In this document: positions 1 through 64,000 of the stretch, one piece after another
Layout of the letters: each line of letters starts with the position of its first letter
Position numbering within the stretch: position 1 is the first letter of the stretch
Source: Escherichia coli
Lineage (GTDB): Bacteria; Pseudomonadota; Gammaproteobacteria; Enterobacterales; Enterobacteriaceae
Direction: 5' to 3' (one strand)
Assembly: GCF_016026235.1 (NCBI RefSeq)
Contig: NZ_CP065613.1
Length of the DNA stretch: 64,000 nt
Made by a program: the position numbers and the translations under genes
Notes under the pieces: generated by a model
What the model saw: the letters and a program-made list of their open reading frames with translations, nothing else
Database searches by the model: none
Told to the model about the DNA's origin: nothing

Positions 1-382
1 TGATGAAACTGGCGTGACGCCTGTGATAAACCAGATCGAACTTCATCCGCTGATGCAACAACGCCAGCTACACGCCTGGAACGCGACACACAAAATCCAG
101 ACCGAATCCTGGAGCCCATTAGCGCAAGGAGGGAAAGGCGTTTTCGATCAGAAAGTCATTCGCGATCTGGCAGATAAATACGGCAAAACCCCGGCGCAGA
201 TTGTTATCCGCTGGCATCTGGATAGCGGCCTGGTGGTGATCCCGAAATCGGTCACACCTTCACGTATTGCCGAAAACTTTGATGTCTGGGATTTCCGTCT
301 CGACAAAGACGAACTCGGCGAAATTGCAAAACTCGATCAGGGCAAGCGTCTCGGTCCCGATCCTGACCAGTTCGGCGGCTAA
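1..382 (+). CDS. dkgA: 2,5-diketo-D-gluconate reductase A (aldo-keto reductase), 3' part; gene starts upstream of window
   Basis: ORF 14..382 translation ends ...IRWHLDSGLVVIPKSVTPSRIAENFDVWDFRLDKDELGEIAKLDQGKRLGPDPDQFGG, typical AKR C-terminus; position before yqhG matches K-12 order. Confidence 0.85.
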   Translation, partial: DETGVTPVINQIELHPLMQQRQLHAWNATHKIQTESWSPLAQGGKGVFDQKVIRDLADKYGKTPAQIVIRWHLDSGLVVIPKSVTPSRIAENFDVWDFRLDKDELGEIAKLDQGKRLGPDPDQFGG

Positions 383-395
383 CATGCAAATTCTC

Positions 396-430
396 CCGGT
401 GGCGGTAATGTTCCGCTACCGGACTTTTCA
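396..430 (+). terminator. hairpin plus T-run after dkgA
   Basis: ccggtggcgg/ccgctaccgg inverted repeat followed by acttttc. Confidence 0.45.
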
Positions 431-581
431 GAAATCATTTATTCCCCTCGCGTCCCGCCCGTTGTTACTCTTCCTTGTTCAGGAATGCCAAATATAAGGA
501 CATCATCATGCAGAGCCGGAAGCTCTTAAAAGAACAACTCATCTATATCCGGGATAAACGCAACGGAGAGGTGAAAAACAG

Positions 582-1508
582 ATGAAAATAATACTTCTGT
601 TTTTAGCAGCCCTGGCAAGTTTTACCGTACACGCGCAGCCTCCTTCACAGACCGTAGAACAAACAGTCCGGCAGATTTATCAGAACTATAAATCAGATGC
701 CAGTACGCCTTATTTCGGTGAAACCGGAGAGCGGGCGACAACTTCAGCGCGTATTCAACAGGCGCTTACCCTGAACGACAATCTTACGCTGCCGGGCAAT
801 ATTGGCTGGCTGGATTATGATCCGGTTTGTGATTGTCAGGATTTTGGCGATCTGGTGCTAGAAAGCGTTGCGATAACCCAAACTGACGCCGATCATGCCG
901 ATGCCGTTGTGCGCTTTCGTATCTTTAAAGATGATAAAGAAAAGACCACGCAGACACTGAAAATGGTGGCGGAAAATGGTCGTTGGGTCATTGACGATAT
1001 TGTCAGCAATCATGGCAGCGTCTTACAAGCAGTTAATAGCGAGAATGAAAAAACGCTGGCCGCTTTAGCTTCGTTGCAAAAAGAACAGCCGGAAGCCTTT
1101 GTTGCCGAACTCTTTGAACATATTGCTGATTATAGCTGGCCGTGGACGTGGGTGGTTTCCGACTCTTACCGCCAGGCGGTTAATGCCTTCTATAAAACCA
1201 CCTTCAAGACGGCCAATAATCCCGATGAAGATATGCAAATAGAACGGCAATTTATTTACGACAATCCGATCTGTTTTGGCGAAGAGTCGCTATTTTCACG
1301 CGTTGATGAAATTCGAGTCCTGGAGAAAACCGCCGATTCCGCCCGCATTCATGTTCGTTTTACGCTGACCAATGGCAACAACGAAGAGCAAGAGCTGGTT
1401 TTACAGCGGCGCGAAGGTAAGTGGGAAATCGCTGATTTTATCCGCCCGAACAGCGGCAGCCTACTTAAGCAGATTGAGGCAAAAACCGCCGCCAGATTAA
1501 AGCAATGA
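582..1508 (+). CDS. yqhG: DUF3828-family periplasmic protein YqhG
   Basis: 308-aa ORF with N-terminal signal peptide MKIILLFLAALASFTVHA; synteny. Confidence 0.85.
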   Translation: MKIILLFLAALASFTVHAQPPSQTVEQTVRQIYQNYKSDASTPYFGETGERATTSARIQQALTLNDNLTLPGNIGWLDYDPVCDCQDFGDLVLESVAITQTDADHADAVVRFRIFKDDKEKTTQTLKMVAENGRWVIDDIVSNHGSVLQAVNSENEKTLAALASLQKEQPEAFVAELFEHIADYSWPWTWVVSDSYRQAVNAFYKTTFKTANNPDEDMQIERQFIYDNPICFGEESLFSRVDEIRVLEKTADSARIHVRFTLTNGNNEEQELVLQRREGKWEIADFIRPNSGSLLKQIEAKTAARLKQ

Positions 1509-1556
1509 GCTGAATTAAATAACAATTAGCCGGAACAATAAAAAAGGGAACACTAT

Positions 1557-1814
1557 ATGAAAACGATTTTCACCGTGGGAGCTGTTGTTCTGGCAACCTG
1601 CTTGCTCAGTGGCTGCGTCAATGAGCAAAAGGTCAATCAACTGGCGAGCAATGTACAAACATTAAATGTCAAAATCGCCCGGCTTGAGCAGGATATGAAA
1701 GCACTACGCCCACAAATCTATGCTGCCAAATCCGAAGCTAACAGAGCCAATACGCGTCTTGATGCACAGGACTATTTTGATTGCCTGCGCTGCTTGCGTA
1801 TGTACGCAGAATGA
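1557..1814 (+). CDS. yqhH: Lpp-like lipoprotein YqhH
   Basis: 85-aa ORF, lipobox LLSGC, coiled-coil like Lpp; synteny. Confidence 0.85.
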
Positions 1815-1819
1815 TAAAA

Positions 1820-1858
1820 AAATCCCCGGCAGCATGTCAGTTGCCGGGGATTTTTTTT
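1820..1858. terminator. bidirectional rho-independent terminator between yqhH and ygiQ
   Basis: tccccggca...tgccgggga stem flanked by an A-run and a T-run. Confidence 0.7.
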
Positions 1859-4076
1859 AACGTCCAACCGCCGCTTTAGGGCGTTTCTTCGCACCAGCAT
1901 TCACCGGACGAGATTGCGTAGACGACGCTTTTTTTGCCGTAGCAGGCGTCTGACGCTGGGTCGCCATCGGCGTATGTTTCGTCAACGCCGGACGGGTATT
2001 GCGGTTCTGGCGACGAGCCTCACGCATCTCTTCAATGGTTGGCGCAGGCACTAAGCAATCGCGACGGCTGCCAATCAGATGCTTTTTGCCCATCGCTTCC
2101 AGCGCCTGGCGGATTAACGGCCAGTTTGCCGGATCGTGGTAACGCAACAACGCTTTATGCAAACGACGCTGTTTGTCGCCCTTCGGTACGAAGACGTCTT
2201 CACTCTTATAACCAATCTTCGCCAGCGGGTTTTTCCCGGTGTAATACATGGTGGTCGAGTTAGCCAGTGGCGATGGGTAGAAGTTCTGTACCTGGTCGAG
2301 ACGGAAACGATGCTTTTTCAGCCACAGCGCCAGATTCACCATATCTTCATCACGCGTACCGGGGTGCGCAGAGATGAAATACGGGATCAGATACTGCTCT
2401 TTACCTGCCTGTTTCGAGTAAGTATCGAACAGCTCTTTAAAGCGGTCATAGCTGCCCATGCCCGGCTTCATCATCTTCGATAACGGCCCTTCTTCGGTAT
2501 GTTCCGGGGCAATCTTCAGATAACCGCCGACGTGATGGGTCGCCAGTTCTTTGATATAGCGCGGATCTTCCACGGCGATGTCATAACGCACACCAGAGGC
2601 AATCAGGATCTTTTTAATGCCTTTCAGATCACGCGCACGGCGATAGAGGTTGATCGTTGGTTCGTGGTTCGTGTCCATGTGCGGACAAATATCCGGATAA
2701 ACGCACGACAAACGACGGCAGGTTTGTTCAGCGCGTGGCGATTTGCAGCGCAACATATACATGTTGGCAGTTGGCCCACCGAGATCGGAAATTACGCCCG
2801 TAAAACCTGGAACGGTGTCGCGGATCGCTTCGATCTCATTAATGATCGAATCTTCGGAACGGCTCTGAATAATGCGCCCTTCGTGCTCGGTGATAGAACA
2901 GAAAGAGCAGCCGCCAAAGCAGCCGCGCATAATGTTGACCGAAAAACGGATCATTTCGTAAGCCGGAATACGGGCATTGCCATAGGCCGGATGTGGCACG
3001 CGCTTGTATGGCAGCGCAAAAACGCTGTCCATCTCTTCGGTAGAAAGCGGAATAGCAGGCGGGTTGATCCACACATAGCGGTCGCCGTGTTTTTGCATCA
3101 ATGCGCGGGCACAGCCTGGGTTAGTTTCGTGGTGCAGAATACGCGAAGCATGGGCGTACAGCACTTTATCGCCCTTCACTTTCTCGAAAGAAGGCAGCAA
3201 CACGTAGGTTTTTTCCCACGGTTTCGGGCGCGGTGGCTGCACGGTTACGGCTTTGGCTTCCTGCTTTTTCGGTGCCACCGGTTTGTTATCCGCGCACGGC
3301 AAATCTTCACCATACGGATGCGGGATTGGGTCGATTTTTCCAGGGGTATCAAGACGGGTGGAATCCACGCCGCTCCAGCCTGGCAACGCCTCTTTTACGA
3401 TAATCGCAGTATTACGCACATCGCGGATTTCGCTAATTGGCTCGCCCATCGCCAGACGATGCGCCACCTCCACCAGCGGACGCTCACCGTTACCGAACAT
3501 CAGCATGTCGGCTTTCGAATCCACCAGCACGGAACGGCGCACGGTATCGGACCAGTAATCATAATGCGCGGTACGGCGCAGACTAGCCTCAATACCACCG
3601 AGGATCACCGGTACATCTTTCCACGCCTCTTTACAACGCTGGGTATAAACCAGTGTGGCGCGATCCGGGCGCTTACCCGCGACGTTATCCGGCGTGTAGG
3701 CATCGTCATGACGTAAACGGCGATCGGCGGTATAACGGTTGATCATCGAATCCATGTTGCCAGCAGTAACACCGAAAAACAGATTCGGTTTACCCAGACG
3801 CATGAAATCGTCTTTGCTGCTCCAGTCTGGCTGAGCGATGATCCCAACGCGAAAGCCCTGCGCTTCCAGCATACGACCGCAAATCGCCATCCCGAAGCTT
3901 GGGTGATCGACATACGCGTCGCCAGTAACCAAAATGATGTCGCAGCTATCCCAGCCAAGTTGATCCATCTCTTCACGAGACATCGGCAAAAACGGTGCCG
4001 GTCCAAAACAGGCGGCCCAGTACTGCGGCCATGAGAACAGGTCGCGATCCGGTTGGATCAGGGAGATAGAGCTCAT
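1857..4076 (-). CDS. ygiQ: radical SAM family protein YgiQ (UPF0313)
   Basis: 739-aa ORF with CFGGCSFCS radical-SAM cysteine motif. Confidence 0.9.
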
Positions 4077-4186
4077 TTTGCTTCCAGAAATGATAAAAAA
4101 ATAATCAAAGGCCGGGGATTATAAGCCGGAACGAAAGAGAAATCGAAAAGTATTCCATACTCGCCCTCCTCGGGCGAGTATGAAGA

Positions 4187-5599
4187 TTACGGTACCGGAT
4201 TGACTAACAGTTGCCCAATCGAGCCACGGTCCGCCATTTCCAGCGTCTGACTGTTGAAGTAGAACGGGAAGTGCGCCCAGGAAGGCTGACCGAAATAAAC
4301 AAGCAGCTCCACTTGTCCGTCAACCCAAACGGTATCTTTCCAGCCTCTGTCTTCCGGGAACGGCATCGCACCATTCACGTTACGGATCTGGAACATCACG
4401 CCTTCAATATGGAACGCTTGCGGCTCGTCCGCGCGTACCGTCCAGCGTTCCCACGTTCCTTGCTGCGCGGTGACATCAATACGGTTGACGTCCCACAGTT
4501 GTCCATTAATACCCGGGTCATCACCCAGACTGATATCGCGACTGCGAATCGGCGAACCGGCCATGATTTCAGTTGGCAGCAAGCGCATCGGAAGACTGTC
4601 TGTGACCAGCGGCAGAAGGCCGGTTGGGCGCAGCGTTAGCACCAGGGTAGAAACCAGAATGCTGGATGGCTCAAAGAAGCCACGAATACGATCAACAATG
4701 CTCGCCGCTTCGCCACAGGTGATCGACACTTCATCACCGTTGCTCATATCCACCAGAATCTCGCGGCGCTCGCCCGGTGCCAGCGAAAGTTGCTTCACCG
4801 ATACAGGAGCAGGCAGGAATCCCTGATCGCCAGAAATCACATGTAACGGGCGACCATCGCTCATCTGTAGTTGATAGCGACGAGAGTTCGACGCGTTCAG
4901 CAGTCGCAAGCGCACCCAGCCACGCGAGACTTCAACGTACGGGCTTTGTACACCGTTAACCAGCAGCGTATCACCAACAAAGCCGCCGCTTCCCGGTTCG
5001 TTGTATTCTGGCGTACCAAAGTTATCCAGCCGTTTATCCTGGATAATGACCGGAAAATCATCCACACCATAATGGTTGGGGATAGGCAGCGACTTGCTGA
5101 CTTCATCTTCCACCAGCCACATTCCGGCAAGGCCGTTATAGACCTGCTGAGCCGTGCGGTTGGGAGTATTGGCGTGATACCACAGAGTAGCTGCGTTCTG
5201 GCGAATGGGCAGTACGGGTGCCCAGTCAGCGTTTGGCGACATCATCCGTGCCGGACCGCCCATCAGCGGGCCTGGTACCTGTAGCCCGGCCACCGTCATT
5301 GAGACATTTTCTGTCAGGCGGTTGCTGTAAATAAGCTTAACATCGTCGCCCTTCCAGACGCGGATAGTCGGCCCCAGGTAACGACCATTGATTCCCCAGA
5401 CCGACGCGCGTGTCCCTGGCGTAAATGACCAGTGCGCACGTTGTACAGTCATAAACAGCGGTTGCCCACGGCGAGATTCAAGTAGCGGCGGAACGGGTAG
5501 CGGTTGCTGTTGCCCGGCTGCGCTGGCCTTCAGGGGAACAGCGCCTGCACAAAGTGCAATCCCCGATGCCTGAATGAACTGACGCCGACTGAGTGACAT
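4187..5599 (-). CDS. ftsP: cell division protein FtsP (SufI), multicopper-oxidase-like, Tat-exported
   Basis: 470-aa ORF; twin-arginine signal MSLSRRQFIQASGIALCAGAVPLKASA. Confidence 0.92.
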   Translation of the reverse strand: MSLSRRQFIQASGIALCAGAVPLKASAAGQQQPLPVPPLLESRRGQPLFMTVQRAHWSFTPGTRASVWGINGRYLGPTIRVWKGDDVKLIYSNRLTENVSMTVAGLQVPGPLMGGPARMMSPNADWAPVLPIRQNAATLWYHANTPNRTAQQVYNGLAGMWLVEDEVSKSLPIPNHYGVDDFPVIIQDKRLDNFGTPEYNEPGSGGFVGDTLLVNGVQSPYVEVSRGWVRLRLLNASNSRRYQLQMSDGRPLHVISGDQGFLPAPVSVKQLSLAPGERREILVDMSNGDEVSITCGEAASIVDRIRGFFEPSSILVSTLVLTLRPTGLLPLVTDSLPMRLLPTEIMAGSPIRSRDISLGDDPGINGQLWDVNRIDVTAQQGTWERWTVRADEPQAFHIEGVMFQIRNVNGAMPFPEDRGWKDTVWVDGQVELLVYFGQPSWAHFPFYFNSQTLEMADRGSIGQLLVNPVP

Positions 5600-5673
5600 A
5601 TTTGCTCCATGTAAAACTGGCTAAAGTAATACCGTGCAGGAAAGTATTCCCCGCAAAAATACAGATTGCCGAC

Positions 5674-6411
5674 TTAAACTTTTCCGGCGGCTTCGCGTTC
5701 TGCGACTTCTTTATCGAGCTCGGCGATTTTTTGTTCCATTATCGAACGACAATGGGCAGCCAGCTCACGAACCTGATCTTTGCCATACTGACTGACGTCA
5801 ATTGGCGGCAGCATTTCGACAATCACCAGACCGTTGTGCAGTCGATTAAGATTAATCTTATTCGAAGTTGTAGAGACGCACACGGGAATAATCGGGACGC
5901 CCGCCGCAATTGCCGCGTGAAATGCTCCAGTCTTGAACGGTAGCAGGCCGCGACCACGGCTGCGGGTTCCTTCCGGGAACATCCAGATGGAAATACGGCG
6001 TTTTTTGAAATGATTCACGACTTCCGCAATGGTGCCGTGAGCTTTAGTGCGATTGTTTCTGTCGATCAATAAGTTGCCGGTTAACCAGTACAACTGCCCG
6101 AAGAAGGGGATCCACAGCAAGCTCTTTTTACCTACCGTCACCGTCGGCGGTTGCACAATGTTCGATGCTGTCACCATGTCATAGTTGTTCTGGTGGTTAG
6201 CGATATAGATAGCATTGCCGTAGCTTTCAGCATCTGCAGATTTGCGGCACTCAACTTTCAGGCCGAACAGCGGCGCAAGACGGCCAAACATATGCCCAAA
6301 GGTGGCCACATGTTTCGGGTTACGCGGGCTGAAAAGGCAGTAAATGGAGCCGAATACACAGACTAAGATGCTGTAAATCACGGTAATAATAAGACGAAAG
6401 ATATATAGCAT
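5674..6411 (-). CDS. plsC: 1-acyl-sn-glycerol-3-phosphate acyltransferase
   Basis: 245-aa ORF with HX4D acyltransferase motif (NHQNNYD). Confidence 0.92.
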   Translation of the reverse strand: MLYIFRLIITVIYSILVCVFGSIYCLFSPRNPKHVATFGHMFGRLAPLFGLKVECRKSADAESYGNAIYIANHQNNYDMVTASNIVQPPTVTVGKKSLLWIPFFGQLYWLTGNLLIDRNNRTKAHGTIAEVVNHFKKRRISIWMFPEGTRSRGRGLLPFKTGAFHAAIAAGVPIIPVCVSTTSNKINLNRLHNGLVIVEMLPPIDVSQYGKDQVRELAAHCRSIMEQKIAELDKEVAEREAAGKV

Positions 6412-6643
6412 AGCACCCTCTGAAGGTCTGAGAGACTGGCATTGTACGTCACCTGAAATCAGGTTAGGGCATTGTTAAAAGCCGCTCTCTGGAAAAGCGT
6501 ATTGTTAATCGCAACGCATGAATAAACAACGGTTTCAAGGGAATTTTTATCGTTTCCGGGGGTTGAATACGCTGCCGGATGACGACTTAACGTTTCATCC
6601 GGCGTTCCTTGCAAGCGGGAGGAAACAGGCCCTCCCCGGCATA

Positions 6644-8902
6644 TTACTCTTCGCTATCACCGCTGCTGGCACGGCGAGGAGAGTCGATCTCAACACGATC
6701 GATACGCTGCAAACCGCGCATCAACGTACCGCGGCGTCCACGTTCGCCAGTGACTTTCTGTAACTCTTCCGGGCGCAGTTTAATTTTGCGTTTCCCAACA
6801 TGAATGGTCAGCGTGCTTTGCGGCGGCAGAACGTACAATTGCGCCAGACCATCTTCTCCACGCGCGGCTTCTGCCGATGGAATGTTGATAATCTTGTTGC
6901 CTTTGCCCTTCGACAGCTGCGGCAGATCACTTACCGGGAACATCAACATACGGCCTGCCTGAGTGATTGCCAGCAGCATATCGGAAGCATCTTCAATCAC
7001 CACCGGCGGCATAACATGGGCATTTTCCGGTAAGGTGATCAAAGCCTTACCTGCACGGTTACGCGCCACCAGATCGTTAAAGGTGCAGACGAAACCGTAA
7101 CCCGCATCGGAAGCCATCAGCAGTTTCTGATCGTCGCTTTCCATCAGCATATGGTCAACGGTCGCCCCAGGCGGCAACGTTAATTTGCCGGTGAGTGGTT
7201 CGCCCTGACCACGCGCCGACGGCAGCGTAATCGGGTCGATGGCATAGCTACGACCGGTGGAATCAACAAACACTACCGGTTGGTTGCTCTTACCTTTCAC
7301 CGCCGCTTTGAAGCTATCACCCGCTTTATAATTCAGGCCCGGCGCGTCGATATCATGGCCTTTAGCGCTGCGTACCCAGCCCATCTGCGACAGCACAATG
7401 GTGACAGGTTCAGACGGCAGCATGTCGTGCTCGCTCATCGCTTTCGCTTCTTCGCGTTCCTGCAACGGCGAACGACGATCGTCACCGTAGGCTTGCGCGT
7501 CTGCCTGCAGTTCTTTCTTCAGCAGGTTATTCATTTTACGCTCGGAAGCCAAAATGCCCTGCAACTGGTCGCGCTCTTTTTCCAGCTCACTCTGCTCACC
7601 GCGAATCTTCATCTCTTCCAGTTTGGCAAGATGACGCAGTTTCAGTTCGAGGATCGCTTCCGCCTGGGTTTCCGTAAGGCCAAACCGCGACATCAGCGCC
7701 GGTTTCGGTTCATCTTCGTTACGAATGATCTCAATCACTTCGTCGATGTTGAGAAACGCCACCAGCAAACCTTCCAGGATATGCAGGCGCTTGAGGACTT
7801 TCTCCAGACGATAGTTCAGTCGGCGGCGCACGGTATCGCGACGGAACACCAGCCATTCGGAGAGGATTTCCAGCAGGTTTTTCACCGCCGGACGACCATC
7901 CAGACCGATCATATTGAGGTTAATGCGATAGCTCTTTTCCAGATCGGTGGTAGCGAAGAGGTGGTTCATCACCTGATCCATATCCACGCGGTTGGAACGC
8001 GGCACAATCACCAGACGGGTCGGGTTCTCGTGGTCAGATTCATCGCGCAGATCGTCAACCATCGGCAGCTTTTTGTTGCGCATTTGCGCAGCAATTTGCT
8101 CCAGTACGCGCGCACCTGAAACCTGATGCGGTAATGCGCTAATAACCACCGCGCCATCTTCTTTCTTCCACACCGCGCGCATACGCACTGAACCACGTCC
8201 GTTCTCGTAGATTTTACGAATCTCGGCGCGCGAAGTGATAATTTCCGCTTCAGTCGGATAATCCGGCCCCTGCACGATATCCAGCAGCTGATCGAGCGTG
8301 GTTTTCGGCTGGTCGATTAATGCGATTGCCGCCTGAGCTACTTCACGCAGGTTATGCGGTGGAATATCGGTCGCCATGCCGACGGCAATACCGGTGGTGC
8401 CGTTAAGCAAAATGTTTGGCAGACGGGCAGGCAGCATTTTCGGCTCCTGCAAAGTGCCGTCGAAGTTTGGCACCCAGTCAGCCGTCCCCTGCCCCAGCTC
8501 GCTCAATAGCAGCTCGGAATATTTCGACAACCGGGATTCGGTGTAACGCATTGCCGCGAACGATTTCGGATCGTCCGGCGCGCCCCAGTTCCCCTGACCA
8601 TCAACCAGCGGATAACGGTAAGAGAACGGCTGCGCCATCAGGACCATCGCTTCATAACAGGCGCTATCGCCGTGCGGATGGTATTTACCCAGTACGTCAC
8701 CGACGGTACGGGCCGATTTTTTAAATTTGGCGCTGGCATTCAGGCCCAGTTCAGACATCGCATACACAATGCGGCGCTGAACAGGTTTCAGACCATCACC
8801 AATAAACGGCAACGCACGGTCCATGATCACGTACATGGAGTAGTTTAAGTAGGCGTTTTCCGTAAATTCATGTAGCGCAAGGCGCTCTGCCATATCGCTC
8901 AT
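6644..8902 (-). CDS. parC: DNA topoisomerase IV subunit A
   Basis: 752-aa ORF, GyrA-like N-terminal domain (…AMRYTE…); synteny. Confidence 0.95.
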
Positions 8903-9447
8903 TAATTCTGATTCCTCAACTTATTCGCCAGCCTTCAAAGGGGCAATATTGCCGGAGATACTACATTATCTGCCGCGTCGAGTCACAGGAGATCAGCGTG
9001 AATAGCGCCGCCGGACGTGCTCCGACGGCGATAAAGGCATCAATGTGCCTTGATATACAACTCTTTGCTGTAGACTTGATCGGCATAGAGGGCAGCACAA
9101 GGTTGCGCCCATGCCACACCACTCGGCATGGGGGTCCGCTCCGGGCGATTCGAGAAGTTGAGGTTATGCGAGTCCAGGGAAGCCTAAAGCATCAAAGTAG
9201 TCGACTGTAAGTATACGGTTCAGCCCAGTTTAGCTGTGTCTCCACCAGTGCCCCGCGCCTCCTGCCATAAGTGCGGCTTGCTCATGGATACCCCCGAGAC
9301 GGCTTACGGCGCACCGGATAATAAATTTCGCGTATACATGGTATTCCTTACCGGAGAAATTATAAGCCCAACAACAATACGCCTGTGGCATTGTTCGCTC
9401 AAACTTATCGCGAGTGATTTGGCTCACACTCCGGTAAAGATTCCCCA

Positions 9448-9930
9448 TCACGCTAACGGCACATAAACATCCGTTTCCAGTCGCTGCTCTGTCACCCCTT
9501 CGGCAAGATTGGTGTAGTGAAACAGAATCGGTGCTTTACGCATTTTCTCGCCGCTTGCAGGCAGCCAGTGGCGAATAATGCCCCATATCGTGTGTGAAAT
9601 ATCGTCCAGCTCGCCAACGTGGCGGGCCACGGCATAACGTCCACCGGTAAGTTCACCATTGCTCACACCATAACGATTATCGGGAATCGGTTCGCTAACG
9701 CTGCCGCAGATATCAAAGCGAAACGCTTCCGGTGCGGTGGTGGCAGGGTCGTCCCAGGCGACGCCAAAAGTCTGGCTTTGGTTAACAGGAGAAAGCCCCG
9801 TCTCTTTACGCCACATGATAAATTTCGCCACACTGTAGTTGAGCAACTCAGGGCTACAGCGGTGCGGCAACATCGCCACAGGGATTGATGGGAAATCGAT
9901 AATGTTTACATCCAGTGTCAGGTTTGTCAT
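9448..9930 (-). CDS. ygiV: GyrI-like/AraC-effector-domain transcriptional regulator YgiV
   Basis: 160-aa ORF; synteny next to ygiW. Confidence 0.85.
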   Translation of the reverse strand: MTNLTLDVNIIDFPSIPVAMLPHRCSPELLNYSVAKFIMWRKETGLSPVNQSQTFGVAWDDPATTAPEAFRFDICGSVSEPIPDNRYGVSNGELTGGRYAVARHVGELDDISHTIWGIIRHWLPASGEKMRKAPILFHYTNLAEGVTEQRLETDVYVPLA

Positions 9931-9982
9931 TTTGCCTCCCTGCGAAATTATTCCCGGGAACGCGTCCCGGGAGCGGTAACAA

Positions 9983-10375
9983 TTACGGATTTACTTTGCG
10001 GATCTGTTTGACGTCAATTTCAACAGAATTCCAGTCTTTATCGACTTCACCCTGAATCTCAACCGTATCTTTCGGCGTCACCGTCACACCGTTCCAGCGT
10101 TTGTGGTCGATATCAACATTGATAGTACCGCTGGCATCTTTAAACACGTAGAGATCGTCAGAGATGCGTTCAACGATATTGCCGCGCAGGGTTACCCAGG
10201 TGTCGTCACGCAGGGATTTTGCGCTTTCTACGGTCGTTACGCTGCCGTTCGGCCCCTGGAATCCTCCGGCCTGACTTTGCGTTGCCGATGGGCCAGAAAA
10301 ACCGCCCTGCTCTGCTGCCATCACCGGTGCGCTGCACAGGGCCATTACTGCGATTACTGCTGCGAATTTTTTCAT
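9983..10375 (-). CDS. ygiW: BOF (YgiW/YdeI) family periplasmic stress protein
   Basis: ORF 9983..10432; likely true start at internal ATG (MKKFAAVIAVMALCSAPVMA signal peptide) giving 130 aa. Confidence 0.88.
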   Translation of the reverse strand: MKKFAAVIAVMALCSAPVMAAEQGGFSGPSATQSQAGGFQGPNGSVTTVESAKSLRDDTWVTLRGNIVERISDDLYVFKDASGTINVDIDHKRWNGVTVTPKDTVEIQGEVDKDWNSVEIDVKQIRKVNP

Positions 10376-10526
10376 GTTTATTACTCCCTTTAATGTCTGT
10401 TTCCGAGCATTTAACAAGATAGTCCTTAACAACTTCTTAAGGGAAAAAAATAAAATTTAGTGCTGTACAGAGCGCGTTACAACACGGTTTACTGGCAGCA
10501 AATACGGTTATCGCAGGGATGAAAAA

Positions 10527-11186
10527 ATGCGAATTTTACTGATAGAAGATGACATGCTGATTGGCGACGGCATCAAAACGGGCCTTAGTAAAATGGGTTT
10601 TAGCGTCGACTGGTTTACACAAGGTCGTCAGGGAAAAGAGGCGCTTTATAGCGCGCCTTATGATGCGGTGATTCTGGATTTAACCTTACCAGGCATGGAT
10701 GGTCGCGATATTTTGCGCGAATGGCGAGAAAAAGGTCAGCGTGAGCCGGTACTGATCCTGACCGCGCGCGATGCGCTGGAGGAACGTGTAGAAGGGCTGC
10801 GTCTGGGAGCTGACGATTATCTGTGTAAACCTTTTGCGTTGATAGAAGTCGCCGCCAGGCTGGAAGCTCTGATGCGCCGAACCAACGGCCAGGCCAGCAA
10901 CGAGCTGCGCCACGGTAACGTCATGCTCGACCCCGGCAAACGTATCGCCACGCTGGCTGGCGAACCCTTAACACTGAAACCAAAAGAATTTGCCCTGCTG
11001 GAATTACTGATGCGTAACGCTGGTCGGGTACTGCCGCGCAAACTGATTGAAGAGAAACTGTATACCTGGGACGAAGAGGTCACCAGTAATGCCGTTGAAG
11101 TGCATGTGCATCATCTGCGACGCAAACTCGGTAGTGATTTTATTCGTACCGTGCATGGTATTGGCTACACATTAGGTGAGAAATGA
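10527..11186 (+). CDS. qseB: quorum-sensing two-component response regulator QseB (OmpR family)
   Basis: 219-aa ORF, receiver domain plus winged helix; 4-bp overlap with qseC. Confidence 0.93.
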
Positions 11187-12532
11187 AATTTACCCAACGT
11201 CTTAGTCTGCGCGTCAGGCTGACGCTAATCTTTTTAATTCTGGCCTCGGTGACCTGGCTGCTTTCCAGCTTTGTCGCCTGGAAACAAACAACGGATAACG
11301 TCGATGAATTGTTCGACACCCAACTGATGCTGTTTGCCAAGCGGTTAAGTACGCTCGATCTCAACGAAATCAACGCGGCGGATCGCATGGCACAGACGCC
11401 AAATAAATTAAAACACGGTCATGTTGATGACGATGCGCTGACCTTTGCCATCTTTACCCACGACGGCAGAATGGTCCTTAACGATGGCGATAACGGAGAA
11501 GATATTCCTTATAGCTATCAACGGGAAGGTTTTGCTGACGGGCAACTGGTGGGCGATAAAGATCAATGGCGTTTTGTCTGGATGACCTCACCTGATGGCA
11601 AATATCGCATCGTTGTTGGTCAGGAATGGGAATACCGTGAAGACATGGCGCTGGCGATTGTTGCCGGGCAATTGATCCCGTGGCTGGTCGCACTGCCGAT
11701 TATGTTAATCATCATGATGGTACTATTGGGTCGTGAACTCGCTCCGCTGAACAAACTGGCGCTGGCGCTGCGTATGCGTGACCCTGACTCGGAAAAACCA
11801 CTAAACGCGACTGGCGTACCCAGCGAAGTGCGTCCGTTGGTTGAGTCGCTAAATCAACTGTTCGCCCGCACACATGCGATGATGGTTCGTGAACGACGCT
11901 TTACCTCCGACGCAGCTCACGAACTACGTAGCCCGTTAACGGCGCTGAAAGTGCAAACCGAAGTTGCGCAGCTTTCTGACGATGATCCGCAAGCGCGGAA
12001 AAAAGCGCTGCTTCAATTACATTACGGGATCGATCGCGCTACTCGTCTGGTTGATCAACTGCTCACTCTATCGCGGCTGGACTCACTGGATAACCTTCAG
12101 GACGTCGCGGAGATCCCGCTTGAAGATCTCCTGCAATCGTCGGTGATGGATATTTACCACACGGCGCAGCAGGCGAAAATTGACGTGCGACTGACACTCA
12201 ATGCCCACGGCATCAAACGCACCGGACAACCGCTATTGCTAAGTTTGTTGGTGCGAAATTTGCTGGATAACGCCGTGCGCTACAGTCCACAGGGCAGCGT
12301 GGTAGACGTCACGCTGAATGCTGATAACTTCATCGTGAGGGATAACGGCCCCGGTGTGACACCAGAGGCACTGGCGCGAATTGGCGAACGCTTCTATCGC
12401 CCACCCGGACAAACCGCTACCGGCAGCGGGCTTGGGCTATCGATTGTCCAGCGAATCGCCAAATTGCATGGCATGAATGTTGAATTTGGGAATGCGGAAC
12501 AAGGTGGATTTGAGGCGAAGGTAAGCTGGTAA
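11183..12532 (+). CDS. qseC: sensor histidine kinase QseC
   Basis: 449-aa ORF, H-box AAHELRSPL, two TM segments. Confidence 0.93.
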
Positions 12533-12544
12533 CTTCTCTGTCTA

Positions 12545-12577
12545 TGAGAGCCGTTAAAACGACTCTCATAGATTTTA
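12545..12577. terminator. bidirectional hairpin between convergent qseC and ygiZ
   Basis: tctatgagag...ctctcataga perfect 10-bp stem, followed by ttttact. Confidence 0.6.
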
Positions 12578-12910
12578 CTAATAGCAAAATATAAACCGTC
12601 CCCAAAAAAGCCACCAACCACAAACCAGACAAATACCGAGCGAGAATACATATACCCAAAACTCGAACATTTCCCGCATAAAGAGTTTTCTTAAGATAAG
12701 AATAATAAGTGGCGTAAGAAGAAAAAATGCTGCAATCATTGCTTGCAATATACGATCTTCGCCTGAAACGGAAGGTATACTGCAAATATTGCCTCCCGAG
12801 TCAAGCATCCAGTCATACTTATTGAAAGCAAAAAAAGCATCTATTAACCAATAAGTAAGCATTATGTATAATAATGCTTCAAATATTGATAGTAGTTGTT
12901 TTTTTAACAT
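12578..12910 (-). CDS. ygiZ: inner membrane protein YgiZ (about three hydrophobic helices); candidate immunity protein for the upstream effector
   Basis: 110-aa hydrophobic ORF; ATG lies 6 nt after the stop of the upstream gene; A+T-rich like the two genes upstream. Confidence 0.8.
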   Translation of the reverse strand: MLKKQLLSIFEALLYIMLTYWLIDAFFAFNKYDWMLDSGGNICSIPSVSGEDRILQAMIAAFFLLTPLIILILRKLFMREMFEFWVYVFSLGICLVCGWWLFWGRFIFCY

Positions 12911-12916
12911 GTCTGA

Positions 12917-13627
12917 TTACTCATTAATCAATTTTTTGATATGTTCTCTAATCTCTAACAACCTCATACCATAAGAGATGAATTTATAATCATCTGTATC
13001 ACGCGCAGGCAAATTATTAATTAAATAAATAAAAAACCCCAAATCTCGTTCAACACCACGATTATATCTAATACCAGCCATAATATACTGCTCATTCGTC
13101 ATATACAGTGTTGCCGAAGAGGGATAATCAAAAAGGGCAAGATCTCTTAAATGAGTAGCAGCAATTTGAAACGTAAAATCATCTTCCATTAGGCATGTCG
13201 CTAACTCTAACTGATTTCTGGTAGTTAATTCTGAAGGGTCAAGACCTAGAGTAATCGCTGCGGTTCGTATTTGTATACCCATTGAGCCAAATGATGTTTT
13301 ATTTTCAGGCATATCTAACAATCCAATCATTCTTTTTGTTTCATATATCTGAAACTTATAATTTTCAGGCATACCTCCTGACTCAATCCAGGCCACACCG
13401 CCCAGTAACTCTGGACGAATCCCAGCGGCATATGCATGTTTAATTATTTTGTCCCTATTATATTGTACATATGCATCTTTATAAGCATTTAAATAATATA
13501 CTCCCGAACGGCGACGCGAATCATTTTTTCCTAACTTCCAGAGTAAAACGTCCATTTCATCCCATTTACGGAACTTAGTTTGTGGAATTGTACAATAGCT
13601 ATTTTTTATAGTGAGATCGCTTTTCAT
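12917..13627 (-). CDS. putative Hcp-associated effector with lytic-transglycosylase/lysozyme-like (GH23-like) motifs
   Basis: ORF track gives 12917..13654 with a TTG first codon overlapping hcp; ATG at 13627 (MKSDLTIKN...) sits 2 nt after the hcp stop. Motifs AWIESGG, GSMGIQI and AGIRYNRG resemble the ES / G-x-Q / YN-G signature of SLT-type muramidases (e.g. MltE QQESGGNPNA...GLMQL). A+T-rich; no signal peptide. Confidence 0.55.
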   Translation of the reverse strand: MKSDLTIKNSYCTIPQTKFRKWDEMDVLLWKLGKNDSRRRSGVYYLNAYKDAYVQYNRDKIIKHAYAAGIRPELLGGVAWIESGGMPENYKFQIYETKRMIGLLDMPENKTSFGSMGIQIRTAAITLGLDPSELTTRNQLELATCLMEDDFTFQIAATHLRDLALFDYPSSATLYMTNEQYIMAGIRYNRGVERDLGFFIYLINNLPARDTDDYKFISYGMRLLEIREHIKKLINE

Positions 13628-13629
13628 AT

Positions 13630-14109
13630 TTAAAAAACCCTTTCTTCCCAACAACTATATGATTCCGTACTCGCGATATGGTGCTTCCATGTTATATTTT
13701 TATAATTAAGAACAATAACCTCTTCCGGTTGATTACCCGCATGTGTAATTGAGTGTGGATAACAAGTCAGAATATTCGATAAATGTGCCCCTTGCAATTC
13801 AATTGTGTAAAACCTTTCAATACAACCGCCAGAATTAATTCTATAAAAATTAAATATAGCTGATAACTCTTCATTTTCAGAAAGAGCAGCATTTAATAAA
13901 GGGGAGGATTTATCTATTGGCTTGTAAAATTTTATGGGGTGATGCACTACATTATATTCTCGACTTAAAGAATGGTCGAACTGCAAAACAAAAATTTCAT
14001 CCACATGATTTATTTGATATTTATTACCAATAGATGCATACGAACCACAGCCCTCAGAGATCAAACCTTGTGTTTTCCCTTTAATTGATAAGTATATGAT
14101 ATTTGACAT
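13630..14109 (-). CDS. hcp: type VI secretion system tube protein Hcp (TssD family), orphan copy
   Basis: 159-aa ORF; IYLSIKGKTQGLISEG, IDKSSPLL and YKNITWKH match conserved Hcp blocks; GGAG Shine-Dalgarno 9 nt upstream; A+T-rich. Confidence 0.8.
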   Translation of the reverse strand: MSNIIYLSIKGKTQGLISEGCGSYASIGNKYQINHVDEIFVLQFDHSLSREYNVVHHPIKFYKPIDKSSPLLNAALSENEELSAIFNFYRINSGGCIERFYTIELQGAHLSNILTCYPHSITHAGNQPEEVIVLNYKNITWKHHIASTESYSCWEERVF

Positions 14110-14358
14110 ATATATTCTCCATGATTATTTTTTCCGAAAAGCTCCTGTATCATTTGCATAATACATCTCTCCTGTGGGAACTTATGGGAAGTTGATTTCA
14201 GTATTGTCATTTTCAGAAAATATTTATCCTGCATCGGTGAGTCAGAGCAAGATCAGACTTTTGCTAAATTCGCAAAAGACTTTGCACATTTTGCTAATTT
14301 CACCGTACCGCTCTGTGACGTACTATAGTCGGCAAACGTCTCACCTTGAGGTTAAAAA

Positions 14359-14940
14359 ATGAGCAACATCCTGATTATCAACGGCGCGAAAAAATTCGCC
14401 CACTCCAATGGTCAACTGAACGACACCCTGACCGAAGTCGCGGATGGCACACTGCGCGACCTCGGGCATGATGTCCGCATCGTTCGCGCCGACAGCGACT
14501 ACGATGTCAAAGCGGAAGTACAAAACTTTCTCTGGGCTGATGTGGTGATCTGGCAGATGCCAGGCTGGTGGATGGGCGCGCCGTGGACAGTGAAAAAATA
14601 TATTGATGATGTATTCACCGAAGGTCATGGAACGCTGTATGCCAGCGATGGCCGTACCCGCAAAGATCCGTCAAAAAAATACGGTTCCGGCGGCCTGGTA
14701 CAGGGCAAAAAATATATGCTTTCTCTGACCTGGAACGCACCAATGGAAGCCTTCACCGAAAAAGATCAATTCTTCCACGGCGTTGGCGTCGACGGTGTGT
14801 ATCTGCCGTTCCATAAAGCAAACCAATTCCTTGGCATGGAACCGCTGCCGACATTTATCGCTAATGACGTGATAAAAATGCCTGATGTTCCCCGCTATAC
14901 TGAAGAATATCGCAAGCATCTTGTGGAAATTTTTGGTTAA
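14359..14940 (+). CDS. mdaB: NADPH:quinone oxidoreductase MdaB
   Basis: 193-aa ORF MSNILIINGAKKFAHSNGQLN...; synteny. Confidence 0.93.
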   Translation: MSNILIINGAKKFAHSNGQLNDTLTEVADGTLRDLGHDVRIVRADSDYDVKAEVQNFLWADVVIWQMPGWWMGAPWTVKKYIDDVFTEGHGTLYASDGRTRKDPSKKYGSGGLVQGKKYMLSLTWNAPMEAFTEKDQFFHGVGVDGVYLPFHKANQFLGMEPLPTFIANDVIKMPDVPRYTEEYRKHLVEIFG

Positions 14941-14970
14941 CTAGAGCTCAGGCTTTAGAAGGAGTTAACC

Positions 14971-15285
14971 ATGCTTACCGTAATCGCAGAAATCCGTACT
15001 CGTCCTGGTCAACATCACCGTCAGGCGGTATTGGATCAGTTTGCTAAAATCGTTCCAACCGTACTGAAAGAAGAAGGTTGCCACGGCTATGCGCCAATGG
15101 TGGATTGCGCTGCTGGCGTGAGTTTCCAGTCTATGGCACCGGATTCTATCGTGATGATTGAGCAGTGGGAAAGCATCGCGCATCTTGAAGCGCATCTGCA
15201 AACCCCGCACATGAAGGCGTATAGCGAAGCCGTAAAAGGTGACGTGCTGGAGATGAATATTCGTATTCTGCAGCCAGGGATTTAA
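14971..15285 (+). CDS. ygiN: quinol monooxygenase YgiN
   Basis: 104-aa ORF, ABM-domain size; synteny. Confidence 0.9.
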   Translation: MLTVIAEIRTRPGQHHRQAVLDQFAKIVPTVLKEEGCHGYAPMVDCAAGVSFQSMAPDSIVMIEQWESIAHLEAHLQTPHMKAYSEAVKGDVLEMNIRILQPGI

Positions 15286-15332
15286 ACCTGCCTTGTTTGC
15301 CCGGCCATCCTGACCGGGCAATGTTCTTTCCT

Positions 15333-17228
<1,896 letters not shown>

Positions 17229-17253
17229 TTAAGTTAGCAATTCGAGTTGATCG

Positions 17254-17835
17254 TCAGAGATGGTGCAGACCAAGAAAATCGACGATCGGGTTGAAATAAT
17301 CTTCGAAGCCCGTGAATGCGTGGTTGCCGCCTTCTATGACAGTCTGGCGGCAGGAAGCGTAGTACGCCACCGCCTGGCGGTAATCCAGCACTTCATCTCC
17401 CGTCTGTTGCAGCAGCCAGATCAAATCCGGCGCTTCCAGCGGGTCAATCTGCATGACTTTGAGATCGTAAATATGGCGTGACTCTAGCACATATTGCTGC
17501 CCGGTGTAGGGGTTCTCGTTCTGACCGAGATAGTCCGTCAGCAGTTCAAACGGGCGCACCGCCGGGTTTACCACCACTGCGGGCAGCATAAAACATTGTG
17601 ACAACCAGGTGGCGTAATATCCCCCCAGTGACGAACCGACAATACCCAGCGAATCGCCGCCATGTTCCAGGACAATGGATTCCAGCAGCTCTGCCGCGTC
17701 GGAAGGATACGGCGGCAACTGCGGAATGATCATCTCAACGTCAGGGTGATGTTCCGCCAGCCAGTTTTTTAACAAGCTCGCTTTTGCAGAGCGCGGCGAG
17801 CTGTTGAAACCGTGTAAATAAAGAAGCGTAGACAT
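17254..17835 (-). CDS. yqiA: esterase YqiA (alpha/beta hydrolase)
   Basis: 193-aa [17 protein letters not shown]...; synteny. Confidence 0.9.
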
Positions 17836-18662
17836 CAGTAGCCTTCTGAAGCGGTATCAGGTTGGAAACGTGTGTCCGCCAGGCGATGCACCTCGGTGGT
17901 CAGCGTGCCATCAGCATGTAACTCGAGAGTACGCCAGCCGGGCGCGATAGTATCCAGCGTAAAGTTGGAACAGTGCGGCTTAAACTGCACACAGGTCGAC
18001 GGCGTTGCCAGCAGGCGGCGACCGTTCCAGTCGAGATCCAGCTCCTGATGAATATGACCGCACAGCAAGTATTTGACGTGCGGAAACTTCGCCAGCACGG
18101 TATCCAGTTCGCCCGCGTTACGCAGACTGTGTTGATCGAGCCAACTACAACCCGCAGGTAGCGGATGATGATGCAGCAGCAGCAACGTATGGCGTTCTGG
18201 CGCATCGGCCAGTTTACGTTCCAGCCACTCAAGCTGAAACTCGCTCAGCTCACCGTGCGGCACGCCAAACACCTGGCTATCCAGCAACAGGATTTGCCAT
18301 TGCTCACCAATAAACACGCGCTTCGCCGGGGAGATACCCGCATCCTGTAACGCGCTGTACATCGCGGGCTGGAAATCGTGGTTGCCCGGCAGCCAGACGC
18401 AGGGCGCACGAAAACTTGCGATGCCTTCAGCGAAATGCTGATAGGCCGCAGAGGATTGATCCTGCGCTAAATCACCTGTCGCGACAATCAGGTCGAATTC
18501 GTGCTGGTGTGGACGAATCGCCTCCAGCACCGCCTGGTAGCTTTCCCAGGTGTTTACCCCTAACAGGGCTTCGTGCTTTTGTGCAAACAGGTGAGTATCG
18601 GTAATTTGTAAAATCCTGACTCTGGCCTCACCAGCCAGAGGAAGGGTTAACAGGCTTTCCAA
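17835..18662 (-). CDS. cpdA: 3',5'-cyclic AMP phosphodiesterase
   Basis: 275-aa ORF with metallophosphoesterase motifs (GDL, GNHD). Confidence 0.92.
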
Positions 18663-18686
18663 ATGGTGTCCTTAGGTTTCACGACG

Positions 18687-19109
18687 CTAGTAAACCGGAA
18701 TCGCCATCGCTCCATGTGCTAAACAGTATCGCAACCAGTCCGCTAAAAACTGGTTAATTTGATGCTTTTCGTCGCGTTGATGCAACTTTTTATTAGGATA
18801 ATCATACCGCGCTTTGAAGCGAAAAATCTGCTGGCTTGAACACACTTCAGCCACCATCGCGTCATGATACAGACGCACCGTCATTGACGGAAGGCTCCAG
18901 TAACTGATCGCGGGCGCAGTCTGTTCTATTGTCACCAGGGTAGTGTATCGGGTCGATTCCACAATCGTCAGCCGATATTGTGCGTTTGCCACCTGATAGC
19001 TTACAGTTTCGCCGGGTGCGTCATTGCGCGGTAACAAACGGCGCAATTGTGAAAAGTTCATCTCGCACAGGCGCATCATTTCAGGAAAGTCAGGTGTGTA
19101 ACGCTTCAT
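18687..19109 (-). CDS. yqiB: DUF1249 protein YqiB
   Basis: 140-aa ORF; synteny. Confidence 0.85.
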
Positions 19110-19739
19110 TTATACCCACTCATTTTTTAACGCTTGATGATGCAGCTGCAGCCATTGCAAAGCGATGACCGACGCTGCGTTGTCGATTTTCCCCTCTTCT
19201 ACCCACTGGTATGCCTGTTCCCGGCTTACCACATGAACGCGAATATCTTCGTTTTCATCAGCCAGACCGTGAATACCGCTTGCGGTTGTGGCGTCCACTT
19301 CGCCCACCATAATTGACGAACGCTCACTGGTGCCCCCCGGGCTTGCCAGGAAACTTAACACCGGTTTGGTCCGTTTGACTATCAGCCCCGCCTCTTCAAT
19401 CGCTTCGCGACGGGCAACATCTTCCACACTTTCACCCTCTTCAATCATCCCGGCAACCATCTCCAGTAGCCAGGGGGTTTCGCTGGTGTCGTACGCGGCA
19501 ATCCGAATCTGCTCAATCAGCACAACTTCATCACGCACTGGGTCAAAGGGTAGCAAGACTGCGGCGTGACCGCGCTCAAAAATTTCCCGCCGTACCTCAT
19601 GACTCATTTGCCCGTTGAATAGACGATGACGAAATCTATAAAGATCTAATGAAAAAAAGCCGCGATAAAGTGTTTCTCGTGCAATAATTTCTACATCGTT
19701 TTTGCCAAATGTAACGGGCAGGTTGTCTGGCTTAAGCAT
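19110..19739 (-). CDS. nudF: ADP-ribose pyrophosphatase (Nudix)
   Basis: 209-aa ORF with Nudix box [22 protein letters not shown]. Confidence 0.92.
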
Positions 19740-19841
19740 TGTTAATGTCCTGGCACTAATAGTGAATTAAATGTGAATTTCAGCGACGTTTGACTGCCGT
19801 TTGAGCAGTCATGTGTTAAATTGAGGCACATTAACGCCCTA

Positions 19842-19861
19842 TGGCACGTAACGCCAACCTT
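19842..19861 (+). promoter_or_regulatory. mar/sox/rob box in the tolC promoter, with TAGAAT -10 about 20 bp downstream
   Basis: tggcacgtaacgccaacctt fits the GCAC...CAAA marbox pattern; tagaat at 19881-19886. Confidence 0.55.
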
Positions 19862-19943
19862 TTGCGGTAGCGGCTTCTGCTAGAATCCGCAATAATTTTA
19901 CAGTTTGATCGCGCTAAATACTGCTTCACCACAAGGAATGCAA

Positions 19944-21425
19944 ATGAAGAAATTGCTCCCCATTCTTATCGGCCTGAGCCTTTCTGGGTTCAGTTCGTTG
20001 AGCCAGGCCGAGAACCTGATGCAAGTTTATCAGCAAGCACGCCTTAGTAACCCGGAATTGCGTAAGTCTGCCGCCGATCGTGATGCTGCCTTTGAAAAAA
20101 TTAATGAAGCGCGCAGTCCATTACTGCCACAGCTAGGTTTAGGTGCAGATTACACCTATAGCAATGGCTACCGCGACGCGAACGGCATCAACTCTAACGC
20201 GACCAGTGCGTCCCTGCAGTTAACTCAATCCATTTTTGATATGTCGAAATGGCGTGCGTTAACGCTGCAGGAAAAAGCAGCAGGGATTCAGGACGTCACA
20301 TATCAGACCGATCAGCAAACCTTGATCCTCAACACCGCGACCGCTTATTTCAACGTGTTGAATGCTATTGACGTTCTTTCCTATACACAGGCGCAAAAAG
20401 AAGCGATCTACCGTCAATTAGATCAAACCACCCAACGTTTTAACGTGGGCCTGGTAGCGATCACCGACGTGCAGAACGCCCGCGCGCAGTACGATACCGT
20501 GCTGGCGAACGAAGTGACCGCACGTAATAACCTTGATAACGCGGTAGAGCAGCTGCGCCAGATCACCGGTAACTACTATCCGGAACTGGCGGCGCTGAAT
20601 GTCGAAAACTTTAAAACCGACAAACCACAGCCGGTTAACGCGCTGCTGAAAGAAGCCGAAAAACGCAACCTGTCGCTGTTACAGGCACGCTTGAGCCAGG
20701 ACCTGGCGCGCGAGCAAATTCGCCAGGCGCAGGATGGTCACTTACCGACGCTGGATTTAACGGCTTCTACCGGGATTTCTGACACCTCTTATAGCGGTTC
20801 GAAAACCCGTGGTACCGCTGGTACCCAGTATGACGATAGCAATATGGGCCAGAACAAAGTTGGCCTGAGCTTCTCGCTGCCGATTTATCAGGGCGGAATG
20901 GTTAACTCGCAGGTGAAACAGGCACAGTACAACTTTGTTGGTGCCAGCGAGCAACTGGAAAGCGCGCATCGTAGCGTCGTGCAAACCGTACGTTCCTCCT
21001 TCAACAACATTAATGCTTCTATCAGTAGTATTAACGCCTACAAACAAGCCGTAGTTTCCGCTCAAAGCTCATTAGACGCGATGGAAGCGGGCTACTCGGT
21101 CGGTACGCGTACCATTGTTGATGTGTTGGATGCGACCACCACGCTGTACAACGCCAAGCAAGAGCTGGCGAATGCGCGTTATAACTACCTGATTAATCAG
21201 CTGAATATTAAGTCAGCCCTGGGTACGTTGAACGAGCAGGATCTGCTGGCACTGAACAATGCGCTGAGCAAACCGGTTTCCACTAATCCGGAAAACGTTG
21301 CCCCGCAAACGCCGGAACAGAATGCTATTGCTGATGGTTATGCGCCTGATAGCCCGGCACCCGTCGTTCAGCAAACATCCGCACGCACTACCACCAGTAA
21401 CGGTCATAACCCTTTCCGTAACTGA
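19944..21425 (+). CDS. tolC: outer membrane channel TolC
   Basis: ORF 19905..21425; mature-length start at MKKLLPILIGLSLSGFSSLSQA signal peptide (493 aa). Confidence 0.95.
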   Translation: MKKLLPILIGLSLSGFSSLSQAENLMQVYQQARLSNPELRKSAADRDAAFEKINEARSPLLPQLGLGADYTYSNGYRDANGINSNATSASLQLTQSIFDMSKWRALTLQEKAAGIQDVTYQTDQQTLILNTATAYFNVLNAIDVLSYTQAQKEAIYRQLDQTTQRFNVGLVAITDVQNARAQYDTVLANEVTARNNLDNAVEQLRQITGNYYPELAALNVENFKTDKPQPVNALLKEAEKRNLSLLQARLSQDLAREQIRQAQDGHLPTLDLTASTGISDTSYSGSKTRGTAGTQYDDSNMGQNKVGLSFSLPIYQGGMVNSQVKQAQYNFVGASEQLESAHRSVVQTVRSSFNNINASISSINAYKQAVVSAQSSLDAMEAGYSVGTRTIVDVLDATTTLYNAKQELANARYNYLINQLNIKSALGTLNEQDLLALNNALSKPVSTNPENVAPQTPEQNAIADGYAPDSPAPVVQQTSARTTTSNGHNPFRN

Positions 21426-21431
21426 TGACGA

Positions 21432-21451
21432 CGACGGGGCTTCGGCCCCGT
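21432..21451 (+). terminator. hairpin after tolC
   Basis: gacggggc ttcg gccccgtc. Confidence 0.5.
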
Positions 21452-21572
21452 CTGAACGTAAGGCAACGTAAAGATACGGGTTATCTGCCGCATTCTTCCC
21501 CCTTCTCGCTTCAATTTCGACCAGCCATCCTCTATTCTGATGGGTATTTACCACTGGTCCCGGAAGACAAAA

Positions 21573-22244
21573 ATGAAACGGACAAAATCCATACGCCACG
21601 CATCGTTCCGCAAAAACTGGAGCGCACGCCATCTGACACCAGTCGCTCTCGCGGTTGCCACTGTTTTTATGCTGGCTGGCTGTGAAAAGAGTGATGAAAC
21701 AGTGTCTCTCTATCAAAATGCTGACGACTGTTCAGCTGCAAACCCAGGCAAAAGCGCCGAATGTACCACCGCGTACAACAATGCGCTGAAAGAAGCCGAA
21801 CGTACTGCGCCGAAATACGCCACCCGTGAAGACTGTGTTGCTGAATTTGGTGAAGGTCAGTGCCAGCAAGCACCAGCCCAGGCTGGCATGGCACCAGAAA
21901 ACCAGGCGCAGGCCCAGCAATCCAGCGGGAGTTTCTGGATGCCGCTGATGGCCGGTTACATGATGGGTCGTCTGATGGGCGGCGGTGCGGGATTTGCACA
22001 GCAGCCGCTGTTCTCCTCGAAAAACCCAGCCAGCCCGGCTTACGGTAAATATACCGACGCGACGGGTAAAAACTATGGCGCAGCCCAGCCAGGCCGCACC
22101 ATGACCGTACCGAAGACAGCCATGGCACCAAAACCGGCGACCACCACTACCGTTACCCGTGGCGGTTTTGGTGAATCTGTTGCCAAACAAAGCACTATGC
22201 AGCGTAGCGCAACCGGTACCTCTTCTCGTTCAATGGGTGGCTGA
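21573..22244 (+). CDS. ygiB: DUF1190 lipoprotein-like protein YgiB
   Basis: ORF 21540..22244; probable start at MKRTKSIRH (223 aa). Confidence 0.85.
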
Positions 22245-22249
22245 TACCG

Positions 22250-23410
22250 ATGGAAAGAGTCAGTATTACCGAGCGCCCGGACTGGCGTGAGAAAGCCCAC
22301 GAATACGGTTTCAATTTTCACACCATGTACGGCGAGCCGTACTGGTGTGAAGATGCTTACTACAAGTTGACCCTCGCCCAGGTTGAAAAGCTGGAAGAAG
22401 TCACCGCCGAACTGCACCAGATGTGCCTGAAAGTGGTGGAAAAAGTGATCGCCAGCGATGAGCTGATGACCAAATTCCGCATTCCAAAACACACCTGGAG
22501 TTTTGTGCGCCAGTCATGGCTGACGCACCAGCCATCGCTTTATTCGCGTCTTGATCTGGCGTGGGATGGCACTGGCGAACCTAAACTTCTGGAAAATAAC
22601 GCCGATACGCCAACGTCACTATACGAGGCGGCGTTCTTTCAGTGGATCTGGCTGGAAGATCAGCTTAACGCCGGTAACTTGCCGGAGGGCAGCGACCAGT
22701 TTAACAGTCTGCAAGAAAAACTGATCGATCGCTTCGTTGAGCTGCGTGAACAGTATGGCTTCCAGTTGCTGCATCTCACCTGCTGTCGCGACACAGTGGA
22801 AGATCGCGGAACCATTCAGTATTTGCAGGACTGCGCAACGGAAGCTGAAATTGCTACTGAGTTCCTCTACATCGATGATATCGGGTTAGGTGAAAAAGGT
22901 CAGTTCACGGATTTACAGGATCAGGTAATTTCCAACCTGTTCAAGCTGTATCCGTGGGAATTTATGTTGCGTGAGATGTTTTCCACCAAGCTGGAGGATG
23001 CAGGCGTACGCTGGCTGGAACCGGCCTGGAAGAGCATTATCTCCAACAAGGCACTTCTACCGCTGTTGTGGGAGATGTTCCCGAATCACCCGAACCTGCT
23101 GCCCGCTTATTTTGCGGAAGATGATCATCCGCAAATGGAAAAATATGTGGTTAAACCGATCTTCTCCCGTGAAGGCGCAAACGTATCGATCATTGAGAAC
23201 GGCAAAACCATTGAAGCAGCGGAAGGTCCGTATGGCGAAGAAGGGATGATTGTTCAGCAATTCCACCCGTTACCGAAATTCGGCGACAGCTATATGCTGA
23301 TTGGTAGCTGGCTGGTGAACGATCAACCTGCCGGAATTGGCATTCGTGAAGACCGTGCATTGATCACCCAGGATATGTCTCGGTTTTATCCACATATTTT
23401 TGTTGAATAA
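22250..23410 (+). CDS. ygiC: glutathionylspermidine synthase-like ATP-grasp protein YgiC
   Basis: 386-aa ORF; synteny. Confidence 0.9.
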
Positions 23411-23418
23411 TCAATGAT

Positions 23419-23442
23419 ACCGGATGGCATTCGCCATCCGGT
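23419..23442. terminator. bidirectional hairpin between ygiC and ygiD
   Basis: accggatggc attc gccatccggt perfect stem. Confidence 0.55.
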
Positions 23443-23447
23443 AATTG

Positions 23448-24263
23448 TTAACCTACCTGCACCGACAGCATACTCAGGCTGCCCATTTCTATACCCTCAA
23501 CCGGAATGGTAATTGGCTCCTGCCCATCCCACGCACCTAACACATACAACAACGGCAGATAATGCTCTGGCGTTGGGTTCGATAACGCGCCACCTTCATG
23601 GTCGAGGTAATTCACCAGAGGATGTTGTTCCACTGGCCCTTGCCACGTCAGATTCGCTTTCACATACTCATTAAACGACGTCGCCCACGGATACGGTGAA
23701 CTATCACCGTGCCACTTCACTGTGCGCAGGTTATGCACCACGTTACCGCTGGCGACCAACATTATTCCTTCATCTCGCAGCGCTGCCAGTTTGCGCCCCA
23801 TTTCGAAATGCCAAGCGGCAGGTTTGCTACTGTCGATACTCAACTGCACCATCGGGATATCCGCGTCAGGATACATCTTAATCAGCACGCCCCAGGAACC
23901 GTGGTCAAAGCCCCAGGCTTCTTTATCCAGCGTCACCGGGATCGGCGCTAACAGCTCAACCAGACGCTGTGCCAGCGCAGGCGAACCCGGAGCAGGATAA
24001 TGCGTATCGTACAGCGCCTGCGGGAAGCCACCAAAGTCATGAATCGTGGGCGGCGTCTCCATCGCGGTCACTCCTGTTCCACGGGTAAACCAGTGAGCCG
24101 AAACCACCACAATCGCTTGCGGGCGTGGCAATGTCATCCCCAACTTCTGCCAGCTGCGGGTATACAAATTATCTTCCAGCACGTTCATCGGACTACCGTG
24201 ACCTAAAAACAATGCTGGCATACGTGTTGAAGACATGATGATATCCTTAACTAAAGGTGTCAT
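23448..24263 (-). CDS. ygiD: 4,5-DOPA dioxygenase extradiol-like protein YgiD
   Basis: 271-aa ORF; an internal ATG at 24236 (MSSTRMPALF..., AAGGA upstream) is an alternative start. Confidence 0.85.
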   Translation of the reverse strand: MTPLVKDIIMSSTRMPALFLGHGSPMNVLEDNLYTRSWQKLGMTLPRPQAIVVVSAHWFTRGTGVTAMETPPTIHDFGGFPQALYDTHYPAPGSPALAQRLVELLAPIPVTLDKEAWGFDHGSWGVLIKMYPDADIPMVQLSIDSSKPAAWHFEMGRKLAALRDEGIMLVASGNVVHNLRTVKWHGDSSPYPWATSFNEYVKANLTWQGPVEQHPLVNYLDHEGGALSNPTPEHYLPLLYVLGAWDGQEPITIPVEGIEMGSLSMLSVQVG

Positions 24264-24378
24264 TTTGATATCCTCACAATACGCTTGTTCGGCGGAGTAA
24301 GAACCCGGATAACAATGATGATGATCATCAGTTATTTTGACGATCTGCCTGAAGGTGAAGATTTATAAGGAGTTGTCG

Positions 24379-25152
24379 ATGTCAGTACCTCTCATTCTGA
24401 CCATACTGGCGGGGGCAGCCACGTTTATTGGCGCGTTTCTCGGCGTTCTCGGGCAAAAACCCTCGAACCGCTTACTGGCGTTTTCGCTAGGATTTGCGGC
24501 GGGGATCATGTTGCTCATCTCATTAATGGAAATGCTTCCTGCCGCACTAGCTGCTGAAGGAATGTCGCCTGTGTTGGGTTATGGAATGTTTATCTTCGGT
24601 CTGCTTGGCTATTTTGGCCTGGACCGCATGTTGCCGCATGCGCATCCGCAGGATTTAATGCAAAAATCGGTGCAGCCGTTGCCAAAATCGATCAAGCGCA
24701 CAGCCATACTGCTCACTCTCGGCATCAGTCTGCATAACTTCCCGGAAGGGATTGCCACCTTTGTCACGGCGAGCAGCAACCTGGAGCTAGGCTTTGGCAT
24801 CGCCCTGGCCGTAGCGTTGCACAATATTCCTGAAGGTCTGGCGGTTGCAGGCCCGGTTTACGCGGCAACGGGGTCTAAACGCACGGCAATTCTGTGGGCG
24901 GGGATTTCTGGACTAGCAGAAATTCTTGGTGGTGTGCTGGCGTGGTTAATCCTCGGTAGCATGATTTCCCCGGTGGTCATGGCGGCAATCATGGCGGCGG
25001 TTGCAGGAATTATGGTGGCGCTCTCGGTTGATGAATTAATGCCGCTCGCCAAAGAGATTGACCCTAATAATAACCCCAGCTATGGCGTACTATGTGGAAT
25101 GTCAGTGATGGGATTCAGTTTAGTGCTGCTACAAACGGCGGGAATTGGTTAA
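24379..25152 (+). CDS. zupT: zinc transporter ZupT (ZIP family)
   Basis: ORF 24337..25152; start at [19 protein letters not shown] (257 aa). Confidence 0.92.
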
Positions 25153-25161
25153 AAGCAACAT

Positions 25162-25192
25162 CAGAAGTTGTCCAGCGCATGGACAACTTCTG
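25162..25192 (+). terminator. hairpin after zupT
   Basis: cagaagttgtcc agcgcat ggacaacttctg. Confidence 0.55.
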
Positions 25193-25209
25193 CTAGCTTC
25201 ACTAAAGCC

Positions 25210-25404
25210 TTATTCTACCTTTTCGGCTGTCTCTTCTCTCGTACTGTTTAAGTATTTGTTCCGCGCTTCAAGCAGTGCGTCTCTGTCCTGGCGAAACGCC
25301 CGACAATAACGTTTCAAATGCAGGAAATAACCCACCACAACCAGAACAATCAATACAATCCAGTACCAGGCGATAAACATCCTTTTACCCTTAATATTTA
25401 ACAA
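25210..25404 (-). CDS. hypothetical small membrane protein (one TM helix)
   Basis: 64-aa ORF with hydrophobic stretch IAWYWIVLIVLVVVGYFL; not recognised by me. Confidence 0.35.
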   Translation of the reverse strand: MLNIKGKRMFIAWYWIVLIVLVVVGYFLHLKRYCRAFRQDRDALLEARNKYLNSTREETAEKVE

Positions 25405-25571
25405 TACTAAACATTTAGCGCATAAATTTCACATATCCTTTTTCGGATATATTCATATGGTCGCATAATAACGGAACAATTATATGATTTTGATCATAAT
25501 GAAAAAGAATGCCTGATATTAATGAAATTTTCTCATAGAAAGAGAAGCGGAATTAACATCTTGCATAGCAG

Positions 25572-25608
25572 GGAAAAATAAAAACCGAAGCCTGCTACAA
25601 CTTCGGTT
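25572..25608 (-). terminator. rho-independent terminator after ribB
   Basis: aaccgaag...cttcggtt stem followed on the minus strand by TTTTTATTTTT. Confidence 0.7.
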
Positions 25609-25641
25609 TCTTGATTAAGGCAGTAAATTAAGCAGCGGTTT

Positions 25642-26295
25642 TCAGCTGGCTTTACGCTCATGTGCCTGACGGTATGCCACCAAGTCTTCAATAGTCACGA
25701 GTGCCATATTGTGTTTATTGGCAAACTCAATGCACTCTGGTGCACGCGCCATCGTGCCATCGTCATTAGTCAGCTCACACAGCACACCAGCCGGTTTAAA
25801 GCCTGCCAGCGTCATTAGATCAATAGTTGCTTCAGTATGACCGCCACGCGTCAGTACACCACCAGCCTGAGCGCGGAGTGGGAAAACGTGGCCCGGGCGA
25901 TTCAGATCAGAAGGTTTTGCGCCATCGGCAATCGCTGCGCGAACGGTCGTAATACGGTCAGCGGCAGAAACACCGGTAGTCACACCTTCAGCCGCTTCAA
26001 TGGTCACGGTAAAACCGGTGCCATAGGCGCTGGTGTTATTTTCTACCATCATTGGCAGATCGAGTTGTTTACGGCGATCTTCAGTAATGCACAGGCAAAC
26101 AATACCGCTACCGTGGCGAATGGTCAGCGCCATCTGCTCAACGGTCATGGTTTCTGCCGGGAAGATCATATCACCTTCGTTTTCACGGTCTTCATCATCA
26201 AGCACCATTACACCGCGTCCTTCACGCAGCGCAGCCAGTGCATTTTCAACACGTTCGAAAGGCGTACCAAAAGAGGAAAGTAGCGTCTGATTCAT
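25642..26295 (-). CDS. ribB: 3,4-dihydroxy-2-butanone 4-phosphate synthase
   Basis: 217-aa ORF; synteny. Confidence 0.95.
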
Positions 26296-26403
26296 GGTAA
26301 AAAAACCTCACTAAAATTATGGTTACCAGAATCAGGGCAGTCTTAGGAGTGGCGGCATATAGCCAAAATAACGTGAGCGGGTCCATGCCCGACAGAATCG
26401 TTA

Positions 26404-26542
26404 CTCTCTCCCATCCGGACTCTAACCGTCGGCCCCGGAATTACACCGGATCTGCTGTCCTTTGAGTTCGCACCCAAAGCGCTCGCGGGCTTTCAACTGA
26501 GTTGATTTACCGCCGGTGGGGAATTTCGCCCCGCCCTGAGAA
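26404..26542 (-). promoter_or_regulatory. FMN riboswitch (RFN element) in the ribB leader
   Basis: minus strand reads ...GGGCGGGGCGAAATTCCCCACCGGCGGTAAA...CCGGGGCCGACGGTTAGAGTCCGGATGGGAGAG, the conserved RFN core. Confidence 0.85.
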
Positions 26543-26668
26543 TAAGCGGATTCACTATAACGCTAATGATTAGCGGCAGCAACGCATAGCTTCACATAAT
26601 TCTGGTTTATGACTTACCCTTATCGCACTACAATGGCACTCAACACCTATCAGTACAGGGAAACTACA

Positions 26669-26968
26669 ATGATTGACCCGAAAAAAATTGAGCAAATCGC
26701 TCGCCAGGTTCACGAATCAATGCCTAAAGGAATCAGGGAGTTCGGGGAAGATGTGGAGAAAAAAATCCGCCAAACCCTACAAGCGCAGCTGACGCGTCTC
26801 GATCTGGTGAGCCGCGAAGAATTCGACGTACAGACGCAAGTCCTGTTACAGACTCGTGAAAAACTGGCGTTACTGGAGCAGCGCATCAGTGAACTGGAGG
26901 CGCGCAATAATTCGGTAGCAGATCTTCAATCTCCTCCGGCTATCCCGCCTATTGATAAAGCAGAATAA
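26669..26968 (+). CDS. ubiK: ubiquinone biosynthesis accessory factor UbiK (YqiC)
   Basis: ORF 26609..26968; likely start at MIDPKKIEQ with AGGGA Shine-Dalgarno; coiled-coil. Confidence 0.85.
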
Positions 26969-26980
26969 AGCAACACAAAA

Positions 26981-26998
26981 ACGGGCCAGACGGCCCGT
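26981..26998. terminator. hairpin between convergent ubiK and glgS
   Basis: acgggcc aga cggcccgt. Confidence 0.5.
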
Positions 26999-27002
26999 AA
27001 TA

Positions 27003-27203
27003 TCAGTGTTCTAATTCAAGTTCTCTGGTTTGCATCATCTGTTGGCAATACCAGGCATAACGTGCGCAAAACCAGGTTCTATGTTCTTCATCCATGTTAC
27101 CAGTAACGGCCAGAATATCGACCGGGCGACCTTCTGCGTGCATTCTGGCAAAACTACGCGCCAGGAAATCGAAATTATTTAAAGAATTAAGACTATGATC
27201 CAT
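27003..27203 (-). CDS. glgS: glycogen synthesis / surface composition regulator GlgS
   Basis: 66-aa [18 protein letters not shown]... (ORF track starts 2 codons earlier). Confidence 0.9.
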
Positions 27204-27471
27204 AAGCACATCCTCCGGTTATCGCATACCTTTTAAGGCCATATGCTTTTTCTGATTTCAGTATTCCCCAATCAGTGTAGTGCCTTTAAACATAACGTGC
27301 GTAAATATATTGTCCCCGATCACACTTTTTAGTGAAAAATAAAAAACCATATTAAAAGACTTTCTCTTCCAGAACTTCTCTAACGTGTGTTATTATTAAT
27401 AAAGATAAATGTAAGCAAGGAAACTATCCCAAAGTGAATATTGCGTCACTAAATGGACATTGGAGTGACAT

Positions 27472-28101
27472 ATGATTTTATTCGCCGACTATAATACCCC
27501 TTATCTTTTCGCTATTTCCTTTGTACTGTTGATCGGCCTTTTAGAAATTTTTGCGCTTATCTGCGGTCACATGCTCTCCGGTGCTCTTGATGCACATCTT
27601 GACCATTATGATTCCATAACCACAGGTCATATTAGCCAGGCACTTCATTATCTCAATATCGGAAGATTGCCAGCTCTCGTCGTTCTCTGCTTGCTGGCTG
27701 GTTTTTTTGGTCTTATTGGCATCCTGTTGCAGCATGCCTGCATCATGGTCTGGCAATCACCACTGTCGAACCTGTTCGTGGTTCCTGTCAGTTTACTGTT
27801 TACGATTATTGCGGTGCATTATACCGGTAAAATAGTTGCGCCCTGGATTCCACGCGACCATAGTTCAGCTATTACAGAAGAAGAATATATTGGTAGCATG
27901 GCATTAATTACCGGTCATCAAGCCACTTCAGGTAATCCCTGCGAAGGAAAACTCACCGATCAATTTGGCCAAATACATTATTTACTACTGGAGCCTGAAG
28001 AAGGAAAAATTTTCACTAAAGGAGACAAAGTGTTAATTATTTGCCGACTTTCTGCAACGCGATATTTGGCGGAAAACAATCCCTGGCCCCAAATATTGTA
28101 A
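27472..28101 (+). CDS. yqiJ: inner membrane protein YqiJ (DUF1449)
   Basis: 209-aa ORF with multiple TM helices; synteny. Confidence 0.88.
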
Positions 28102-28127
28102 TTTATTAATCAAAAGGAAATTTAATA

Positions 28128-29789
28128 ATGGATGATATTGTTAATTCTGTGCCCTCCTGGATGTTTACCGCGATTATTGCCGTATGCATTCTGTTTATTA
28201 TTGGAATTATTTTCGCCAGGCTCTATCGTCGCGCTTCAGCAGAGCAAGCATTTGTCCGTACCGGCTTAGGGGGGCAAAAAGTGGTAATGAGCGGTGGCGC
28301 AATCGTGATGCCGATCTTTCATGAAATAATCCCCATCAATATGAATACTCTGAAGCTGGAAGTCAGCCGCTCAACCATTGATAGCCTGATTACGAAAGAT
28401 CGTATGCGCGTCGATGTAGTAGTCGCTTTCTTTGTGCGGGTAAAACCTTCAGTAGAAGGGATTGCCACCGCTGCCCAGACGCTGGGGCAACGCACCCTGT
28501 CGCCTGAAGACTTACGTATGTTGGTTGAAGATAAATTTGTCGATGCCCTCCGTGCAACAGCTGCGCAAATGACCATGCATGAGTTACAGGATACCCGCGA
28601 GAACTTCGTGCAGGGAGTACAAAATACCGTAGCTGAAGATCTGTCGAAAAACGGCCTGGAACTGGAAAGCGTTTCACTTACCAACTTTAACCAGACCTCG
28701 AAAGAACATTTCAATCCGAACAATGCCTTTGACGCCGAAGGTTTAACCAAACTGACTCAGGAGACGGAGCGCCGTCGCCGCGAGCGTAACGAAGTTGAAC
28801 AGGATGTAGAAGTTGCGGTGCGTGAGAAAAACCGTGATGCACTTTCGCGCAAGTTGGAGATTGAACAACAAGAAGCGTTTATGACGCTTGAGCAGGAGCA
28901 GCAAGTTAAAACCCGTACCGCTGAACAAAATGCGAAAATTGCTGCTTTTGAAGCTGAACGTCGTCGTGAAGCAGAGCAGACGCGAATTCTGGCTGAACGA
29001 CAGATTCAGGAAACAGAAATCGACCGCGAACAGGCCGTCCGCTCAAGAAAAGTTGAAGCTGAACGTGAAGTTCGCATTAAAGAGATCGAACAGCAGCAGG
29101 TCACCGAAATCGCTAACCAGACGAAATCGATCGCTATTGCCGCCAAATCGGAACAACAGTCCCAGGCAGAAGCGCGTGCTAACCTTGCACTCGCAGAAGC
29201 AGTAAGCGCCCAACAAAACGTAGAAACCACTCGCCAGACAGCCGAAGCCGATCGTGCCAAGCAGGTGGCGCTGATTGCCGCAGCACAGGATGCAGAAACC
29301 AAAGCGGTTGAACTGACCGTGCGGGCGAAAGCAGAAAAAGAAGCCGCAGAGATGCAGGCGGCGGCGATCGTTGAGTTAGCCGAAGCTACGCGTAAAAAAG
29401 GCCTGGCGGAAGCAGAAGCACAACGTGCGCTGAACGATGCTATCAACGTACTTTCTGACGAACAAACCAGCCTTAAATTCAAACTGGCCTTGTTGCAGGC
29501 GCTACCTGCGGTAATAGAGAAATCCGTGGAACCAATGAAGTCCATTGACGGTATCAAGATTATTCAGGTCGATGGTCTGAATCGTGGTGGTACTGCGGGG
29601 GATGCAAACACGGGTAATGTGGGGGGCGGAAACCTGGCGGAACAAGCATTATCAGCCGCACTCTCTTACCGCACACAGGCACCACTGATTGACTCCTTGC
29701 TCAATGAAATTGGCGTTTCAGGCGGCTCACTGGCTGCATTGACTTCACCCTTAACCTCAACAACTCCCGTCGCCGAAAACGTAGAATAA
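28128..29789 (+). CDS. yqiK: flotillin-like SPFH/band-7 protein YqiK
   Basis: 553-aa ORF, N-terminal TM then SPFH domain and long E/A/Q-rich coiled-coil. Confidence 0.9.
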   Translation: MDDIVNSVPSWMFTAIIAVCILFIIGIIFARLYRRASAEQAFVRTGLGGQKVVMSGGAIVMPIFHEIIPINMNTLKLEVSRSTIDSLITKDRMRVDVVVAFFVRVKPSVEGIATAAQTLGQRTLSPEDLRMLVEDKFVDALRATAAQMTMHELQDTRENFVQGVQNTVAEDLSKNGLELESVSLTNFNQTSKEHFNPNNAFDAEGLTKLTQETERRRRERNEVEQDVEVAVREKNRDALSRKLEIEQQEAFMTLEQEQQVKTRTAEQNAKIAAFEAERRREAEQTRILAERQIQETEIDREQAVRSRKVEAEREVRIKEIEQQQVTEIANQTKSIAIAAKSEQQSQAEARANLALAEAVSAQQNVETTRQTAEADRAKQVALIAAAQDAETKAVELTVRAKAEKEAAEMQAAAIVELAEATRKKGLAEAEAQRALNDAINVLSDEQTSLKFKLALLQALPAVIEKSVEPMKSIDGIKIIQVDGLNRGGTAGDANTGNVGGGNLAEQALSAALSYRTQAPLIDSLLNEIGVSGGSLAALTSPLTSTTPVAENVE

Positions 29790-30026
29790 ATTTTCAGCTA
29801 TGAACATCCCTGGCCCAAAAAGCCGAGGATTTTTTATATCTGCGTTCCGATAAAAAGTGCAAATGATCGGGCTGTTGCAGCATTTTGCGTGACCGCTCGG
29901 GGAAGGCAAAACTACCTCAGGGAAAGCGTTGCGCGGGGTCCGGCGCTCATCAACAATCGGGGAGTCAGCAAGGGGCTGAAACGGGAAAGCCCCTCCCGAA
30001 GAAGGGGCCTTGTATAAGGAAAGGGT

Positions 30027-30086
30027 TATGATGAAGCTCGTCATCATACTGATTGTGTTGTTACTCGTAAGTTTCGCAGCTTATTA
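30027..30086 (+). CDS. ibsD: type I toxin IbsD (19-aa hydrophobic peptide)
   Basis: ATGATGAAGCTCGTCATCATACTGATTGTGTTGTTACTCGTAAGTTTCGCAGCTTATTAA = MMKLVIILIVLLLVSFAAY; too short for the ORF track. Confidence 0.8.
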
Positions 30087-30104
30087 ACAGCCAATCAGAG
30101 GGGG

Positions 30105-30113
30105 GAGAAATCC
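30105..30113. repeat. target-site duplication, left copy (agaaatcct)
   Basis: identical 9-mer recurs at 31409-31417 flanking the IS. Confidence 0.7.
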
Positions 30114-31408
30114 TCTGAGGGATCCCCAGAAAATTTAGTAAACCATTATCATATTGGTATACCGTTGCTGTAGAACTTTCAGCCCTGCGTCAAATGACAG
30201 TGTGTTTAGTATGAGTGGAGAATGTCGAATCACATTCTCCGCCAGTTTTAATAACGAGATGACTCGCCTGTGCTTCACTGTATTTGCCTGATATTTATGA
30301 TGTATCCCTTTGTTTTCCAGGCTGAAACCGCTTAACCACATAATGATACTGGCTAATGTTGCGATCAGACTCAATACCGTGACCCGCCCGGATGAATGAC
30401 TGGCACCAAACCGTAGTCCAAATCCCCAGCGAGGATTTTTTTCATCCCTGAAATTTTGCTCAATTTGCATTCTACGGCTGTATAATTTCATTACCTGTTT
30501 TGGCGAGAACTCAGTACTGTTTGTGAAAATAAACCATGGTGATTTCCCGGCAGTACGAGCTTTAGCCGTCACCGATGGTCTGGTTGCTCTTTCCTTCGAG
30601 CGTTTAAATCTACGACCTTTAGGCTTACTTTTATAAAGATAAAAATGCCCTTCATGTTGTGCATTTTTATCTCGACCCAGCAGGCCTTCACCTAAATAAA
30701 TTGCTGTCGTTGATGCTTTTGTGCCTGAGTCCGACACCTTTTCCCAGCCATTACCAACATTGTAATAATGATTGCCCAGTACCCGGCAAATATAGGTCCA
30801 GCCACGGGAGCGGAGCTGTTGGAACCATCGCCCCTGAAAACCGGCATCTGTAATAACAATGACATCAGTCCCGGGGGAAAAGCACTCAGCAAGCGATTCC
30901 AGAAAACGCTCATGTACATCTGCATTCGCTGTCTGTGATGATGGAACGACACAACTCATCAACGGTAAAGAACGCCCGTCACATGCCAGGCTTGCCCGCA
31001 AAAGCTGAAAACGAGAGGCATGATAAGCACTCCAGTCAATGAGTATCACAACACGAGACATTCCCGCGTAATCTTTTGGGTAATTCGCTGAAAAATGGTG
31101 GAAACCTCATTTTGCAAATGTCGATTCCCCAACAGTCGATCCACCCGCTTTATTTTGTTTTTAACTGATGCCGTACCGGTTAAATGACGCCCGATACTGG
31201 TAAGTGTGAGGGAAGCGCCATTTATTACAGCATTAGTTGCGTCAATCAGTGATTTTTGACGGTAAAGATGCAAAGGGGCCAGTATATTGTTAAGGAAATT
31301 TTGGCATAATGAACGTGCAGGCATAGTGGTGATCTCCTTGAAATTGTTAGCACAATCAATTAGATCACATCTCACTATGCCTGTCTTGTTTTCTGGGGAT
31401 TCCTCAGG
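30114..31408 (-). mobile_element. IS10-like insertion sequence (IS4 family), about 1.3 kb
   Basis: terminal inverted repeats CTGAGGGATCCCCAGAAAA / CTGAGGAATCCCCAGAAAA (IS10 ends are CTGA..GATCCCC); 9-bp direct repeats; transposase homologous to IS10 Tnp. Confidence 0.85.
30135..31375 (-). pseudogene. IS10-like DDE transposase split into two ORFs by a frameshift
   Basis: ORF 31375..31046 (LTLTSIGRHLTGTASVKNKIKRVDRLLGNRHL, like IS10 Tnp N-terminus) and ORF 31061..30135 (ILIDWS...VITDAGF...RMQIEQNFRDEK) are in different frames; IS10 Tnp is one 402-aa ORF. Confidence 0.65.
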
Positions 31409-31417
31409 AGAAATCCT
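31409..31417. repeat. target-site duplication, right copy (agaaatcct)
   Basis: matches 30105-30113. Confidence 0.7.
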
Positions 31418-31429
31418 CCCTTACCCTTG

Positions 31430-31465
31430 TTCCTTTACTTTAGGTTGAAAAAAAATCAGCGTCAA
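31430..31465 (-). promoter_or_regulatory. sibD promoter-like element, now separated from the sibD body by the IS
   Basis: minus strand TTGACG - 17 nt - TAAAGT; the equivalent TTGACG - 17 nt - TAGAGT sits upstream of sibE at 31814-31841. Confidence 0.5.
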
Positions 31466-31659
31466 GAAGGTTTCATTAACACATATCCCTAGCCCAAAAA
31501 GCCGGGGATTTTTTATATCTGCGTTCCGCTAAAAGGTGCAAATGCTCAGGACGTTGCAGCGTTTTGCGTGACCGCTCGGGGAAGGCAAAACTGCTTCAGG
31601 GAAAGCGTTGCGCGGGGTCCGGCGCTCATCAACAATCGGGGAGTCAGCAAGGGGCTGAA

Positions 31660-31806
31660 ACGGGAAAGCCCCTCCCGAGGAAGGGGCCTTATAGAAGGAA
31701 AGGGTTATGATGAAGCTCGTCATCATACTGGTTGTGTTGTTACTGTTAAGTTTCCCGACTTACTAACAACTGATCAGAGGGGGGAGAAATCCTCCCTTAC
31801 CCTTGT
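31660..31806 (-). ncRNA. sibE: SibE antitoxin sRNA (antisense to ibsE), apparently intact
   Basis: promoter-like TTGACG/TAGAGT at 31814-31841 on the minus strand; overlaps ibsE; ends approximate. Confidence 0.55.
31707..31766 (+). CDS. ibsE: type I toxin IbsE (19-aa hydrophobic peptide)
   Basis: MMKLVIILVVLLLLSFPTY followed by TAA. Confidence 0.8.
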   Translation: MMKLVIILVVLLLLSFPTY

Positions 31807-31885
31807 TCCTTTACTCTAGGTTGAAAAAACAACAGCGTCAATAGGCCTGCCATGTACGAAGCGAGATCTGTGAACCGCTTTCCGG

Positions 31886-33319
31886 TTAGCCTTTTTTATC
31901 CTGTTGGATCTTCTTGATAATGTTAGTGGTCGAGCAACCGTCTTCAAAGTTGAGCACCAACACTTCGCCGCCGTTGGCCCAGACTTCTTTACTCCCGGCG
32001 ATCTCTTCCGGTTTGTAGTCACCGCCTTTCACCAGCAGGTCTGGCAGGATCCCGGCGATCAGACGCTGCGGCGTGTCTTCTTCAAACGACACTACCCAGT
32101 CGACCGCTTCCAGTGCGCCCAGCACAATCATACGCTGTTCGAGTGGGTTTACCGGGCGGGAATCCCCTTTCAGCCGTTTGGTGGAGGCATCGCTGTTGAC
32201 GGCAACAATCAAGCGGTCACCCAGCTTGCGGGCATTTGCCAGATAAGAGACGTGCCCGGCATGTAGGATATCGAAGACACCGTTGGTCATTACCACTTTT
32301 TCACCACGTTTACGCGCTGCCGCTACAGCCAGCTTCAGTTCCTCTTCGGTCATCACGCCAAAGCCGGTATCTGCGCGTCCACGTACAGCGTTTTCCAGCT
32401 CGATCGGCGAAACCGTGGAGGTTCCCAGTTTGCCGACCACCACGCCAGCCGCCGCATTGGCAAAGAAGCAGGCTTCTTCCAGCGAATTACCCGCTGCCAG
32501 CGTTGCCGCCAGGACGCCAATCACCGTGTCGCCCGCACCGGTAACGTCATACACTTCCTGCGCTTGGGTTGGCATATGCAGCGGCGCTTTACCCGGTTGC
32601 AGCAGCGACATACCCTGTTCGGAACGGGTCACTAACAGAGCCGAGAGTTCGTAATCGGCAATCAGTTTCATGCCGCGCTCAACAATCTCTTCTTCGGACT
32701 TACATTTACCGACAACAGCTTCAAATTCCGAGAGATTCGGCGTTAACAGCGTAGCGCCGCGGTAGCGCTCAAAATCGGTACCTTTTGGATCAATCAGCAC
32801 CGGAACACCCGCTTTACGCGCCAGTTGGATCATCTGCTGTACGCTTGCCAGCGCACCTTTGGCGTAGTCAGAAAGCACCAGCGCGCCAATCGAACTCAGC
32901 GCCTGATTAATCCGCTCGTGCAACGGCTGCGGATCAACACCTTCGAAACCTTCTTCAAAATCCAGACGGATCAGCTGTTGGTTGCGGGAAAGTACCCGTA
33001 ATTTGGTAATGGTCGGATGCGTCGGTACAGAAACGAAGTCGCATTTGACGTTGACGTCGGCCAGAGATTTACTCAGCGCGCGCGCTGCATCGTCAATGCC
33101 CGTCAACCCGACCAGACGTGCATTAGCACCGAGAGAAGCGATATTCATCGCCACGTTAGCCGCGCCGCCCGGGCGTTCTTCGATGGTATTCACTTTAACC
33201 ACGGGCACCGGCGCTTCCGGCGAGATACGGCTGGTGGGACCGTACCAGTAACGATCCAGCATCACATCACCAACCACCATCACTCCTGCTCGTTCAAACT
33301 CTGGCAGCGTTACTTTCAT
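31886..33319 (-). CDS. hldE: bifunctional D-beta-D-heptose 7-phosphate kinase / heptose 1-phosphate adenylyltransferase
   Basis: 477-aa ORF, ribokinase-like N-domain and cytidylyltransferase C-domain. Confidence 0.95.
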
Positions 33320-33366
33320 TCCTGTCTCCTGAGAGATTCAAAATTTGCGCGCGATAATACCATACT

Positions 33367-36207
33367 TCATTCTTCCACCAGCCACTTCTGCCAGCTTGCC
33401 CGCACCAAATCACGCTCTGCGGTGAAGCAATCCTCCGACACATGGCCCGGCAATTCCTGTAATGCCAGATGATGAAGTTCATCGCGAAGCGTCGTGTAAG
33501 CACGGGTCAGCGCCATCGCTTCCTGCTCTTCCATAATGTCGTTTTGCGCCAGCAGTTCCAGAATGCGCACGTTGTCTGACCAGCGCGTTAACTTCGGTTT
33601 TTCATGAGCGTAGCGCAACACCAGATATTGGGTAATAAATTCGATATCGGTAATTCCGCCTTCATCGGCTTTGATATCAAAGCGATCGCGATGTTTATTG
33701 CCGAGATGAGCGCGCATTTTCTCGCGCATTTCCCGCACTTCTGTTTGCAGGGTTTTGCCTTCGCGCGGCAGCGCCATAATCTCACGACGCACCGCGTCAA
33801 AGTGCGCGGTGAGCTGCGGATCGCCGTACACTACACGCGCACGCACCAGCGCCTGATGTTCCCACGTCCAGGCCTCGTTTTTCTGATAATCGGCAAATGC
33901 TTCTGCGGATGTCACCAGCATTCCCGCCGCCCCGGACGGACGCAGTCGAGCATCCACTTCATACAAAATGCCGGAAGAGGTACGCGTACTGAACAGATGC
34001 ATAATGCGTTGCGCCAGACGCAGATAAAACTGCCGCCCGTCGATTTCCCGCTCACCGTCAGTCATCGCATCCATTGGGCAATCATGGAGGAAGATAAGGT
34101 CAAGATCGGAACTGTAGCCTAACTCCCAGCCGCCCAGCTTGCCGTAGCCGACCACTGCAAAACCACGCCCTTCGCGTTCGTTCAGGTGATTCGGCTTACC
34201 GTAGCGGGCAACCATTTGAACCCACGCCTGCTGAACGACGGCATCTATCATGGCTTCCGCCAGCCAGGTTAAGTGATCGCTCACTTTCATCACCGGTAGC
34301 GTACCGGCGATATCCGCTGCGGCGATGCGTAACAGCTGCGCCTGTTTGAACTGACGCAGCGCCTCAAGCTGTTGCTCTTCGTCATCTTCCGGCACGCGCA
34401 GCAAATACTGGCGCAACTCATCGCGGTAGGCATCGGTCGCCGTCGGCTGGTAAAGGGTGTTTGGATCGAGCAATTCATCCAGCAATAATGGATAACGCGC
34501 CAGCTGGCTGGCAATCATCGGCGACGCGGCACACAGAGAAATCAAATGTTTAAGCGCCGCGGGGAATTCACTGAGCAATTCTAAATAGGTGGTGCGGGTA
34601 ACAATCCCCACCAGCAAGGCGGTAATGCGCGACAGCGTAACGGCAGCGTCTTCACGCGCACAGACATCACTTAGCAGATGCGGCATCAGATGGTCGAGCA
34701 CCTGACGTCCTCGCGGCCCGATGGTGCGCTTATCCAGCTCTTTGCGGAAATCGGCAATCAGCGTTAGTACCTGTTTGCGATCGTCCTCGCTAAGATGCGC
34801 CAGCACTGGCGTAGTGTCATCTTCCTGCAACGCATCCTGCCACAGCTCACGCCACTGTTCCGACAGCGACTCTTCCTGAGTTTCACTTTCGTCGTCGCCA
34901 ATCAATTCATTAAACACCCGGCGCACATTGGTCATATGTGCGGTCAGCGCCCCGGTCAGTTGCGGCCAGTCAGCAAAGTCCATCGCCCACGCCAGCCGCG
35001 CACGGTTAAGCTCATCAGAAGGAAGCGTCTGGGTTTGTTCGTCGTTAATGCTTTGCAGCAGGTTTTCCAGACGCCGCAGGAACAGATACGCCACTCGCAA
35101 TTGTTCAGCATCGTTTTCAGAAAGCAGATGCAGCGCGGCAATGACGCTGAGCGTTGGCAGTAAAGAGCGCGACTGCAGCGACGGTTCGCGCCCACCGCGA
35201 ATGAGCTGGAACACCTGAACGATAAATTCAATTTCGCGAATGCCGCCTGCGCCGAGTTTGATATTGTCGGTCAAACCACGTCGACGCACTTCACGGGCAA
35301 TCATCCCTTTCATGTTGCGCAGCGACTGAATCACGCTGAAATCGATGTAACGACGGAAAACAAACGGGCGCAGCATCGCACGCAACTCGTTAGCATAGAC
35401 GCCTTCGCTATCGCCCATAATCCGCGCCTTGACCATCGCGTAACGCTCCCAGTCGCGCCCCTGCTCCTGGTAATAATCTTCCAACGCGGCAAAGCTCAGC
35501 ACCAGCGGGCCACTTTCGCCAAACGGACGCAGTCGCATATCCACGCGATAGACAAAGCCATCCTGCGTTGGTTGATCCAGCACTTTAATCAGCCGCTGCC
35601 CCATGCGGGTAAAAAACTGCGCATTATCCAGTTCCCGGCGTCCACCCTGCGTACAACCATGTTCCGGCCAGGCAAAAATCAGATCGATATCTGAGGAGAA
35701 ATTCAGTTCCCCGCCGCCCAGCTTACCCATGCCTAAAATCAGCAGCGGTTGCGCTTCGCCCTGCGCATTGCACGGCGTTCCCCACTCGCGGCAGCAGGCG
35801 TCATATAGCCAGTCACGCGCCGCAACAATCAGTGTCTCCGCCAGATAGCTGAGCTGCTGCAATATGCTCTCTTCAGTAACCAGTGCCAGCGTTTGCGCCC
35901 AGGCGATACGTACCATAATGCGCCGCCGGAACAGCCGCAGCTCGCGCATTAACCCGGCTTCGTCACTCACATTACTGAGCGCCTCCTGCAACCATGCAAC
36001 GTAATGCTGCCATTCGTCGGCCTGCGGCGGTTGGCTTTCCAGTTCCGTCAGCCACTCTGGATGCGCAATCACGCTGTCCTGCACAAAGTCACTGAAAGTA
36101 AGTACTGACTTCGCCTGCGCGCTAAGTGATTCCTCGGCTAAAGGCTCTGGCAGCCGCTCAACAACGGTCTGCCAGTACTGCTGTAACGGTGAAGAGAGCG
36201 GCTTCAT
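33367..36207 (-). CDS. glnE: glutamine synthetase adenylyltransferase/adenylyl-removing enzyme
   Basis: ORF track 33367..36411; 946-aa product starting [13 protein letters not shown] at the ATG ending at 36207. Confidence 0.93.
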
Positions 36208-36229
36208 AAGCGATTTTATCCTTGCCTGA

Positions 36230-37531
36230 TTAACGTTTTCCGCTGTGCAACCAGAACGGTTCCTGATTGTTTGCCTCATTACGGAAATGTTCAATTTCGA
36301 TGCGTTGCCCGGTCGCAATAGCGTGATGCAGCCCCTGCCAGTTCTCGAGCCAGGCTTGCGCGACGACAGGATCATAGTAACCCGCCAGCAACAGTATTGA
36401 GTCAATATCACGCGTCAGGCGTGGCAACTGGTCACGGTAGCGATCGCCTAACGGCTGGCAGAAAACGCTTTTCAGTTCAGCGGCATGGCGGGAAAGATGG
36501 ATATCGGCAAAGCGTTTGAAGGAGTCGCTGATTTTGCCCTGCGCTTTGGCATCTAAAAATGGCTGCCATGCTTTGCTTACCAACCATTCGGTCAACGCCA
36601 GCTTCGCCATTGCCGTTTCGGTAGAGTAGACCGCCGTCACGGCAGAAACCGCAGAAGCAATGGTCGCCTCGCATTGAGTCAGCAGATCACGTAAGTGAGT
36701 GCTCGCTTTACGCGGCACAATACCACCGAACAGCATCAGCGTATGACGGACCAGGCTAATGGCTGCCAGCACCTGTTCTTTCGCCGCATCGTTGCCGCGT
36801 ACCCACAGTTCTTCATGATACTGCCATTGCGCTAACGCCAGCTCGAGCGCCGCTTCCAGCCCCTGTTCCACATCGGCTTTTGCCGCAACATGCAAAATGG
36901 TGGTCGGTTTGATTTCACGCGCCGGATTGCCCTGCGCCAGATGATAGCCACGCGCCGCTTTGCTCAGGCTGCCCTGGCGTAATCCGATTTGCGATACCAG
37001 TTGGTTCGCCAGTTTCAGCACCGCGCGCGTGTCGCCGCTAAGCAGCTCCAGTTCCAGCTCACAGATAGGTTCAGCAAATTCCCCCGCTTTCACCTCACCC
37101 TGATCGAGAGCGATTTCAATTCGGCTGCCATCGACCGCCACCAGCCATTTTTCGCGATAAAAATCGGTGCAGAACAGCGGTTGTACGCGGGAAGCGAGAT
37201 CGGCAGGCAATTCGCCGTTCGGCCAGACTTCCGAGGGAAACTGCGCCAGGTCGAGCGTCGGTTCGCTCAACGCCACGTTATATTCCGGGCGCTGGTGTAA
37301 GCCGCCTGTCACTCTTCCTGCAACTTTCATGGTCATCTCATAGCGACCGTTTTCGCCACGAATACGTAAGCCCATATCGTGCCCACGCAGCCAGTTATCC
37401 GGCGTTTCGTAGTAAATATTCAGCAACTGCACGGGGTCATGGTGCTCGCCGCCCAGCGTATTGAGATGGTCACGCAACGCCTCAACGGCACTGTGATTAA
37501 CAATAAACTTTAATTCGATTTCCTGAGCCAT
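36230..37531 (-). CDS. ygiF: inorganic triphosphatase (CYTH-CHAD)
   Basis: 433-aa [14 protein letters not shown]... CYTH signature. Confidence 0.9.
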
Positions 37532-37772
37532 GGCCTTTACTTATCGGTTATGTCACATAAGTGACGATGAACGGCGAACTTAATGCGATCTTTTTTGTCA
37601 GTAGATAGTATTTTGCGCCAAATTGCCATGCAACGGGCAATTTGACGGGCGTAAAAGTTTGAAGCAGTGGCAAGACCTGACACAGAGGATTCCGATTGAT
37701 GTCGAATGCTTTGCGTAGCGACACTGATGCCACTACTATCGTTCCACTTTCCATGACAATAACGACAGCCTG

Positions 37773-38393
37773 ATGCCAAAATTACGCCTGATCGGATTAA
37801 CTTTACTCGCACTTAGCGCGACTGCCGTCTCACACGCTGAAGAAACGCGCTATGTTTCTGACGAACTGAATACCTGGGTCCGTAGCGGTCCGGGAGATCA
37901 TTATCGCCTCGTGGGCACGGTTAACGCCGGCGAGGAAGTGACCTTATTACAAACTGACGCCAACACCAATTATGCCCAGGTGAAAGACAGCTCTGGCCGT
38001 ACCGCCTGGATCCCGTTGAAACAACTTAGCACTGAACCAAGCCTGCGCTCCCGTGTGCCAGATCTGGAAAATCAGGTCAAAACCCTGACCGATAAACTCA
38101 CCAATATCGATAACACCTGGAATCAGCGCACCGCAGAAATGCAGCAAAAAGTGGCGCAGAGCGACAGCGTGATCAACGGGTTAAAAGAAGAAAATCAGAA
38201 ACTGAAAAACGAGCTGATTGTCGCGCAGAAAAAGGTCGATGCCGCCAGCGTGCAGCTGGATGACAAACAGCGCACCATCATCATGCAATGGTTTATGTAT
38301 GGCGGCGGCGTGCTGGGGCTTGGCTTGCTGCTCGGTCTGGTACTGCCGCACCTGATCCCAAGCCGCAAACGCAAAGATCGCTGGATGAACTAA
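37773..38393 (+). CDS. ygiM: SH3-domain membrane-anchored protein YgiM
   Basis: 206-aa ORF, signal peptide, coiled-coil, C-terminal TM. Confidence 0.88.
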   Translation: MPKLRLIGLTLLALSATAVSHAEETRYVSDELNTWVRSGPGDHYRLVGTVNAGEEVTLLQTDANTNYAQVKDSSGRTAWIPLKQLSTEPSLRSRVPDLENQVKTLTDKLTNIDNTWNQRTAEMQQKVAQSDSVINGLKEENQKLKNELIVAQKKVDAASVQLDDKQRTIIMQWFMYGGGVLGLGLLLGLVLPHLIPSRKRKDRWMN

Positions 38394-38456
38394 ATCGCCT
38401 TCTTCGTTGCACTGTCTTATTATTAGGAATTGTGTATTTGACGAAGGGATGATGGC

Positions 38457-39695
38457 GTGAAGATTTATCTGGTCGGTGGTGCTGTTCGGGATGCATTGTT
38501 AGGGCTACCGGTCAAAGACAGAGATTGGGTGGTGGTCGGCAGTACGCCACAGGAGATGCTCGACGCGGGCTACCAGCAGGTAGGCCGCGATTTTCCTGTG
38601 TTTCTGCATCCGCAAACGCATGAAGAGTATGCGCTGGCACGTACCGAACGGAAATCCGGTTCCGGTTACACCGGTTTTACTTGCTATGCCGCACCGGATG
38701 TCACGCTGGAAGATGATCTTAAGCGTCGCGATCTGACCATTAATGCGCTGGCCCAGGACGATAACGGCGAGATTATCGACCCGTACAACGGTCTGGGCGA
38801 TCTGCAAAATCGTCTGTTGCGCCATGTTTCCCCCGCTTTTGGCGAAGATCCGTTACGCGTTCTGCGCGTGGCGCGTTTTGCTGCGCGTTATGCCCACCTC
38901 GGTTTTCGTATTGCCGATGAAACTCTGACGCTGATGCGCGAGATGACCCATGCGGGTGAACTGGAACACCTGACGCCTGAACGGGTATGGAAAGAGACGG
39001 AAAGCGCCCTCACCACCCGCAATCCCCAGGTGTTCTTCCAGGTACTGCGCGATTGCGGTGCACTTCGCGTTTTATTCCCGGAAATTGACGCCCTGTTTGG
39101 CGTTCCGGCCCCTGCCAGGTGGCATCCGGAAATCGACACGGGTATTCATACCTTCATGACGCTCTCAATGGCGGCGATGCTGAGTCCGCAGGTTGATGTC
39201 CGTTTCGCAACTTTATGCCACGATCTCGGTAAAGGACTGACGCCGCCAGAACTTTGGCCGCGTCATCATGGGCATGGCCCGGCGGGTGTTAAGTTAGTGG
39301 AACAACTATGCCAGCGTCTGCGCATGCCAAATGAAATTCGCGATTTAGCCAGACTGGTGGCTGAGTTTCACGATCTCATCCACACCTTCCCAATGCTGAA
39401 CCCAAAAACCATCGTCAAATTATTTGATTCCATCGATGCCTGGCGTAAACCGCAGCGTGTCGAGCAACTGGCGCTGACCAGCGAGGCTGACGTACGCGGC
39501 AGAACCGGTTTTGAATCAGCGGACTACCCGCAAGGCCGTTGGTTGCGCGAAGCCTGGGAAGTGGCGCAGTCAGTGCCGACAAAAGCGGTCGTTGAAGCGG
39601 GATTTAAAGGTGTGGAGATTCGCGAGGAGCTGACCCGACGGCGGATTGCGGCGGTAGCCAGTTGGAAGGAACAACGTTGCCCAAAGCCTGACTGA
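38457..39695 (+). CDS. cca: CCA-adding tRNA nucleotidyltransferase
   Basis: 412-aa [19 protein letters not shown]... Confidence 0.95.
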
Positions 39696-39721
39696 GTATA
39701 AAACTAAACGTTAACACGAAC

Positions 39722-39835
39722 CATCCCCTCGCCCCTTCGGGGAGAGGGTTAGGGTGAGGGGAACAGACCAGCACCGGTGCGAACAATCACCCCCACCCCG
39801 GCCCTCTCCCTACAGAGCGAGGGAGAAAACCAGGC
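39722..39835. repeat. GC-rich imperfect inverted-repeat element (boxC-like) between cca and uppP
   Basis: cccctcgccccttcggggagagggttagggtgagggg ... cacccccaccccggccctctccc. Confidence 0.5.
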
Positions 39836-39857
39836 CTGCTCCCGAACCTTTTCTCAA

Positions 39858-40679
39858 TCAAAAGAACACGACGTACACCGCAGCCGCCACAATAAAGCGA
39901 TAAATGGCGAACGGGATAAACGAAATGCGCTTAATCAATTGCAGGAAGGTTTTAATCGCTATCAGCGCCACCACAAAAGCGGTGATAAACCCAACGGCAA
40001 ACATCGGGATATCGCCGGTTGTCAGGAAGCCCCAGCTTTTGTAGAGATCGAGCGCCGTTGCGCCCATCATCATCGGTACCGCCAGCAGGAACGAGAACTC
40101 GGAAGCAGCGTAACGGCTCACGCCCATCAGCATCCCACCTGAAATGGTCGCCCCGGAGCGGGAGAAACCCGGCCACAGCGCCAGACACTGGAAGCAGCCA
40201 ATCATAAACGCCTGACGATAGGTCATATCATCCAGACCCGGTGCGCGCGGCTCTTTCGGCTTCAGGCATTCGGCGGCAATCAGCAACAAACCGCCAACGA
40301 CCAGCGCATACATCACATTTATCGGGTTAAACAATGACTTAATCGTGTCGTGGAACAACAGCCCCAGTACCACCGCCGGAATCATCCCCAGCAAAATGTG
40401 GATCAGCGTTAAACGACCTTTGCTTTCTCCTTCGTGCTGCAACGGGCGGCCAAAGTGGATGCCAATCAGGCCAAACAGACGCCGCCAGAACATCACTACT
40501 ACCGCCAGAATTGATCCTAACTGGATCACAACTTCAAAGGTTTTCGCCGTGTCGCCCTCAAACCCCAACAAGTGACCGACAATAATCATATGGCCCGTGC
40601 TGGATACCGGCAGAAATTCTGTCAATCCTTCGACCACACCCAATATTGCCGCTATCAGCAGCGAGTGCATATCGCTCAT
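39858..40679 (-). CDS. uppP: undecaprenyl-diphosphate phosphatase
   Basis: ORF 39858..40682; start taken at second ATG (273 aa), multi-TM. Confidence 0.93.
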
Positions 40680-40769
40680 CAATAAACCCCTAAATTATTA
40701 AAATGTACCGCTTGTCCGAACTACTGCAGTATGACCAGGTTATAACCGTTTGGTTTAACAGCTGTAAAA

Positions 40770-41138
40770 TTAATTATTTTCTTTCAGATTATTGCCACGC
40801 TCAATGATTACGCCAACATTCGCCGCCCGCGCCACTGCGCCTGGCTTGCTGAGTTTGATACGCACCCACGGCGAGTTGAAGCGTGCTAACAGCAGCTCCG
40901 CCACCTCTTCCGCCACGCGTTCCACCAGCGCAAAACGTGCCCCCTCGACGTGGCTGACCACCGTTTCTGCAATGTCAGCGTAACTGAGGCAATCCGCCAC
41001 ATCATCACTTTTCGCCGCTTTACGGTTATCCCACGCCATTTCGATATCGAACACTAACTTCTGTTCGATGGTCTGTTCCCAGTCGTAAACACCAATAGTG
41101 GTGATTACCGAAAGTTGCTCTATAAATACAATATCCAT
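40770..41138 (-). CDS. folB: dihydroneopterin aldolase
   Basis: ORF 40770..41141; MDIVFIEQLSVITTIGVYDWEQ... Confidence 0.93.
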   Translation of the reverse strand: MDIVFIEQLSVITTIGVYDWEQTIEQKLVFDIEMAWDNRKAAKSDDVADCLSYADIAETVVSHVEGARFALVERVAEEVAELLLARFNSPWVRIKLSKPGAVARAANVGVIIERGNNLKENN

Positions 41139-41242
41139 CACGTCCTGCCTGCTTTTTGGCTAACCGGATACCACTTCCGGCGAAATGTGCGTATTATCCA
41201 CAGATTCATCGTTGAACACGAATTTTCAAAACGGAACAGCTT

Positions 41243-41860
41243 ATGAGTGCAATCGCGCCTGGAATGATCCTCATCGCGTACCTCTGCGGCTCCATTTCCA
41301 GTGCTATTCTGGTTTGCCGCTTGTGTGGGCTGCCCGATCCGCGAACCAGCGGCTCCGGCAATCCTGGCGCAACCAATGTGTTACGTATCGGTGGCAAGGG
41401 AGCAGCCGTAGCAGTACTGATTTTCGACGTTCTGAAAGGAATGTTGCCTGTCTGGGGCGCGTATGAATTAGGTGTCAGCCCCTTCTGGCTAGGCTTAATT
41501 GCCATCGCCGCCTGTCTTGGACACATCTGGCCCGTTTTCTTCGGATTTAAAGGAGGAAAAGGCGTTGCTACCGCTTTTGGTGCCATCGCACCCATTGGCT
41601 GGGATCTCACCGGAGTAATGGCGGGAACCTGGTTACTGACCGTGCTATTGAGCGGATACTCGTCGCTGGGAGCGATTGTCAGTGCACTGATTGCTCCGTT
41701 TTATGTCTGGTGGTTTAAGCCACAATTCACCTTCCCGGTTTCGATGCTCTCTTGCCTGATCCTGCTGCGTCATCATGACAACATCCAGCGTCTGTGGCGT
41801 CGTCAGGAGACAAAAATCTGGACGAAATTCAAAAGAAAGCGCGAAAAGGATCCCGAGTGA
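41243..41860 (+). CDS. plsY: glycerol-3-phosphate acyltransferase PlsY
   Basis: 205-aa membrane ORF. Confidence 0.93.
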
Positions 41861-41872
41861 TTTCTAGTGGAT

Positions 41873-42805
41873 CTACATGACCTGATAGCCTTCATCGGGC
41901 TTGCCCAGCCGTTGCTGGCACCATGCCGCCAGAAATTCCACGCAGACACGTAATTTCATGCTGCGATAGAGCGGCTCCCGGTAAACAGCCCAGATATTGG
42001 CGCTTTGTGCATACTCCGGCAATACTCGCACCAGTTTGCCACTCTCCAGAAACGGCAACACATCCCACTCGGAACGCAGCATAATCCCTTTGCCCTCCAG
42101 CGCCCATTGCAGCACAATCTCGCCGCTATTGGAGGAAAGATGCCCGCTTACCTTCACCGATTTTTTCTCCTGACCGTTCCCCAACTCCCATATTCCGTGG
42201 GTCATATCGCGCTCTTTGGTCACCAGACAGTCATGACGACTTAATTCCTGTAGGGATTGTGGCTGCGGATATTTTTGCAGATACTCAGGTGCTGCGCATA
42301 ATATTCTTTTATTTTTTGTCAAAAGATGCGCAATATAATAATCAGGAATTTCGTCATTAATACGAATATCCAGATCAATATTATCCTGCACTAAATCAAT
42401 TTGTCGATCGAACAATTCAAAATGCACCTGTAACTCAGGATAATTGCGCATCAGTTCGGTAATGGCTGGCGCAATATGGCTGCGCCCAAAACCAAAACTG
42501 CAACCAATACGAATCATCCCCTCCGGGCGCGTTTTGATTTGCGTGACGTCATCGACCAGTCGCTGATATTGGGTGAGGATTTCCAGCGCATGTTCGTAAC
42601 AACGTTGGCCACTTTCAGTCAGCGCCACGCCGCGAGCGGAGCGGTTCAGCAGCGTTGTTGCCAGCGTATTTTCAAGGATTTGGATCCGCTTGGTGACAAA
42701 TGCAGGCGTTTGCCCAAGCGTCGCCGCTGCAGCACTAAAACTCCCGCTGTGGACGATTTCTACCAGTACCTGCAAGTCTTTGGCTAAAGGCCAGCTATTC
42801 AGCAT
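41873..42805 (-). CDS. ttdR: LysR-family activator of the tartrate operon
   Basis: 310-aa ORF with LysR helix-turn-helix; divergent from ttdA. Confidence 0.9.
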
Positions 42806-43011
42806 CGTTAATTATCCGCAGTTGTGATAAGCGCAGTGTATTTCGCAAAACATTGCCATTCCCTGCTCTGGCGCAATATTCATTCTTATTTTCGCGTTGA
42901 TTCACGAACTGTTAATTACATATTCACGGTGGCAAAAAATATAAAACCACATTTTTAGTGGTAGTTTGTGACGGTAAATTTTTCCAGACAAATACAGAAA
43001 CTGGAGTTGCC

Positions 43012-43923
43012 ATGATGAGCGAAAGTAATAAGCAACAGGCAGTGAATAAGTTGACAGAGATTGTCGCTAACTTTACCGCCATGATTTCTACCCGAATGCC
43101 TGATGACGTGGTGGATAAACTAAAACAGCTAAAGGATGCCGAAACGTCGTCGATGGGGAAAATCATCTACCATACGATGTTCGACAACATGCAAAAAGCG
43201 ATTGACCTGAATCGTCCTGCCTGTCAGGACACCGGGGAGATTATGTTCTTCGTTAAAGTCGGTTCCCGCTTCCCACTGCTTGGCGAGCTGCAAAGCATAC
43301 TCAAACAAGCCGTGGAAGAGGCAACCGTCAAAGCGCCACTGCGTCACAATGCGGTAGAAATTTTTGACGAAGTGAACACAGGCAAAAATACCGGCAGCGG
43401 CGTACCGTGGGTCACCTGGGATATCGTCCCCGACGGTGACGATGCGGAAATCGAAGTTTACATGGCAGGCGGCGGCTGCACGCTACCAGGCCGCTCGAAA
43501 GTGTTAATGCCGTCAGAAGGCTACGAAGGCGTAGTGAAATTCGTCTTCGAAAATATCTCCACCCTCGCCGTAAACGCCTGTCCACCGGTACTGGTGGGCG
43601 TGGGCATCGCCACCTCGGTGGAAACCGCCGCCGTGCTCTCGCGAAAAGCCATTTTGCGCCCGATTGGCAGCCGCCACCCCAATCCAAAAGCGGCAGAGCT
43701 GGAGCTACGCCTGGAAGAAGGACTCAACCGTCTGGGGATTGGTCCACAAGGGCTGACTGGCAACAGTTCAGTGATGGGCGTGCATATCGAATCTGCCGCT
43801 CGCCATCCGTCAACCATCGGCGTTGCTGTTTCTACAGGCTGCTGGGCGCATCGTCGCGGCACACTGCTGGTTCATGCCGATCTCTCCTTTGAAAATCTGT
43901 CTCACACCCGGAGCGCGTTATGA
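43012..43923 (+). CDS. ttdA: L(+)-tartrate dehydratase alpha subunit
   Basis: ORF 42958..43923; start taken at MMSESNKQQ (303 aa). Confidence 0.9.
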
Positions 43924-44525
43924 AAAAGATCCTGACAACCCCGATCAAAGCTGAAGATCTGCAAGATATTCGCGTCGGCGATGTGATCTACCTGACCGGT
44001 ACGCTGGTGACCTGCCGTGACGTTTGTCACCGCCGCTTGATCGAACTGAAACGTCCGATCCCTTACGATCTCAACGGCAAAGCGATTTTCCACGCTGGCC
44101 CCATCGTGCGCAAAAACGGCGACAAATGGGAGATGGTTTCCGTCGGTCCGACAACCAGTATGCGTATGGAAAGTTTTGAACGTGAATTTATCGAGCAGAC
44201 CGGCGTGAAACTGGTGGTCGGCAAAGGAGGAATGGGGCCGCTGACCGAAGAAGGCTGCCAGAAATTCAAGGCGCTACATGTGATTTTCCCGGCAGGCTGC
44301 GCGGTGCTGGCGGCAACCCAGGTGGAAGAGATTGAAGAGGTGCACTGGACAGAACTCGGGATGCCGGAGTCACTGTGGGTCTGCCGGGTCAAAGAGTTCG
44401 GCCCGCTGATTGTCTCTATTGATACCCACGGCAACAACCTGATAGCCGAAAACAAAAAGCTGTTCGCCGAACGCCGCGATCCCATCGTGGAAGAGATCTG
44501 CGAGCACGTCCATTACATCAAATAA
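43920..44525 (+). CDS. ttdB: L(+)-tartrate dehydratase beta subunit
   Basis: 201-aa ORF, 4-bp overlap with ttdA. Confidence 0.93.
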
Positions 44526-44572
44526 CCCTCCCGGAGAGGCTCGCCCCTCTCCTTTTTCGCAGGCATAACACG

Positions 44573-46036
44573 ATGAAACCTTCCACTGAATGGTGGCGAT
44601 ACCTTGCGCCGCTGGCGGTCATCGCCATTATTGCTCTAATTCCGGTTCCCGCAGGGCTGGAGAGTCATACCTGGCTCTACTTTGCCGTTTTTACTGGCGT
44701 GATCGTTGGACTGATCCTCGAACCCGTGCCGGGTGCCGTGGTGGCGATGGTGGGTATCTCCATCATCGCCATACTCTCTCCCTGGCTGCTGTTCAGCCCC
44801 GAACAGCTCGCCCAGCCAGGCTTTAAATTCACTGCAAAATCCCTCTCGTGGGCGGTTTCCGGTTTTTCTAATTCGGTTATCTGGCTGATTTTCGCCGCCT
44901 TTATGTTTGGCACAGGCTATGAAAAAACCGGGCTGGGGCGACGTATCGCGCTGATTCTGGTGAAAAAGATGGGGCATCGCACGCTGTTTCTTGGCTATGC
45001 AGTGATGTTCTCCGAGCTGATCCTGGCACCTGTCACACCGTCCAACTCGGCGCGTGGTGCGGGGATTATCTATCCCATCATCCGTAACCTGCCGCCGCTC
45101 TATCAATCACAACCAAACGACAGCAGTTCGCGCAGTATTGGCTCGTACATCATGTGGATGGGGATTGTTGCCGACTGCGTGACCAGCGCCATTTTCCTGA
45201 CGGCGATGGCTCCTAACTTGCTGTTAATTGGACTGATGAAAAGCGCATCTCACGCCACGCTGAGTTGGGGCGACTGGTTCCTCGGGATGTTGCCGCTCAG
45301 TATTTTACTGGTCCTGCTGGTTCCCTGGCTGGCTTACGTGCTGTACCCGCCGGTACTGAAGTCTGGTGATCAGGTACCGCGCTGGGCAGAGACGGAACTG
45401 CAGGCAATGGGCCCGCTCTGTTCGCGTGAAAAACGGATGCTGGGGCTGATGGTAGGCGCGCTGGTGCTGTGGATTTTCGGCGGTGATTATATCGATGCCG
45501 CGATGGTCGGTTACAGCGTGGTGGCGCTGATGCTGCTTCTGCGCATTATCAGTTGGGACGACATTGTCAGTAATAAAGCCGCGTGGAACGTTTTCTTCTG
45601 GCTGGCCTCGCTTATCACCCTCGCTACCGGACTCAACAACACCGGTTTTATTAGCTGGTTTGGCAAACTGTTAGCAGGCAGCTTAAGCGGTTATTCGCCG
45701 ACGATGGTGATGGTGGCGTTGATTGTGGTGTTTTATCTGCTGCGCTACTTTTTTGCCAGCGCCACGGCGTATACCTCCGCTCTCGCACCGATGATGATTG
45801 CCGCTGCGCTGGCGATGCCGGAAATCCCGCTGCCGGTGTTCTGCCTGATGGTTGGTGCGGCAATTGGTCTGGGGAGCATTCTTACACCATACGCCACCGG
45901 ACCCAGTCCGATTTACTACGGTAGTGGTTATCTGCCAACGGCGGATTACTGGCGACTGGGGGCGATTTTTGGGCTGATATTCCTCGTGTTGCTGGTGATT
46001 ACCGGCTTACTGTGGATGCCCGTGGTGTTGCTTTAA
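44573..46036 (+). CDS. ttdT: tartrate/succinate antiporter (DASS family)
   Basis: 487-aa polytopic membrane ORF. Confidence 0.92.
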   Translation: MKPSTEWWRYLAPLAVIAIIALIPVPAGLESHTWLYFAVFTGVIVGLILEPVPGAVVAMVGISIIAILSPWLLFSPEQLAQPGFKFTAKSLSWAVSGFSNSVIWLIFAAFMFGTGYEKTGLGRRIALILVKKMGHRTLFLGYAVMFSELILAPVTPSNSARGAGIIYPIIRNLPPLYQSQPNDSSSRSIGSYIMWMGIVADCVTSAIFLTAMAPNLLLIGLMKSASHATLSWGDWFLGMLPLSILLVLLVPWLAYVLYPPVLKSGDQVPRWAETELQAMGPLCSREKRMLGLMVGALVLWIFGGDYIDAAMVGYSVVALMLLLRIISWDDIVSNKAAWNVFFWLASLITLATGLNNTGFISWFGKLLAGSLSGYSPTMVMVALIVVFYLLRYFFASATAYTSALAPMMIAAALAMPEIPLPVFCLMVGAAIGLGSILTPYATGPSPIYYGSGYLPTADYWRLGAIFGLIFLVLLVITGLLWMPVVLL

Positions 46037-46078
46037 GTGAGGACGGTGCCGGAAGTAACTCTCCGGCACCCGATAGTT

Positions 46079-47092
46079 TTACGCAGCCGGTAACTCCGCC
46101 AGCGGCCAGCGCGGACGCACGCTAACGCCGAGATCCGCCGTCGCGCCTGCTTTAAACCGCACCATTCCGGCATAGGCGATCATTGCACCGTTATCAGTAC
46201 AAAATTCCGGACGCGCGTAGAACACTTCGCCGCGGCGTTTTTTCATCATTTCCGCCAGTTTCGCCCGCAGCGTGCGGTTAGCACTCACGCCGCCCGCCAT
46301 GACCAGTCGCTTAAAGCCCGTCTGATCCAGTGCTCGCTTACACTTAATCATCAACGTATCAACCACCGCATCTTCAAAGGCGCGGGCGATATCAGCACGC
46401 GTCTGGTCGTCGGTGCCGTTGTCACGAATCGTGTTCGCTGCGAAGGTTTTCAGACCAGAAAAGCTGAAATCCAGCCCCGGACGGTCAGTCATCGGGCGTG
46501 GGAAGACAAAGCGCCCGGCAGTACCCTGAGCCGCCATTTTCGACAGTAACGGTCCGCCAGGATAATCCAGCCCCAGCAGCTTCGCGGTTTTATCAAACGC
46601 TTCACCAGCAGCATCATCGATAGACTCACCGAGCAACTCGTACTGACCAATGCCAGTCACGCTGATTAACTGCGTATGCCCGCCGGAAACCAGCAGCGCG
46701 ACAAACGGAAATTCCGGCGGGTTATCTTCCAGCATCGGCGCTAACAGATGCCCTTCCATATGATGTACCGGGATTGCCGGAACGTCCCAGGCAAACGCCA
46801 GAGAACGCCCCACGGTCGCGCCAACCAGCAGTGCGCCGACTAATCCAGGGCCTGCGGTATAGGCCACAGCATCAATGTCTTTTGCCGTTAAACCAGACTC
46901 CTTTAGCGCCGCCTGGATCAACGGTACGGTTTTACGCACATGATCGCGGGAGGCCAGCTCAGGCACAACGCCCCCGTAGTCAGCGTGCAATTTCACCTGA
47001 CTATACAATTGGTTGGCTAACAAACCTTTTTCATCGTCGTAAATGGCGATGCCGGTTTCATCGCAGGAAGTTTCAATACCCAGTACACGCAT
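46079..47092 (-). CDS. tsaD: tRNA N6-adenosine threonylcarbamoyltransferase
   Basis: 337-aa [22 protein letters not shown]... Confidence 0.95.
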
Positions 47093-47290
47093 GACTTGTT
47101 TTACCTCGCTTTATTACCGCGCAGTGTAGGACCAATGCGGGTTGATGTAAAACTTTGTTCGCCCCTGGAGAAAGCCTCGTGTATACTCCTCACCCTTATA
47201 AAAGTCCCTTTCAAAAAAGGCCGCGGTGCTTTACAAAGCAGCAGCAATTGCAGTAAAATTCCGCACCATTTTGAAATAAGCTGGCGTTGA

Positions 47291-47545
<255 letters not shown>

Positions 47546-47655
47546 TTCCCCGAGAGCGTTGCTCTCCGATCAGACCGAGTTGTAGTTGTAAGGCCGTGCT
47601 TCCGAAAGGAATGCGCGGCTTATTTTCGTTTATGAATTGCTAAAAATCGGGGCCT

Positions 47656-49401
47656 ATGGCTGGACGAATCCCACGCGTATTCATTAATGATCTGCTGGCA
47701 CGCACTGACATCGTCGATCTGATCGATGCCCGTGTGAAGCTGAAAAAGCAGGGCAAGAATTTCCACGCGTGTTGTCCATTCCACAACGAGAAAACCCCGT
47801 CCTTCACCGTTAACGGTGAGAAACAGTTTTACCACTGCTTTGGATGTGGCGCGCACGGCAACGCGATCGACTTCCTGATGAACTACGACAAGCTTGAGTT
47901 CGTCGAAACGGTCGAAGAGCTGGCAGCAATGCACAATCTTGAAGTGCCATTTGAAGCAGGCAGCGGCCCCAGCCAGATCGAGCGCCATCAGCGGCAAACG
48001 CTTTATCAGTTGATGGACGGTCTGAATACGTTTTACCAACAATCTTTACAGCAACCTGTTGCCACGTCTGCGCGCCAGTATCTGGAAAAACGCGGATTAA
48101 GCCACGAGGTTATCGCCCGCTTTGCGATTGGTTTTGCGCCCCCCGGCTGGGACAACGTCCTGAAGAGGTTTGGCGGCAATCCAGAAAATCGTCAGTCATT
48201 GATTGATGCGGGCATGTTGGTCACTAACGATCAGGGGCGCAGTTACGATCGTTTCCGCGAGCGGGTGATGTTCCCCATTCGCGATAAACGCGGTCGGGTG
48301 ATTGGTTTTGGCGGGCGTGTGCTGGGCAACGATACCCCCAAATACCTGAACTCGCCGGAAACAGACATTTTCCATAAAGGCCGCCAGCTTTACGGTCTTT
48401 ATGAAGCGCAGCAGGATAACGCTGAACCCAATCGTCTGCTTGTGGTCGAAGGCTATATGGACGTGGTGGCGCTGGCGCAATACGGCATTAATTACGCCGT
48501 TGCGTCGTTAGGTACGTCAACCACCGCCGATCACATACAACTGTTGTTCCGCGCGACCAACAATGTCATTTGCTGTTATGACGGCGACCGTGCAGGCCGC
48601 GATGCCGCCTGGCGAGCGCTGGAAACGGCGCTGCCTTACATGACAGACGGCCGTCAGCTACGCTTTATGTTTTTGCCTGATGGCGAAGACCCTGACACGC
48701 TGGTACGAAAAGAAGGTAAAGAAGCGTTTGAAGCGCGGATGGAGCAGGCGATGCCGCTTTCCGCATTTCTGTTTAACAGCCTGATGCCGCAAGTTGATCT
48801 GAGTACCCCTGACGGGCGCGCACGTTTGAGTACGCTGGCACTGCCATTGATATCGCAAGTGCCGGGCGAAACGCTGCGAATATATCTTCGTCAGGAATTA
48901 GGCAACAAATTAGGCATACTTGATGACAGCCAGCTTGAACGATTAATGCCAAAAGCGGCAGAGAGCGGCGTTTCTCGCCTTGTTCCGCAGCTAAAACGCA
49001 CGACCATGCGTATACTTATAGGGTTGCTGGTGCAAAATCCAGAATTAGCGACGCTGGTCCCGCCGCTTGAGAATCTGGATGAAAATAAGCTCCCTGGACT
49101 TGGCTTATTCAGAGAACTGGTCAACACTTGTCTCTCCCAGCCAGGTCTGACCACCGGGCAACTTTTAGAGCACTATCGTGGTACAAATAATGCTGCCACC
49201 CTTGAAAAACTGTCGATGTGGGACGATATAGCAGATAAGAATATTGCTGAGCAAACCTTCACCGACTCACTCAACCATATGTTTGATTCGCTGCTTGAAC
49301 TGCGCCAGGAAGAGTTAATCGCTCGTGAGCGCACGCATGGTTTAAGCAACGAAGAACGCCTGGAGCTCTGGACATTAAACCAGGAGCTGGCGAAAAAGTG
49401 A
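47656..49401 (+). CDS. dnaG: DNA primase
   Basis: 581-aa ORF with zinc ribbon CPFHNEKTPSF...CFGCGAHG and TOPRIM. Confidence 0.97.
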   Translation: MAGRIPRVFINDLLARTDIVDLIDARVKLKKQGKNFHACCPFHNEKTPSFTVNGEKQFYHCFGCGAHGNAIDFLMNYDKLEFVETVEELAAMHNLEVPFEAGSGPSQIERHQRQTLYQLMDGLNTFYQQSLQQPVATSARQYLEKRGLSHEVIARFAIGFAPPGWDNVLKRFGGNPENRQSLIDAGMLVTNDQGRSYDRFRERVMFPIRDKRGRVIGFGGRVLGNDTPKYLNSPETDIFHKGRQLYGLYEAQQDNAEPNRLLVVEGYMDVVALAQYGINYAVASLGTSTTADHIQLLFRATNNVICCYDGDRAGRDAAWRALETALPYMTDGRQLRFMFLPDGEDPDTLVRKEGKEAFEARMEQAMPLSAFLFNSLMPQVDLSTPDGRARLSTLALPLISQVPGETLRIYLRQELGNKLGILDDSQLERLMPKAAESGVSRLVPQLKRTTMRILIGLLVQNPELATLVPPLENLDENKLPGLGLFRELVNTCLSQPGLTTGQLLEHYRGTNNAATLEKLSMWDDIADKNIAEQTFTDSLNHMFDSLLELRQEELIARERTHGLSNEERLELWTLNQELAKK

Positions 49402-49595
49402 TTTAACGGCTTAAGTGCCGAAGAGCGATCGGGAAGCCCCCGACAGCCGCACTGAGAGGCAGCGGCAAATATATAAGTACGCCCTCGTAATTATCGTTGG
49501 CGGTAAACAACCGTTGGATTTCAGCGTTAACGGCTGAAGGACATCGGGTCAATCGCCCAACACCAACCTCATGAAATAAGTGTGGATACCGTCTT

Positions 49596-51437
<1,842 letters not shown>

Positions 51438-51490
51438 TCGGTAGGCCGGATCAGGCGTTACGCCGCACCCGGCACCTGTCCCTTTGCACA

Positions 51491-51518
51491 AACGCCACCT
51501 TTTCGGTGGCGTTTTTTA
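51491..51518 (+). terminator. rho-independent terminator of rpoD
   Basis: acgccacc ttttc ggtggcgt followed by tttttt. Confidence 0.8.
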
Positions 51519-52022
51519 TCGCCCACGCACCACCAGCGCCTGGTCCAGCTCGCGATACGCTTCAACCAGTTTCTCCAGTGAAACGCGACTTAAACCGCTG
51601 GGATTTGGCAGCACCCAAATCTGCGTCGAACCAATGCTGAGCGTTTGTTTCCCCCACTGTGCACCGCGCTGGCTGAATCCCTGTTCATATGCTTGTTTGC
51701 CCAGAATCGCCAACGCTTGCGGCTGATAATCTTCAATTTTTTCAATCAGCTTACGCCCACCTGCGTGTAGCTCTTGCTTTGAAATTTCATTGGCTTGCAC
51801 CGTTGGACGGTCTACCAGTTTGGTGACGCCACAACGATAATCCAGCAGATGCTGTGCCTCCTGCGGCTTCAACTGACGGTCGGTAAACCCGGCCTGATAT
51901 ATCACCTTCCAGAAGCGATTTGCCGGATGAGCAAAGGGAAAACCAGTCCCGGCGGATGAAAGCCCAGGGTTGATACCGCAAAACACGACCCGTAACCCTG
52001 GAGCCAAAATATCCTCAACCAT
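51516..52022 (-). CDS. mug: G/U mismatch-specific DNA glycosylase
   Basis: 168-aa [23 protein letters not shown]... Confidence 0.95.
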
Positions 52023-52146
52023 ATTTACTCCTTTCTAACATCACCAGGAAAAGTATAACGGATTGAAAATACATTGTTTATAAAAACAGCAGGCGCGCGG
52101 TAATGGCTGGATTGCGACACGGAGTTACTTTATAATCCGCTACCAT

Positions 52147-52222
52147 GGCCCCTTAGCTCAGTGGTTAGAGCAGGCGACTCATAATCGCTTGGTCGCTGGT
52201 TCAAGTCCAGCAGGGGCCACCA
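52147..52222 (+). tRNA. ileX: tRNA-Ile2 (anticodon CAT, lysidine-modified)
   Basis: ggccccttagctcagtggttagagcaggcgactCATaatcgcttggtcgctggttcaagtccagcaggggccacca cloverleaf with CCA end. Confidence 0.9.
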
Positions 52223-52231
52223 GATATAGCA

Positions 52232-52265
52232 AAGGCTGACGAGAAATCGTCAGCCTTTTTCTTTT
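52232..52265 (+). terminator. rho-independent terminator after ileX
   Basis: aaggctgacg agaaat cgtcagcctt plus ttttctttt. Confidence 0.85.
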
Positions 52266-52274
52266 ACATATCAG

Positions 52275-53039
52275 TTACTTTGCGTGCCAATAGGCCGCTG
52301 CACGAACCCGCTGTGGGTCAAACTGTTCCGTTTCAAAGCGGCGGCTTAAATTCTTAACGACTTTGCCTTCGCCGGTTATCCAGATGAAGTAATCATCGGC
52401 AGGGATTTGCATCTGCGCCAGACGCGCATCTACCGCCTGCTCATCATGTGCCAGCCATTCGATATTAAAACCATCAAGGTGCGCGAGATAATCCTGACAG
52501 GCGTTATCCCGCACGCTAACCAGCGCGCTAACTTGCGGTTTAACGGCAAGTTTGCTCAACGTTTCCAGGCGGCGGCGCAGTGCGGGCATTCCGGATTCAT
52601 CGCAGACATACAGCTGATACGCGTAATCTTCCGGCACCACCAGCGAACCGCGCGGACCTGCCACCGTGAGTTTATCGCCCGGTTGCGCCTGCATTGCCCA
52701 GCTACTGGCGACGCCGTCTTCGTGAATAAAGAAATCAATCGCCAGTTCATGGCGTAGTTCGTCATACAACGGCGTATAGTCACGCGACGGTGGGCGTGGT
52801 CCTTCCGGCCAGACGATGCCCTCTTCCGTTACCGTTGGCGGCACAAAGTGAGCGTCAGGTTGAGGAAAGAAGAGTTTGCTGTGATCGTCAAAGCCGCGCG
52901 ATGTAAAACCGTCCAGCGCCTCGCCGCCAAGGACAATGCGCTGAAAACCGGCGCTGATACGCTCAACGCGTAGCACAGTCAGTTCACGGAAGCGCAGATC
53001 ATTGCGAACGCGCTGCGGGTAGCGGGGGGTGTTATTCAT
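52275..53039 (-). CDS. yqjH: NADPH-dependent ferric-siderophore reductase
   Basis: 254-aa ORF; siderophore-interacting FAD-binding family. Confidence 0.9.
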   Translation of the reverse strand: MNNTPRYPQRVRNDLRFRELTVLRVERISAGFQRIVLGGEALDGFTSRGFDDHSKLFFPQPDAHFVPPTVTEEGIVWPEGPRPPSRDYTPLYDELRHELAIDFFIHEDGVASSWAMQAQPGDKLTVAGPRGSLVVPEDYAYQLYVCDESGMPALRRRLETLSKLAVKPQVSALVSVRDNACQDYLAHLDGFNIEWLAHDEQAVDARLAQMQIPADDYFIWITGEGKVVKNLSRRFETEQFDPQRVRAAAYWHAK

Positions 53040-53091
53040 TGTTATCGCCTTCGTGATGGTAATCAGATATATCTAAATAAAACTCTCAAAT

Positions 53092-53110
53092 GATAATGAT
53101 TGTTAATCAT
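53092..53110. promoter_or_regulatory. Fur box in the yqjH promoter
   Basis: gataatgattgttaatcat versus consensus GATAATGATAATCATTATC. Confidence 0.65.
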
Positions 53111-53180
53111 GATAAATGCAAGCGATTTGTAGAACTGATATATCTGAAGTATGTGAAGGCATTCAGTGCCATAGCAATGC

Positions 53181-53214
53181 TGCCGGATGCGGCGTGAACG
53201 TCTTATCCGGCCTA
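53181..53214. repeat. REP element
   Basis: tgccggatgcggcgtgaacgtcttatccggccta matches the REP consensus. Confidence 0.7.
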
Positions 53215-53315
53215 GATGTGAGGTGCTTCCACGTTTAAAAATCATTTTTGTACTTGCAGTAATGCTCACATCAGATATAAATTAGATATATCTAATCAAG
53301 CAAAAGGAGGCTGAT

Positions 53316-53939
53316 ATGAGCCATCATCACGAAGGGTGTTGTAAACATGAAGGCCAGCCACGCCATGAGGGCTGCTGCAAAGGTGAGAAGTCAGAACACG
53401 AGCACTGCGGACACGGTCACCAGCATGAACACGGTCAATGCTGCGGTGGTCGCCACGGTCGCGGCGGCGGTCGTCGGCAACGTTTCTTTGGTCACGGTGA
53501 ATTGCGTCTGGTGATTCTGGATATTCTCTCGCGCGATGACAGCCACGGTTACGAATTGATTAAAGCGATTGAGAACCTAACCCAGGGGAATTACACCCCA
53601 AGCCCGGGCGTCATCTACCCAACGCTGGATTTTCTGCAGGAGCAGTCGCTGATTACCATCCGCGAAGAGGAAGGTGGTAAGAAGCAGATTGCGCTGACCG
53701 AACAAGGCGCGCAGTGGCTGGAAGAAAACCGCGAACAGGTGGAGATGATTGAAGAACGCATCAAAGCGCGTTGCGTTGGCGCGGCGCTGCGCCAGAACCC
53801 GCAAATGAAGCGGGCGCTGGATAATTTTAAAGCGGTGCTGGATTTACGCGTCAACCAGAGCGATATCAGTGATGCACAAATAAAAAAGATCATTGCGGTG
53901 ATCGACCGCGCCGCTTTTGATATTACGCAACTGGATTAA
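53316..53939 (+). CDS. yqjI: PadR-family nickel-responsive repressor YqjI
   Basis: 207-aa ORF with His/Cys-rich N-terminus and PadR winged helix. Confidence 0.9.
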   Translation: MSHHHEGCCKHEGQPRHEGCCKGEKSEHEHCGHGHQHEHGQCCGGRHGRGGGRRQRFFGHGELRLVILDILSRDDSHGYELIKAIENLTQGNYTPSPGVIYPTLDFLQEQSLITIREEEGGKKQIALTEQGAQWLEENREQVEMIEERIKARCVGAALRQNPQMKRALDNFKAVLDLRVNQSDISDAQIKKIIAVIDRAAFDITQLD

Positions 53940-53968
53940 TCGCCGCATCCGCCAGTGGCGCGGTGCAA

Positions 53969-54061
53969 TTGCCGGATGCGACGCTTGACGCGCCTTATCC
54001 GGCCTACACCCGCTACACACCCCGCAGGCCTGATAAGATGCGCCAGCATCGCATCAGGCAT
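53969..54061. repeat. BIME (pair of inverted REP elements) between yqjI and aer
   Basis: gccggatgcgacgcttgacgcgccttatccggcctac and inverted gcaggcctgataagatgcgccagcatcgcatcaggc. Confidence 0.7.
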
Positions 54062-54092
54062 TGTGCACCAACCGCCGGATCCGGCATACCGA

Positions 54093-55613
54093 TTAATGCA
54101 GCACCGTCACCGCGTCTTCCAGTCGGCTGGCGCGGTGTTTCACCATCGCCGACACCTGCGCACTCTCTTCCACCAGCTCGGCATTTTTCTGGGTGATCAG
54201 GTTAAGCTCATCCACTGCACAGGTCAGGCTGGAAAGCCCATCGGCCTGTTCCAGCGTTGAATGGCTAATCTGGGCGATCAACTGGGTGACGTTTTTCACC
54301 TGTGCCACAATATCTTCCATCGTCCGTCCGGCGGCGTGTACCTGCTGCGAACCGGATTGCACCTTATCAGCACTGGCATCAATCAGCTTGCGAATATCGT
54401 TGGCAGCATTAGCGCTGCGGCTGGCTAAATGACGCACTTCCCCTGCCACCACTGCAAAACCTTTGCCCTGTTCGCCGGCACGCGCCGCTTCCACCGCCGC
54501 ATTCAGGGCCAGAATATTGGTCTGAAACGCAATATCGTTAATCAGCGAAGTAATGGTGCCAATGCGCTGGGTACTGTCGGCAATATCGTCCATTGTCTTG
54601 ATCACCGTAGTCATCGCCTCCCCGCCCTGCACTGCCGCATTACTGGCGGTGATAGAAAGTTTATCGGCAGCCGACGCCGTGGCAGAGTTCTGTTTCACCG
54701 ACGCCGCCATTTGGTTCATGGTCGCCACCGTTTGCTGAACGTTATCAACTGTCTGCTGGGTATGTTCGTTCAGTTCATCGGTGCCTTTCGCCAGCGTCTC
54801 ACTGCCATTTCTGACACTGGACACCTGGCTTGAGACATCGTTAATTAGCCAACGGCACATCAGGCCAAGCTGCCCTACCGCGCGTAATGTCAGCCCCAGC
54901 TCATCGCTGCGATTCAGGTGCTCAACACTATTACGCTCTCCGGTCGCCACCTTCAGTGCCTGACGGGCGACATTTTCTATCGGGCGCACAATCTGCCATT
55001 CAAAACAAGCGATTGCCAACAATACCACTAACACACAGAGGAAATACGTCACCACCGGGGCAGCAACAAACCAAAGCATGGCCGCCAGCAAGATAAACAT
55101 CAGGGTCATCACGCCACGCGCCCGCCAGCGAAGCGGTAATGAAGGCAGTTTACCCAGCCAGCCTTTACGCACCACCAGGCCTTTATGAATACGCTTACTG
55201 GTACGTCCGGCGTTCAACGCTTTGTACAGCGGCTCCACCGCCGCGATCTCTTCATCCGTCGCCCGGGTACGAATCGACATATAGCCACTGATTTTTCCCT
55301 CGCGCACCATCGGTACCGCATTGGCCCGCACCCAATAATGGTCGCCATTTTTGCGGCGATTTTTCACGATGCCGCTCCAGGGCTCCCCTTTTTTCAGGGT
55401 GAACCACATATCCGCAAACGCCGCTTTTGGCATATCCGGGTGACGCACCATGTTGTGCGGCTGCCCTTGTAACTCTTGCAAGGTAAAGCCGCTCACCTGC
55501 ACAAAAGTGTCATTAGCATGAGTGATATAGCTTTGCAGATCGGTAGTGGACATCAGAGTGGTATCGTCCGCCAGCGGGGTATTTTGCTGGGTGACATACG
55601 GATGAGAAGACAT
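54093..55613 (-). CDS. aer: aerotaxis receptor Aer (PAS-HAMP-MCP)
   Basis: 506-aa ORF, N-terminal PAS and C-terminal methyl-accepting signalling domain. Confidence 0.95.
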
Positions 55614-55895
55614 GTTCGCGTCCTGTGCAGGTTATATGGTTGTTAACTTCTTGTCAGAGTTTATGTCGGCCCCGCTGCGGTTATCTTTAACCGATTAATT
55701 TGATTTAGATCGCAATTTGCGATTAAAGCACAAATCTAATTCTTTGATTTAAAATACTTTCACTCTGTTACTATACGAAAACGTTAATTATCTTGCCCAA
55801 AAATCAGGCAATTATTGCCCTAAAAACGTGCATTTGCGCAGCAATCATCAAATCCATACCCGACAAAAACCGTGCAAAATAACAACAAATGTTAA

Positions 55896-57410
<1,515 letters not shown>

Positions 57411-57416
57411 TATCAA

Positions 57417-64000
<6,584 letters not shown>

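Follow-up and report, generated by a model that had tools for sequence, protein, structure and literature searches.

The window, by which is meant the whole stretch of 64,000 nucleotides of Escherichia coli DNA analysed here (contig NZ_CP065613.1), carries parC and ygiV as intact neighbours separated by 545 bp (8903-9447), the counterpart of a gap of 2775 bp in K-12 MG1655, so that ~2.2 kb of the K-12 sequence is missing between the two genes. The annotated order in MG1655 is plsC, parC, ygiS, mqsA, mqsR, ygiV, ygiW, qseB and qseC, and beyond ygiV the window continues with ygiW, qseB and qseC. Further along, just past ygiZ, there is a 245-aa ORF (12917-13654, minus strand), which is annotated as 'hypothetical protein' in the near-identical FDAARGOS_943 and is missing from that position in strain 536, where mdaB comes directly after qseC.

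Between parC and ygiV, the only reading frames are short and overlapping, with lengths of 70 aa (plus strand), 73 aa (minus strand) and 76 aa (plus strand), and an Rfam scan of 8000-10500 gave zero matches at E<=1. An earlier, sequence-only reading of this DNA had put the spacing at about 545 bp, had described these ORFs of 70-76 aa on both strands, had placed ygiS and mqsA/mqsR between parC and ygiV in K-12, and had judged all three genes to be apparently absent from the locus. The spacing, the ORFs and the K-12 order were found as described, and the absence is borne out by alignment with K-12 and by tblastn over the 64-kb window. Alignment of 8903-9447 with K-12, which the same reading had proposed as the way to set the breakpoints, defines two replaced segments, 9076-9317 and 9441-9445 (Table 1). 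From 8403 to 9075, the window is collinear with K-12 up to the last 36 nt of ygiS, the intergenic part of this run (8903-9039) being 99.3-100% identical to K-12, 536 and XH990, and the sequence of the ygiV side runs from 9446 onward. The distribution of each segment was surveyed in 5426 complete RefSeq E. coli genomes and in five outgroup Escherichia lineages.

Table 1. Features of the parC-ygiV region, listed from left to right along the window
Feature	Position	Strand	Basis
parC (DNA topoisomerase IV subunit A), intact, left border	6644-8902	-	752-aa ORF; 100% identical to K-12 ParC (tblastn); annotated parC in matching genomes
parC-ygiS intergenic region, 137 bp, as in K-12	8903-9039		Collinear with K-12 L001 2975-3111
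ygiS 3' remnant, nt 1573-1608 (last 11 codons and stop)	9040-9075	-	Aligns to K-12 3112-3147
IS609 right end, last 3 nt, CAA	9076-9078	-	Not ygiS; matches IS609 terminus
Group II intron, last 225 nt	9079-9303	-	91% identity to 3' end of pHum4b intron
Domain VI	9115-9082	-	Covariation fold, 8 copies; intron 3' end ...GCCGAT at 9079
Domain V, degenerate	9149-9118	-	Covariation fold, 8 copies
Reverse transcriptase/maturase, final 46 codons	9301-9164	-	In-frame TAA at 9232-9230
IS609 left end, first 14 nt, CCGGTGCGCCGTAA	9304-9317	-	Identical in three independent IS609 copies
ygiS 5' remnant, nt 1-22, ATGTATACGCGAAATTTATTAT, ending in TTAT	9318-9339	-	100% identical to K-12 L001 4698-4719
ygiS upstream (promoter) region, kept, 101 bp	9340-9440	-	100% identical to K-12 L001 4720-4820
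Empty mqsRA site, 5 bp (TTCCC on plus, GGGAA on minus)	9441-9445		K-12 junction comparison
ygiV, intact, right border	9448-9930	-	160-aa ORF; 99.4% identical to K-12 YgiV

The smaller of the two segments is the position of mqsRA. The 5 bp found here correspond in K-12 to a segment of 927 bp (L001 4821-5747) containing mqsA, mqsR and their promoter, and tblastn with K-12 MqsR and MqsA against the whole 64-kb window returned nothing better than E=1.6. Of the 5426 genomes, 3124 (58%) have the junction fragment 9330-9560 in one piece, at 90-100% identity and nearly always at 95% or more, and the genomes with this empty junction include the ygiS-intact strains 536, XH990 and O157. The 927-bp segment is carried by 2299 genomes, in every case at an identity of at least 99%, and zero copies of it were found on plasmids in these carrier genomes. 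For comparison, ygiS and the empty-site junction stand at 95-99% identity in many genomes. Carriers and empty junctions form essentially disjoint sets that together account for 5423 of the 5426 genomes, from which it follows that empty-site genomes have no K-12-type mqsRA elsewhere. The statement of the sequence-only reading that the strain lacks MqsRA thus holds for the locus and for the 64-kb window, and on these population counts the source strain is likely to lack the module genome-wide as well.

An outgroup scan, in which YgiV was the query and one genome per species was taken, led to the five other Escherichia lineages. All five are without mqsRA: three of them, among which are E. albertii and E. 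whittamii, show the arrangement ygiV-ygiS-parC, and in the other two (MOD1-EC7003 and E1V33) ygiS is eroded. Moreover, the empty-site sequence including its GGGAA/GGGA motif can be aligned among 536, XH990, E. albertii, E. whittamii and the outgroups with an intact intergenic region, and the GGGAA motif is missing from K-12. It is very unlikely that mqsRA was ancestral and was precisely deleted in the strain studied here: loss of a toxin-antitoxin module is indeed possible, and K-12 shows no target-site duplication that would prove an insertion, but identical precise losses would be needed in each of the five outgroup lineages, and the same junction in outgroups, the high frequency and identity of the empty junction in E. 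coli, the near-uniformity of the segment in all 2299 carriers and the lack of any tblastn remnant of mqsRA in the 64-kb window speak against such a loss. The simplest reading of these comparisons is that mqsRA would have been inserted recently, in some E. coli only, and that the empty junction would be the ancestral Escherichia state, an identity of at least 99% in all carriers being the pattern of recent arrival and spread in the species. This reading agrees with the horizontal acquisition of chromosomal toxin-antitoxin modules in E. coli (PMC5120126), with the reported lack of MqsRA in some strains (PMC7232551), and with the listing of mqsA, mqsR and ygiS among the variable genes of the pan-genome (PMC11390585).

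The larger segment concerns ygiS, a gene for a periplasmic substrate-binding protein that is 1608 bp long when complete. Its interior, nt 23-1572 (1550 bp), is exchanged for 242 bp at 9076-9317 that have no counterpart in the K-12 locus, and no continuous ORF of ~535 codons exists between parC and ygiV. In tblastn with K-12 YgiS, the sole match within the 64-kb window comprises residues 523-535 at 9081-9043, of which the first ~1 codon falls in intron and CAA sequence outside ygiS, and from the ygiS start codon the fusion now encodes only an 11-aa peptide (MYTRNLLSGAP, then a stop).

Most of the 242-bp filler is the 3' end of a group II intron. When used as a query, the filler detects the scar locus in ~1360 chromosomes and, at ~83% identity, ~200 plasmid sites, some of which adjoin pseudogenes of group II intron reverse transcriptases. 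Searched against the plasmid collection, it aligns with ltrA-annotated DNA from Sinorhizobium, Polaromonas and Cupriavidus, and it is 91% identical to the E. coli plasmid pHum4b, whose intron is near full-length and frameshifted. In pHum4b and Polaromonas, the match is situated ~1.25 kb downstream of Rfam group-II-D1D4 matches, at the end of the reverse transcriptase/maturase ORF (the relatives L006 and L007 match group-II-D1D4-3 and group-II-D1D4-1). In the ORFs of these relatives, Pfam recognises RVT_1 and GIIM and no other domain, so the maturase is apparently without an endonuclease domain. Of the ORF, only the final 46 codons are left in the window, interrupted by an in-frame stop. Translated on the minus strand, they read SRLGGIHEQAALMAGGAGHWWRHS, stop, TGLNRILTVDYFDALGFPGLA, stop, and they match the Polaromonas LtrA, a protein of 456 aa, from residue 413 to residue 455 with 70% identity (E=6e-20). 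A Pfam search of this maturase fragment, which is too short for a match, gave none.

The 85 nt that follow the maturase stop codon hold domains V and VI. In the fold of eight copies, 90.6% of cells are paired versus 38-50% with partners slid, four pairs are compensatory, and the features that identify this end of a group II intron, a catalytic domain V hairpin (34 nt) and a bulged A in domain VI at 7-8 nt before a 3' end in AY, can be recognised. Domain V of the window has three pair-breaking substitutions, with one more broken stem than in the urinary isolate EcPNK004, which carries the same scar, and it is because of these three substitutions that the interval gives no Rfam match. The intron terminates in ...UAUGCCGAU, also read as ...CTATGCCGAT (9079), and its end is fixed at GAT because in a tandem of Polaromonas introns GAT is directly followed by the GTGCG of the next copy. 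Neither a 5' GUGYG nor domains I-IV are present in the remnant.

Several other explanations of this sequence were considered and rejected. The heptamer GTGCGCC (9314-9308, minus strand), with which the introns of pHum4b and Polaromonas also start, might be taken for an intron 5' end, but it is part of the left end of the insertion sequence IS609; for the same reason, a mini-intron with an internal deletion, or a product of two recombined introns, was dropped once the 14-mer at this position had been identified as that left end. Retrohoming of the intron straight into ygiS does not fit its 3' flank, which is CAA and not the TAT of ygiS, the homing site being an IS609-type hairpin ...GGAGGATGT followed by CAA. 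A GATCAA allele of ygiS, suggested by a megablast extension to 9081, proved to be a scoring tie, all alleles examined having GATTAT. In addition, the collected intron and IS loci contain no copy of the junction 20-mer, even with up to 5 mismatches allowed.

The two ends of the filler are those of IS609, for which cleavage has been described at TTAT (left end) and at TCAA (right end) (PMC6906374). Three independent copies were compared, in K-12 near ydcO, in Ec-042 near yedK and in DEC5A near yfeD. These intron-less copies start with TTAT/CCGGTGCGCCGTAAAACCCC and end with ...GGAGGATGTCAA, beyond which the flanks are unrelated, the right terminus shared by all three being ...GGATGTCAA. In the window, the 14-mer identical in the three copies occurs once, directly after TTAT, within a right-hand junction that reads ...AATTTATTAT/CCGGTGCGCCGTAA/GCCGTCTC..., in which ygiS nt 1-22 are followed by the IS609 left end (9317-9304) and this by the intron; the boundary between left end and intron, GTAA/GCCGTC, is approximate and not base-exact for want of a closer intron relative. 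The left-hand junction reads ...GCCGAT/CAA/GTCTACAGC..., in which GAT CAA/GTCTAC supplies the right-end TCAA with the last base of the intron as its T. CAA is assigned to the IS609 right terminus and not to ygiS because all ygiS alleles examined show TAT there. Between 9076 and 9317, neither subterminal hairpins nor tnpA or tnpB of IS609 are found, only this remnant. In intact ygiS alleles, TTAT occupies nt 1569-1572, directly before the GTCTAC of the retained 3' remnant; since TTAT thereby precedes both ygiS junctions, the lost segment nt 23-1572 runs from TTAT to TTAT.

The association of this intron with IS609 recurs elsewhere. A hairpin ending in ...GGAGGATGT precedes the intron in every context and lies downstream of the TnpB/InsQ gene where one is present, and in five of six other contexts with a visible flank CAA comes next after the intron 3' end, with unrelated sequence beyond it. 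In strain Z1323CEC0003, the DNA upstream of the intron is ~90% identical to an insQ element of 4891 E. coli genomes, including the K-12 copy adjoining ydcO, which is IS609. Fragments of related introns are common on E. coli plasmids, and the 242 bp might on this ground be regarded as plasmid filler caught in an unrelated, illegitimate deletion of ygiS, without any transposition of IS609 into the gene. This is very improbable, however, as both IS609 termini are present in the correct orientation (14 nt on the left, CAA on the right) and each lies exactly 3' of a ygiS TTAT, a coincidence that for the right-hand junction alone would be expected about 1 time in 256 by chance.

Taken as a whole, the 545-bp interval is very probably a non-functional mosaic with two separate histories, in which mqsRA was never present and ygiS was destroyed by an intron-carrying IS609. 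The sequence-only reading had offered an ancestral empty site or a deletion scar as alternatives, and each applies to one half, mqsRA being the empty site and ygiS the scar. Its finding of no recognisable MqsA, MqsR or periplasmic-binding-protein frame stands in that no mqsRA remnant exists, but it overlooked the two ends of ygiS and the 242 bp of IS609 and intron debris between them.

The ancestral state would have had ygiS and no mqsRA, and K-12-type strains would later have gained the 927-bp mqsR-mqsA segment in place of 5 bp. An IS609, a member of the IS200/IS605 family, that bore a group II intron just 3 nt short of its right end would have inserted after the TTAT at ygiS nt 19-22, and nt 23-1572 would then have been removed between two IS609 target sites. 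Either the transposase may have joined the right end to the second TTAT, ~1.5 kb downstream on the same single strand, in what would be the chemistry of normal integration but within one molecule, or a second IS609 copy at the TTAT of nt 1569-1572 may have recombined with the first; both routes yield the same product and cannot be separated here. A later internal deletion of ~3.3 kb would have left 14 nt, 225 nt and 3 nt. Because no intermediate allele, with a full IS609::intron in ygiS at nt 22 or nt 1572, was seen among the genomes surveyed, we can only infer the order of these events. No published description of transposase-mediated adjacent deletion by IS609 was found.

Without the IS hairpins, either transposon gene (tnpA or tnpB), domains I-IV of the intron or a functional domain V, the remnant is inert: it cannot transpose or splice, and ~25% of E. 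coli genomes would carry it as a neutral marker. It has the same junctions in the EcPNK004 haplotype, with a filler that is 4.5% divergent and flanks that are 3-6% divergent, and identical junctions around a drifted filler indicate a single old event. That the remnant is kept for a function, for instance as a small RNA or for readthrough from the ygiS promoter towards parC, is highly improbable. The ygiS promoter region is intact and is now aimed through the scar at parC, and the scar persists in a quarter of genomes, but no Rfam match exists and a scan of 8850-9500 for consensus promoters and terminators found no promoter-like site, the sole terminator-like match being a weak 5-bp stem (9391-9379) in the ygiS upstream region, outside the scar. 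Furthermore, the scar haplotypes differ in the filler at least as much as in flanking intergenic sequence, and domain V is more decayed in the lineage of the window than in EcPNK004, both of which point to neutral drift. As a separate observation, parC of EcPNK004 (L015 569-2827) is only ~94% identical to the alleles of K-12, 536 and the window, a divergence unusual for an E. coli core gene, and the segment may have been imported.

The full scar allele of the window occurs in 1369 of the 5426 genomes (~25%), and the ygiS interior in 4056, with a diversity of 95-100% that is considered normal. With 1370 genomes lacking ygiS and 1369 carrying the scar, one scar explains essentially all ygiS-less E. 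coli. It is next to impossible that the whole short interval is ancestral and that ygiS as well as mqsRA was inserted in the K-12 lineage, as common as the short allele is, for the window retains ygiS nt 1-22, nt 1573-1608 and the promoter region, E. albertii, E. whittamii and another lineage have an intact ygiS between ygiV and parC, and the diversity of ygiS over 4056 genomes is normal.

Lesions of other kinds are seen in ygiS elsewhere. MOD1-EC7003 and E1V33 have ygiS pseudogenes with several internal deletions (L008 6481-7062; L010 3689-4280), whose breakpoints differ from those of the window and which contain no IS609 or intron sequence. In E. coli O145:NM FWSEC0002 (H275), ygiS is split over two places, probably by an insertion, which would be another independent lesion.

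In comparison with the ygiS-mqsA-mqsR region of K-12, the window shares parC, the ygiS promoter, ygiV, ygiW and qseBC; it lacks mqsR, mqsA and the operator DNA of the type II MqsRA system, and its ygiS is down to 22 + 36 nt. The ygiS-positive, mqsRA-less haplotype represented by 536, XH990, O157:H7 and E. albertii has the same empty junction, XH990 being 100% identical to the window across 9330-9560, but keeps the full 1608-bp ygiS. Relative to IS609 (insP/insQ in K-12), the scar is alike in its left end 3' of TTAT and its (T)CAA right end, and its orientation fits single-strand 'peel-and-paste' insertion; it differs in that only 14 + 3 nt survive, hairpins and both genes being gone, and in that its ends flank a 1550-bp deletion of the target instead of a simple insertion. 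With the group II introns of pHum4b, the Z1323CEC0003 chromosome and Polaromonas sp. JS666 plasmid 2, the remnant has in common the maturase C-terminus, domains V/VI, the end ...GCCGAT and the position relative to an IS609-type right end, whereas domains I-IV and ~90% of the ORF are missing and an in-frame stop and domain V mutations are present.

Introns of this family always lie between ...GGAGGATGT and CAA, at a distance of 3 nt from the right end (TCAA) of IS609-like (TnpB/InsQ) elements, both in E. coli and in Polaromonas (L014 2001-3821, L007 2412-4217, L013 1501-1985 and the tandem in L006, besides 9076-9303 of the window), and the last T of the intron regenerates TCAA. In IS605-family elements, this position lies within the stretch from which the TnpB guide RNA is made. 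In the Polaromonas tandem (L006 1389-3220 and 3221-5103), the second intron follows directly after the domain VI hairpin and GAT of the first. The copy in pSLK172-1 (L013 1501-1985) is an ORF-less mini-intron of ~470 bp, composed of a 416-nt 5' part and a 63-nt 3' part, and is found among P1-type phage genes beside an IS609-type right-end hairpin without tnpB; about 30 plasmid matches show similar mini-introns, which are widespread on E. coli plasmids. No paper was found on IS609 together with group II introns or on the anatomy of the scar. A tentative and rather unlikely interpretation is that the scar is the trace of a composite, an IS609-family transposon with a group II intron 3 nt from TCAA, for which the domain VI hairpin may itself be a target, a possibility suggested by the Polaromonas tandem, and that the TTAT-to-TTAT deletion was a natural, transposase-catalysed adjacent deletion on single-stranded DNA. 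If so, the composite would be to group II introns what the 'IStrons' are to group I.

The components of the interval are all of known kinds, namely a toxin-antitoxin module of the accessory genome, the deletion of a gene by an IS and the decayed remains of a retroelement, and the short allele is common and ordinary strain variation, the intron in the right end of IS609 being a detail and not a new class. The scar can be used as a lineage marker, and it is a clean case of an element of the IS200/IS605 family deleting a gene between two tetranucleotide targets. For this locus, K-12 is not the default, as 58% of the complete E. coli genomes are without mqsRA and in 25% ygiS is gone as well. YgiS has a reported role in deoxycholate uptake, and protection against bile by MqsR through cleavage of ygiS mRNA has been claimed and disputed (both summarised in PMC6918082); that many natural strains have neither mqsRA nor ygiS bears on these claims. 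The independent decay of ygiS in two other Escherichia lineages hints that its loss may be tolerated or favoured and, taken with the reported role in deoxycholate uptake, is compatible with a loss that would be tolerated or useful in the gut.

Follow-up and report, generated by a model that had tools for sequence, protein, structure and literature searches.

A candidate orphan T6SS module of Hcp, a lysozyme-like effector and the DUF2645 protein YgiZ between qseC and mdaB of Escherichia coli

Three genes located between qseC and mdaB in the source E. coli strain are, in our judgement, likely to form an auxiliary ('orphan') T6SS module in which a wall-cutting effector is paired with YgiZ as its immunity protein. 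The first-pass annotation of the window, by which we mean the whole 64,000-nucleotide stretch of DNA that was analysed, had proposed a T6SS cargo effector-immunity cassette at this site, and the computation upheld this reading through the Hcp match, the fold of the effector, the core-gene setting and the adjacency of the effector to YgiZ/DUF2645 across genera. With slightly better than even confidence, we further propose that DUF2645/YgiZ would represent T6SS immunity proteins of a new class, polytopic in the inner membrane and directed against a glycosidase-like toxin, that E. coli would be polymorphic for this trait, and that the ygiZ gene of K-12 would be an orphan antidote. No account of the cassette or of DUF2645 turned up in the literature searches. 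The features of the locus are collected in Table 1.

Table 1. Features of the candidate module and its borders in window coordinates
Feature	Position	Strand	Basis or remark
hcp/tssD (orphan), 159 aa	13630..14109	-	TIGR03344 and PF05638
236-aa candidate T6SS cargo effector (27.4 kDa)	12917..13627	-	Predicted lysozyme-like GH23-type fold
ygiZ, candidate immunity gene; 110-aa DUF2645 protein with three predicted membrane helices	12578..12910	-	PF10840
hcp-mdaB divergent intergenic region, presumed cassette promoter site	14110..14358	-	Sequence reading
Imperfect 12-bp inverted repeat, 6-nt loop, between convergent qseC and ygiZ	12542..12571	.	Also a reverse self-match
Exchanged segment, in whose place K-12/BL21-type genomes have an unrelated 160-bp sequence	12889..14177	.	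Pairwise blastn vs BL21

The arrangement of the three co-directional genes is exactly the one first described, coordinates and spacing included: the hcp stop codon (13630-13632) is followed after a 2-nt gap by the effector ATG at 13627, and the effector stop codon (12917-12919) is followed after a 6-nt gap by the ygiZ ATG at 12910. The RefSeq annotation contains the same three genes and lists the effector as a 'hypothetical protein' of 236 aa with an ATG start. The cassette had been judged A+T-rich by eye, and its computed G+C content is 0.343 (range 0.31-0.37) versus 0.522 in the flanks; such an operon may be under H-NS-type silencing. T6SS structural genes are absent from the rest of the 64-kb window, which consists of core genes, again as first noticed. 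A ribosome-binding site, GGAG, stands 8 nt upstream of the hcp ATG. In the scan of the hcp-mdaB intergenic region for the presumed promoter, the only sigma-70-like matches were weak, and they were rarer than in shuffled sequence. At the other end of the cassette, the inverted repeat is possibly a bidirectional terminator; the terminator scan made no call there because a T-run is missing, and the terminator function is therefore one that we infer.

The assignment of the 159-aa protein to the Hcp family had relied on three conserved peptide blocks, YLSIKGKTQGLISEG, IDKSSPLL and YKNITWKH, all of which were found, and the profile searches leave the assignment secure: the protein matches TIGR03344 with E=7.6e-59 and 198.3 bits, well over the curated cut-off of 58.9, along residues 1-157 on model positions 1-167, and PF05638 with E=5.6e-19. 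Judged by these profiles, it is a bona fide Hcp/TssD, and it also matches solved Hcps at E about 1e-20. With the Hcp encoded in the aspV T6SS cluster, likewise 159 aa long, it shares 49% identity without gaps (45-49% across comparisons), and with the 172-aa Hcp2B type 27%. Two possible equivalents were rejected, since the 'Hcp3' gene of PCN033 is a 1,149-bp Hcp-ET gene and the Hcp2B of APEC is the 172-aa cluster paralogue. Hcp-ETs are described as Hcp-fused effectors (Ma et al. 2017), that is, as one polypeptide, whereas here a TAA stop and 2 nt separate the Hcp and effector reading frames.

The effector has no family match in Pfam or NCBIfam, and Pfam SLT (PF01464) does not match it even at E<=10; among 66 longer relatives the SLT matches are weak, one reaching E<=0.001 and nine reaching E<=0.1. 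An AlphaFold model built with a 25-sequence alignment reached a pLDDT of 59, a low score that was remedied by adding distant relatives from a profile search, and the resulting model, with a pLDDT of 93.5, lies nearest to the T6SS muramidase Tse3/Tge1 and the GH23 lytic transglycosylases. The model has a lysozyme-like alpha-helical fold that can be superposed on GH23 enzymes, as the first reading of the sequence had anticipated. In a Foldseek comparison with the PDB, in which all E-values were >0.001 and TM-scores were 0.4-0.55, the best solved match was Tse3, and the neighbours included MltE and EtgA. At the profile level, the link to solved GH23 enzymes and Tse3 has E about 0.1, and for Tse3 the match to the PDB (E=0.1) extends over 113 aligned residues with 14% identity. 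The three motifs named at the outset, AWIESGG, GSMGIQI and AGIRYNRG, are all present, and the Glu of the first (Glu82) is invariant across 65 sequences and is placed by the family profile on the catalytic Glu of MltE (E64, IAIESGGNP) and of Tse3 (E250, ILAEQ). Two further motifs are TSFGxxxxQ119 and R187-Y-N-R-G191, and the family alignment contains no second invariant acidic residue. Because the Pfam SLT model is not reached, we describe the effector as GH23-like by fold and motifs and not as a demonstrated family member. The best reading is that it represents a new Tge-like effector family, with YgiZ representing a new immunity family that is embedded in the membrane. In PHROGs it matches phrog_11932, a family without assigned function (E=1.7e-29), and tblastn of the effector against phage genomes found nothing. 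An Ntox3 identity was rejected, as Pfam Ntox3 matches at most 3 of the 66 relatives and a scan of one Rhs fusion did not place Ntox3 on the effector domain. No signal peptide, lipobox, membrane helix or membrane-binding segment was seen in the effector sequence.

Export of Tse3 requires Hcp, and several features connect the effector with the Tse3/Tsi3 (Tge1/Tgi1) pair of Pseudomonas aeruginosa: the catalytic Glu250 of Tse3 aligns with Glu82, and, like Tse3 and Tge1-3, the effector would be a cargo protein without a signal peptide whose protective gene, here a candidate, lies next to it. However, Tse3 is a protein of about 408 aa with an extra N-terminal domain that the 236-aa effector does not have, and the effector, unlike Tse3, has a dedicated hcp gene beside it. 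The immunity proteins of known Tge effectors are soluble and periplasmic, as is the Tgi partner of Tge1, whereas the partner of the effector has 110 aa and three hydrophobic segments. With the GH23 family-1 enzymes (Slt70, MltE/EmtA, MltC, MltF), the effector has the ES-type motif in common (AWIES versus IAIES in MltE), it mirrors their GLMQ and AYNxG motifs with xMQ119 and RYNRG, and it resembles single-Glu GH23 enzymes in lacking a second invariant acidic residue. It differs from the GH23 lytic transglycosylases in the missing Pfam SLT match, in the missing export signal, in its use as a toxin module, and in its conserved extras, an N-terminal W-x3-D-x3-W segment and C-terminal helices.

This use as a toxin module is seen among 374 representative relatives gathered by profile search, in which the effector domain sits C-terminal to PAAR, Rhs, WXG100, eCIS-core, OmpA and PG_binding_1 modules; as far as sequence tells, the domain is common to T6SS, T7SS-type (WXG100), eCIS-core and phage proteins. 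A DUF2645/YgiZ-like three-helix ORF lies directly downstream of the effector in all 17 loci examined, 15 of them positive with the DUF2645 HMM and the other two having a three-helix ORF of equal size in the same position. Such ORFs stand 3' of effector homologues on a Pectobacterium chromosome, on Serratia conjugative plasmids, on a Rahnella megaplasmid and beside metagenomic relatives with 33-36% identity, and one is also found directly downstream of a PAAR-fused relative. When species-representative genomes were queried with the effector only, a DUF2645-type ORF was downstream in eight of eight loci. At one locus (L008) the 109-aa partner matches the DUF2645 profile weakly, with an hhalign probability of 39%. 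On the upstream side, hcp immediately precedes the effector in 14 loci and one relative is PAAR-fused; an in-frame Hcp-effector fusion of 325 aa occurs in one metagenome, and effector variants with a deletion or fusion exist. The order of hcp, small effector and immunity gene is shared with Hcp-linked cargo pairs of the Enterobacterales such as Tae4/Tai4, which, like the cassette here, are frequently encoded outside the main T6SS cluster. Ssp6-like effectors also occur beside orphan Hcp genes, and the immunity protein Sip6 resembles YgiZ in being small, membrane-associated and predicted to have membrane helices (PMC6889166), although Sip6 has about 67 aa and two helices and YgiZ is larger, with three. 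The activity class differs as well, being predicted glycan cleavage for the effector, amidase for Tae4 and pore formation for Ssp6.

YgiZ matches PF10840 with E=3.9e-10, and its hydropathy profile has three hydrophobic peaks. The partner proteins are about 100-120 aa long with three predicted membrane helices, and a soluble periplasmic type was never found among them. Of the three genes ygiZ diverges fastest, with homologue identities of 21-37% versus 36-63% for the effector, and a divergence ahead of effector and Hcp roughly matches what is known of effector-immunity pairs. YgiZ is most likely the immunity protein that acts against the effector, and we treat it as the candidate. A polytopic membrane protein of this kind, exposing a tiny surface to the periplasm, would be an unusual inhibitor for a glycosidase.

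Our census of 5,426 complete E. coli genomes found the full cassette in 1,261 (23%) and ygiZ in 4,598 (85%), with ygiZ alone in about 61%, and neither the cassette nor ygiZ in about 828 (15%). According to the first-pass annotation, ygiZ of K-12 lies directly beside mdaB without hcp, and this arrangement is seen in BL21; the exchanged segment takes in the start of ygiZ (7 codons), the effector and hcp genes and a further 68 bp of upstream sequence. In O157:H7, blastn shows that the entire 12533-14254 is missing. Homology with the window resumes at 14178 in K-12-type alleles and at 14255 in O157-type ones. The identical qseC-mdaB site is occupied by the cassette in Citrobacter werkmanii and in Pseudocitrobacter as well; the locus with the cassette is therefore probably ancestral and the K-12 form derived, and a recent insertion relative to K-12 was rejected on the same ground. 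The module suggests that the K-12 ygiZ is a leftover orphan antidote gene. The cassette is also flanked by core genes and its Ks equals that of the flanking mdaB, so a prophage, island or other mobile origin in E. coli was rejected. Between the source strain and UTI89 lineages, the effector has a Ka/Ks of 0.10, hcp one of 0.15 and ygiZ one of 0.30, and the low values of the first two indicate that function has been kept since these lineages split.

We propose that the 27-kDa effector would be made without a signal peptide and would probably travel in the lumen of hexamers formed by its dedicated Hcp, that these hexamers would enter the tube of the aspV-island T6SS, and that firing would bring the effector into the periplasm of adjacent Gram-negative bacteria. 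Its lysozyme-like domain would then cut the glycan strands of peptidoglycan with Glu82 as the single acid catalyst, in a cutting mode modelled on Tse3/Tge1 and lytic transglycosylases. YgiZ, a predicted three-helix inner-membrane protein whose periplasmic loop of about 27 residues is probably tied to the C-terminal tail by a disulfide between Cys43 and Cys109, would most likely neutralise effector injected by sister cells. The module would be old at this locus, with hcp and effector lost in most E. coli and ygiZ retained as an orphan immunity gene.

Membrane-embedded immunity proteins usually go with effectors that work at the membrane, and the constant three-helix membrane partner of this effector, never a soluble periplasmic one, fits that rule. 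Ssp6/Sip6 is one example (PMC6889166). A target on the periplasmic side of the inner membrane, namely lipid II or nascent uncross-linked glycan and not the mature sacculus, would therefore account for the nature of YgiZ, but we consider such a target unlikely, because the PG_binding_1 and OmpA-like fusions of some relatives suggest the wall as the target, all of the nearest structures belong to proteins that work on polymeric peptidoglycan, and the effector sequence shows no membrane-binding segment. The effector might also be a wall-remodelling enzyme that aids the assembly of the T6SS or another envelope machine, with YgiZ as its membrane anchor or regulator. Dedicated lytic transglycosylases do assist envelope-spanning machines, EtgA and MltE are among the structural neighbours, and gene linkage by itself cannot discriminate between this and a toxin. 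Nevertheless, we hold it to be very improbable: a protein that has neither signal peptide nor lipobox has no route to the periplasm of the cell that makes it, the same domain terminates PAAR, Rhs and WXG100 polymorphic toxins, and ygiZ persists alone in T6SS-free genomes (K-12, BL21). YgiZ, for its part, could have nothing to do with immunity and be a conserved membrane protein that serves the cell in some other way and just happens to share the operon. An evolution study reportedly tied ygiZ to solvent tolerance, and the gene is present in most E. coli genomes. The K-12-type ygiZ, moreover, has its own promoter, which is activated by BglJ-RcsB (PMC3950696). The adjacency to the toxin domain across genera, replicon types and delivery modules, the faster divergence of ygiZ than of its neighbours, and its absence from 15% of E. 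coli genomes, which makes it dispensable, leave an independent role with little probability.

The state of the T6SS in the carriers raises a further alternative. The source strain has a complete aspV T6SS cluster, the sole cluster located, in which tssC is split by IS21; effector delivery by this strain is therefore doubtful, and its module probably serves at most as protection. In the closely related O121 strain RM8352, which is 100% identical to the window over 2 kb and whose metV tRNA island site is empty, tssG carries an IS3 insertion and tssK is frameshifted. Among other strains, O157:H7 has a T6SS without the cassette and K-12 has ygiZ without a T6SS. Together with the loss of hcp and effector from 77% of E. 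coli genomes, the deletion and fusion variants of the effector and the separate promoter of the K-12-type ygiZ, these interruptions could mean that the cassette is a silent, undeployable relic here and perhaps in many carriers, and that ygiZ alone matters, as protection. We give this a low probability, because the Ka/Ks values argue for maintained function, the insertions in T6SS genes are strain-specific, and the cassette reading frames are intact both in the source strain and in UTI89 (which we take to be phylogroup B2), where the aspV T6SS is annotated as intact.

The general theme, in which a wall-degrading effector is linked to Hcp and has its immunity gene next to it, is already known and well established, and the cassette therefore extends a known theme. 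If our reading is true, it would give a function to Pfam DUF2645 and to the y-gene ygiZ, which 85% of complete E. coli genomes carry, and the effector would add to the T6SS peptidoglycan glycosidase effectors a fourth family, distinct in sequence. The mode of immunity would be unusual, with a tiny three-helix membrane protein countering a wall hydrolase; in the strongest form of the proposal, membrane-embedded immunity would mean that the toxin hits lipid-linked or nascent glycan at the membrane and not the sacculus. For the species as a whole, 23% of E. coli would be armed and immune, 61% immune only and 15% susceptible, so that a three-state polymorphism at one core-genome site would predict inter-lineage killing among E. 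coli. Carriers of the UTI89 type, from the extraintestinal pathogenic group, would be expected to kill ygiZ-less O157:H7, and killing determined by the state of this locus would be relevant to colonisation resistance in the gut.

The cassette consists of three genes read head to tail on the minus strand, with hcp and the effector ORF joined by TAA-AT-ATG and the effector ORF and ygiZ by TAA-TCAGAC-ATG. RefSeq annotates the identical three genes and labels the effector ORF "hypothetical protein", and both this annotation and the junctions agree with the arrangement and positions given in the first-pass annotation, whose quoted peptide motifs were all found in the translated ORFs. The A+T-richness that had been judged by eye was borne out by calculation: G+C is 0.31-0.37 along the cassette and 0.343 overall, against 0.522 in the flanks (about 0.52 on either side). 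Outside the cassette the 64-kb window is made up of core genes; a T6SS structural gene is absent there, as had been claimed, and the overall reading of a T6SS cargo effector-immunity cassette is supported; the finding is real. A 25-kb stretch of the window shows 100.0% identity to the source strain, E. coli FDAARGOS_943 (NZ_CP065615.1). Elsewhere in the window, an ISEc60 copy (IS4-like) interrupts ebgA at 60456-61646, mapped from RefSeq with window coordinate = 4448280 minus record coordinate, and the same IS type also interrupts the Flag-2 lateral flagellar genes elsewhere in the source genome.

Genes of the cassette between qseC and mdaB (window coordinates)
Gene	Position	Strand	Product
hcp	13630-14109	minus	159 aa
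effector ORF	12917-13627	minus	236 aa from ATG
ygiZ	12578-12910	minus	110 aa

Profile matches identify the first protein as an Hcp/TssD: with TIGR03344 its score is 198 bits, the curated cut-off being 58.9, and it also matches PF05638, which confirms the proposed Hcp-family membership. The source strain was also thought worth searching for a T6SS outside the window, and a full cluster (tssB, C, E, F, G, tagH, tssJ, K, L, H, vasI, tssA, M, a VasL-domain gene and hcp) was indeed found at the aspV tRNA site, accompanied by a divergent hcp-vgrG effector island, but an IS21 element (istA/istB; locus L028:26968-30587, record 2666968-2670587) interrupts its tssC. Because the orphan Hcp is 49% identical to the aspV-cluster Hcp over all 159 residues without a gap, versus 27% to the 172-aa Hcp2B-type paralogue, it plausibly feeds an aspV-type system. 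The one T6SS located by our scan, which covered part of the source genome, is IS-disrupted, and a second T6SS may be present. The adjacent vgrG/Tle1 effector island carries IS600 and IS1A copies, and the strain is rich in IS insertions. In the related O121 strain RM8352, tssG is split by IS3, tssK is frameshifted and the metV site is empty; UTI89 has the cassette together with a same-type T6SS cluster annotated as intact.

The effector has no match in NCBIfam, nor in Pfam when E is relaxed to <=10. Close relatives occur in Enterobacterales only and are annotated "hypothetical" without exception. When 1.8 billion representative proteins were searched with a profile, 374 relatives came up at E<=0.001. 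In a 65-sequence alignment drawn from them, Glu82, Gly85, Ser112, Gln119 and Gly191 are invariant, and Lys50, Thr111, Gly114, Arg187, Tyr188, Asn189, Tyr219 and Gly220 nearly so. From this alignment AlphaFold predicted an all-helical structure with high confidence (mean pLDDT 93.5, pTM 0.90). The GH23-like character suggested in the first-pass annotation held in part: Glu82 of AWIESGG aligned with Glu64 of MltE (IAIESGGNP) and Glu250 of Tse3, residues of the catalytic type, but the profile alignments reached an E of only about 0.1 against PDB sequences, and Pfam membership did not follow. In Foldseek the ranking of the structural matches was unchanged, but the statistics were weak (best E=0.016, TM-scores 0.4-0.55). 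Two effector motifs, xMQ119 and R-Y-N-R-G191, are similar to GLMQ and AYNxG, which are found in family-1 lytic transglycosylases.

In longer relatives the effector domain is C-terminal, behind PAAR, Rhs repeats or cores, or WXG100; among 66 relatives, the preceding modules also include eCIS core (12), OmpA-like (5) and PG_binding_1 (2-4), and the Pfam SLT model matches 9 weakly. Its AlphaFold DB neighbours include UniProt "Transglycosylase SLT domain-containing" proteins and Rhs, PAAR and WXG100 fusions. The 27.4-kDa protein has no hydrophobic segment fit for a signal peptide or membrane helix. This lack of an export signal, together with the toxin-module usage, argues for an exported toxin rather than a housekeeping wall enzyme. 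The effector also matches phrog_11932, a phage family of unknown function (E=1.7e-29), and Phage_Mu_F or portal-like domains are fused to certain relatives, yet no match emerged from 50,697 phage genomes searched by tblastn. Three natural variants (P0002, P0004, P0005) were seen: a 325-aa in-frame Hcp-effector fusion from a single metagenome; a 20-aa deletion between the two MPEN repeats, standing for 86 member sequences, with a representative named for O28ac,42:H7 E. coli; and a chimera with an N-terminal signal-peptide-like sequence on a single metagenome contig, which may be an assembly artefact.

YgiZ matches DUF2645, and its hydrophobicity profile shows three peaks. The N-terminus and the stretch between helices 2 and 3 carry basic residues, which suggests that the N-terminus is cytoplasmic (N-in); residues about 30-56 and the C-terminal tail would then be periplasmic. 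Cys43, in this putative periplasmic loop, and C-terminal Cys109 are both present in seven of eight DUF2645 proteins and both absent in the other (a small sample; alignments A4 and A6), a pattern consistent with a disulfide joining two periplasmic segments. The loop motif NKYDWM is conserved among closer homologues.

The linkage between toxin and partner extends well beyond E. coli. The hcp-effector-DUF2645 trio occurs on a Pectobacterium chromosome, flanked by pagP and an EamA-family gene, on Serratia conjugative plasmids and on a Rahnella megaplasmid. A further chromosome has it flanked by an ABC transporter and polB, with a three-helix ORF of 109 aa in third place that matches the DUF2645 profile weakly. 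In a one-genome-per-species scan queried with the effector alone, all eight loci returned had hcp immediately upstream and a DUF2645-type ORF immediately downstream, the latter truncated to 62 aa in Buttiauxella gaviniae. DUF2645 genes also follow metagenomic effector relatives of 33-36% identity, and behind a PAAR-fused relative a 100-aa DUF2645 ORF starts at the final base of the toxin gene's stop codon. Identities to the window proteins were 63, 56, 43 and 36% for the effector, 57-60% for Hcp, and 37, 33, 21 and 26% for YgiZ; the three proteins thus diverge in the order expected for an effector-immunity pair. Serratia sp. H1w carries two diverged full cassettes on different contigs (L034, L036), with effectors 57% and 63% identical to the window protein.

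The cassette also occupies the mdaB-qseC site in Citrobacter werkmanii and in two Pseudocitrobacter genomes (effector identity 73% and 65-67%; QseC 78% and 68%, respectively), and we therefore set aside a recent insertion relative to K-12. Relative to UTI89, Ks of the cassette genes (0.078-0.088) equals that of flanking mdaB (0.092), and Ka/Ks comes to 0.15 in hcp, 0.10 in the effector gene and 0.30 in ygiZ. On these comparisons the cassette, for all its low G+C, appears to be the ancestral state of the site, to have descended vertically in E. coli and to be subject to purifying selection. The survey proposed in the first-pass annotation, run over 5,426 complete E. coli genomes, resolved three states: full cassette in 1,261 (23%), ygiZ alone in about 3,337 (61%; ygiZ occurs in 4,598, or 85%) and neither in about 828 (15%). 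BL21, with the K-12-type allele, has 160 bp of unrelated sequence in place of 12889-14177, so that YgiZ residues 4-8 differ, and in O157:H7 positions 12533-14254 are absent outright. The K-12-type region upstream of ygiZ has a BglJ-RcsB-activated promoter (PMC3950696). The widespread ygiZ-only state fits a retained orphan immunity gene, which K-12 ygiZ probably is. In E. coli H9Ecoli (locus L014) a fourth state was seen, with IS1B next to mdaB and ygiV through ygiZ missing, including qseBC. In the RM8352 assembly (NZ_CP028110.1) the qseC region runs opposite to its K-12 orientation, whereas the tor-put and aspV regions are collinear with K-12; either the chromosome has undergone a large inversion or the assembly is at fault. 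In its aspV island (L018:17931-19334) the cluster Hcp is followed immediately by a "hypothetical" pseudogene of 915 bp, which contains an internal stop, and next by ykfM, which K-12 keeps beside aspV although it is without a T6SS; the ykfM locus may be a second case in which an Hcp-linked effector was lost and its partner kept as an orphan.

The family assignments, fold, conserved residues, toxin-module usage, gene associations, selection and population pattern described here are computational results, from which we infer effector loading, export, substrate, toxicity and mode of immunity. The effector would be synthesised in the cytoplasm and held in the lumen of its dedicated Hcp ring; such lumen binding is established for Hcp1-dependent effectors of P. 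aeruginosa. Loaded Hcp would be incorporated in the T6SS tube and the effector fired into the periplasm of neighbouring cells, where it would cut glycan strands via Glu82, and YgiZ of sister cells would block it at the inner membrane. Wall glycosidases do not usually have a partner embedded in the membrane, which leaves room for a rival reading in which the toxin would act instead on lipid-linked or nascent glycan at the membrane.

In function, the cassette is close to the Tge/Tgi systems and to further wall-degrading pairs linked to Hcp (PMC4832377). Similarity of the effector to Tge1 (profile E about 0.1) and to Pfam SLT is at or below threshold and its partner is of a different kind, so it is not a demonstrable member of either family. 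The searchable library, where absence is not proof, yielded no paper that describes the cassette or DUF2645 or that treats ygiZ as a T6SS gene. We class the cassette as a new family of effector whose immunity protein is also of a new type, which extends a known kind rather than adding a new principle to the general theme. It provides an easily testable assignment for ygiZ, a widespread gene of unknown function, and the lineage-level polymorphism at the locus bears on competition among E. coli.

Follow-up and report, generated by a model that had tools for sequence, protein, structure and literature searches.

The characterized immunity proteins that counter peptidoglycan-degrading effectors of the T6SS (Tsi1, Tsi3, Tai, Tgi, and TsiV3) are soluble periplasmic proteins or lipoproteins and not polytopic membrane proteins. 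Small three- to four-helix inner-membrane immunity proteins encoded beside a toxin are known from the pore-forming colicins and from membrane-targeting T6SS effectors (Cai/Cei, Tsi4, Sip6, and Psi1), where they neutralize membrane-inserting toxins. In the hcp islands of Pantoea and Erwinia and the orphan immunity arrays described there and in Vibrio cholerae (De Maayer 2011; Carobbi 2022, PMC9796082; Kirchberger 2017), hcp is followed by an effector–immunity pair, and immunity genes are kept after the effector has been lost or replaced, which has been read as protection against effector-carrying kin (PMC9796082).

Here, we describe a locus with the same order, hcp followed by a putative effector–immunity pair, in a 64,000-nucleotide stretch of Escherichia coli DNA (contig NZ_CP065613.1), the whole of which is referred to as the window. 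Unlike the Pantoea and Erwinia islands, it stands by itself as a three-gene cassette, apart from any T6SS cluster, and is sometimes plasmid-borne; unlike their orphan arrays, the E. coli orphan comprises one gene, which is driven by a regulated promoter of its own and is fixed in the majority of the species. The putative effector has no sequence similarity detectable with Pfam, NCBIfam, or PDB to Tse3, the muramidase of the Pseudomonas aeruginosa H1-T6SS and partner of Tsi3, or to the effectors of the Tge/Tgi pairs. Whereas Tsi3 and Tgi are soluble periplasmic proteins or lipoproteins, YgiZ, the putative immunity protein, is a three-helix integral protein with ~30 residues exposed; it resembles Cai/Cei, Tsi4, Sip6, and Psi1 in this respect, but its partner has a soluble glycosidase fold without a hydrophobic segment. 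That partner shares its fold and three signature motifs with the family 1 lytic transglycosylases (Slt70, MltC, MltD, and MltE; PF01464, GH23); unlike these, it falls below the Pfam SLT model and has no export signals, and its gene is part of a toxin-like cassette; it may act as a transglycosylase or as a hydrolase. Finally, lone genes of the YgiZ family (DUF2645) on a conjugative plasmid and in a probable integrative conjugative element recall the acquired interbacterial defense of Bacteroidales (Ross et al. 2019), but they are single genes and not recombinase-associated arrays, and the protection that they might afford is putative.

An hcp-linked accessory island between qseC and mdaB

The gene order in the window is parC, ygiV, ygiW, qseB, qseC, ygiZ, a gene for a 236-residue protein, hcp, mdaB, ygiN, and parE. 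The three genes between qseC and mdaB form an island of ~1.7 kb, and the GC content is 31-39% across positions 12450-14400 versus about 50-57% in qseC and mdaB. In O157:H7, the island is missing in full and qseC runs directly into the mdaB upstream region. The island and its parts are as follows:

12533-14254, no strand: A+T-rich accessory island hcp–effector–ygiZ; breakpoints placed by alignment with K-12 and O157:H7 and by composition
13630-14109, minus strand: hcp, 159 aa; stand-alone (“orphan”) gene of the T6SS tube protein, at the head of the cassette
12917-13627, minus strand: 236-aa gene, putative Hcp-linked cargo effector with a GH23-like fold, 27.4 kDa
12578-12910, minus strand: ygiZ, proposed cognate immunity gene, 110 aa, ATG start, TAG stop; three-helix DUF2645 protein
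12540-12573, no strand: inverted repeat separating the stop codons of qseC and ygiZ, which converge here; stem in two parts (8 + 3 pairs), -18.1 kcal/mol for the fold of 12534-12578
14110-14358, no strand: hcp–mdaB divergent intergenic region, presumed cassette promoter

The 236-aa gene starts 2 nt past the hcp stop, and ygiZ follows the stop of the 236-aa gene after a 6-nt spacer (...GAG TAA TCAGAC ATG... on the minus strand); with spacers this short, the three genes are packed like an operon. An earlier note on this DNA had described ygiZ, at 12578-12910, as translationally coupled to the putative effector gene through this junction and as sharing its A+T-rich composition, all of which we find to be the case. 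A promoter and terminator scan of the cassette yields sites no more frequent than in shuffled sequence; the inverted repeat at 12540-12573, a possible bidirectional terminator, is not caught by a T-run-dependent terminator scan.

The first gene product is unambiguous, with matches to Pfam T6SS_HCP (5.6e-19) and to TIGR03344 TssD (198 bits; cut-off 58.9). The window is chromosomal DNA. In the RefSeq record of E. coli O121 RM8352, which is 100% identical over the stretch compared, hcp is annotated as “Hcp family,” ygiZ as “DUF2645 family protein,” and the 236-aa gene, at this same length, as “hypothetical protein”; no T6SS core genes are found within 20 kb on either side of the cassette in this record. 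A separate distant blastn search with hcp finds no hcp paralogues. The RM8352 record also annotates two frameshifted pseudogenes elsewhere in the region, yqhG (L039:8181-9108; window ~580-1510) and the fimbrial chaperone gene yqiH (L039:37973-38720; window ~30370-31120), the former being another BglJ–RcsB target (PMC3950696).

The 236-residue protein resembles lytic transglycosylases

The 236-residue protein has a lytic transglycosylase/lysozyme-like (GH23-like) fold that is most similar to MltE, and its sequence contains the E-S, G-x-x-Q, and Y-N-x-G signature motifs of family 1 lytic transglycosylases. Fold and motifs back the suggestion of the earlier note that this protein is a peptidoglycan hydrolase, as a predicted activity. 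The residue predicted to be catalytic is encoded at:

13382-13384, minus strand: codon of Glu82, within WIESGG; invariant in alignments

Glu82 is invariant in 18 close homologues and in a cross-phylum alignment that includes Streptomyces and Nostoc sequences. At the level of family models, the protein finds nothing in Pfam even at E ≤ 10, so that the SLT model PF01464 is not reached, has no match in NCBIfam, and as a profile retrieves PDB sequences at chance level only; a faint match to PF01464 is seen only in some Streptomyces homologues. We looked for a hydrophobic N terminus, a signal peptide, a lipobox, and a transmembrane segment and found none. A search with the effector returned 34 proteins, all from Enterobacterales. 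The effector also matches phrog_11932 at 1.7e-29, but we do not accept a phage origin on this basis, given that scanning IMG/VR with the effector alignment gave no confirmed relative and tblastn of the effector against 50,697 phage records found none.

Two metagenome proteins are of separate interest. In P0002 (325 aa), residues 1 to ~99 of Hcp are fused in frame to the effector from residue 12 across a short RF/C microhomology, and this protein is either a natural Hcp–toxin fusion created by deletion (cf. Hcp-ET) or an assembly artifact; P0005 (314 aa) is close to P0002 in length and has 82% effector coverage.

Conservation and predicted topology of YgiZ

YgiZ matches Pfam DUF2645 (PF10840; “YjeO family” in NCBI) over residues 13-109 with E = 3.9e-10, and this match, together with a dN/dS of 0.2-0.4 between Escherichia and Citrobacter ygiZ alleles, marks ygiZ as a real gene. 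The family is small, with 31 clusters retrieved by the DUF2645 profile from 1.84 billion cluster representatives. Hydropathy delineates three hydrophobic helices (residues 5-23, 54-72, and 84-102), and AF2 places helices at residues 1-27, 50-77, and 81-107, in agreement with the small polytopic membrane protein that had been proposed. Lys and Arg residues cluster at the N terminus (MLKK) and in the short 73-83 loop; the positive-inside rule and this charge distribution predict that the N terminus is inside and that loop 1 and the C terminus are periplasmic. Two elements on the predicted periplasmic side stand out:

12752-12841, minus strand: acidic loop, residues 24-53; pI 4.05, with a conserved NKYDWM motif and the invariant Cys43
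12584-12586, minus strand: codon of Cys109, the second family-invariant Cys, in the predicted periplasmic C terminus; putative disulfide partner of Cys43

Across 20 DUF2645 proteins (to ~21% identity), only C43, W100, G104, and C109 are invariant, and Tyr32, Trp34, and Phe102 are nearly so. The conserved acidic loop and both invariant cysteines are thus predicted from sequence to face the periplasm, and the placement of both cysteines on this side suggests a Cys43–Cys109 disulfide that would staple the loop to the C terminus. We propose that loop 24-53 is the effector-contact surface; an AF2 model of a fused effector-(GGGGS)6-YgiZ chain computed from a paired alignment has a pTM of 0.52, a loop pLDDT near 60, and no confident interface. 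YgiZ ends in ...WGRFIFCY right after helix 3 and does not have the charged cytoplasmic C-terminal tail that characterizes class I holins. Proteins of 148-172 aa annotated as “DUF2645” in many Shigella and some E. coli genomes (P0080 and related 164-aa proteins) cover just 55-68% of YgiZ and are probably truncated or fused, pseudogenized ygiZ alleles.

Linkage of effector and DUF2645 genes across Enterobacterales

A DUF2645 gene lies directly after every enterobacterial effector homologue that we examined, which come from E. coli, Citrobacter, Pseudocitrobacter, Serratia, Chania, Pectobacterium, Erwinia, and Rahnella and from one unassigned sequencing-run contig, although cross-species counts are small, as a genome scan with a narrower DUF2645 alignment (A1) returned 7 loci only. 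The two genes are co-oriented in all cassettes, with -14 to +7 nt between effector stop and DUF2645 start, and hcp is linked in 12 of the 12 enterobacterial cassettes examined. The pair is found in at least seven unrelated neighborhoods, plasmids included:

Citrobacter: at the qseC/mdaB site, as in E. coli
Pectobacterium: between pagP and eamA
Erwinia sorbitola: between a yfbT-like gene and yfbR
Chania: in an island with integrase and IS genes
Serratia fonticola: on a conjugative-type plasmid, adjoining traI/traX
Rahnella: on a 553-kb plasmid; effector only 40% identical
Serratia sp. JSRIV002: pair intact, effector 42% identical, hcp downstream on the opposite strand
Pseudocitrobacter, Serratia sp. 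H1w, and P. zantedeschiae: in various neighborhoods
Unassigned sequencing-run contig: a 1.8-kb contig only

The earlier note had asked whether ygiZ homologues accompany hcp–effector pairs in other species, and they do so, at this close spacing and in these unrelated contexts. Because a DUF2645 gene directly follows the putative toxin gene in every cassette examined, YgiZ is most likely the antidote. Identity to the window proteins is 55-76% for Hcp, 56-73% for the effector, and 28-61% for YgiZ, making the putative immunity protein the fastest-evolving of the three. The cassette has features by which T6SS cargo effector–immunity pairs are recognized, namely linkage to hcp, an effector with conserved predicted catalytic residues and no Sec or Tat signal, and an adjacent, co-oriented, and co-varying immunity gene. 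In one Citrobacter contig (L010), the effector gene is frameshifted and ygiZ is intact.

In the Chania multitudinisentens island (CP007044.2), the cassette is followed after ~3 kb by another toxin/immunity-like pair of the lysozyme type, in which the gene for a 204-aa Pesticin-domain protein overlaps that of a weak LprI (lysozyme-inhibitor-like) match (L007:9287-10314).

ygiZ as an orphan gene in E. coli and beyond

Among 5,426 complete E. coli genomes, the effector is found in 1,261, hcp in 1,263, the whole 2-kb cassette in 1,261, and ygiZ in 4,598; every effector-positive genome has the full cassette (1,261/1,261). Among the strains with the cassette are Nissle 1917, ATCC 25922, the type strain ATCC 11775, UTI89, and APEC strains, and APEC have been reported to possess T6SS1 and T6SS2 (PMC5874247). 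ygiZ stands alone in ~3,340 genomes (62%), including K-12, BLK strains, and an O111:H8 strain, and ~830 (15%), O157:H7 among them, have neither ygiZ nor the cassette. Genome comparison thus confirms the conjecture that K-12 has ygiZ but neither hcp nor the 236-aa gene. The ygiZ gene is accessory, not the universally present gene that would have spoken against an immunity role. Three PLSDB entries match ygiZ or the cassette: NZ_OL790696.1 (4.80 Mb) and NZ_CP141089.1 (4.94 Mb) are chromosome-sized and probably mislabeled chromosomes, and NZ_MG591698.1 (354 kb), with the cassette at 99% identity, may be a plasmid with captured chromosomal DNA or a misassembly.

In K-12, homology to the cassette allele ends 22 nt inside the 5' end of ygiZ and a different 163-nt segment lies upstream. 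Relaxed tblastn for effector or hcp remnants at orphan loci, K-12 included, finds no trace, and therefore K-12 did not simply lose the cassette through a recent deletion. E. whittamii shares this orphan arrangement, with 89% identity in the upstream region, which indicates that ygiZ has stood alone for a long time. The K-12 protein and the product of the cassette allele are 94% identical; within the predicted periplasmic loop they differ at one position only, by the conservative change D38E, and K-12 YgiZ could for this reason still be cognate. Comparison of the two orphan genes, from K-12 and E. whittamii, gives a dN/dS of 0.42, so that K-12 ygiZ is an intact homologue under purifying selection with no adjacent effector gene, as expected of an orphan immunity gene. 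The alleles also differ in the first seven codons (MLKKQLLS in the cassette, window 12889-12910, versus MLKQKIKT in the orphan, L001:1990-2011), which we attribute to a recombination breakpoint inside the gene; the orphan-type N terminus is common to K-12 and E. whittamii.

Lone DUF2645 genes are found outside E. coli as well. One is on the conjugative plasmid Drgb3 of P. carotovorum, and another is in a probable integrative conjugative element of Serratia oryzae (NZ_MOXD01000020.1, L023:3420-4321), directly after a 63-aa/91-aa toxin–antitoxin-like pair and near a TraD-like 698-aa ORF; in a metagenome contig, DUF2645 genes occur as a tandem pair. In P. parmentieri (downstream of uvrD) and in Xenorhabdus, the gene occupies a core chromosomal position with no effector nearby. 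K-12 MG1655 has a second DUF2645 gene, yjeO (4385393-4386018 region; L030:7394-8019), which is related to ygiZ with an HHalign probability of 97.5% and retains both invariant cysteines; a 4-nt overlap joins its start to the end of yjeN, which encodes a 104-aa soluble protein without a match in a Pfam search, and yjeN–yjeO could be another orphan immunity pair or array. The loss of the effector and retention of the small gene, sometimes on mobile elements, correspond to the orphan immunity pattern of Pantoea hcp islands and V. cholerae (PMC9796082).

The same pattern could also be produced by a membrane protein of independent function, and this is the main rival explanation: YgiZ would be a general envelope or membrane stress protein of the Rcs/BglJ regulon, brought beside the effector by a shared integration hot spot or by hitch-hiking. 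The K-12 ygiZ promoter is indeed activated by BglJ–RcsB (PMC3950696), and T7-driven overexpression of ygiZ in BL21 raises sabinene tolerance and betters cell morphology and growth under stress, an effect unrelated to any effector (PMC7181518). Many DUF2645 genes lack an effector, and the distant ones in core positions (P. parmentieri, Xenorhabdus, and yjeO) fit a housekeeping membrane role. A hot spot would nevertheless have to account for effector and DUF2645 genes that travel together, overlapping or nearly abutting, through at least seven unrelated neighborhoods and onto plasmids, and a housekeeping gene for the foreign A+T-rich composition that ygiZ shares with the island and its absence from ~15% of E. 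coli genomes. We consider the stress-protein explanation improbable for these reasons.

Distant relatives of the putative toxin domain

Beyond the Enterobacterales cassettes, the putative toxin domain is found in other settings. A homologue 36% identical to the effector is encoded on the Cronobacter dublinensis IncFIB plasmid pA137-2 (L027:3983-4952) and is followed, after 1 nt, by the gene of a 98-aa three-helix protein without the DUF2645 cysteines; no hcp is present in the flanking DNA examined. In Streptomyces, the domain is free-standing or forms the C terminus of ~410-460-aa proteins, and at three loci (L029:2194-3887, L034:2501-4047, and L035:2501-3438), a ~103-aa protein is encoded next, with stop and start overlapping. 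By hydropathy, these partners have two or three hydrophobic segments; they also contain a conserved WD[ED] loop and an RWW motif, and the loci may be a Gram-positive toxin–immunity or export module; a small 141-151-aa protein is encoded upstream at two Streptomyces loci. In Nostoc, the domain is the C terminus of a protein of >1,400 aa. When DUF2645 is compared by HHalign with the three-helix partners of Streptomyces and Cronobacter, the probabilities are 0.7% and 2.8%, that is, no homology, and judged by their sequences, these partners are analogous to DUF2645 and not homologous. A toxin-like domain behind varied N-terminal regions with a small membrane partner fits a polymorphic-toxin module.

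These arrangements keep alive a holin-like reading of the small partner, according to which the pair is a phage-type lysis or “type 10 secretion”-like module (muramidase plus holin-like protein) and YgiZ passes the enzyme across the inner membrane of the producer. A muramidase-like enzyme without signal peptide does adjoin a ~100-aa three-helix protein, a like arrangement is seen for SLT-like proteins of Streptomyces and on the Cronobacter plasmid with no hcp in the flanks examined, and the phrog_11932 match points in the same direction. For YgiZ itself, however, such a role is unlikely, and we give it very little credence: hcp accompanies all 12 enterobacterial cassettes, the holin-typical charged tail is missing, the conserved residues are predicted to be periplasmic, searches of IMG/VR and of the phage records turned up no relative, and a lone holin retained in ~60% of E. 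coli genomes is hard to explain. Moreover, T7-driven overexpression in BL21 is beneficial and not lytic (PMC7181518).

A similarly remote alternative makes the 236-aa protein a peptidoglycan-remodeling enzyme for T6SS assembly (like MltE and TagX) and YgiZ its membrane anchor or regulator. Secretion systems often recruit enzymes of the lytic transglycosylase type, and MltE has the nearest fold; on the other hand, lacking a signal peptide and a lipobox, the enzyme would have no Sec route into the periplasm of the producer, its gene accompanies an orphan hcp remote from T6SS core genes, its domain is C-terminal in very large or multidomain Nostoc and Streptomyces proteins, as polymorphic toxin domains are, and a lone ygiZ in K-12, which is not known to have a T6SS, would serve no purpose. 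That YgiZ is instead an adaptor-like accessory factor that stabilizes, loads, or secretes the effector in the producer, as the tight translational coupling and the need of some T6SS effectors for dedicated partners might suggest, is scarcely credible, since known T6SS adaptors (DUF4123, DUF1795, and DUF2169) are cytoplasmic and soluble, the conserved surface of YgiZ is predicted to be periplasmic, and orphan DUF2645 copies persist with nothing to load.

Proposed function of the cassette

We therefore return to YgiZ as the cognate immunity protein of the 236-aa effector, a function that we regard as probable. In the mechanism that we envisage, hcp, the 236-aa gene, and ygiZ would constitute one mobile three-gene T6SS auxiliary cassette. 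The effector, which has no signal peptide, would be made in the cytoplasm and would most likely be carried by its cognate Hcp; a T6SS encoded elsewhere would inject it into the periplasm of neighboring cells, where its catalytic domain would use Glu82 to cut peptidoglycan glycan strands. YgiZ would reside in the inner membrane with its N terminus inside, three helices, and the acidic loop (~24-53) and C terminus in the periplasm, and this periplasmic surface, probably stapled by Cys43–Cys109, would bind and block effector arriving from sister cells. Where hcp and the effector have been lost or were never present, ygiZ would be kept under its own promoter as an orphan immunity gene, and strains of this kind, also those without a T6SS, may be protected by it from effector-carrying attackers.

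A membrane-embedded immunity protein against a peptidoglycan glycosidase would be mechanistically unusual, and one reason for a polytopic immunity protein may be that the enzyme works next to the membrane. We put forward, as a tentative and rather doubtful extension, that the DUF2645 proteins YgiZ and YjeO are the first polytopic membrane immunity proteins against a glycan-cleaving toxin and part of an ancient module that has moved across phyla. If true, the effector would act where the inner membrane faces the periplasm, its targets being nascent or lipid-II-linked glycan strands or synthase complexes and not the mature sacculus, and an SLT-like toxin domain with a ~100-aa three-helix partner would be a module shifted between delivery systems.

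The searchable literature does not mention DUF2645, and the effector–YgiZ pair is not described in the E. coli T6SS surveys and large-scale effector–immunity catalogues consulted; what has been published on ygiZ concerns its regulation, solvent tolerance, and screens, with nothing on T6SS. The effector–DUF2645 pair looks like a new effector–immunity family within a well-known type of system. It would represent a previously unnamed T6SS effector family in UPEC, APEC, Nissle 1917, ATCC 25922, and plant-associated Enterobacterales, and provides a testable function for two uncharacterized K-12 genes, ygiZ and, by homology, yjeO. If this assignment is true, ~60% of complete E. coli genomes, including those of the K-12 and BL21 strains used as T6SS “prey,” would be pre-immune to one effector, and such pre-existing immunity would bear on the reading of competition assays and on strain exclusion in the gut.

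Follow-up and report, generated by a model that had tools for sequence, protein, structure and literature searches.

The mdaB locus and its insertion island

The DNA analyzed here, referred to below as the window, is a stretch of 64,000 nucleotides from Escherichia coli (contig NZ_CP065613.1), in which the segment 12400-15000 is 100% identical to the corresponding region of the O121 strain RM8352. Its plus strand carries qseB (10527-11186) and qseC (11183-12532), which are followed on the minus strand by ygiZ (12578-12910), encoding a DUF2645 protein, by a gene for a hypothetical protein of 236 amino acids (12917-13627), and by hcp (13630-14109, start codon at 14109), the product of which belongs to the Hcp or TssD family (TIGR03344, 198 bits; Pfam T6SS_HCP). 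On the plus strand there follow mdaB (14359-14940, start codon at 14359), encoding NADPH:quinone oxidoreductase (Pfam Flavodoxin_2, 129 bits; RefSeq annotation), and, downstream of it, ygiN (14971-15285), encoding a quinol monooxygenase with an ABM domain; parE lies beyond ygiN on the minus strand. According to the open reading frames and to the RefSeq annotation of the O121 locus, which is identical, the start codons of hcp and mdaB are separated by a divergent spacer of 249 bp (14110-14358), in agreement with the coordinates given in a preliminary description of this DNA. A scan of the segment 12400-15400 against Rfam produced no match at E <= 1.

The three minus-strand genes, together with the 145 bp upstream of hcp, make up an AT-rich island (about 12536-14254) that has a GC content of 27-40%, compared with ~52% in the flanks. 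Its left end carries, between the convergent stop codons of qseC and ygiZ, a hairpin, GAGAGCCGTTAAAACGACTCTC (12541-12566), that is probably a bidirectional terminator. The island is absent from O157, from E. albertii and from other genera. The stop codon of qseC directly precedes the mdaB promoter block in E. albertii, in another Escherichia species and in roughly 75 species of other genera and, because this arrangement is found across genera, the island-free state is taken to be ancestral and the segment 12536-14254 to be an insertion.

Among 5426 complete E. coli genomes, the arrangement seen in the window, in which mdaB is preceded by ygiZ, the 236-aa gene and hcp, is found in 1261, and a K-12-like arrangement, with ygiZ only and a spacer of 318 bp, in about 3026; the other ~1140, a number obtained by subtraction, would have an O157-like or other state that lacks ygiZ, in which the qseC stop codon is followed by 5 bp and then by AGACTTTTGC. 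The 104-bp segment 14255-14358, which is identical in the window, K-12, O157 and the B2 strain NC101, is present in 5424 of the 5426 genomes, with at least 99% identity in 5098 of them. Homology to K-12 extends farther to the left and covers 14178-14358; from 14198 onward the two sequences are identical except for one SNP at 14248. On the basis of this comparison, the right end of the island (14178-14254) is common to hcp-type and K-12-type genomes, and the part of the spacer that is adjacent to hcp (14110-14177) is present only in genomes with the hcp cassette. The 160 bp that are specific to K-12, between ygiZ and the shared segment, contain no remnant of hcp or of the 236-aa gene that could be detected with blastn.

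The preliminary description singled out two motifs in the spacer, an inverted repeat and a sequence resembling a mar/sox/rob box, and suggested that the acquired hcp cassette had been inserted next to, or had captured, a stress-responsive promoter. Both motifs belong to the core DNA on the right-hand side of the island junction. The first part of the suggestion stands, with the island ending at ~14254, 29 bp from the marbox described below; the idea of capture finds no support, as the segment 14255-14358 is identical in the cassette-free K-12 and O157 and is conserved in the island-free genera. An mdaB upstream sequence that is the same in genomes without the cassette is also the first of the two observations that the preliminary description itself had named as speaking against its proposal.

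Repeats and the predicted marbox in the spacer

The inverted repeat that had been described, cttttgctaaattcgcaaaag, is present at 14258-14278 and consists of perfect 7-bp arms (CTTTTGC/GCAAAAG) with a 7-nt spacer between them. It can be extended to AGACTTTTGCTAA-A-TTCGCAAAAGACT (14255-14281), in which 14255-14267 and 14269-14281 match at 11 of 13 positions, and its conserved core is a dyad, TTGC-N7-GCAA (14261-14275), with the center at about -65. The marbox-like sequence ttgcacattttgctaatttc is located at 14282-14301, and there is in addition a direct repeat, TTTTGCTAAATTC at 14259-14271 and TTTTGCTAATTTC at 14289-14301, with a spacing of 30 bp. When the 249-bp spacer was shuffled 500 times with its dinucleotides preserved, an equally good inverted repeat was obtained in 2.2% of cases (p ~0.02) and an equally good direct repeat in 1.0%, so that both repeats are modestly beyond chance. 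The "GCAC-type repeats" previously ascribed to this region are a misnomer: the spacer contains a single GCAC (14284-14287), and the unit that is truly repeated, at 14259 and 14289, is TTTTGCTAA(A/T)TTC, which is the marbox's A/T-rich half.

The proximal marbox is a 20-mer, TTTGCACATTTTGCTAATTT (14281-14300), that is located on the plus strand in the forward orientation for mdaB, with the center at about -42 or -43, and matches the consensus AYnGCACnnWnnRYYAAAYn at 12 of the 14 specified positions. Since the degenerate marbox consensus of 19 nt, when 2 mismatches are allowed, is uninformative by itself (18 matches in the window versus 16 expected), it was replaced by a matrix derived from validated sites. 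This 15-nt weight matrix was built from 12 MarA sites that PMC12052159 lists or validates (mar, fumC, tolC, map, ybjC, inaA, xseA, lpxC, rfaY, lpxL, pbpG and mlaF), a set to which mdaB does not belong. The 15-mer core of the proximal marbox, GCACATTTTGCTAAT (14284-14298, plus strand), ranks first among the 127,972 positions of the window, with 15.8 bits. The tolC marbox, GCACGTAACGCCAAC (19844-19858), is contained in the same window and was used as an internal positive control, both of the weight matrix and of the spacing; validated as it is, it scores below the mdaB core, at rank 2, or at rank 6 when it is omitted from the training set. The resemblance to a mar/sox/rob box that had been pointed out earlier is therefore well founded, the sequence being a very good box that has the top matrix score and is correctly placed and oriented for mdaB. 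Both GCACATTTTGCTAAT and a weaker upstream sequence, GCTAAATTCGCAAAA, have already been given as predicted mdaB marboxes in Table S2 of PMC12052159, a paper from 2025.

Elsewhere in the window, the second or third best match to the marbox matrix, GCTCCATGTGCTAAA (18709-18723, plus strand; 13.4-13.9 bits), falls inside yqiB, in the 3' portion of the gene, and is probably a chance match.

To place the marbox within the mdaB promoter, the mdaB upstream regions of about 80 Enterobacteriaceae species were aligned. The segment 14272-14294 (GCAAAAGACTTTGCACATTTTGC) is 93-100% conserved, the ATTT at 14297-14300 is 98-99% conserved, and in almost all of the species the marbox has the same position, exactly -75 relative to the ATG. 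Farther downstream, the key positions of a TAnnAT motif (T1, A2, A5 and T6 of 14321-14326) are 94-100% conserved, as is the G before them, at 14320, conserved among the species; on the basis of this conservation, TACTAT at 14321-14326 is taken as the -10 hexamer of mdaB. It begins 22 nt after the marbox core, which is the same gap as that between the tolC marbox and its TAGAAT (19881-19886). The -35 position (14298-14303) is occupied by TTTCAC, with only 2 of 6 matches, and is overlapped for 3 bp by the marbox 20-mer. The dinucleotide CA at 14333-14334, located 7-8 nt after the -10 hexamer and 99-100% conserved, is the predicted main transcription start of mdaB, and GAGG at 14348-14351 (89-99% conserved) is its Shine-Dalgarno sequence. 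Between these conserved elements the sequence varies freely among the species.

Class II sites are defined by a forward orientation, a center at about -41 and a poor or absent -35 element (PMC10268841, PMC12052159). At mdaB, the GCAC is on the promoter-distal side of the marbox on the mdaB strand, which corresponds to the forward orientation and, measured from the predicted start, the site has the sequence, the orientation, the position and the weak -35 element of this class. Like the class II promoters tolC p3/p4, waaY (rfaY) P1, lpxC P2, fumC and micF, that of mdaB contains a forward, asymmetric marbox of ~20 bp that lies over a weak -35 element, with the center at about -41 to -43, and belongs to a stress- and activator-responsive gene. 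In waaY P1, a validated class II promoter, the GCA triplet occupies -46 to -48, compared with about -48 to -50 at mdaB. The mdaB promoter differs from the others in two respects: the invariant block upstream of its marbox (GCAAAAGAC plus TTGC) is unusually long, and there may be a second site 21 bp upstream. The core of the marRAB marbox, CCACGTTTTGCTAAA (the reverse complement of TTTAGCAAAACGTGG), is identical to GCACATTTTGCTAAT at 12 of 15 positions but is a class I site, in the reverse orientation at about -62, whereas the mdaB marbox is forward and at about -42, so that the two belong to different activation classes.

The coordinates in Table S2 of PMC12052159 are those of motif centers, as calibrated via tolC, and the K-12 transcription starts were converted to window positions. 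The starts with which the mdaB sites are paired in that table correspond to 14259 and 14307, not to 14333. The table retains the nearest start only, the tolC marbox, for example, being assigned a start at a distance of 21 bp and not the class II start that the same table gives 40 bp downstream, and it is therefore silent either way on the predicted start at ~14333. Within the marbox, the sequence TGcTAATTT can be read as an extended -10 element, with the K-12 start equivalent to 14307 located 7 nt downstream (14293-14307). If this start is real, the marbox overlaps that basal promoter, and the activator would occlude it while activating the downstream one. The other start, equivalent to 14259, is preceded at a distance of 6-7 nt by a -10-like hexamer, (C/T/A)AAGAT (14248-14253; TAAGAT in K-12). 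Position 14248 is triallelic, with C in the window, T in K-12 and A in NC101. An upstream start directed toward mdaB may arise inside the island-derived DNA, with a strength that depends on the lineage.

Several published observations, from K-12 and from Salmonella, support a dependence of mdaB expression on this family of activators. In PMC2989944, which cites Martin & Rosner 2002, mdaB is called a member of the mar regulon. Vanillin raises MdaB 8.4-fold, an effect attributed to MarR/MarA (PMC6561319), and overexpression of marA raises mdaB by log2 1.8 (PMC9948449). In a Salmonella ramA mutant, mdaB is down 3.2-fold and ygiN 2.3-fold, which places them among the most RamA-dependent genes (PMC3139621). 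The literature searched contained no report of MarA, SoxS or Rob binding (by EMSA, footprinting or ChIP) or of mutagenesis at the mdaB site, and no ChIP paper that names mdaB; the gene is absent from the EcoCyc list of high-quality MarA targets used in PMC12052159, and it is not named in the main text and one supplementary file of a Salmonella ChIP-seq paper. An earlier ChIP-seq study in E. coli failed to recover many proven targets.

We consider it likely, with a probability of roughly 0.8, that the repeats are ancestral elements of the mdaB-ygiN promoter, with a class II MarA/SoxS/Rob site, and that the island-borne hcp cassette was inserted beside this promoter and left it intact. In such a promoter, one monomer of the MarA/SoxS/Rob family (RamA in other genera) would bind directly to the forward marbox at 14281-14300 and recruit RNA polymerase by the class II mechanism, which is proposed because the marbox overlaps a non-consensus -35 element and is located 22 nt upstream of TACTAT. 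Transcription of mdaB-ygiN would then rise under redox-cycling, salicylate or xenobiotic stress. The AT-rich hcp–236-aa–ygiZ island, presumably acquired horizontally, would have been inserted between the qseC stop codon and the promoter block, which it did not alter.

The upstream dyad and alternative readings of the spacer

Within the inverted repeat, the only parts that are invariant across species are TTGC (14261-14264, with A-T-T-a/t before it) and GCAAAAGAC (14272-14280). In the alignment of about 80 species, the half-sites of the dyad are 98-100% conserved and the 7-nt spacer between them 40-55%; since the spacer is variable and the half-sites are invariant, the long palindrome appears to be an Escherichia/Salmonella elaboration of TTGC-N7-GCAA. 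The inverted repeat is overlapped by the weaker marbox-like 15-mer GCTAAATTCGCAAAA (14263-14277, plus strand, forward), which ranks 11-15 in the window. Distal marbox-like matches occur in two registers, one located 21 bp and the other 30 bp upstream of the proximal site. Across species, the 21-bp register usually provides the best distal match, with a variable score that averages 5.6 bits; scores of about 16 bits are attained in the 30-bp register in a few species, and the distal element as a whole scores up to 13-16 bits in some. Most simply, the dyad would be an auxiliary element, either a weaker marbox-like site or a contact for the polymerase. The block formed by GCAAAAGAC and TTGC exceeds the needs of a single marbox, a point that tells against the proposed explanation.

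One alternative, which we regard as unlikely although worth weighing, is that the dyad, together with an imperfect TTGC-N7-GCTA 21 bp downstream that is the marbox core, provides the recognition and activation sites for an oligomeric regulator, of the LysR type or otherwise, which would control mdaB alongside MarA/SoxS/Rob or in competition with them. Invariant half-sites that flank a variable 7-nt spacer are the pattern expected of a dimer operator; the T-N11-A geometry, the position at -65 and the center-to-center spacing of 21 bp fit LysR-type promoters; and in many species the distal element is poor as a marbox. In others, however, it scores well as one, in either of the two registers given above. 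LysR-type promoters combine a T-N11-A dyad near -65 with a divergent or adjacent gene for the regulator itself, whereas mdaB has the dyad pattern without such a neighbor: the genes around it are qseC, ygiN and parE, and no gene for a LysR-type regulator lies beside mdaB in E. coli. The literature searched likewise mentions no LysR-type or similar regulator of mdaB. In a narrower and still more doubtful version, the block TTGC-N7-GCAAAAGAC, which abuts the island junction, would be the operator of another regulator, for instance a LysR-type quinone or redox sensor, that shares the TTGC-N7-GC core of the marbox. If this were true, mdaB would have a two-input promoter, and in cassette-bearing strains the block, only ~145 bp away from hcp, might also affect the divergent operon hcp–effector–ygiZ.

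A different possibility concerns the other side of the spacer, where the marbox could act in both directions and serve as a class I site for hcp, which would couple the cassette to MarA/SoxS/Rob stress and restore the notion of a captured promoter. Known marboxes are often located between divergent genes (marC/marR, tolC/nudF, ybjC/grxA), and relative to hcp the marbox of mdaB is reversed, which is the orientation of class I sites. Such sites, however, are centered about 62 or 72 bp from the start, and the spacer contains no minus-strand promoter at either distance from the marbox, that is, no convincing -35/-10 pair for a start at ~14229 or ~14219. The best candidate for an hcp -10 element, TATTAT (14163-14158, minus strand), which was picked by eye and is absent from K-12, implies a start ~140 bp from the marbox; GGAG at 14120-14117 on the same strand is the candidate Shine-Dalgarno sequence. 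The AT-rich DNA of the locus is, moreover, treated as repressed by H-NS at ygiZ in K-12, where ygiZ is activated by BglJ-RcsB, which is known to relieve H-NS repression elsewhere (PMC3950696); by analogy with ygiZ, the AT-rich cassette is probably silenced by H-NS in the same manner. With these data, a role of the marbox for hcp is improbable. Nothing in the sequence indicates that hcp makes use of it, and hcp is most likely expressed from a promoter of its own that is borne by the island.

Two direct repeats, TGGGAACTT and TGGGAAGTT, spaced 10 bp apart (14175-14193), precede the candidate -10 element of hcp by about 11 nt and resemble a tandem site of the response-regulator type; one of the copies differs in NC101. 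A minus-strand promoter called by a prediction tool, ATGATA-18-AATAAT (14153-14124), was rejected as implausible because transcription would begin within the hcp Shine-Dalgarno sequence. An alignment of the regions upstream of hcp in Pectobacterium, Serratia and Chania with that of E. coli revealed no conservation.

Finally, we reject the reading of the inverted repeat as a qseBC transcription terminator or conserved RNA hairpin, ancestrally located 5-10 bp downstream of the end of qseBC: the qseC stop codon does directly precede the repeat in O157 and most genera, and the E. coli RNA can form a 7-bp hairpin (z = -3.4 in the context of the window), but the stem is A/U-rich with no U-tract after it, a terminator scan does not call the repeat, folding is no better than that of shuffled sequences and is not conserved (z = -1.3 in O157, -0.95 in Citrobacter, +0.98 in Klebsiella and +0.60 in Enterobacter), and the arms are conserved as sequence, not by covariation.

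The hcp–X–DUF2645 module

The genes of the island form a module, composed of hcp (159 aa), a gene for a protein of 236-240 aa and a DUF2645 gene (110-112 aa), that is present in the window at 12578-14109 and, at 3507-5058, in L086, L087 and L089. Homologues of the 236-aa protein are flanked by a gene for a 159-aa Hcp and by a DUF2645 gene in Pectobacterium, Serratia and Chania, in unrelated genomic contexts, and the DUF2645 gene follows the homologue in these genera as it does in E. coli. Because the three genes hcp–X–DUF2645 travel together as a portable module, the ygiZ gene of K-12 looks like the third member of an hcp-linked effector cassette, left behind as an orphan, and it may be a putative immunity gene. 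DUF2645 is not mentioned in the literature searched.

The 236-aa protein has no match in Pfam, NCBIfam or the sequences of the PDB, and each of its 34 homologue clusters is annotated as hypothetical. Its AF2 model (pLDDT 76) is weakly similar to the lytic transglycosylase MltE and to the T6SS muramidase Tse3 (probability 0.95-0.98, TM 0.4-0.5, E ~0.2), and a W-I-E at positions 80-82 is invariant among 24 homologues. The protein may represent a new family of peptidoglycan-cleaving T6SS effectors. The module resembles orphan T6SS hcp–effector–immunity cassettes in that it combines a TssD/Hcp gene with a small gene of an unclassified family and a gene for a small membrane protein, and in being AT-rich, patchy in distribution and modular in other genera. 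It differs from them in that the effector and immunity roles are putative and the match to the MltE/Tse3 fold is weak.

Conclusion

The interpretation of the proximal site as a marbox is well supported and is already known biology and, as the hcp cassette merely lies beside an mdaB promoter that is near-universal, the finding is an ordinary one. What is gained is a precise placement of the mdaB marbox with strong comparative support, of little significance beyond annotation. Since the cassette has neither rewired nor borrowed the stress promoter, mdaB should be regulated in the same way in E. coli with and without the cassette. Two by-products of the analysis are possibly more useful: the conserved dyad at about -65 of a gene that is widely used as a stress reporter, and the view of ygiZ as what may be left of an hcp cassette.

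Follow-up and report, generated by a model that had tools for sequence, protein, structure and literature searches.

Adjacency of ubiK and glgS in an Escherichia coli genome probably represents the ancestral, un-inserted allele of the junction that carries a fimbrial operon in K-12

Results

The ubiK–glgS junction

The 64-kb stretch of E. coli DNA analysed here (the window) carries the gene order zupT-yqiD-ribB-ubiK-glgS-yqiJ-yqiK, in which ubiK and glgS are convergent, i.e. they lie tail to tail around a single hairpin. According to both the ORF list and the sequence itself, the ubiK stop codon TAA occupies positions 26966..26968 and the glgS stop codon, on the minus strand, positions 27003..27005, and the spacer between the two genes reads AGCAACACAAAAACGGGCCAGACGGCCCGTAATA. 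The features of the junction are the following:

26669..26968, plus strand: ubiK (yqiC), 99 aa, with an outgroup-type C-terminal tail (ORF list; Pfam)
26969..27002, no strand: ubiK–glgS spacer of 34 bp, empty here but occupied by the ygiL-yqiGHI island in genomes of the K-12 type (sequence; ORF list)
26981..26998, minus strand: predicted intrinsic-terminator hairpin of glgS (folding; terminator scan; conservation)
27003..27203, minus strand: glgS, 66 aa (ORF list; Pfam; RefSeq annotation of a near-identical locus)

The UbiK protein matches the Pfam family BMFP (UbiK family) over residues 1–78 (E = 4e-27) and GlgS the Pfam family GlgS (E = 1e-45); in the genome FDAARGOS_943, the same coordinates are annotated as ubiK. 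Codon 61 of ubiK (26849..26851) specifies Gln61 inside the conserved BMFP domain in the window, and Arg61 in K-12, in the near-identical FDAARGOS_943 and in all outgroups examined. A scan of 26300..27600 for sigma-70 promoters yielded no matches.

An earlier note on this DNA had described ubiK and glgS as directly adjacent, 34 bp apart, and the yqi fimbrial operon and its IS2 as absent. The adjacency is borne out by the ORF list and the sequence, and the absence holds within the 64-kb window: YgiL, YqiG, YqiH and YqiI gave no match anywhere in it (tblastn, E <= 1e-3), nor did the four proteins of the ExPEC adhesin I operon considered below (tblastn, E <= 1e-3) or IS2 (blastn, K-12 IS2I as query). 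There is no Yqi-like locus, i.e. YqiG usher, YqiH chaperone, YgiL major subunit and YqiI adhesin between ubiK and glgS, no IS2I insertion and no K-12-type ubiK 3' end encoding a 96-aa UbiK, the protein having 99 aa and an outgroup-type tail instead. The 34-bp spacer itself contains no operon remnants and no scar, and is colinear with the spacers of outgroup species.

In MG1655, by comparison, the order is ribB, ubiK (b3042), ygiL, yqiG, yqiH, yqiI, glgS, yqiJ, yqiK, where yqiG is a pseudogene because IS2I (insC5/insD5) interrupts it. The K-12 order ubiK-ygiL-yqiG::IS2-yqiH-yqiI-glgS, which the earlier note had given, is thus correct according to the MG1655 annotation, and adjacency of ubiK and glgS is not the K-12 state. 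Without IS2, the K-12 island measures 5,241 bp and has a GC content of 40.1%, as against 51.6% for the window, and the K-12 spacer between ubiK and ygiL has 23% GC. In many operon-bearing genomes IS elements reside in the usher gene. MG1655 and the window share the flanking genes and the same hairpin stem beside glgS, but K-12 differs by the 5.2-kb operon of 40% GC with its IS2I, by a 96-aa UbiK with another tail and by a diverged glgS 3' end. The K-12 ygiL-yqiGHI genes correspond to the 'Yqi-like' chaperone-usher fimbriae of Wurpel et al. 2013 (PMC3559732).

A conserved hairpin downstream of glgS

The hairpin consists of ACGGGCC (26981..26987), the loop AGAC and GGCCCGT (26992..26998), i.e. 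a 7-bp stem with six GC pairs and a loop of 4 nt; the single hairpin reported earlier is indeed present, except that its loop had been counted as 3 nt and its right arm as 8 rather than 7, a trivial difference. Folded as RNA, 26960..27010 reaches -17.0 kcal/mol on the plus strand (z = -5.0, matched by 0/200 shuffles) and -17.5 kcal/mol on the minus strand (z = -4.0, matched by 1/200). The GC-rich stem-loop lies just past a stop codon, as expected of a terminator, namely 4 nt past that of glgS on the minus strand and 12 nt past that of ubiK. On the minus strand, the stem runs into the U-tract TTTTTGTGTT that a glgS terminator should have, and because of this a consensus terminator scan made its call on that strand only. 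On the plus strand, the hairpin is followed by TAATATCAGTG (tail TAATATCAGT), which does not provide a U-tract for ubiK.

Spacers of Escherichia, Citrobacter, Raoultella and Klebsiella share the stem ACGGGCC/GGCCCGT but differ in the loop; in Salmonella, the first pair of the stem is G-U. Across an alignment of 14 sequences from six genera, including Salmonella, all seven pairs are kept, with the loop and the flanks varying. The stem thus persists at orthologous positions, as a terminator should, by conservation only: the 14 aligned sequences contain no compensatory change in the stem, which is neutral as to structure, since an invariant stem leaves no room for covariation. Superficieibacter has a different hairpin at the same place. 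In K-12, the hairpin is retained between yqiI and glgS, next to glgS (positions 9718..9735 of the K-12 locus).

By its position, sequence and conservation, the hairpin would therefore act as the Rho-independent terminator of glgS. It is very improbable that the hairpin instead belongs to a REP-like or other repeat family or is a palindrome that arose by chance: a longer palindrome of different sequence in the Pseudocitrobacter spacer and several palindromes in one Superficieibacter spacer of 241 bp might be read in this way, but the window (64 kb) and the K-12 locus each contain the motif just once, it is located 4 nt past the glgS stop codon with a U-tract on the glgS strand, the stem is conserved across six genera around a loop free to vary, and the fold z-scores are -4 to -5.

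By position, the hairpin is also the sole structure that, in the empty state, separates ubiK from transcription running antisense into glgS. Its role as a terminator for ubiK is uncertain, because there is no U-tract on the plus strand and the scan call is confined to the minus strand, and any efficient termination on this side we would only infer. Bidirectional terminators are Rho-independent terminators common to convergent genes, and the window resembles them in having one GC-rich hairpin that lies between convergent stop codons and is flanked by an A-tract and, on the opposite side, a T-tract; the window hairpin differs in being asymmetric, with a proper U-tract for glgS only and UAAUAUCAG on the ubiK side.

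Occurrence of the empty and occupied states in E. coli

In a set of 5,426 complete RefSeq E. coli genomes, ubiK and glgS are contiguous in about 38% (2,067 with a 1.4-kb query and 2,057 with a 261-bp query across the junction), and the K-12-type operon lies between them in about 62% (about 3,362/5,426). The K-12-type junction, i.e. ubiK tail, spacer and start of ygiL, was found in 3,363/5,426. As the counts for empty and occupied sites add up to the total, each genome has one state or the other, and no genome with an empty site has the operon at another place; for the same reason, the type of UbiK tail and the presence of the island are completely linked. Empty ubiK–glgS sites occur in O157:H7, O25b:H4-ST131, ST95-complex strains and many others, with junctions that range from 99.6% down to about 95% identity to the window.

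A second fimbrial site between yqiD and ribB

A second empty site lies 1.3 kb to the left of ubiK–glgS:

25381..25641, no strand: yqiD–ribB spacer, second empty site, 261 bp (ORF list; comparison with FDAARGOS_943)

A sensitive search with K-12 yqiH-yqiI returned about 900 further genomes with matches of 60–80% to a chaperone gene. In the strains SK1144 and APEC IMT5155 and in an O2:H6 strain, the matching gene belongs to a four-gene chaperone-usher operon between yqiD and ribB, the position being the same in all of the loci inspected, and ubiK and glgS are adjacent in all three strains. This operon, termed ExPEC adhesin I or 'yqi', has been characterized experimentally in APEC IMT5155 (Antao et al. 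2009, PMC2771359). Like the K-12-type operon, ExPEC adhesin I (APEC IMT5155, CFT073 c3792, ST131) is a four-gene chaperone-usher operon of the same family and in the same 5-kb neighbourhood, and the two are mutually exclusive; it differs in being located at yqiD–ribB rather than ubiK–glgS and in its proteins, which are 38–60% identical to those of the K-12 type (60, 56, 50 and 38% for YgiL, YqiG, YqiH and YqiI, respectively). The window has no such four-gene operon between yqiD and ribB. The adhesin I operon is present in 994 of the 5,426 genomes, and yqiD and ribB are contiguous in 4,427, the window included; by inclusion–exclusion, about 1,068–1,070/5,426 genomes (20%), among them O157:H7 and the window, are empty at both sites. 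The description of ubiK–glgS as a known variable adhesin site thus holds in so far as this junction is polymorphic, but the adhesin I that has been characterized is a paralogous operon at yqiD–ribB.

In genomes bearing adhesin I, the zupT 3' end and the yqiD region are only about 77% identical to the window (25100..25500), i.e. this second island also brings strongly diverged flanks. A homologous four-gene chaperone-usher operon is found just left of ribB in Citrobacter, Enterobacter, Lelliottia, Pseudocitrobacter and Klebsiella spallanzanii (loci L011, L016, L020, L023, L025, L026, L029-L031, L057, L074 and L076; about 2000..6900 in each), where E. coli B2 has ExPEC adhesin I; in K. spallanzanii, the proteins share 53–70% identity with those of adhesin I. 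The yqiD–ribB interval thus looks like an old fimbrial site across the Enterobacteriaceae.

The junction in outgroup species

A scan with UbiK as the query and one genome per species returned 80 outgroup loci. In all of those that have glgS (19/19), this gene directly follows ubiK on the opposite strand. The 19 loci belong to a divergent genome labelled E. coli (about 90% identical to the window), E. albertii, eight Citrobacter, Salmonella enterica subsp. arizonae, two Superficieibacter, two Pseudocitrobacter, two Raoultella and two Klebsiella. Their spacers measure 28–73 bp with one exception of 241 bp, and those of E. albertii and the divergent Escherichia (28–34 bp) as well as Citrobacter (32–33 bp) are colinear with that of the window. 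With this colinearity and the lack of remnants, the window has what an ancestral empty allele should have. Moreover, the tail of its UbiK resembles the outgroup tails (...PAPAIPPVDPQE; in Citrobacter and Salmonella ...KPAPAIPPVDPQE), whereas the K-12 tail, NRSTEIKKQPDPETLPPTL, is like none of them.

Alleles flanking the site

Operon-bearing and empty genomes differ not only by the island but also in the sequence on either side of it. The segment concerned is

26797..27045, no strand: haplotype-diagnostic segment, i.e. 3' part of ubiK, spacer and 3' end of glgS (bounded by the first and last differences from K-12)

and is sharply different from that of operon-bearing genomes, but shares 92–100% identity with other genomes that are empty at the site. 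Between about 26240 and 26796 the window does not differ from K-12, and from there identity falls towards the ubiK stop codon to 93, 87, 90, 80, 57, 50 and 33% in successive 60-bp windows; on the right side, it is 73–90% through the hairpin and the last ~45 nt of glgS and 100% from 27046 on. O121:H19 (phylogroup B1), with an operon allele 94.5% identical to that of K-12, shows the same divergence profile, which is absent from O157:H7, IMT5155, SK1144 and FDAARGOS_943. The part of UbiK that cannot be aligned starts just past the BMFP domain (residue 78). The 3' half of K-12-type ubiK shares 89% identity with the empty-type allele and 84.5% with E. albertii and is therefore a genuine but deeply diverged ubiK end. 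As a potential donor of this K-12-type 3' half, none of the 80 outgroup loci is closer than the E. coli empty allele, i.e. 89%.

Relatives of the window and further features of the surrounding sequence

The closest relative over 15 kb (20300..35003) is FDAARGOS_943, which is 99.95% identical, one IS apart. For the larger segment 14001..39000, no complete RefSeq E. coli genome reaches at least 99% over the full length; the best matches, among them O145:H28 and several poultry or environmental strains, show 98.6–98.8% identity at 94–95% coverage, whereas certain genomes reach 99.9% over single segments, which gives the region a mosaic look. E. coli O157:H7 (phylogroup E; ECP19-2498 here and Sakai/EDL933 in Wurpel Table S2) shares with the window the gene order from zupT to yqiK, two empty fimbrial sites, a 99-aa UbiK and an identical spacer with hairpin. 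It is about 98.7% identical at the nucleotide level over the 9-kb flanks and so belongs to another lineage, and the window in addition has an ISEc60 copy nearby and an Hcp islet.

This islet comprises two genes on the minus strand between ygiZ and mdaB (12917..14109), i.e. a gene for an Hcp-family T6SS tube/effector protein of 159 aa (13630..14109; Pfam T6SS_HCP, E = 2e-19) and a 245-aa ORF (12917..13654) with no Pfam match. It is missing from the otherwise colinear KKo009 locus and present in 1,261/5,426 E. coli genomes, where the annotation reads 'Hcp family type VI secretion system effector' and hypothetical protein. The IS4-like ISEc60 copy (30116..31406) is located between two sib/ibs type I toxin-antitoxin repeats. 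With 1,291 bp, compared with 1,292 bp in other copies, and a transposase split into ORFs of 109 and 308 aa, its transposase gene is probably frameshifted. Full-length ISEc60 occurs in only 14/5,426 genomes, including FDAARGOS_943 with 38 places and EIEC CFSAN029787 with several; FDAARGOS_943 does not have the particular copy seen in the window. Finally, parC (6644..8902, minus strand) and ygiV (9448..9930, minus strand) are separated by only 545 bp (8903..9447). Here ygiS is missing, with 243 bp in place of 1,551 bp of the KKo009 locus, and so is the mqsR/mqsA toxin-antitoxin pair, which K-12 has at this place.

Discussion

An important question is what the absence of the fimbrial operon at this locus represents. 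Outgroup synteny together with the hairpin, the type of UbiK tail and the low GC content of the island all argue that direct adjacency of ubiK and glgS would be the ancestral enterobacterial gene order, to which the K-12 operon was added as an acquired island, the direction of change, i.e. insertion, being one that we infer. 'Absent' here does not mean deleted, but that either this allele never received the operon or an empty allele has taken the place of an occupied one. Taking the flanking alleles into account as well, we consider it highly probable that the junction in the window is the ancestral allele, without insertion, and that the K-12-type operon haplotype was imported by recombination.

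The course of events that seems most likely would begin with a donor already having the operon between ubiK and glgS, from which the entire haplotype would have been imported by homologous recombination, with crossovers presumably inside ubiK and inside glgS. Along with the operon, the imported haplotype would have included ~170 bp of diverged ubiK 3' sequence, i.e. the other UbiK tail, and ~50 bp of diverged glgS 3' sequence, and it would have placed the 5.2-kb low-GC operon between ubiK and the hairpin in what is now about 62% of E. coli. The same picture would also arise from a very old polymorphism.

The alternative that fares best is secondary loss, in which homologous recombination with an empty-site donor would have given the empty allele back to an operon-bearing ancestor of this strain. 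Immediately outside 26797..27045, K-12, O121:H19 and O157:H7 are all 100% identical to the window for several hundred bp, which makes the diagnostic segment appear as a small exchangeable cassette, and the 25-kb surroundings look mosaic, with no complete genome of at least 99% identity over their full length. However, the genomes closest over 15 kb, i.e. FDAARGOS_943 (99.95%) and O145:H28/O157:H7-like genomes, are empty too, and all of the phylogroup E strains in Wurpel Table S2 are empty. Vertical retention is therefore the more parsimonious explanation, and replacement appears unlikely. Far less plausible still is an in-situ deletion between ubiK and glgS in a lineage that once had the K-12-type operon: E. 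coli often loses or disrupts its fimbrial operons, and the usher gene of many operon-bearing genomes contains IS elements (IS2I in K-12), but a deletion would leave behind the K-12-type ubiK tail and glgS 3' end, whereas the window has empty-type alleles over 26797..27045 and a scar-free spacer colinear with outgroups, and the window-type tail is found in all of the ~2,060 empty genomes and the K-12-type tail in all of the ~3,363 operon-bearing ones. As an origin of the empty state, in-situ deletion is thus rejected by the flank alleles, there being no empty-site genome with K-12-type flanks.

The locus also bears on lineage. Wurpel et al. (PMC3559732) distinguished two closely related, mutually exclusive operons, 'Yqi' and 'Yqi-like', and their Table S2 lists Yqi in most B2 strains, strain 042 and E. 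fergusonii, Yqi-like in 8/8 phylogroup A and 7/7 B1 strains as well as IAI39, and neither in 536, F11, E2348/69, UMN026, SMS-3-5 and 5/5 phylogroup E strains. Since all three states are tabulated there, the state of the window had already been catalogued; adjacency of ubiK and glgS is a common and ordinary condition and in itself nothing new. The suggestion in the earlier note that the state is informative about lineage holds against phylogroups A and B1, with 15/15 of the Table S2 strains bearing the operon, but with 2,067/5,426 genomes empty it does not pin down a single lineage. Overall, the locus argues against A, B1 and the lineages that carry adhesin I, and fits phylogroup E and some members of D, F and B2.

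Beyond annotation and typing, the significance of these findings is small. At ubiK–glgS, the K-12 reference represents the derived state, and the strain from which the window stems has neither of the two yqi-family fimbrial operons of this neighbourhood. A common conflation is also corrected, as the ExPEC adhesin I 'yqi' at yqiD–ribB is a paralogue of, and not the same as, K-12 ygiL-yqiGHI at ubiK–glgS. Explicitly marking the K-12 arrangement as derived by comparison with outgroups goes slightly beyond the literature, and mildly new is the perfect linkage of the K-12-type operon to an alternative C-terminus of UbiK. Tentatively, the K-12-type yqi operon may be seen not as a simple insertion but as an allelic cassette that rewrites the last ~20 codons of the housekeeping gene ubiK, with UbiK isoforms of 96 and 99 aa occurring at a ratio of ~62:38 in complete linkage with presence or absence of the operon, and with the ubiK and glgS ends of the cassette, diverged by 11–15%, pointing either to an unsampled donor at the level of Escherichia or to a very old maintained polymorphism. 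If so, though this is a rather doubtful possibility, the two tails might differ functionally in the UbiK–UbiJ ubiquinone accessory complex.

Follow-up and report, generated by a model that had tools for sequence, protein, structure and literature searches.

In a 64,000-nt stretch of Escherichia coli DNA (contig NZ_CP065613.1; hereafter the window), the antitoxin gene sibD carries an inserted copy of ISEc60 (1,293 bp at 30115-31407, with the transposase gene read from the minus strand), and the toxin gene ibsD that it overlaps is intact. We favor, with a probability of roughly 0.55, the reading that the insertion is a genuine and fairly recent ISEc60 transposition into a preferred target, that the antitoxin has probably lost part, but not all, of its function, and that any leftover derepression of single-copy ibsD would be tolerated. 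The mechanism is ordinary and implies no new kind of system. As type I toxin and antitoxin genes overlap and are usually deleted together, clean loss-of-antitoxin alleles are rare. The sib::ISEc60 alleles described below form a small natural series (sibD, sibE and sibB-like genes; both orientations) in which an intact ibs gene is separated from its antitoxin promoter, and for the sibD allele a close relative with an empty site exists. Such a series could reveal whether Sib RNAs are required under native levels of expression and whether an IS can supply antitoxin transcription.

An ISEc60 copy inside sibD

The original prediction had placed an IS between the promoter and the body of sibD, and this arrangement is borne out by the inverted repeats, the target-site duplication and an empty site in E. 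coli FDAARGOS_943. The terminal inverted repeats (CTGAGGGATCCCCAG and CTGAGGAATCCCCAG) are 15 bp long and match at 14 of 15 positions. The duplication, previously given as 9 bp (agaaatcct), is in fact the 10-bp sequence GAGAAATCCT, with its left copy at 30105-30114 and its right copy, corresponding to SibD +23 to +14, at 31408-31417; nine other ISEc60 sites also show a 10-bp duplication. Removing 30115-31417 produces a gap-free alignment to FDAARGOS_943, the closest complete genome, and restores a precise empty site. The IS starts at 30115 and ibsD ends at 30087, which agrees with the predicted insertion point 27 nt past the ibsD stop.

The element had been described as IS10-like, which holds only to the extent that it is an IS4-family relative. 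Its DNA is 99.8% identical to RefSeq-annotated ISEc60 copies and differs from a 1,294-bp consensus of 17 other copies at three places, one of them a 1-nt deletion. An intact ISEc60 copy scores 360.5 bits on the NCBIfam model NF033591 for IS4-family DDE transposases (cut-off 152). Its transposase shares 36% identity over 93% of its length with those of IS10A/ISVsa5, and the duplication length and target also differ from those of IS10. A search of solved structures returned no sequence match for the transposase. The transposase reading frame of the sibD copy (30135-31324, minus strand) is broken by a CCCC>CCC deletion near 31062, yielding ORFs of 92 aa (31049-31324) and 308 aa (30135-31061). This frameshift could be a homopolymer sequencing error; the same deletion is present in the ISEc60 copy at ampH/iprA in GCA_900449095.1, as judged by a match to the 92-aa fragment. 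An exact-protein search with the 308-aa fragment returned nothing.

Both antitoxin promoters lie on the minus strand at the positions originally proposed. That of sibD (31437-31465) consists of a -35 TTGACG (31465-31460), a 17-bp spacer and a -10 TAAAGT (31442-31437), and that of sibE is TTGACG-17-TAGAGT (31841-31813). The 40 nt upstream of the SibD +1 are identical to K-12. Based on the K-12 RefSeq sibD coordinates and the published 35-bp minimal promoter, which includes G-2 A-1 A+1 C+2 A+3 (PMC12956327), we assign +1 to 31430. A SibD start downstream of the insertion point had been raised as an observation that would leave promoter and gene unseparated; the published and annotated +1 lies upstream of the IS instead.

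The insertion cuts sibD after +23, leaving 1,293 bp of IS and the 10-bp duplication between the promoter with +1 to +23 and the remainder of the gene. The 5′ stub (31408-31430, minus strand; ACAAGGGUAAGGGAGGAUUUCUC), spanning SibD +1 to +23, is now fused to the IS right end. Alignment to K-12 SibD shows that the displaced body (29984-30114, minus strand; coordinate = 30128 - n) runs from +14 to approximately +145 and includes the terminator hairpin. Within the body, TRD1 (+46-68; 30060-30082) and TRD2 (+99-115; 30013-30029), located from published positions (PMC2943612), are both intact, and the body is predicted to fold as before. The Rfam SIB_RNA model (RF00113; gathering score 56) scores the sibD body at 81.7 bits and sibE at 140.9 bits. 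In the sibD hit, the first 30 positions of the model, at its 5′ end, are wrongly aligned to the IS end, and the true 5′ part of sibD appears as a separate 29.5-bit SIB_RNA hit at 31289-31465.

The neighboring sibE (31662-31841, minus strand) is intact with its promoter (+1 at 31806, -10 at 31818-31813, -35 at 31841-31836), so that promoter, +1 and body form one contiguous piece in sibE and not in sibD. The toxin genes ibsD (30028-30087, plus strand; 19 aa, MMKLVIILIVLLLVSFAAY) and ibsE (31707-31766, plus strand) each lie wholly antisense within their Sib gene and encode hydrophobic peptides of 18-19 aa identical to RefSeq Ibs proteins; in homologous loci, the Ibs peptides carry Pfam PF13956. 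The ibsD ORF is intact and of the usual allele, with a product identical to IbsD of 10 uninterrupted loci and of FDAARGOS_943, and comparison with FDAARGOS_943 revealed no compensating change in ibsD.

The earlier statement that ibsD and its upstream region are untouched requires one amendment: no change relative to FDAARGOS_943 is seen in the promoter, 5′ UTR, Shine-Dalgarno sequence or ORF, but there is one SNP approximately 200 nt upstream of the ATG. Between yqiK and ibsD, a terminator-like hairpin (29806-29835, plus strand; AUCCCUGGC-CCAAAAA-GCCGAGGAU-U6) has its stem broken by a private G>A substitution at 29826, which weakens the hairpin's predicted energy from -14.9 to -8.3 kcal/mol and occurs in none of 5,426 complete E. 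coli genomes. The stem of its paralog upstream of ibsE (31485-31514, plus strand) is likewise broken by a private G>A, at position 31491 within a CCTGG Dcm site, with a predicted change from -14.9 to -9.0 kcal/mol.

Target preference and recurrent landing sites

Ten ISEc60 duplications share the pattern G-R-R-W-W-W-Y-C-C-N, and the element prefers 10-bp, near-palindromic targets of the GRGAAWTCCC type, most often located in the loop of a GGGG...CCCC hairpin. A weight matrix built from non-sib sites only ranked the two sib sites of the window 8th and 9th of approximately 125,000 positions. Each sib 5′ hairpin offers a preferred site, and sib genes are therefore recurrent ISEc60 hot spots; the insertion at sibD is target-driven. 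We found ISEc60 at the equal position in sibE (one locus) and in sibB-like genes (four loci). In the enteroinvasive E. coli (EIEC) strain CFSAN029787, three of the six chromosomal ISEc60 copies are inside sib genes, and a sibE::ISEc60 allele is common to three EIEC isolates of US and Thai origin. Further copies are located 3′ of hokB and hokC; ISEc60 occupies the hokC 3′ hairpin of another strain, where K-12 has IS186, an element with the target GGGG(N6/7)CCCC (PMC5009759). As ISEc60 is repeatedly found in the same sib hairpin in a few invasive or IS-rich E. coli, we regard the hot spot as real but fairly ordinary.

The natural sib::ISEc60 alleles number at least five, including one in opposite orientation, and the ibs ORF is intact in all. 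The opposite-orientation allele is a sibB-like gene of FDAARGOS_943 that is additionally cut by IS66 and retains an intact ibsB. We considered selection for co-orientation, given that four alleles are alike and that a plus-strand terminator in the IS would block transcription the other way, and rejected it on the basis of this FDAARGOS_943 allele. The target sequence gives little basis for an orientation bias, as the site is near-palindromic. An L4F substitution of IbsE in a sibE::ISEc60 strain, considered as an attenuating compensatory change, proved to be the majority allele, with exact matches in 3,376 genomes.

Scanning species-representative genomes for ISEc60 ends gave 97 loci, of which most hold related elements in Photorhabdus, Xenorhabdus, Serratia and Kosakonia. 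The flanks of these loci contain differing short palindromes, which demonstrates host range and not sib targeting. A metagenome scan for junctions between IS ends and sib genes gave zero hits.

Fate of the antitoxin and the toxin

The sibD promoter, the transposase gene and the sibD body are co-oriented, with the body downstream of both. The original prediction held that SibD is uncoupled from its promoter; the 1.3-kb separation is evident, but separation does not amount to uncoupling, given the co-orientation and given that we found no canonical terminator between promoter and body. The end of the transposase gene lies 20 nt short of the IS tip, without a terminator of its own, and within the IS the minus strand showed no compact GC-rich hairpin with a U-run. 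Some transcripts might terminate near 30533-30580, at an irregular 45-nt hairpin with UUUAUUUU after it.

With the promoter and transposase gene upstream, co-oriented and lacking a terminator, minus-strand transcripts that cross the IS should reach the SibD terminator and end there, bearing the whole ibsD-complementary segment. An RNA chimera carrying the SibD body from an upstream promoter is plausible from the sequence arrangement, because the body keeps its target-recognition domains, is co-oriented and follows no canonical terminator. Previous work has shown that 5′-truncated SibC (30-141, 42-141 and 46-141) still represses its target (PMC2943612) and that an IS10 between a gene and its promoter can leave the gene expressed (PMC4574204). 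The long 5′ extension of such a chimera could alter SibD stability or pairing kinetics.

A second possible source of transcripts is a candidate outward promoter, TCTACA-18-GATAAT (30145-30174, minus strand), identified by consensus scan, with a predicted start approximately 20 nt inside the IS left end and directed into the sibD body. Its transcripts would carry the same segment and end at the same terminator. With its 18-bp spacer, the candidate matches the consensus at only 9 of 12 positions; in an 85%-identical relative it is only roughly preserved, and there its conservation is no better than that of the surrounding coding sequence. Near the right end of ISEc60, a promoter scan revealed no plus-strand promoter.

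Transcripts from the sibD promoter are predicted to fold back at 31317-31383 (minus strand), where CAGGCAUAGUG..GUGAUCU pairs with AGAUCAC..CACUAUGCCUG and masks the Shine-Dalgarno sequence and AUG of the transposase (RNAfold of 31430-31271, without covariation support). The fold-back inhibition of IS10 offers an analogy for this structure. An Rfam search of 27000-35000 at E<=1 returned SIB_RNA as the sole hit, with no RNA-OUT homologue, although a divergent analogue may exist. With the transposase start hidden in this way, sibD-promoter transcripts would amount to 1.2 kb of untranslated RNA, on which Rho would be likely to act; the broken transposase frame of the sibD ISEc60 copy adds to this risk.

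Such structure, the frameshift and Rho may block read-through, and a tentative alternative, less probable than partial retention of the antitoxin, is that SibD is functionally lost and that ibsD is derepressed but tolerated or even useful at chromosomal copy number, making this a natural antitoxin knock-down allele. It had been argued that an unrepressed Ibs toxin must be harmful, which is a weak argument at single copy: a Salmonella chromosomal sibA-promoter mutant with intact ibsA is viable, shows more ibsA mRNA and spreads better from macrophage to macrophage (bioRxiv 10.1101/2025.05.26.656083), and natural sib::ISEc60 alleles retain intact ibs genes. The latter include three interrupted sib genes in one EIEC genome and the opposite-orientation, IS66-truncated sibB allele of FDAARGOS_943, which shows that co-oriented read-through is not needed for survival. 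However, the Salmonella result concerns ibsA, which is likewise the exception in E. coli, and Han et al. reported that an uninduced ibsC plasmid could not be transformed into E. coli lacking sibC and that Sib-deficient cells die when the cognate ibs is expressed (PMC2943612). The co-orientation of promoter, transposase gene and body, with no canonical terminator found between them, also argues against complete loss and for our preferred reading of a reduced antitoxin.

With the insertion, the ibsD mRNA also loses its normal 3′ end and has to continue into the IS. An 11-bp hairpin followed by CAGTTTTAAT (30215-30242, plus strand, antisense to the transposase), identified by scan and fold prediction and with its stem kept in the 85%-identical relative, is the next plus-strand terminator-like structure and is likely where these transcripts now stop. 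This raises the rather improbable reading that it is mainly the toxin side that is disabled: ibsD transcripts running approximately 130-150 nt into the IS, antisense to transposase mRNA, would be degraded or poorly translated, and the loss of SibD would be immaterial. The insertion point does fall inside the approximately 163-nt ibsD mRNA defined by Han et al. (PMC2943612). It lies in the loop of a GGGAG-AAAUC-CUCCC hairpin, 27 nt past the ibsD stop. Pedersen and Gerdes (1999) reportedly regarded K-12 hok genes with an IS approximately 22 bp 3′ as inactivated. On the other hand, nothing has changed in the promoter, 5′ UTR, Shine-Dalgarno sequence or ORF of ibsD, the ibs 3′ end has no known regulatory role, and the strong new 3′ hairpin could stabilize the ibsD mRNA instead.

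We are comparably doubtful that the recurrent sib::ISEc60 alleles represent selected Sib knock-downs that would raise Ibs in enteroinvasive or IS-expanding E. coli, as opposed to neutral accidents. Under selection of this kind, the terminator mutations at 29826 and 31491 may be part of the same ibs retuning. A parallel exists in the Salmonella sibA-promoter mutant, where more IbsA leads to lower ATP and better spread among macrophages (bioRxiv 10.1101/2025.05.26.656083).

Compensation by SibE, another earlier suggestion, is quite unlikely. SibD and SibE are approximately 90% identical, have a stretch of 36 nucleotides in common across the start region of ibsD and show one TRD2 difference within +99 to +115; moreover, strains show mosaic combinations of the D and E 3′ segments, with the TRD2-side 3′ segment of the present SibD matching K-12 SibE. 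However, SibE differs from SibD at 5 of the 23 TRD1 positions, published assays found repression of cognate pairs only, ibsA excepted, and SibC with both TRDs mutated fails despite approximately 100 nt of complementarity (PMC2943612).

Least probable is an assembly artefact or a change gained in laboratory culture: the allele is private to the present sequence among 5,426 complete genomes, the lineage contains approximately 36 nearly identical ISEc60 copies able to mislead assemblers, and the frameshift is of the homopolymer type, but the perfect 10-bp duplication agrees in length and sequence type with those at other sites, its junctions are clean, this copy has a unique SNP at 30194, and reciprocal IS differences relative to the sister genome fit ongoing transposition.

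Comparison with known systems

The locus resembles the ibsD-sibD/ibsE-sibE locus of K-12 (RF00113, PF13956) in its yqiK-hldE location, promoter sequence, SibD start and identical or nearly identical Ibs peptides, and differs from it in the interruption of sibD at +23 and the two private SNPs in the flanking terminator-like hairpins. As in the Salmonella sibA-promoter mutant and in H. pylori IsoA1 inactivation, the antitoxin promoter is uncoupled while the chromosomal toxin is intact. Those engineered mutants carry point substitutions with measured RNA, whereas at sibD an intact promoter is displaced by 1.3 kb and the allele is known from sequence. IsoA1 inactivation is lethal in H. pylori (PMC6733600), in contrast to the viable Salmonella mutant.

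A similar placement is known for IS10 in Pcat-cat of pSU8 vectors, where the element lies approximately 20 nt past the -10 box, between promoter and gene, and IS-borne outward promoters sustain expression (PMC4574204). IS10 has demonstrated outward promoters, whereas that of ISEc60 is a predicted candidate, and IS10 makes 9-bp duplications at NGCTNAGCN-type targets (PMC4574204), compared with 10 bp at GRGAAWTCCC-type sites for ISEc60.

A further likeness is to hokC/IS186A of K-12, in which an IS4-family element that prefers GGGG...CCCC hairpins is found approximately 20-27 bp past a type I toxin ORF (IS186A is approximately 20 bp from hokC). Pedersen and Gerdes (1999) reportedly described IS186 and IS150 just 3′ of E. 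coli K-12 hok genes. At both hok and sibD::ISEc60, the toxin ORF is intact and the locus persists in natural strains. In hok/sok, however, Sok is located at the 5′ end of the locus and the IS affects the 3′ end of the toxin mRNA alone, whereas Sib overlaps the whole ibs gene, so the cut in sibD also severs the antitoxin from its promoter. With a strong target preference that resembles that of IS186, ISEc60 lands repeatedly in the terminal hairpins of type I toxin loci (sib, hokB and hokC).

An ISEc60 copy within sibD

The tandem ibsD/sibD and ibsE/sibE repeats are flanked by yqiK (28128-29789, plus strand) on one side and by hldE (31886-33319, minus strand) on the other. An insertion sequence of 1,293 bp (30115-31407), with inverted repeats CTGAGGGATCCCCAG and CTGAGGAATCCCCAG, separates the ibsD ORF (30028-30087) from the promoter-like TTGACG-17-TAAAGT (31465-31437, minus strand). 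It is flanked by the direct repeat GAGAAATCCT (30105-30114 and 31408-31417), which is 10 bp long, not 9 bp as first proposed, and matches in length the duplications at nine further sites of the same element, ISEc60. Excising 30115-31417 yields a gap-free 5.7-kb alignment with E. coli FDAARGOS_943, in which the locus is uninterrupted. Together with the inverted repeats and the duplication, this match shows that the insertion is genuine and precise, and not a chance resemblance.

RefSeq labels identical copies 'IS4-like element ISEc60 family transposase', and an intact ISEc60 copy scores 360.5 bits with the IS4-family model NCBIfam NF033591 (cut-off 152 bits). The IS10A/ISVsa5 transposases share 36% identity with that of ISEc60 over 93% of its length. 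The earlier description of the element as IS10-like is therefore fair at the family level, but the element is not IS10. Three differences separate the window copy from the consensus of 17 others. One, a CCCC>CCC deletion near 31062, breaks the transposase into ORFs of 92 and 308 aa; the identical deletion is found in the ISEc60 copy at the ampH/iprA site of GCA_900449095.1 (L026), a different locus in a different genome. Possible explanations are recurrent slippage, trans-mobilization of a defective copy or a homopolymer sequencing error.

A 62.7-kb comparison of the window with FDAARGOS_943 shows 29 substitutions and one indel. IS content differs reciprocally: the window carries sibD::ISEc60, and FDAARGOS_943 carries ebgA::ISEc60 (4386634-4387824, L129; uninterrupted equivalent at window ~61676). 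The two are sister strains of a lineage with ~36 ISEc60 copies, in which the element is active now or was recently. The preponderance of transitions (27/29) hints at an episode of mismatch-repair deficiency.

Two of the 29 substitutions hit the stems of paralogous terminator-like hairpins on the plus strand, upstream of ibsD (29806-29835, G>A at 29826) and of ibsE (31485-31514, G>A at 31491). Each breaks a G-C pair at a cost of ~6 kcal/mol in predicted stability (from -14.9 to -8.3 and -9.0 kcal/mol, respectively). The 14 further hairpin copies inspected are all intact, and both variants are absent from 5,426 complete E. coli genomes. The 31491 variant lies within a CCTGG Dcm site and could be a base-calling or sequencing error; if both are real, they coincide with the IS insertion at the same locus.

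Consequences for SibD and ibsD

K-12 RefSeq SibD begins ACAAGGG, and the window matches K-12 at all 40 nt preceding this start. In a 2026 study, the sibD promoter comprises the 35 bp before a +1 A, with G-2 A-1 and C+2 A+3 (PMC12956327). On these grounds we place +1 at 31430. The IS is inserted directly after +23 and, because the target was duplicated, the left-hand SibD body restarts at +14 (30114), reaching its terminator near 29984. A SibD start downstream of the insertion, which would have refuted the separation, is contradicted by the annotated and published +1, which lies upstream of the IS; the promoter is truly separated from the body. In predicted minus-strand RNA folds at 30094-30135 and 31395-31430, the duplicated target pairs with the adjoining IS end (e.g., AAAUUUUCUGGGG/CCCUCAGAGGAUUU).

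The original prediction that the IS uncouples sibD from its promoter thus holds physically, but functional uncoupling does not follow. The displaced body retains both TRD1 and TRD2 as well as the terminator, and is predicted to fold as before. The sibD promoter, itself intact, and the transposase gene lie upstream of it in the same orientation. Repression of ibsC survives removal of the first 29, 41 or 45 nt of SibC (Han et al., PMC2943612); TRD1 (+46-68) is sufficient alone, and TRD2 (+99-115) requires the +1-8 strand of stem P1 (PMC2943612). The transposase gene ends 20 nt from the IS tip without a terminator of its own. Scans for consensus matches and for hairpins followed by a U-run found no compact intrinsic terminator within the IS on the sibD-body strand; one irregular candidate lies near 30533-30580. 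The consensus scan also gave a weak promoter-like TCTACA-18-GATAAT (30174-30145) directed outward from the left end; its conservation in an 85%-identical relative is only approximate. IS10 has reported outward promoters at both ends and can keep a gene expressed after separating it from its promoter (PMC4574204). Counting against read-through is a predicted fold of sibD-promoter transcripts that hides the transposase Shine-Dalgarno and AUG, which would expose 1.2 kb of untranslated RNA to Rho; the frameshift would act likewise on the transposase mRNA. We favor, with a probability of roughly 0.55, a target-driven insertion that reduced but did not abolish the antitoxin, which would be supplied by IS-borne or read-through transcription.

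As originally noted, ibsD itself is intact, its ORF and putative promoter being unchanged. The hairpin closing its ~163-nt mRNA is split by the IS, so transcripts must enter the element, where the next likely stop is an 11-bp hairpin followed by a T-run (30215-30242).

Within the SibE body, at about +58 to +85, TTAACA-16-TATGAT (10/12; 31749-31722, minus strand) matches the sigma-70 consensus better than any other site in the region. Its -10 box is complementary to the conserved ibs Ile-Ile codons, and the sibD counterpart of its -35 is TTACGA. The TRD2-side segment of the window SibD (29984-30020), CCTTATACAAGG, matches K-12 SibE and not K-12 SibD (CCTTCTGTAAGG; L126), which suggests that the tandem copies have undergone gene conversion. 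A single ibs/sib copy is present at this locus in some genomes (L009, L013).

Possible tolerance of interrupted sib genes

An alternative, which we hold to be distinctly less probable, is that the antitoxin is effectively lost and the loss tolerated. Evidence on the harm of unrepressed Ibs points both ways. Bringing multicopy ibsC into sibC-deficient cells is not possible (PMC2943612). A Salmonella chromosomal sibA-promoter mutant with intact ibsA is viable and spreads better in macrophages (bioRxiv 10.1101/2025.05.26.656083), and the ibs ORFs are intact, of common allele types, in all sib::ISEc60 alleles found; the premise of harm is weak at single copy. Tolerance also needs no co-oriented read-through, since FDAARGOS_943 has a sibB-like gene adjoining mdtA (419864-420812, L131) with ISEc60 at the same hairpin position in the opposite orientation, itself truncated by an IS66 element, and an intact ibsB (MMKWIIIVVLLVISFPAY). 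Compensation by SibE, another earlier suggestion, is unlikely given 5 mismatches in the 23-nt TRD1.

Target preference of ISEc60

A near-palindromic pattern is common to ten ISEc60 duplications gathered from six genomes: GAGAAATCCT, GGGGAAACCC, GGGATAACCA, GAGAATTCCC, GAGAATTTCC, GAATTATCCC, GGGAACTCGC, GGGTCAAAGC, GAGTGATCCC and GGAAAATCCC. In most cases CG/GG lies to the left and C/CG to the right, which places the target in the loop of a GGGG...CCCC hairpin. With a weight matrix trained on non-sib sites alone, the two sib hairpins rank 8th and 9th among ~125,000 window positions. The preferred target is similar to the internal portion of the inverted repeat (GGGATCCCC).

Full-length ISEc60 occurs in only 14/5,426 complete E. 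coli genomes. Insertions at the same position are found in sibE of the EIEC O96:H19 strains CFSAN029787, RMDEC364 and VL46, and in sibB-like genes adjoining mdtA in RMDEC332, RMDEC364 and CFSAN029787. The last has two such genes, each carrying ISEc60 at an identical position and with an identical duplication (mdtA-yegL, 297189-301769, L127; order ibsB'-ISEc60-ibsB-ISEc60-ibsA), and three of its six chromosomal copies are in sib genes. The single-copy form in RMDEC364 is what recombination between the two IS copies would give. ISEc60 also occupies hairpins just 3′ of hokB (a tandem double insertion, L017/L018) and hokC (L025). Given the shared pattern and the repeated sib and hok insertions, the sibD insertion is best read as one further use of a preferred target.

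The 19-nt ISEc60 terminal sequence is present in many Enterobacterales among species-representative genomes (L028-L124), including Photorhabdus, Xenorhabdus, Serratia, Kosakonia, Phytobacter, Dryocola and E. whittamii. There its flanks are mostly short CCC..GGG or CGC..GCG palindromes, which points to a putative wider family of hairpin-targeting IS4 elements.

These insertions are chiefly useful because they form a natural allele series, already at hand, with which the requirement for Sib can be measured. The terminal hairpins of type I toxin loci are known sites of IS insertion: IS186 targets GGGG(N6/7)CCCC (PMC5009759), and in K-12 (15387-16731, L125) IS186A lies in the same hokC hairpin, GGGG(ATCACT)CCCC, that ISEc60 occupies.

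Follow-up and report, generated by a model that had tools for sequence, protein, structure and literature searches.

The closest described counterparts of the locus analyzed here are the ibsD/sibD and ibsE/sibE modules of Escherichia coli K-12 (b4664/b4447 and b4666/b4611), tandem type I toxin-antitoxin pairs located between yqiK and hldE. Peptides of the Ibs family are toxic on overexpression, with an effect on the membrane or on ATP synthase (PMC2943612; bioRxiv 10.1101/2025.05.26.656083), and Sib deficiency has been reported to be lethal when the cognate ibs gene is expressed, with the exception of ibsA (PMC2943612). Within the window, that is, the entire stretch of 64,000 nucleotides that was analyzed, the region in question is very probably the E. 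coli yqiK-hldE intergenic locus, carrying the same two modules in tandem and the insertion sequence ISEc60 inside sibD (Table 1). The gene order is that of K-12 (yqiK-sibD/ibsD-sibE/ibsE-hldE, at 3.164-3.227 Mb in K-12), and the DNA identity to K-12 at this locus is approximately 96-98%. The modules as such are already known, textbook E. coli biology.

Table 1. Features of the tandem ibs/sib locus and of the insertion sequence within it (positions in the window)
Feature	Coordinates	Strand	Basis or remarks
Left part of repeat unit D, with ibsD promoter and 5' UTR	29790..30027	+	repeat comparison
sibD distal fragment, SibD nt +13 to 3' end	29984..30115	-	alignment to K-12 sibD annotation
ibsD	30028..30087	+	19 codons plus stop, MMKLVIILIVLLLVSFAAY; translation
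Target-site duplication, left copy, GGAGAAATCCTC	30104..30115	.	SibD nt +13 to +24, small 5' Sib hairpin
ISEc60 (IS4 family), 1291 bp	30116..31406	-	ends, ORFs, Pfam, NCBIfam, RefSeq names
Target-site duplication, right copy, GGAGAAATCCTC	31407..31418	.	12 bp
sibD proximal fragment: promoter and SibD nt +1 to +24	31407..31465	-	95% identity over 59 nt to the promoter region of sibE (repeat)
sibE, 144-nt antisense antitoxin RNA gene, intact	31663..31806	-	homology to K-12 sibE annotation
ibsE	31707..31766	+	19 codons plus stop, MMKLVIILVVLLLLSFPTY; translation
sibE promoter: -35 TTGACG, 17-nt spacer, -10 TAGAGT	31813..31841	-	promoter scan

The assignment of the two short ORFs to the Ibs toxin family, made in the earlier note from the sequence alone, is borne out by peptide identity and profile searches. 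Both hydrophobic 19-residue peptides are 100% identical to characterized toxins of K-12 (IbsD, b4664, and IbsE, b4666) and match the Pfam Ibs_toxin profile (PF13956) over all 19 of its positions (1-19/19), with scores of 40.0 bits for ibsD and 46.7 bits for ibsE, above the gathering threshold of 27. We give practically no credence to the reading that these are chance ORFs in repeated intergenic sequence and not genes: they are just 19 codons long, lie within a repeat and, in a search of the NCBIfam library with both 19-aa peptides, produced no match to an Ibs model, but this reading is refuted by the identity to the curated K-12 toxins, the Pfam scores above threshold and the Rfam SIB_RNA model matching on the opposite strand.

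The coordinates previously given for the second ORF were exact, and its translation is MMKLVIILVVLLLLSFPTY followed by a stop; the first ORF is real, but its coordinates were one base off (30027-30086 translates to YDEARHH..., whereas 30028-30087 gives MMKLVIILIVLLLVSFAAY and a stop). The ORFs are tiny, as noted earlier: an ORF lister with a minimum of 20 aa leaves ibsE unlisted and reports ibsD only in the form of a 25-aa TTG-extended ORF. The expectation that automated callers would miss such genes was correct historically (PMC2887945), but the current NCBI pipeline annotates them in RefSeq genomes, where they are labeled 'type I toxin-antitoxin system Ibs family toxin'; annotation of sib RNA genes was absent from the RefSeq loci examined.

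The near-identical repeat units noticed earlier are also there, spanning 29785-30084 and 31464-31763 (300 nt, 90% identity). The distance between the units is 1679 bp, compared with approximately 375 bp in K-12, because a 1291-bp insertion sequence, absent from the earlier note, lies between them. Alignment to the annotated ibsD/ibsE and sibD/sibE genes and a minus-strand Rfam scan, both of which had been suggested as checks, were carried out: both ORF regions align, and SIB_RNA (RF00113) matches over both ORFs. The quality of the two matches differs, so that the claim of an antisense Sib RNA for each ORF stands in full for ibsE only. Over ibsE, the match (31692-31841, minus strand) scores 140.9 bits (gathering score, 56) and covers all 147 model positions, the 5' end of the model extending over the sibE promoter segment. 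Over ibsD, the match (30013-30152) is degraded because sibD is interrupted by the insertion sequence: it scores 81.7 bits, still above the gathering score, and its 5' third is misaligned. For comparison, the intact K-12 sibD scores 147.7 bits, and two other IS-split sib genes score 71.9 and 73.3 bits.

Thus, the identification of tandem ibsD/sibD and ibsE/sibE modules was sound, but sibE is the only intact antitoxin gene of the two. It is a contiguous gene of approximately 140 nt with a promoter directly upstream, an arrangement that sibD lacks, and its predicted fold is part of the evidence for an intact gene; judging from sequence, the E module is unbroken and can be expected to function like its K-12 counterpart.

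The element inside sibD is a copy of ISEc60, a rare member of the IS4 family, with 18-bp terminal inverted repeats (TGAGGGATCCCCAGAAAA / TTTTCTGGGGATTCCTCA, 17/18 match). Its transposase gene, a minus-strand gene extending from 31324 to 30135, is represented by ORFs of 109 and 308 aa: due to a 1-bp deletion after 31062 relative to the RefSeq-annotated copies, the 396-aa frame is split, so that the copy lacks the intact frame of an autonomous element. The transposase matches Pfam DDE_Tnp_1 (74.8 bits), and the 308-aa ORF matches NCBIfam transpos_IS4_2 (295.6 bits, with a cut-off of 152); near-identical RefSeq copies are named 'IS4-like element ISEc60 family transposase'. Compared with the 1292-bp copies found in the EIEC loci L001, L002, L004 and L005, the copy in the window has 2 substitutions and the 1-bp deletion. 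The duplicated GGAGAAATCCTC is single-copy at the K-12 sibD position. Matches to other copies ran 11-17 bp past the boundaries of the element, and we considered whether GGAGAAATCCTC could be part of the IS ends; this was rejected, given that at the eight ISEc60 sites examined the flanking 11-13 bp vary by site and are duplicated at each.

The left flanks of 27 independent non-sib insertions of ISEc60, from E. coli records and metagenome contigs, yield the motif GGGG-N4-CCCC, and a weight matrix derived from these flanks ranks the sibD and sibE sites 6th-7th among 125,370 positions (the window with the IS removed). The sibD 5' hairpin fits this preferred palindromic target of ISEc60. The same Sib hairpin is occupied by ISEc60 in sibE in 3 ST99 enteroinvasive E. 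coli genomes and in sibB in 4 such genomes; in the strain FDAARGOS_943, sibB likewise contains ISEc60 at this site, but reversed in orientation and accompanied by a nested IS66, next to an ibsB that is intact. Altogether, there are at least four independent insertions of ISEc60 in the Sib hairpin: two in sibB and one each in sibD and sibE. A search for ISEc60 junctions in sibC and sibA yielded nothing beyond cross-matches with those of sibE and sibB. The sibD junction of the window was absent from the E. coli complete genomes searched, and scanning GTDB representative genomes with the IS end likewise failed to recover it. The possibility that the sibD and sibE insertions are a single event shifted by recombination between the tandem units is unlikely: the insertion flanks are D-type in the window and E-type in ST99, the IS copies differ, and one unequal crossover cannot yield either arrangement from the other. 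Selection for co-orientation of the IS with sib, by which read-through would maintain the antitoxin, agreed at first with 3/3 cases but was rejected as a rule in view of the FDAARGOS_943 copy; at the sibD/sibE site, the target matrix scores 10.8 for the observed orientation and 9.0 for the reverse. In the literature searched, we found no description of the ISEc60 target rule or of insertions in sib genes, so that the GGGG-N4-CCCC rule and the sib hot spot make a minor new, checkable observation on IS target choice; the hot spot also adds to the knowledge of how type I toxin loci decay or are rewired.

ISEc60 travels with pINV-type EIEC plasmids, and by analogy with an engineered Salmonella sibA promoter mutant, for which such effects are reported (bioRxiv 10.1101/2025.05.26.656083), the sib insertions might be pathoadaptive and not neutral, in that derepression of Ibs toxins in invasive lineages would lower ATP and favor intracellular spread; we regard this as improbable.

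In the window, ISEc60 has inserted in the small 5' hairpin of sibD, duplicating nucleotides 13-24. As sibD is split after nucleotide 24, its promoter no longer adjoins the region antisense to ibsD: the two are separated by 1303 bp. The promoter itself is preserved (-35 TTGACG at 31465-31460, -10 TAAAGT at 31442-31437 in the promoter scan), with a putative +1 at 31430 by homology to the K-12 sibD annotation, and aims into the IS, co-directionally with the transposase gene. The distal fragment, which lacks a promoter of its own, runs antisense to both the ORF of ibsD and its ribosome-binding site and still holds the TRD1 and TRD2 regions (positions on sibD taken from PMC2943612) together with the terminator hairpin; its MFE fold retains the TRD1 stem-loop, the P6 hairpin and the terminator. 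Plain transfer of the 'sibD' annotation to this strain would therefore be wrong because one antitoxin gene is not intact, and the strain offers a natural test of the persistence of an Ibs toxin gene that has no cognate promoter-linked Sib RNA.

What has become of the repression of ibsD is a matter of competing readings. In both modules as originally organized, the plus-strand 19-codon ORFs encode hydrophobic Ibs membrane toxins, and the minus strand would give rise to a constitutive Sib RNA of approximately 144 nt that spans the whole ibs message and presumably represses ibs by base pairing at two recognition regions: TRD1, within the ORF, and TRD2, where translation starts. After the insertion, transcription from the sibD promoter would enter the IS co-directionally with the frameshifted transposase gene, and antisense RNA covering the distal fragment could arise by read-through, starting at P_sibD or at the transposase promoter, or else from a weak outward promoter. 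A candidate for the latter was identified by the promoter scan at 30174-30145; it is weak, with 9/12 consensus positions. A scan of the IS for minus-strand terminators found none that was convincing, only two 5-bp stems, with terminator-like sites at chance level. Retention of function by the distal fragment is supported by findings on SibC, in which nt 1-29 can be dispensed with, repression persists with SibC(46-141), and TRD1 (+46-68) is sufficient alone; TRD2, on the other hand, requires the P1 stem, which is built from nt 1-8 (PMC2943612), and in sibD these nucleotides are now 1.3 kb from the distal fragment. Furthermore, read-through would have to cross 1.3 kb in which the RNA is for the most part untranslated, the transposase being frameshifted, and Rho could stop it. 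On this evidence, we tentatively favor the reading that ibsD is still repressed by antisense RNA over the distal fragment, at somewhat less than even confidence.

On the main opposing reading, next to no SibD is made and the D module has turned into an orphan toxin gene, with low native or partly derepressed expression of ibsD that is tolerated and maybe even beneficial. The 1303-bp gap in sibD is compatible with this, as is the state of the toxin gene, the ibsD ORF and its inferred promoter being unchanged (the transcription start is placed near 29964, from the ibsD +1 primers in PMC2943612). There are also precedents for viability. In FDAARGOS_943, ibsB is intact beside a severed sibB, and because the opposite orientation and the nested IS66 make read-through implausible there, loss of the Sib promoter can be tolerated; in Salmonella, a sibA promoter mutant without SibA is viable, with ibsA mRNA increased and ATP decreased (bioRxiv 10.1101/2025.05.26.656083). 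However, both precedents concern ibsA or ibsB and not ibsD, the reported non-viability of Sib-deficient cells expressing the cognate ibs, SibA aside, points the other way (PMC2943612), and the co-directional sibD promoter, with no clear terminator in the IS, leaves a route for antisense RNA. We consider the orphan state a real possibility that is, on balance, doubtful.

The insertion may also have affected the toxin side. It lies in the hairpin approximately 10-20 nt ahead of the presumed 3' end of the ~163-nt ibsD mRNA (from primers, PMC2943612), and therefore the message runs into the IS, where the next plus-strand terminator-like hairpin is at 30215-30242; the predicted fold of the extended ibsD mRNA is unlike the native one. 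If, as a result of losing its normal 3' end and terminator hairpin, the ibsD mRNA were unproductive, the D module would be dead on both sides and the state of sibD irrelevant. This is rather unlikely: ibsD is intact in its ORF, its ribosome-binding site and its promoter region, a longer 3' UTR alone does not block translation, and the 3' ends of ibs mRNAs were estimated, not mapped (PMC2943612).

Finally, SibE RNA might stand in for SibD in trans, in which case the insertion would be without consequence. In the window, the two RNAs are 91% identical, with an uninterrupted stretch of 36 identical nt across the start codon region, but the 13 SibD/SibE mismatches are concentrated in two places, +35 to +62 (TRD1) and +113/+116 (TRD2), matching the TRD positions of PMC2943612, so that TRD1 and TRD2 are paralogue-specific here. 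Variable TRDs enforce cognate-only recognition, and a non-cognate Sib fails to repress, ibsA excepted (PMC2943612). Given the clustering of the mismatches, cross-protection of ibsD by SibE is highly improbable.

In their placement of insertion sequences, the chromosomal hok/sok loci offer a parallel: in 1999, Pedersen and Gerdes reportedly found IS150 and IS186 in K-12 at a short distance downstream of hok genes. There, too, an IS lies tens of bases 3' of a small type I toxin ORF, at an RNA regulatory structure; however, hok/sok is a different toxin family, and in the window it is the antitoxin RNA gene itself that the IS has interrupted. In FDAARGOS_943, an ISEc60 copy is located approximately 25 bp downstream of hokB. 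With regard to the target, the related IS186 inserts at GGGG(N6/N7)CCCC (PMC5009759). Both elements belong to the IS4 family, use a short G4...C4 palindrome and have recurrent hot spots, but ISEc60 has a 4-nt core and duplicates the entire palindrome of approximately 12 bp, whereas IS186 duplicates only the 6-7 nt core, which is flanked by the G4/C4 tracts (PMC5009759).

The engineered Salmonella sibA promoter mutant is a further counterpart, in that Sib is likewise uncoupled from its promoter next to an intact ibs gene (bioRxiv 10.1101/2025.05.26.656083). That mutant carries point substitutions in the -10 and -35 elements of another paralogue in another species, whereas the interruption in the window is a natural IS insertion that has left the promoter in place, pointing into the IS. 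The closest system remains the K-12 locus itself, with the same peptides, location, tandem layout, sib promoters and TRD regions, from which the window differs by one 1-nt indel and a small number of substitutions, located in the TRD2 region and the 5' UTR, and, above all, by a sibD gene broken after nucleotide 24 by a 1291-bp ISEc60 with its 12-bp duplication.

The earlier note assigned two short ORFs to the Ibs toxin family; reading of window positions 29600-32100, which hold both modules, supports this assignment. The ORFs score 40.0 (ibsD) and 46.7 (ibsE) bits against Pfam Ibs_toxin (threshold 27), and comparison with the annotated genes shows that both window peptides match K-12 IbsD and IbsE residue for residue. 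The second ORF lies, as claimed, at 31707-31766 and translates to MMKLVIILVVLLLLSFPTY followed by a stop codon; the first exists, but 30027-30086, where it had been placed, is out of frame, and 30028-30087 yields MMKLVIILIVLLLVSFAAY and a stop. An Rfam scan of the window at gathering thresholds returned two SIB_RNA matches on the minus strand, one per ORF as proposed, but only sibE is intact, as is the E module (ibsE/sibE), whereas sibD is split by an insertion sequence (IS). The gene order yqiK, sibD/ibsD, sibE/ibsE, hldE is the same in the K-12 MG1655 record, and collinearity with K-12 extends over the entire window (3.164-3.227 Mb of K-12; ~96-99% identity by segment). Given the Rfam and Pfam matches, the K-12 gene order and the peptide identity, the identification as ibsD/sibD and ibsE/sibE is right and concerns a known locus: the five Sib RNAs of ~140 nt, each antisense to an 18-19-residue hydrophobic Ibs toxin, are made constitutively and repress Ibs (PMC2943612), and the tandem duplication of Ibs/Sib has been noted (PMC2887945).

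Features of the ibsD-ibsE region and sib loci occupied by ISEc60 in other strains
Feature	Position	Strand	Remarks
yqiK ORF	28128-29789		flanks modules
SIB_RNA over ibsD	30013-30152	-	Rfam 81.7 bits, 5' third poorly aligned
sibD nt 13 to 3' end	30115-29984		distal piece left by IS
sibD promoter + nt 1-24	31407-31465		proximal piece left by IS
sibD promoter	31465-31437	-	TTGACG, 17-nt spacer, TAAAGT (promoter scan)
SIB_RNA over ibsE	31692-31841	-	Rfam 140.9 bits, 147/147 model positions
hldE ORF	31886-33319	-	flanks modules
ISEc60-occupied sib locus, RMDEC332	L002:1554-2920
ISEc60-occupied sib locus, CFSAN029787	L001:1801-3180
ISEc60-occupied sib locus, FDAARGOS_943	L065:1365-5446

The repeat claimed for the two units is borne out (29785-30084 versus 31464-31763, 300 nt, 90% identity), with the starts of ibsD and ibsE 1679 bp apart where tandem units are expected a few hundred bases apart. 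Both ORFs indeed fall below ordinary ORF thresholds: an ORF lister with a minimum of 20 aa missed ibsE and listed ibsD solely in a TTG-extended form of 25 aa. That automated callers overlook such genes was often true (PMC2887945) but does not apply to the current RefSeq pipeline, which annotates Ibs genes. In several E. coli genomes (H25-H30), the yqiK-hldE interval is only ~570 bp long and contains a single ibs gene; therefore, strains differ in how many Ibs/Sib units they carry at this position.

Elsewhere in the window, the ~2.6-kb K-12 segment with ygiS and the type II toxin-antitoxin genes mqsR/mqsA is missing, its place being taken by ~370 bp of other sequence (9075-9446), and the fimbrial operon ygiL-yqiGHI, which spans ~6.6 kb in K-12 with its IS2, is missing from between ubiK and glgS (26898-26972). 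A two-gene islet not in K-12 separates ygiZ from mdaB (12917-14109) and encodes an orphan Hcp (type VI secretion tube/effector) plus a 245-aa hypothetical protein; ~1260 of 5426 E. coli genomes carry it, and it matches O121:H19 strains at 100% identity. K-12 sequence does not align with the small cca-bacA intergenic segment (39699-39850). The FMN riboswitch 5' of ribB (26399-26547, minus strand, 120.9 bits) and the tRNA at the position of K-12 ileX (52147-52219, plus strand) are ordinary.

Beyond one coordinate that was 1 base off, the earlier account has one important omission, the IS in sibD. Removal of 30116-31406 (1291 bp) from the window restores collinearity with K-12 in the alignment. 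The insert ends in the inverted repeats TGAGGGATCCCCAGAAAA and TTTTCTGGGGATTCCTCA, lies between direct repeats of GGAGAAATCCTC (30104-30115 and 31407-31418), a sequence that is single-copy in K-12, and encodes, on the minus strand, an IS4-family DDE transposase (Pfam DDE_Tnp_1; NCBIfam transpos_IS4_2, 295.6 bits); near-identical copies are named 'IS4-like element ISEc60' in RefSeq. Compared with the 1292-bp copies at the enteroinvasive E. coli (EIEC) loci L001, L002, L004 and L005, the window copy shows 2 substitutions and lacks 1 bp after 31062, a deletion that splits the 396-aa transposase frame into ORFs of 109 and 308 aa. The duplicated 12 bp are SibD nt +13 to +24 (K-12 numbering), that is, the small 5' hairpin GGGAGGAUUUCUCCCC; the Rfam score is 147.7 bits for intact K-12 sibD versus 81.7 bits here.

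The SibC data of PMC2943612 were taken as the best guide to the D module: SibC can lose nt 1-29, repression is still exerted by SibC(46-141), the target recognition region TRD1 (+46-68) is sufficient alone, and TRD2 (+99-115) requires P1, the stem that nt 1-8 form. The distal sibD piece has lost its promoter and the P1 5' strand but keeps TRD1, TRD2 and the terminator, and its predicted fold retains the TRD1 stem-loop. It is quite conceivable, although we hold this view tentatively, that ibsD is still under antisense control. Antisense RNA could be supplied by read-through from the sibD promoter, which runs in the same direction as the transposase gene, by the transposase promoter, or by a candidate weak outward promoter at 30174-30145 (9 of 12 consensus positions); the ISEc60 minus strand has only two terminator-like sites, with 5-bp stems, and such sites overall are no more frequent than chance predicts. 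However, most of the read-through RNA would be untranslated as a result of the transposase frameshift and, hence, open to Rho. According to work cited by Han et al. (PMC2943612), Sib deficiency, SibA excepted, is lethal once the cognate ibs is expressed, which favors continued control and counts against the somewhat more doubtful possibility that loss of SibD is tolerated. The latter draws on FDAARGOS_943, where a severed sibB is tolerated with ibsB intact in an allele that makes read-through implausible, and on a viable Salmonella sibA promoter mutant, which indicates that a severed Sib is tolerable and shows increased ibsA mRNA, decreased ATP and more spread between macrophages (bioRxiv 10.1101/2025.05.26.656083). 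That the ibsD message is dead appears improbable. The ~163-nt ibsD mRNA is interrupted by the insertion shortly ahead of its presumed 3' end; transcription of ibsD should therefore continue into the IS, perhaps up to a plus-strand hairpin at 30215-30242. Replacement of SibD by SibE is unlikely because the 13 differences between the two cluster in the TRD regions.

Each of eight ISEc60 copies taken from E. coli records is flanked by a separate 11-13 bp duplication with the pattern GGGG(A/T-rich)CCCC, and another 25 junctions came from metagenome contigs scanned with the IS end. In the 27 unique non-sib left flanks, the frequency of G is 0.81-0.95 at -12 to -9 and that of C is 0.78-0.95 at -4 to -1; the insertion in sibD agrees with this preference, and under a weight matrix derived from these flanks, the sibD and sibE sites rank joint 6th-7th of 125,370 window positions with the IS removed, and ~six loci per 63 kb of the window score at least as high as a sib site. 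The 18-bp ISEc60 end also occurs in other Enterobacterales among GTDB representative genomes, with a GGGG...CCCC-type flank at five Kosakonia oryziphila copies. The end TGAGGGATCCCCAGAAAA is common to many different elements from Photorhabdus, Kosakonia, Dryocola, Candidatus Erwinia dacicola and others (L036-L063), only some of which have the GGGG...CCCC flank, whereas others abut ...GGGC or ...GCGC.

ISEc60 is rare, with matches in 19 of 5,426 complete E. coli genomes. It occupies the sibB 5' hairpin in CFSAN029787, RMDEC364, VL46 and RMDEC332, and the sibE 5' hairpin in the first three of these; FDAARGOS_943 sibB contains ISEc60 with the duplication GGGGGAAACCCC, as in the other sibB insertions, but here the element is inverted and itself interrupted by an IS66. 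The neighboring ibs ORF is intact in all these cases (ST99 EIEC and FDAARGOS_943). Two of the six chromosomal copies in CFSAN029787, an O96:H19 ST99 EIEC carrying pINV (PMC10470518), are in sib genes. A search for ISEc60 junctions in sibA or sibC found none, and the E. coli collection held none in sibD. By a rough estimate, the five sib sites make up ~1% of comparable genomic targets and, therefore, the observed share of ISEc60 in sib genes looks enriched, an enrichment that is only suggestive because purifying selection, which would remove insertions in genes, does not enter the estimate. Another FDAARGOS_943 copy, itself interrupted by IS600 and IS1, lies at a GGGGAAAATCCCC site ~25 bp 3' of the hokB stop codon (L007:618-3974, cybB-hokB-trg), hokB being a second kind of type I toxin locus struck by ISEc60.

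Literature searches on ISEc60 and on IS elements in sib genes returned nothing on sib insertions. The IS-split sibD and the repeated use of the Sib hairpin by ISEc60 represent a modest new observation rather than a discovery; the related IS186 targets GGGG(N6/N7)CCCC (PMC5009759).
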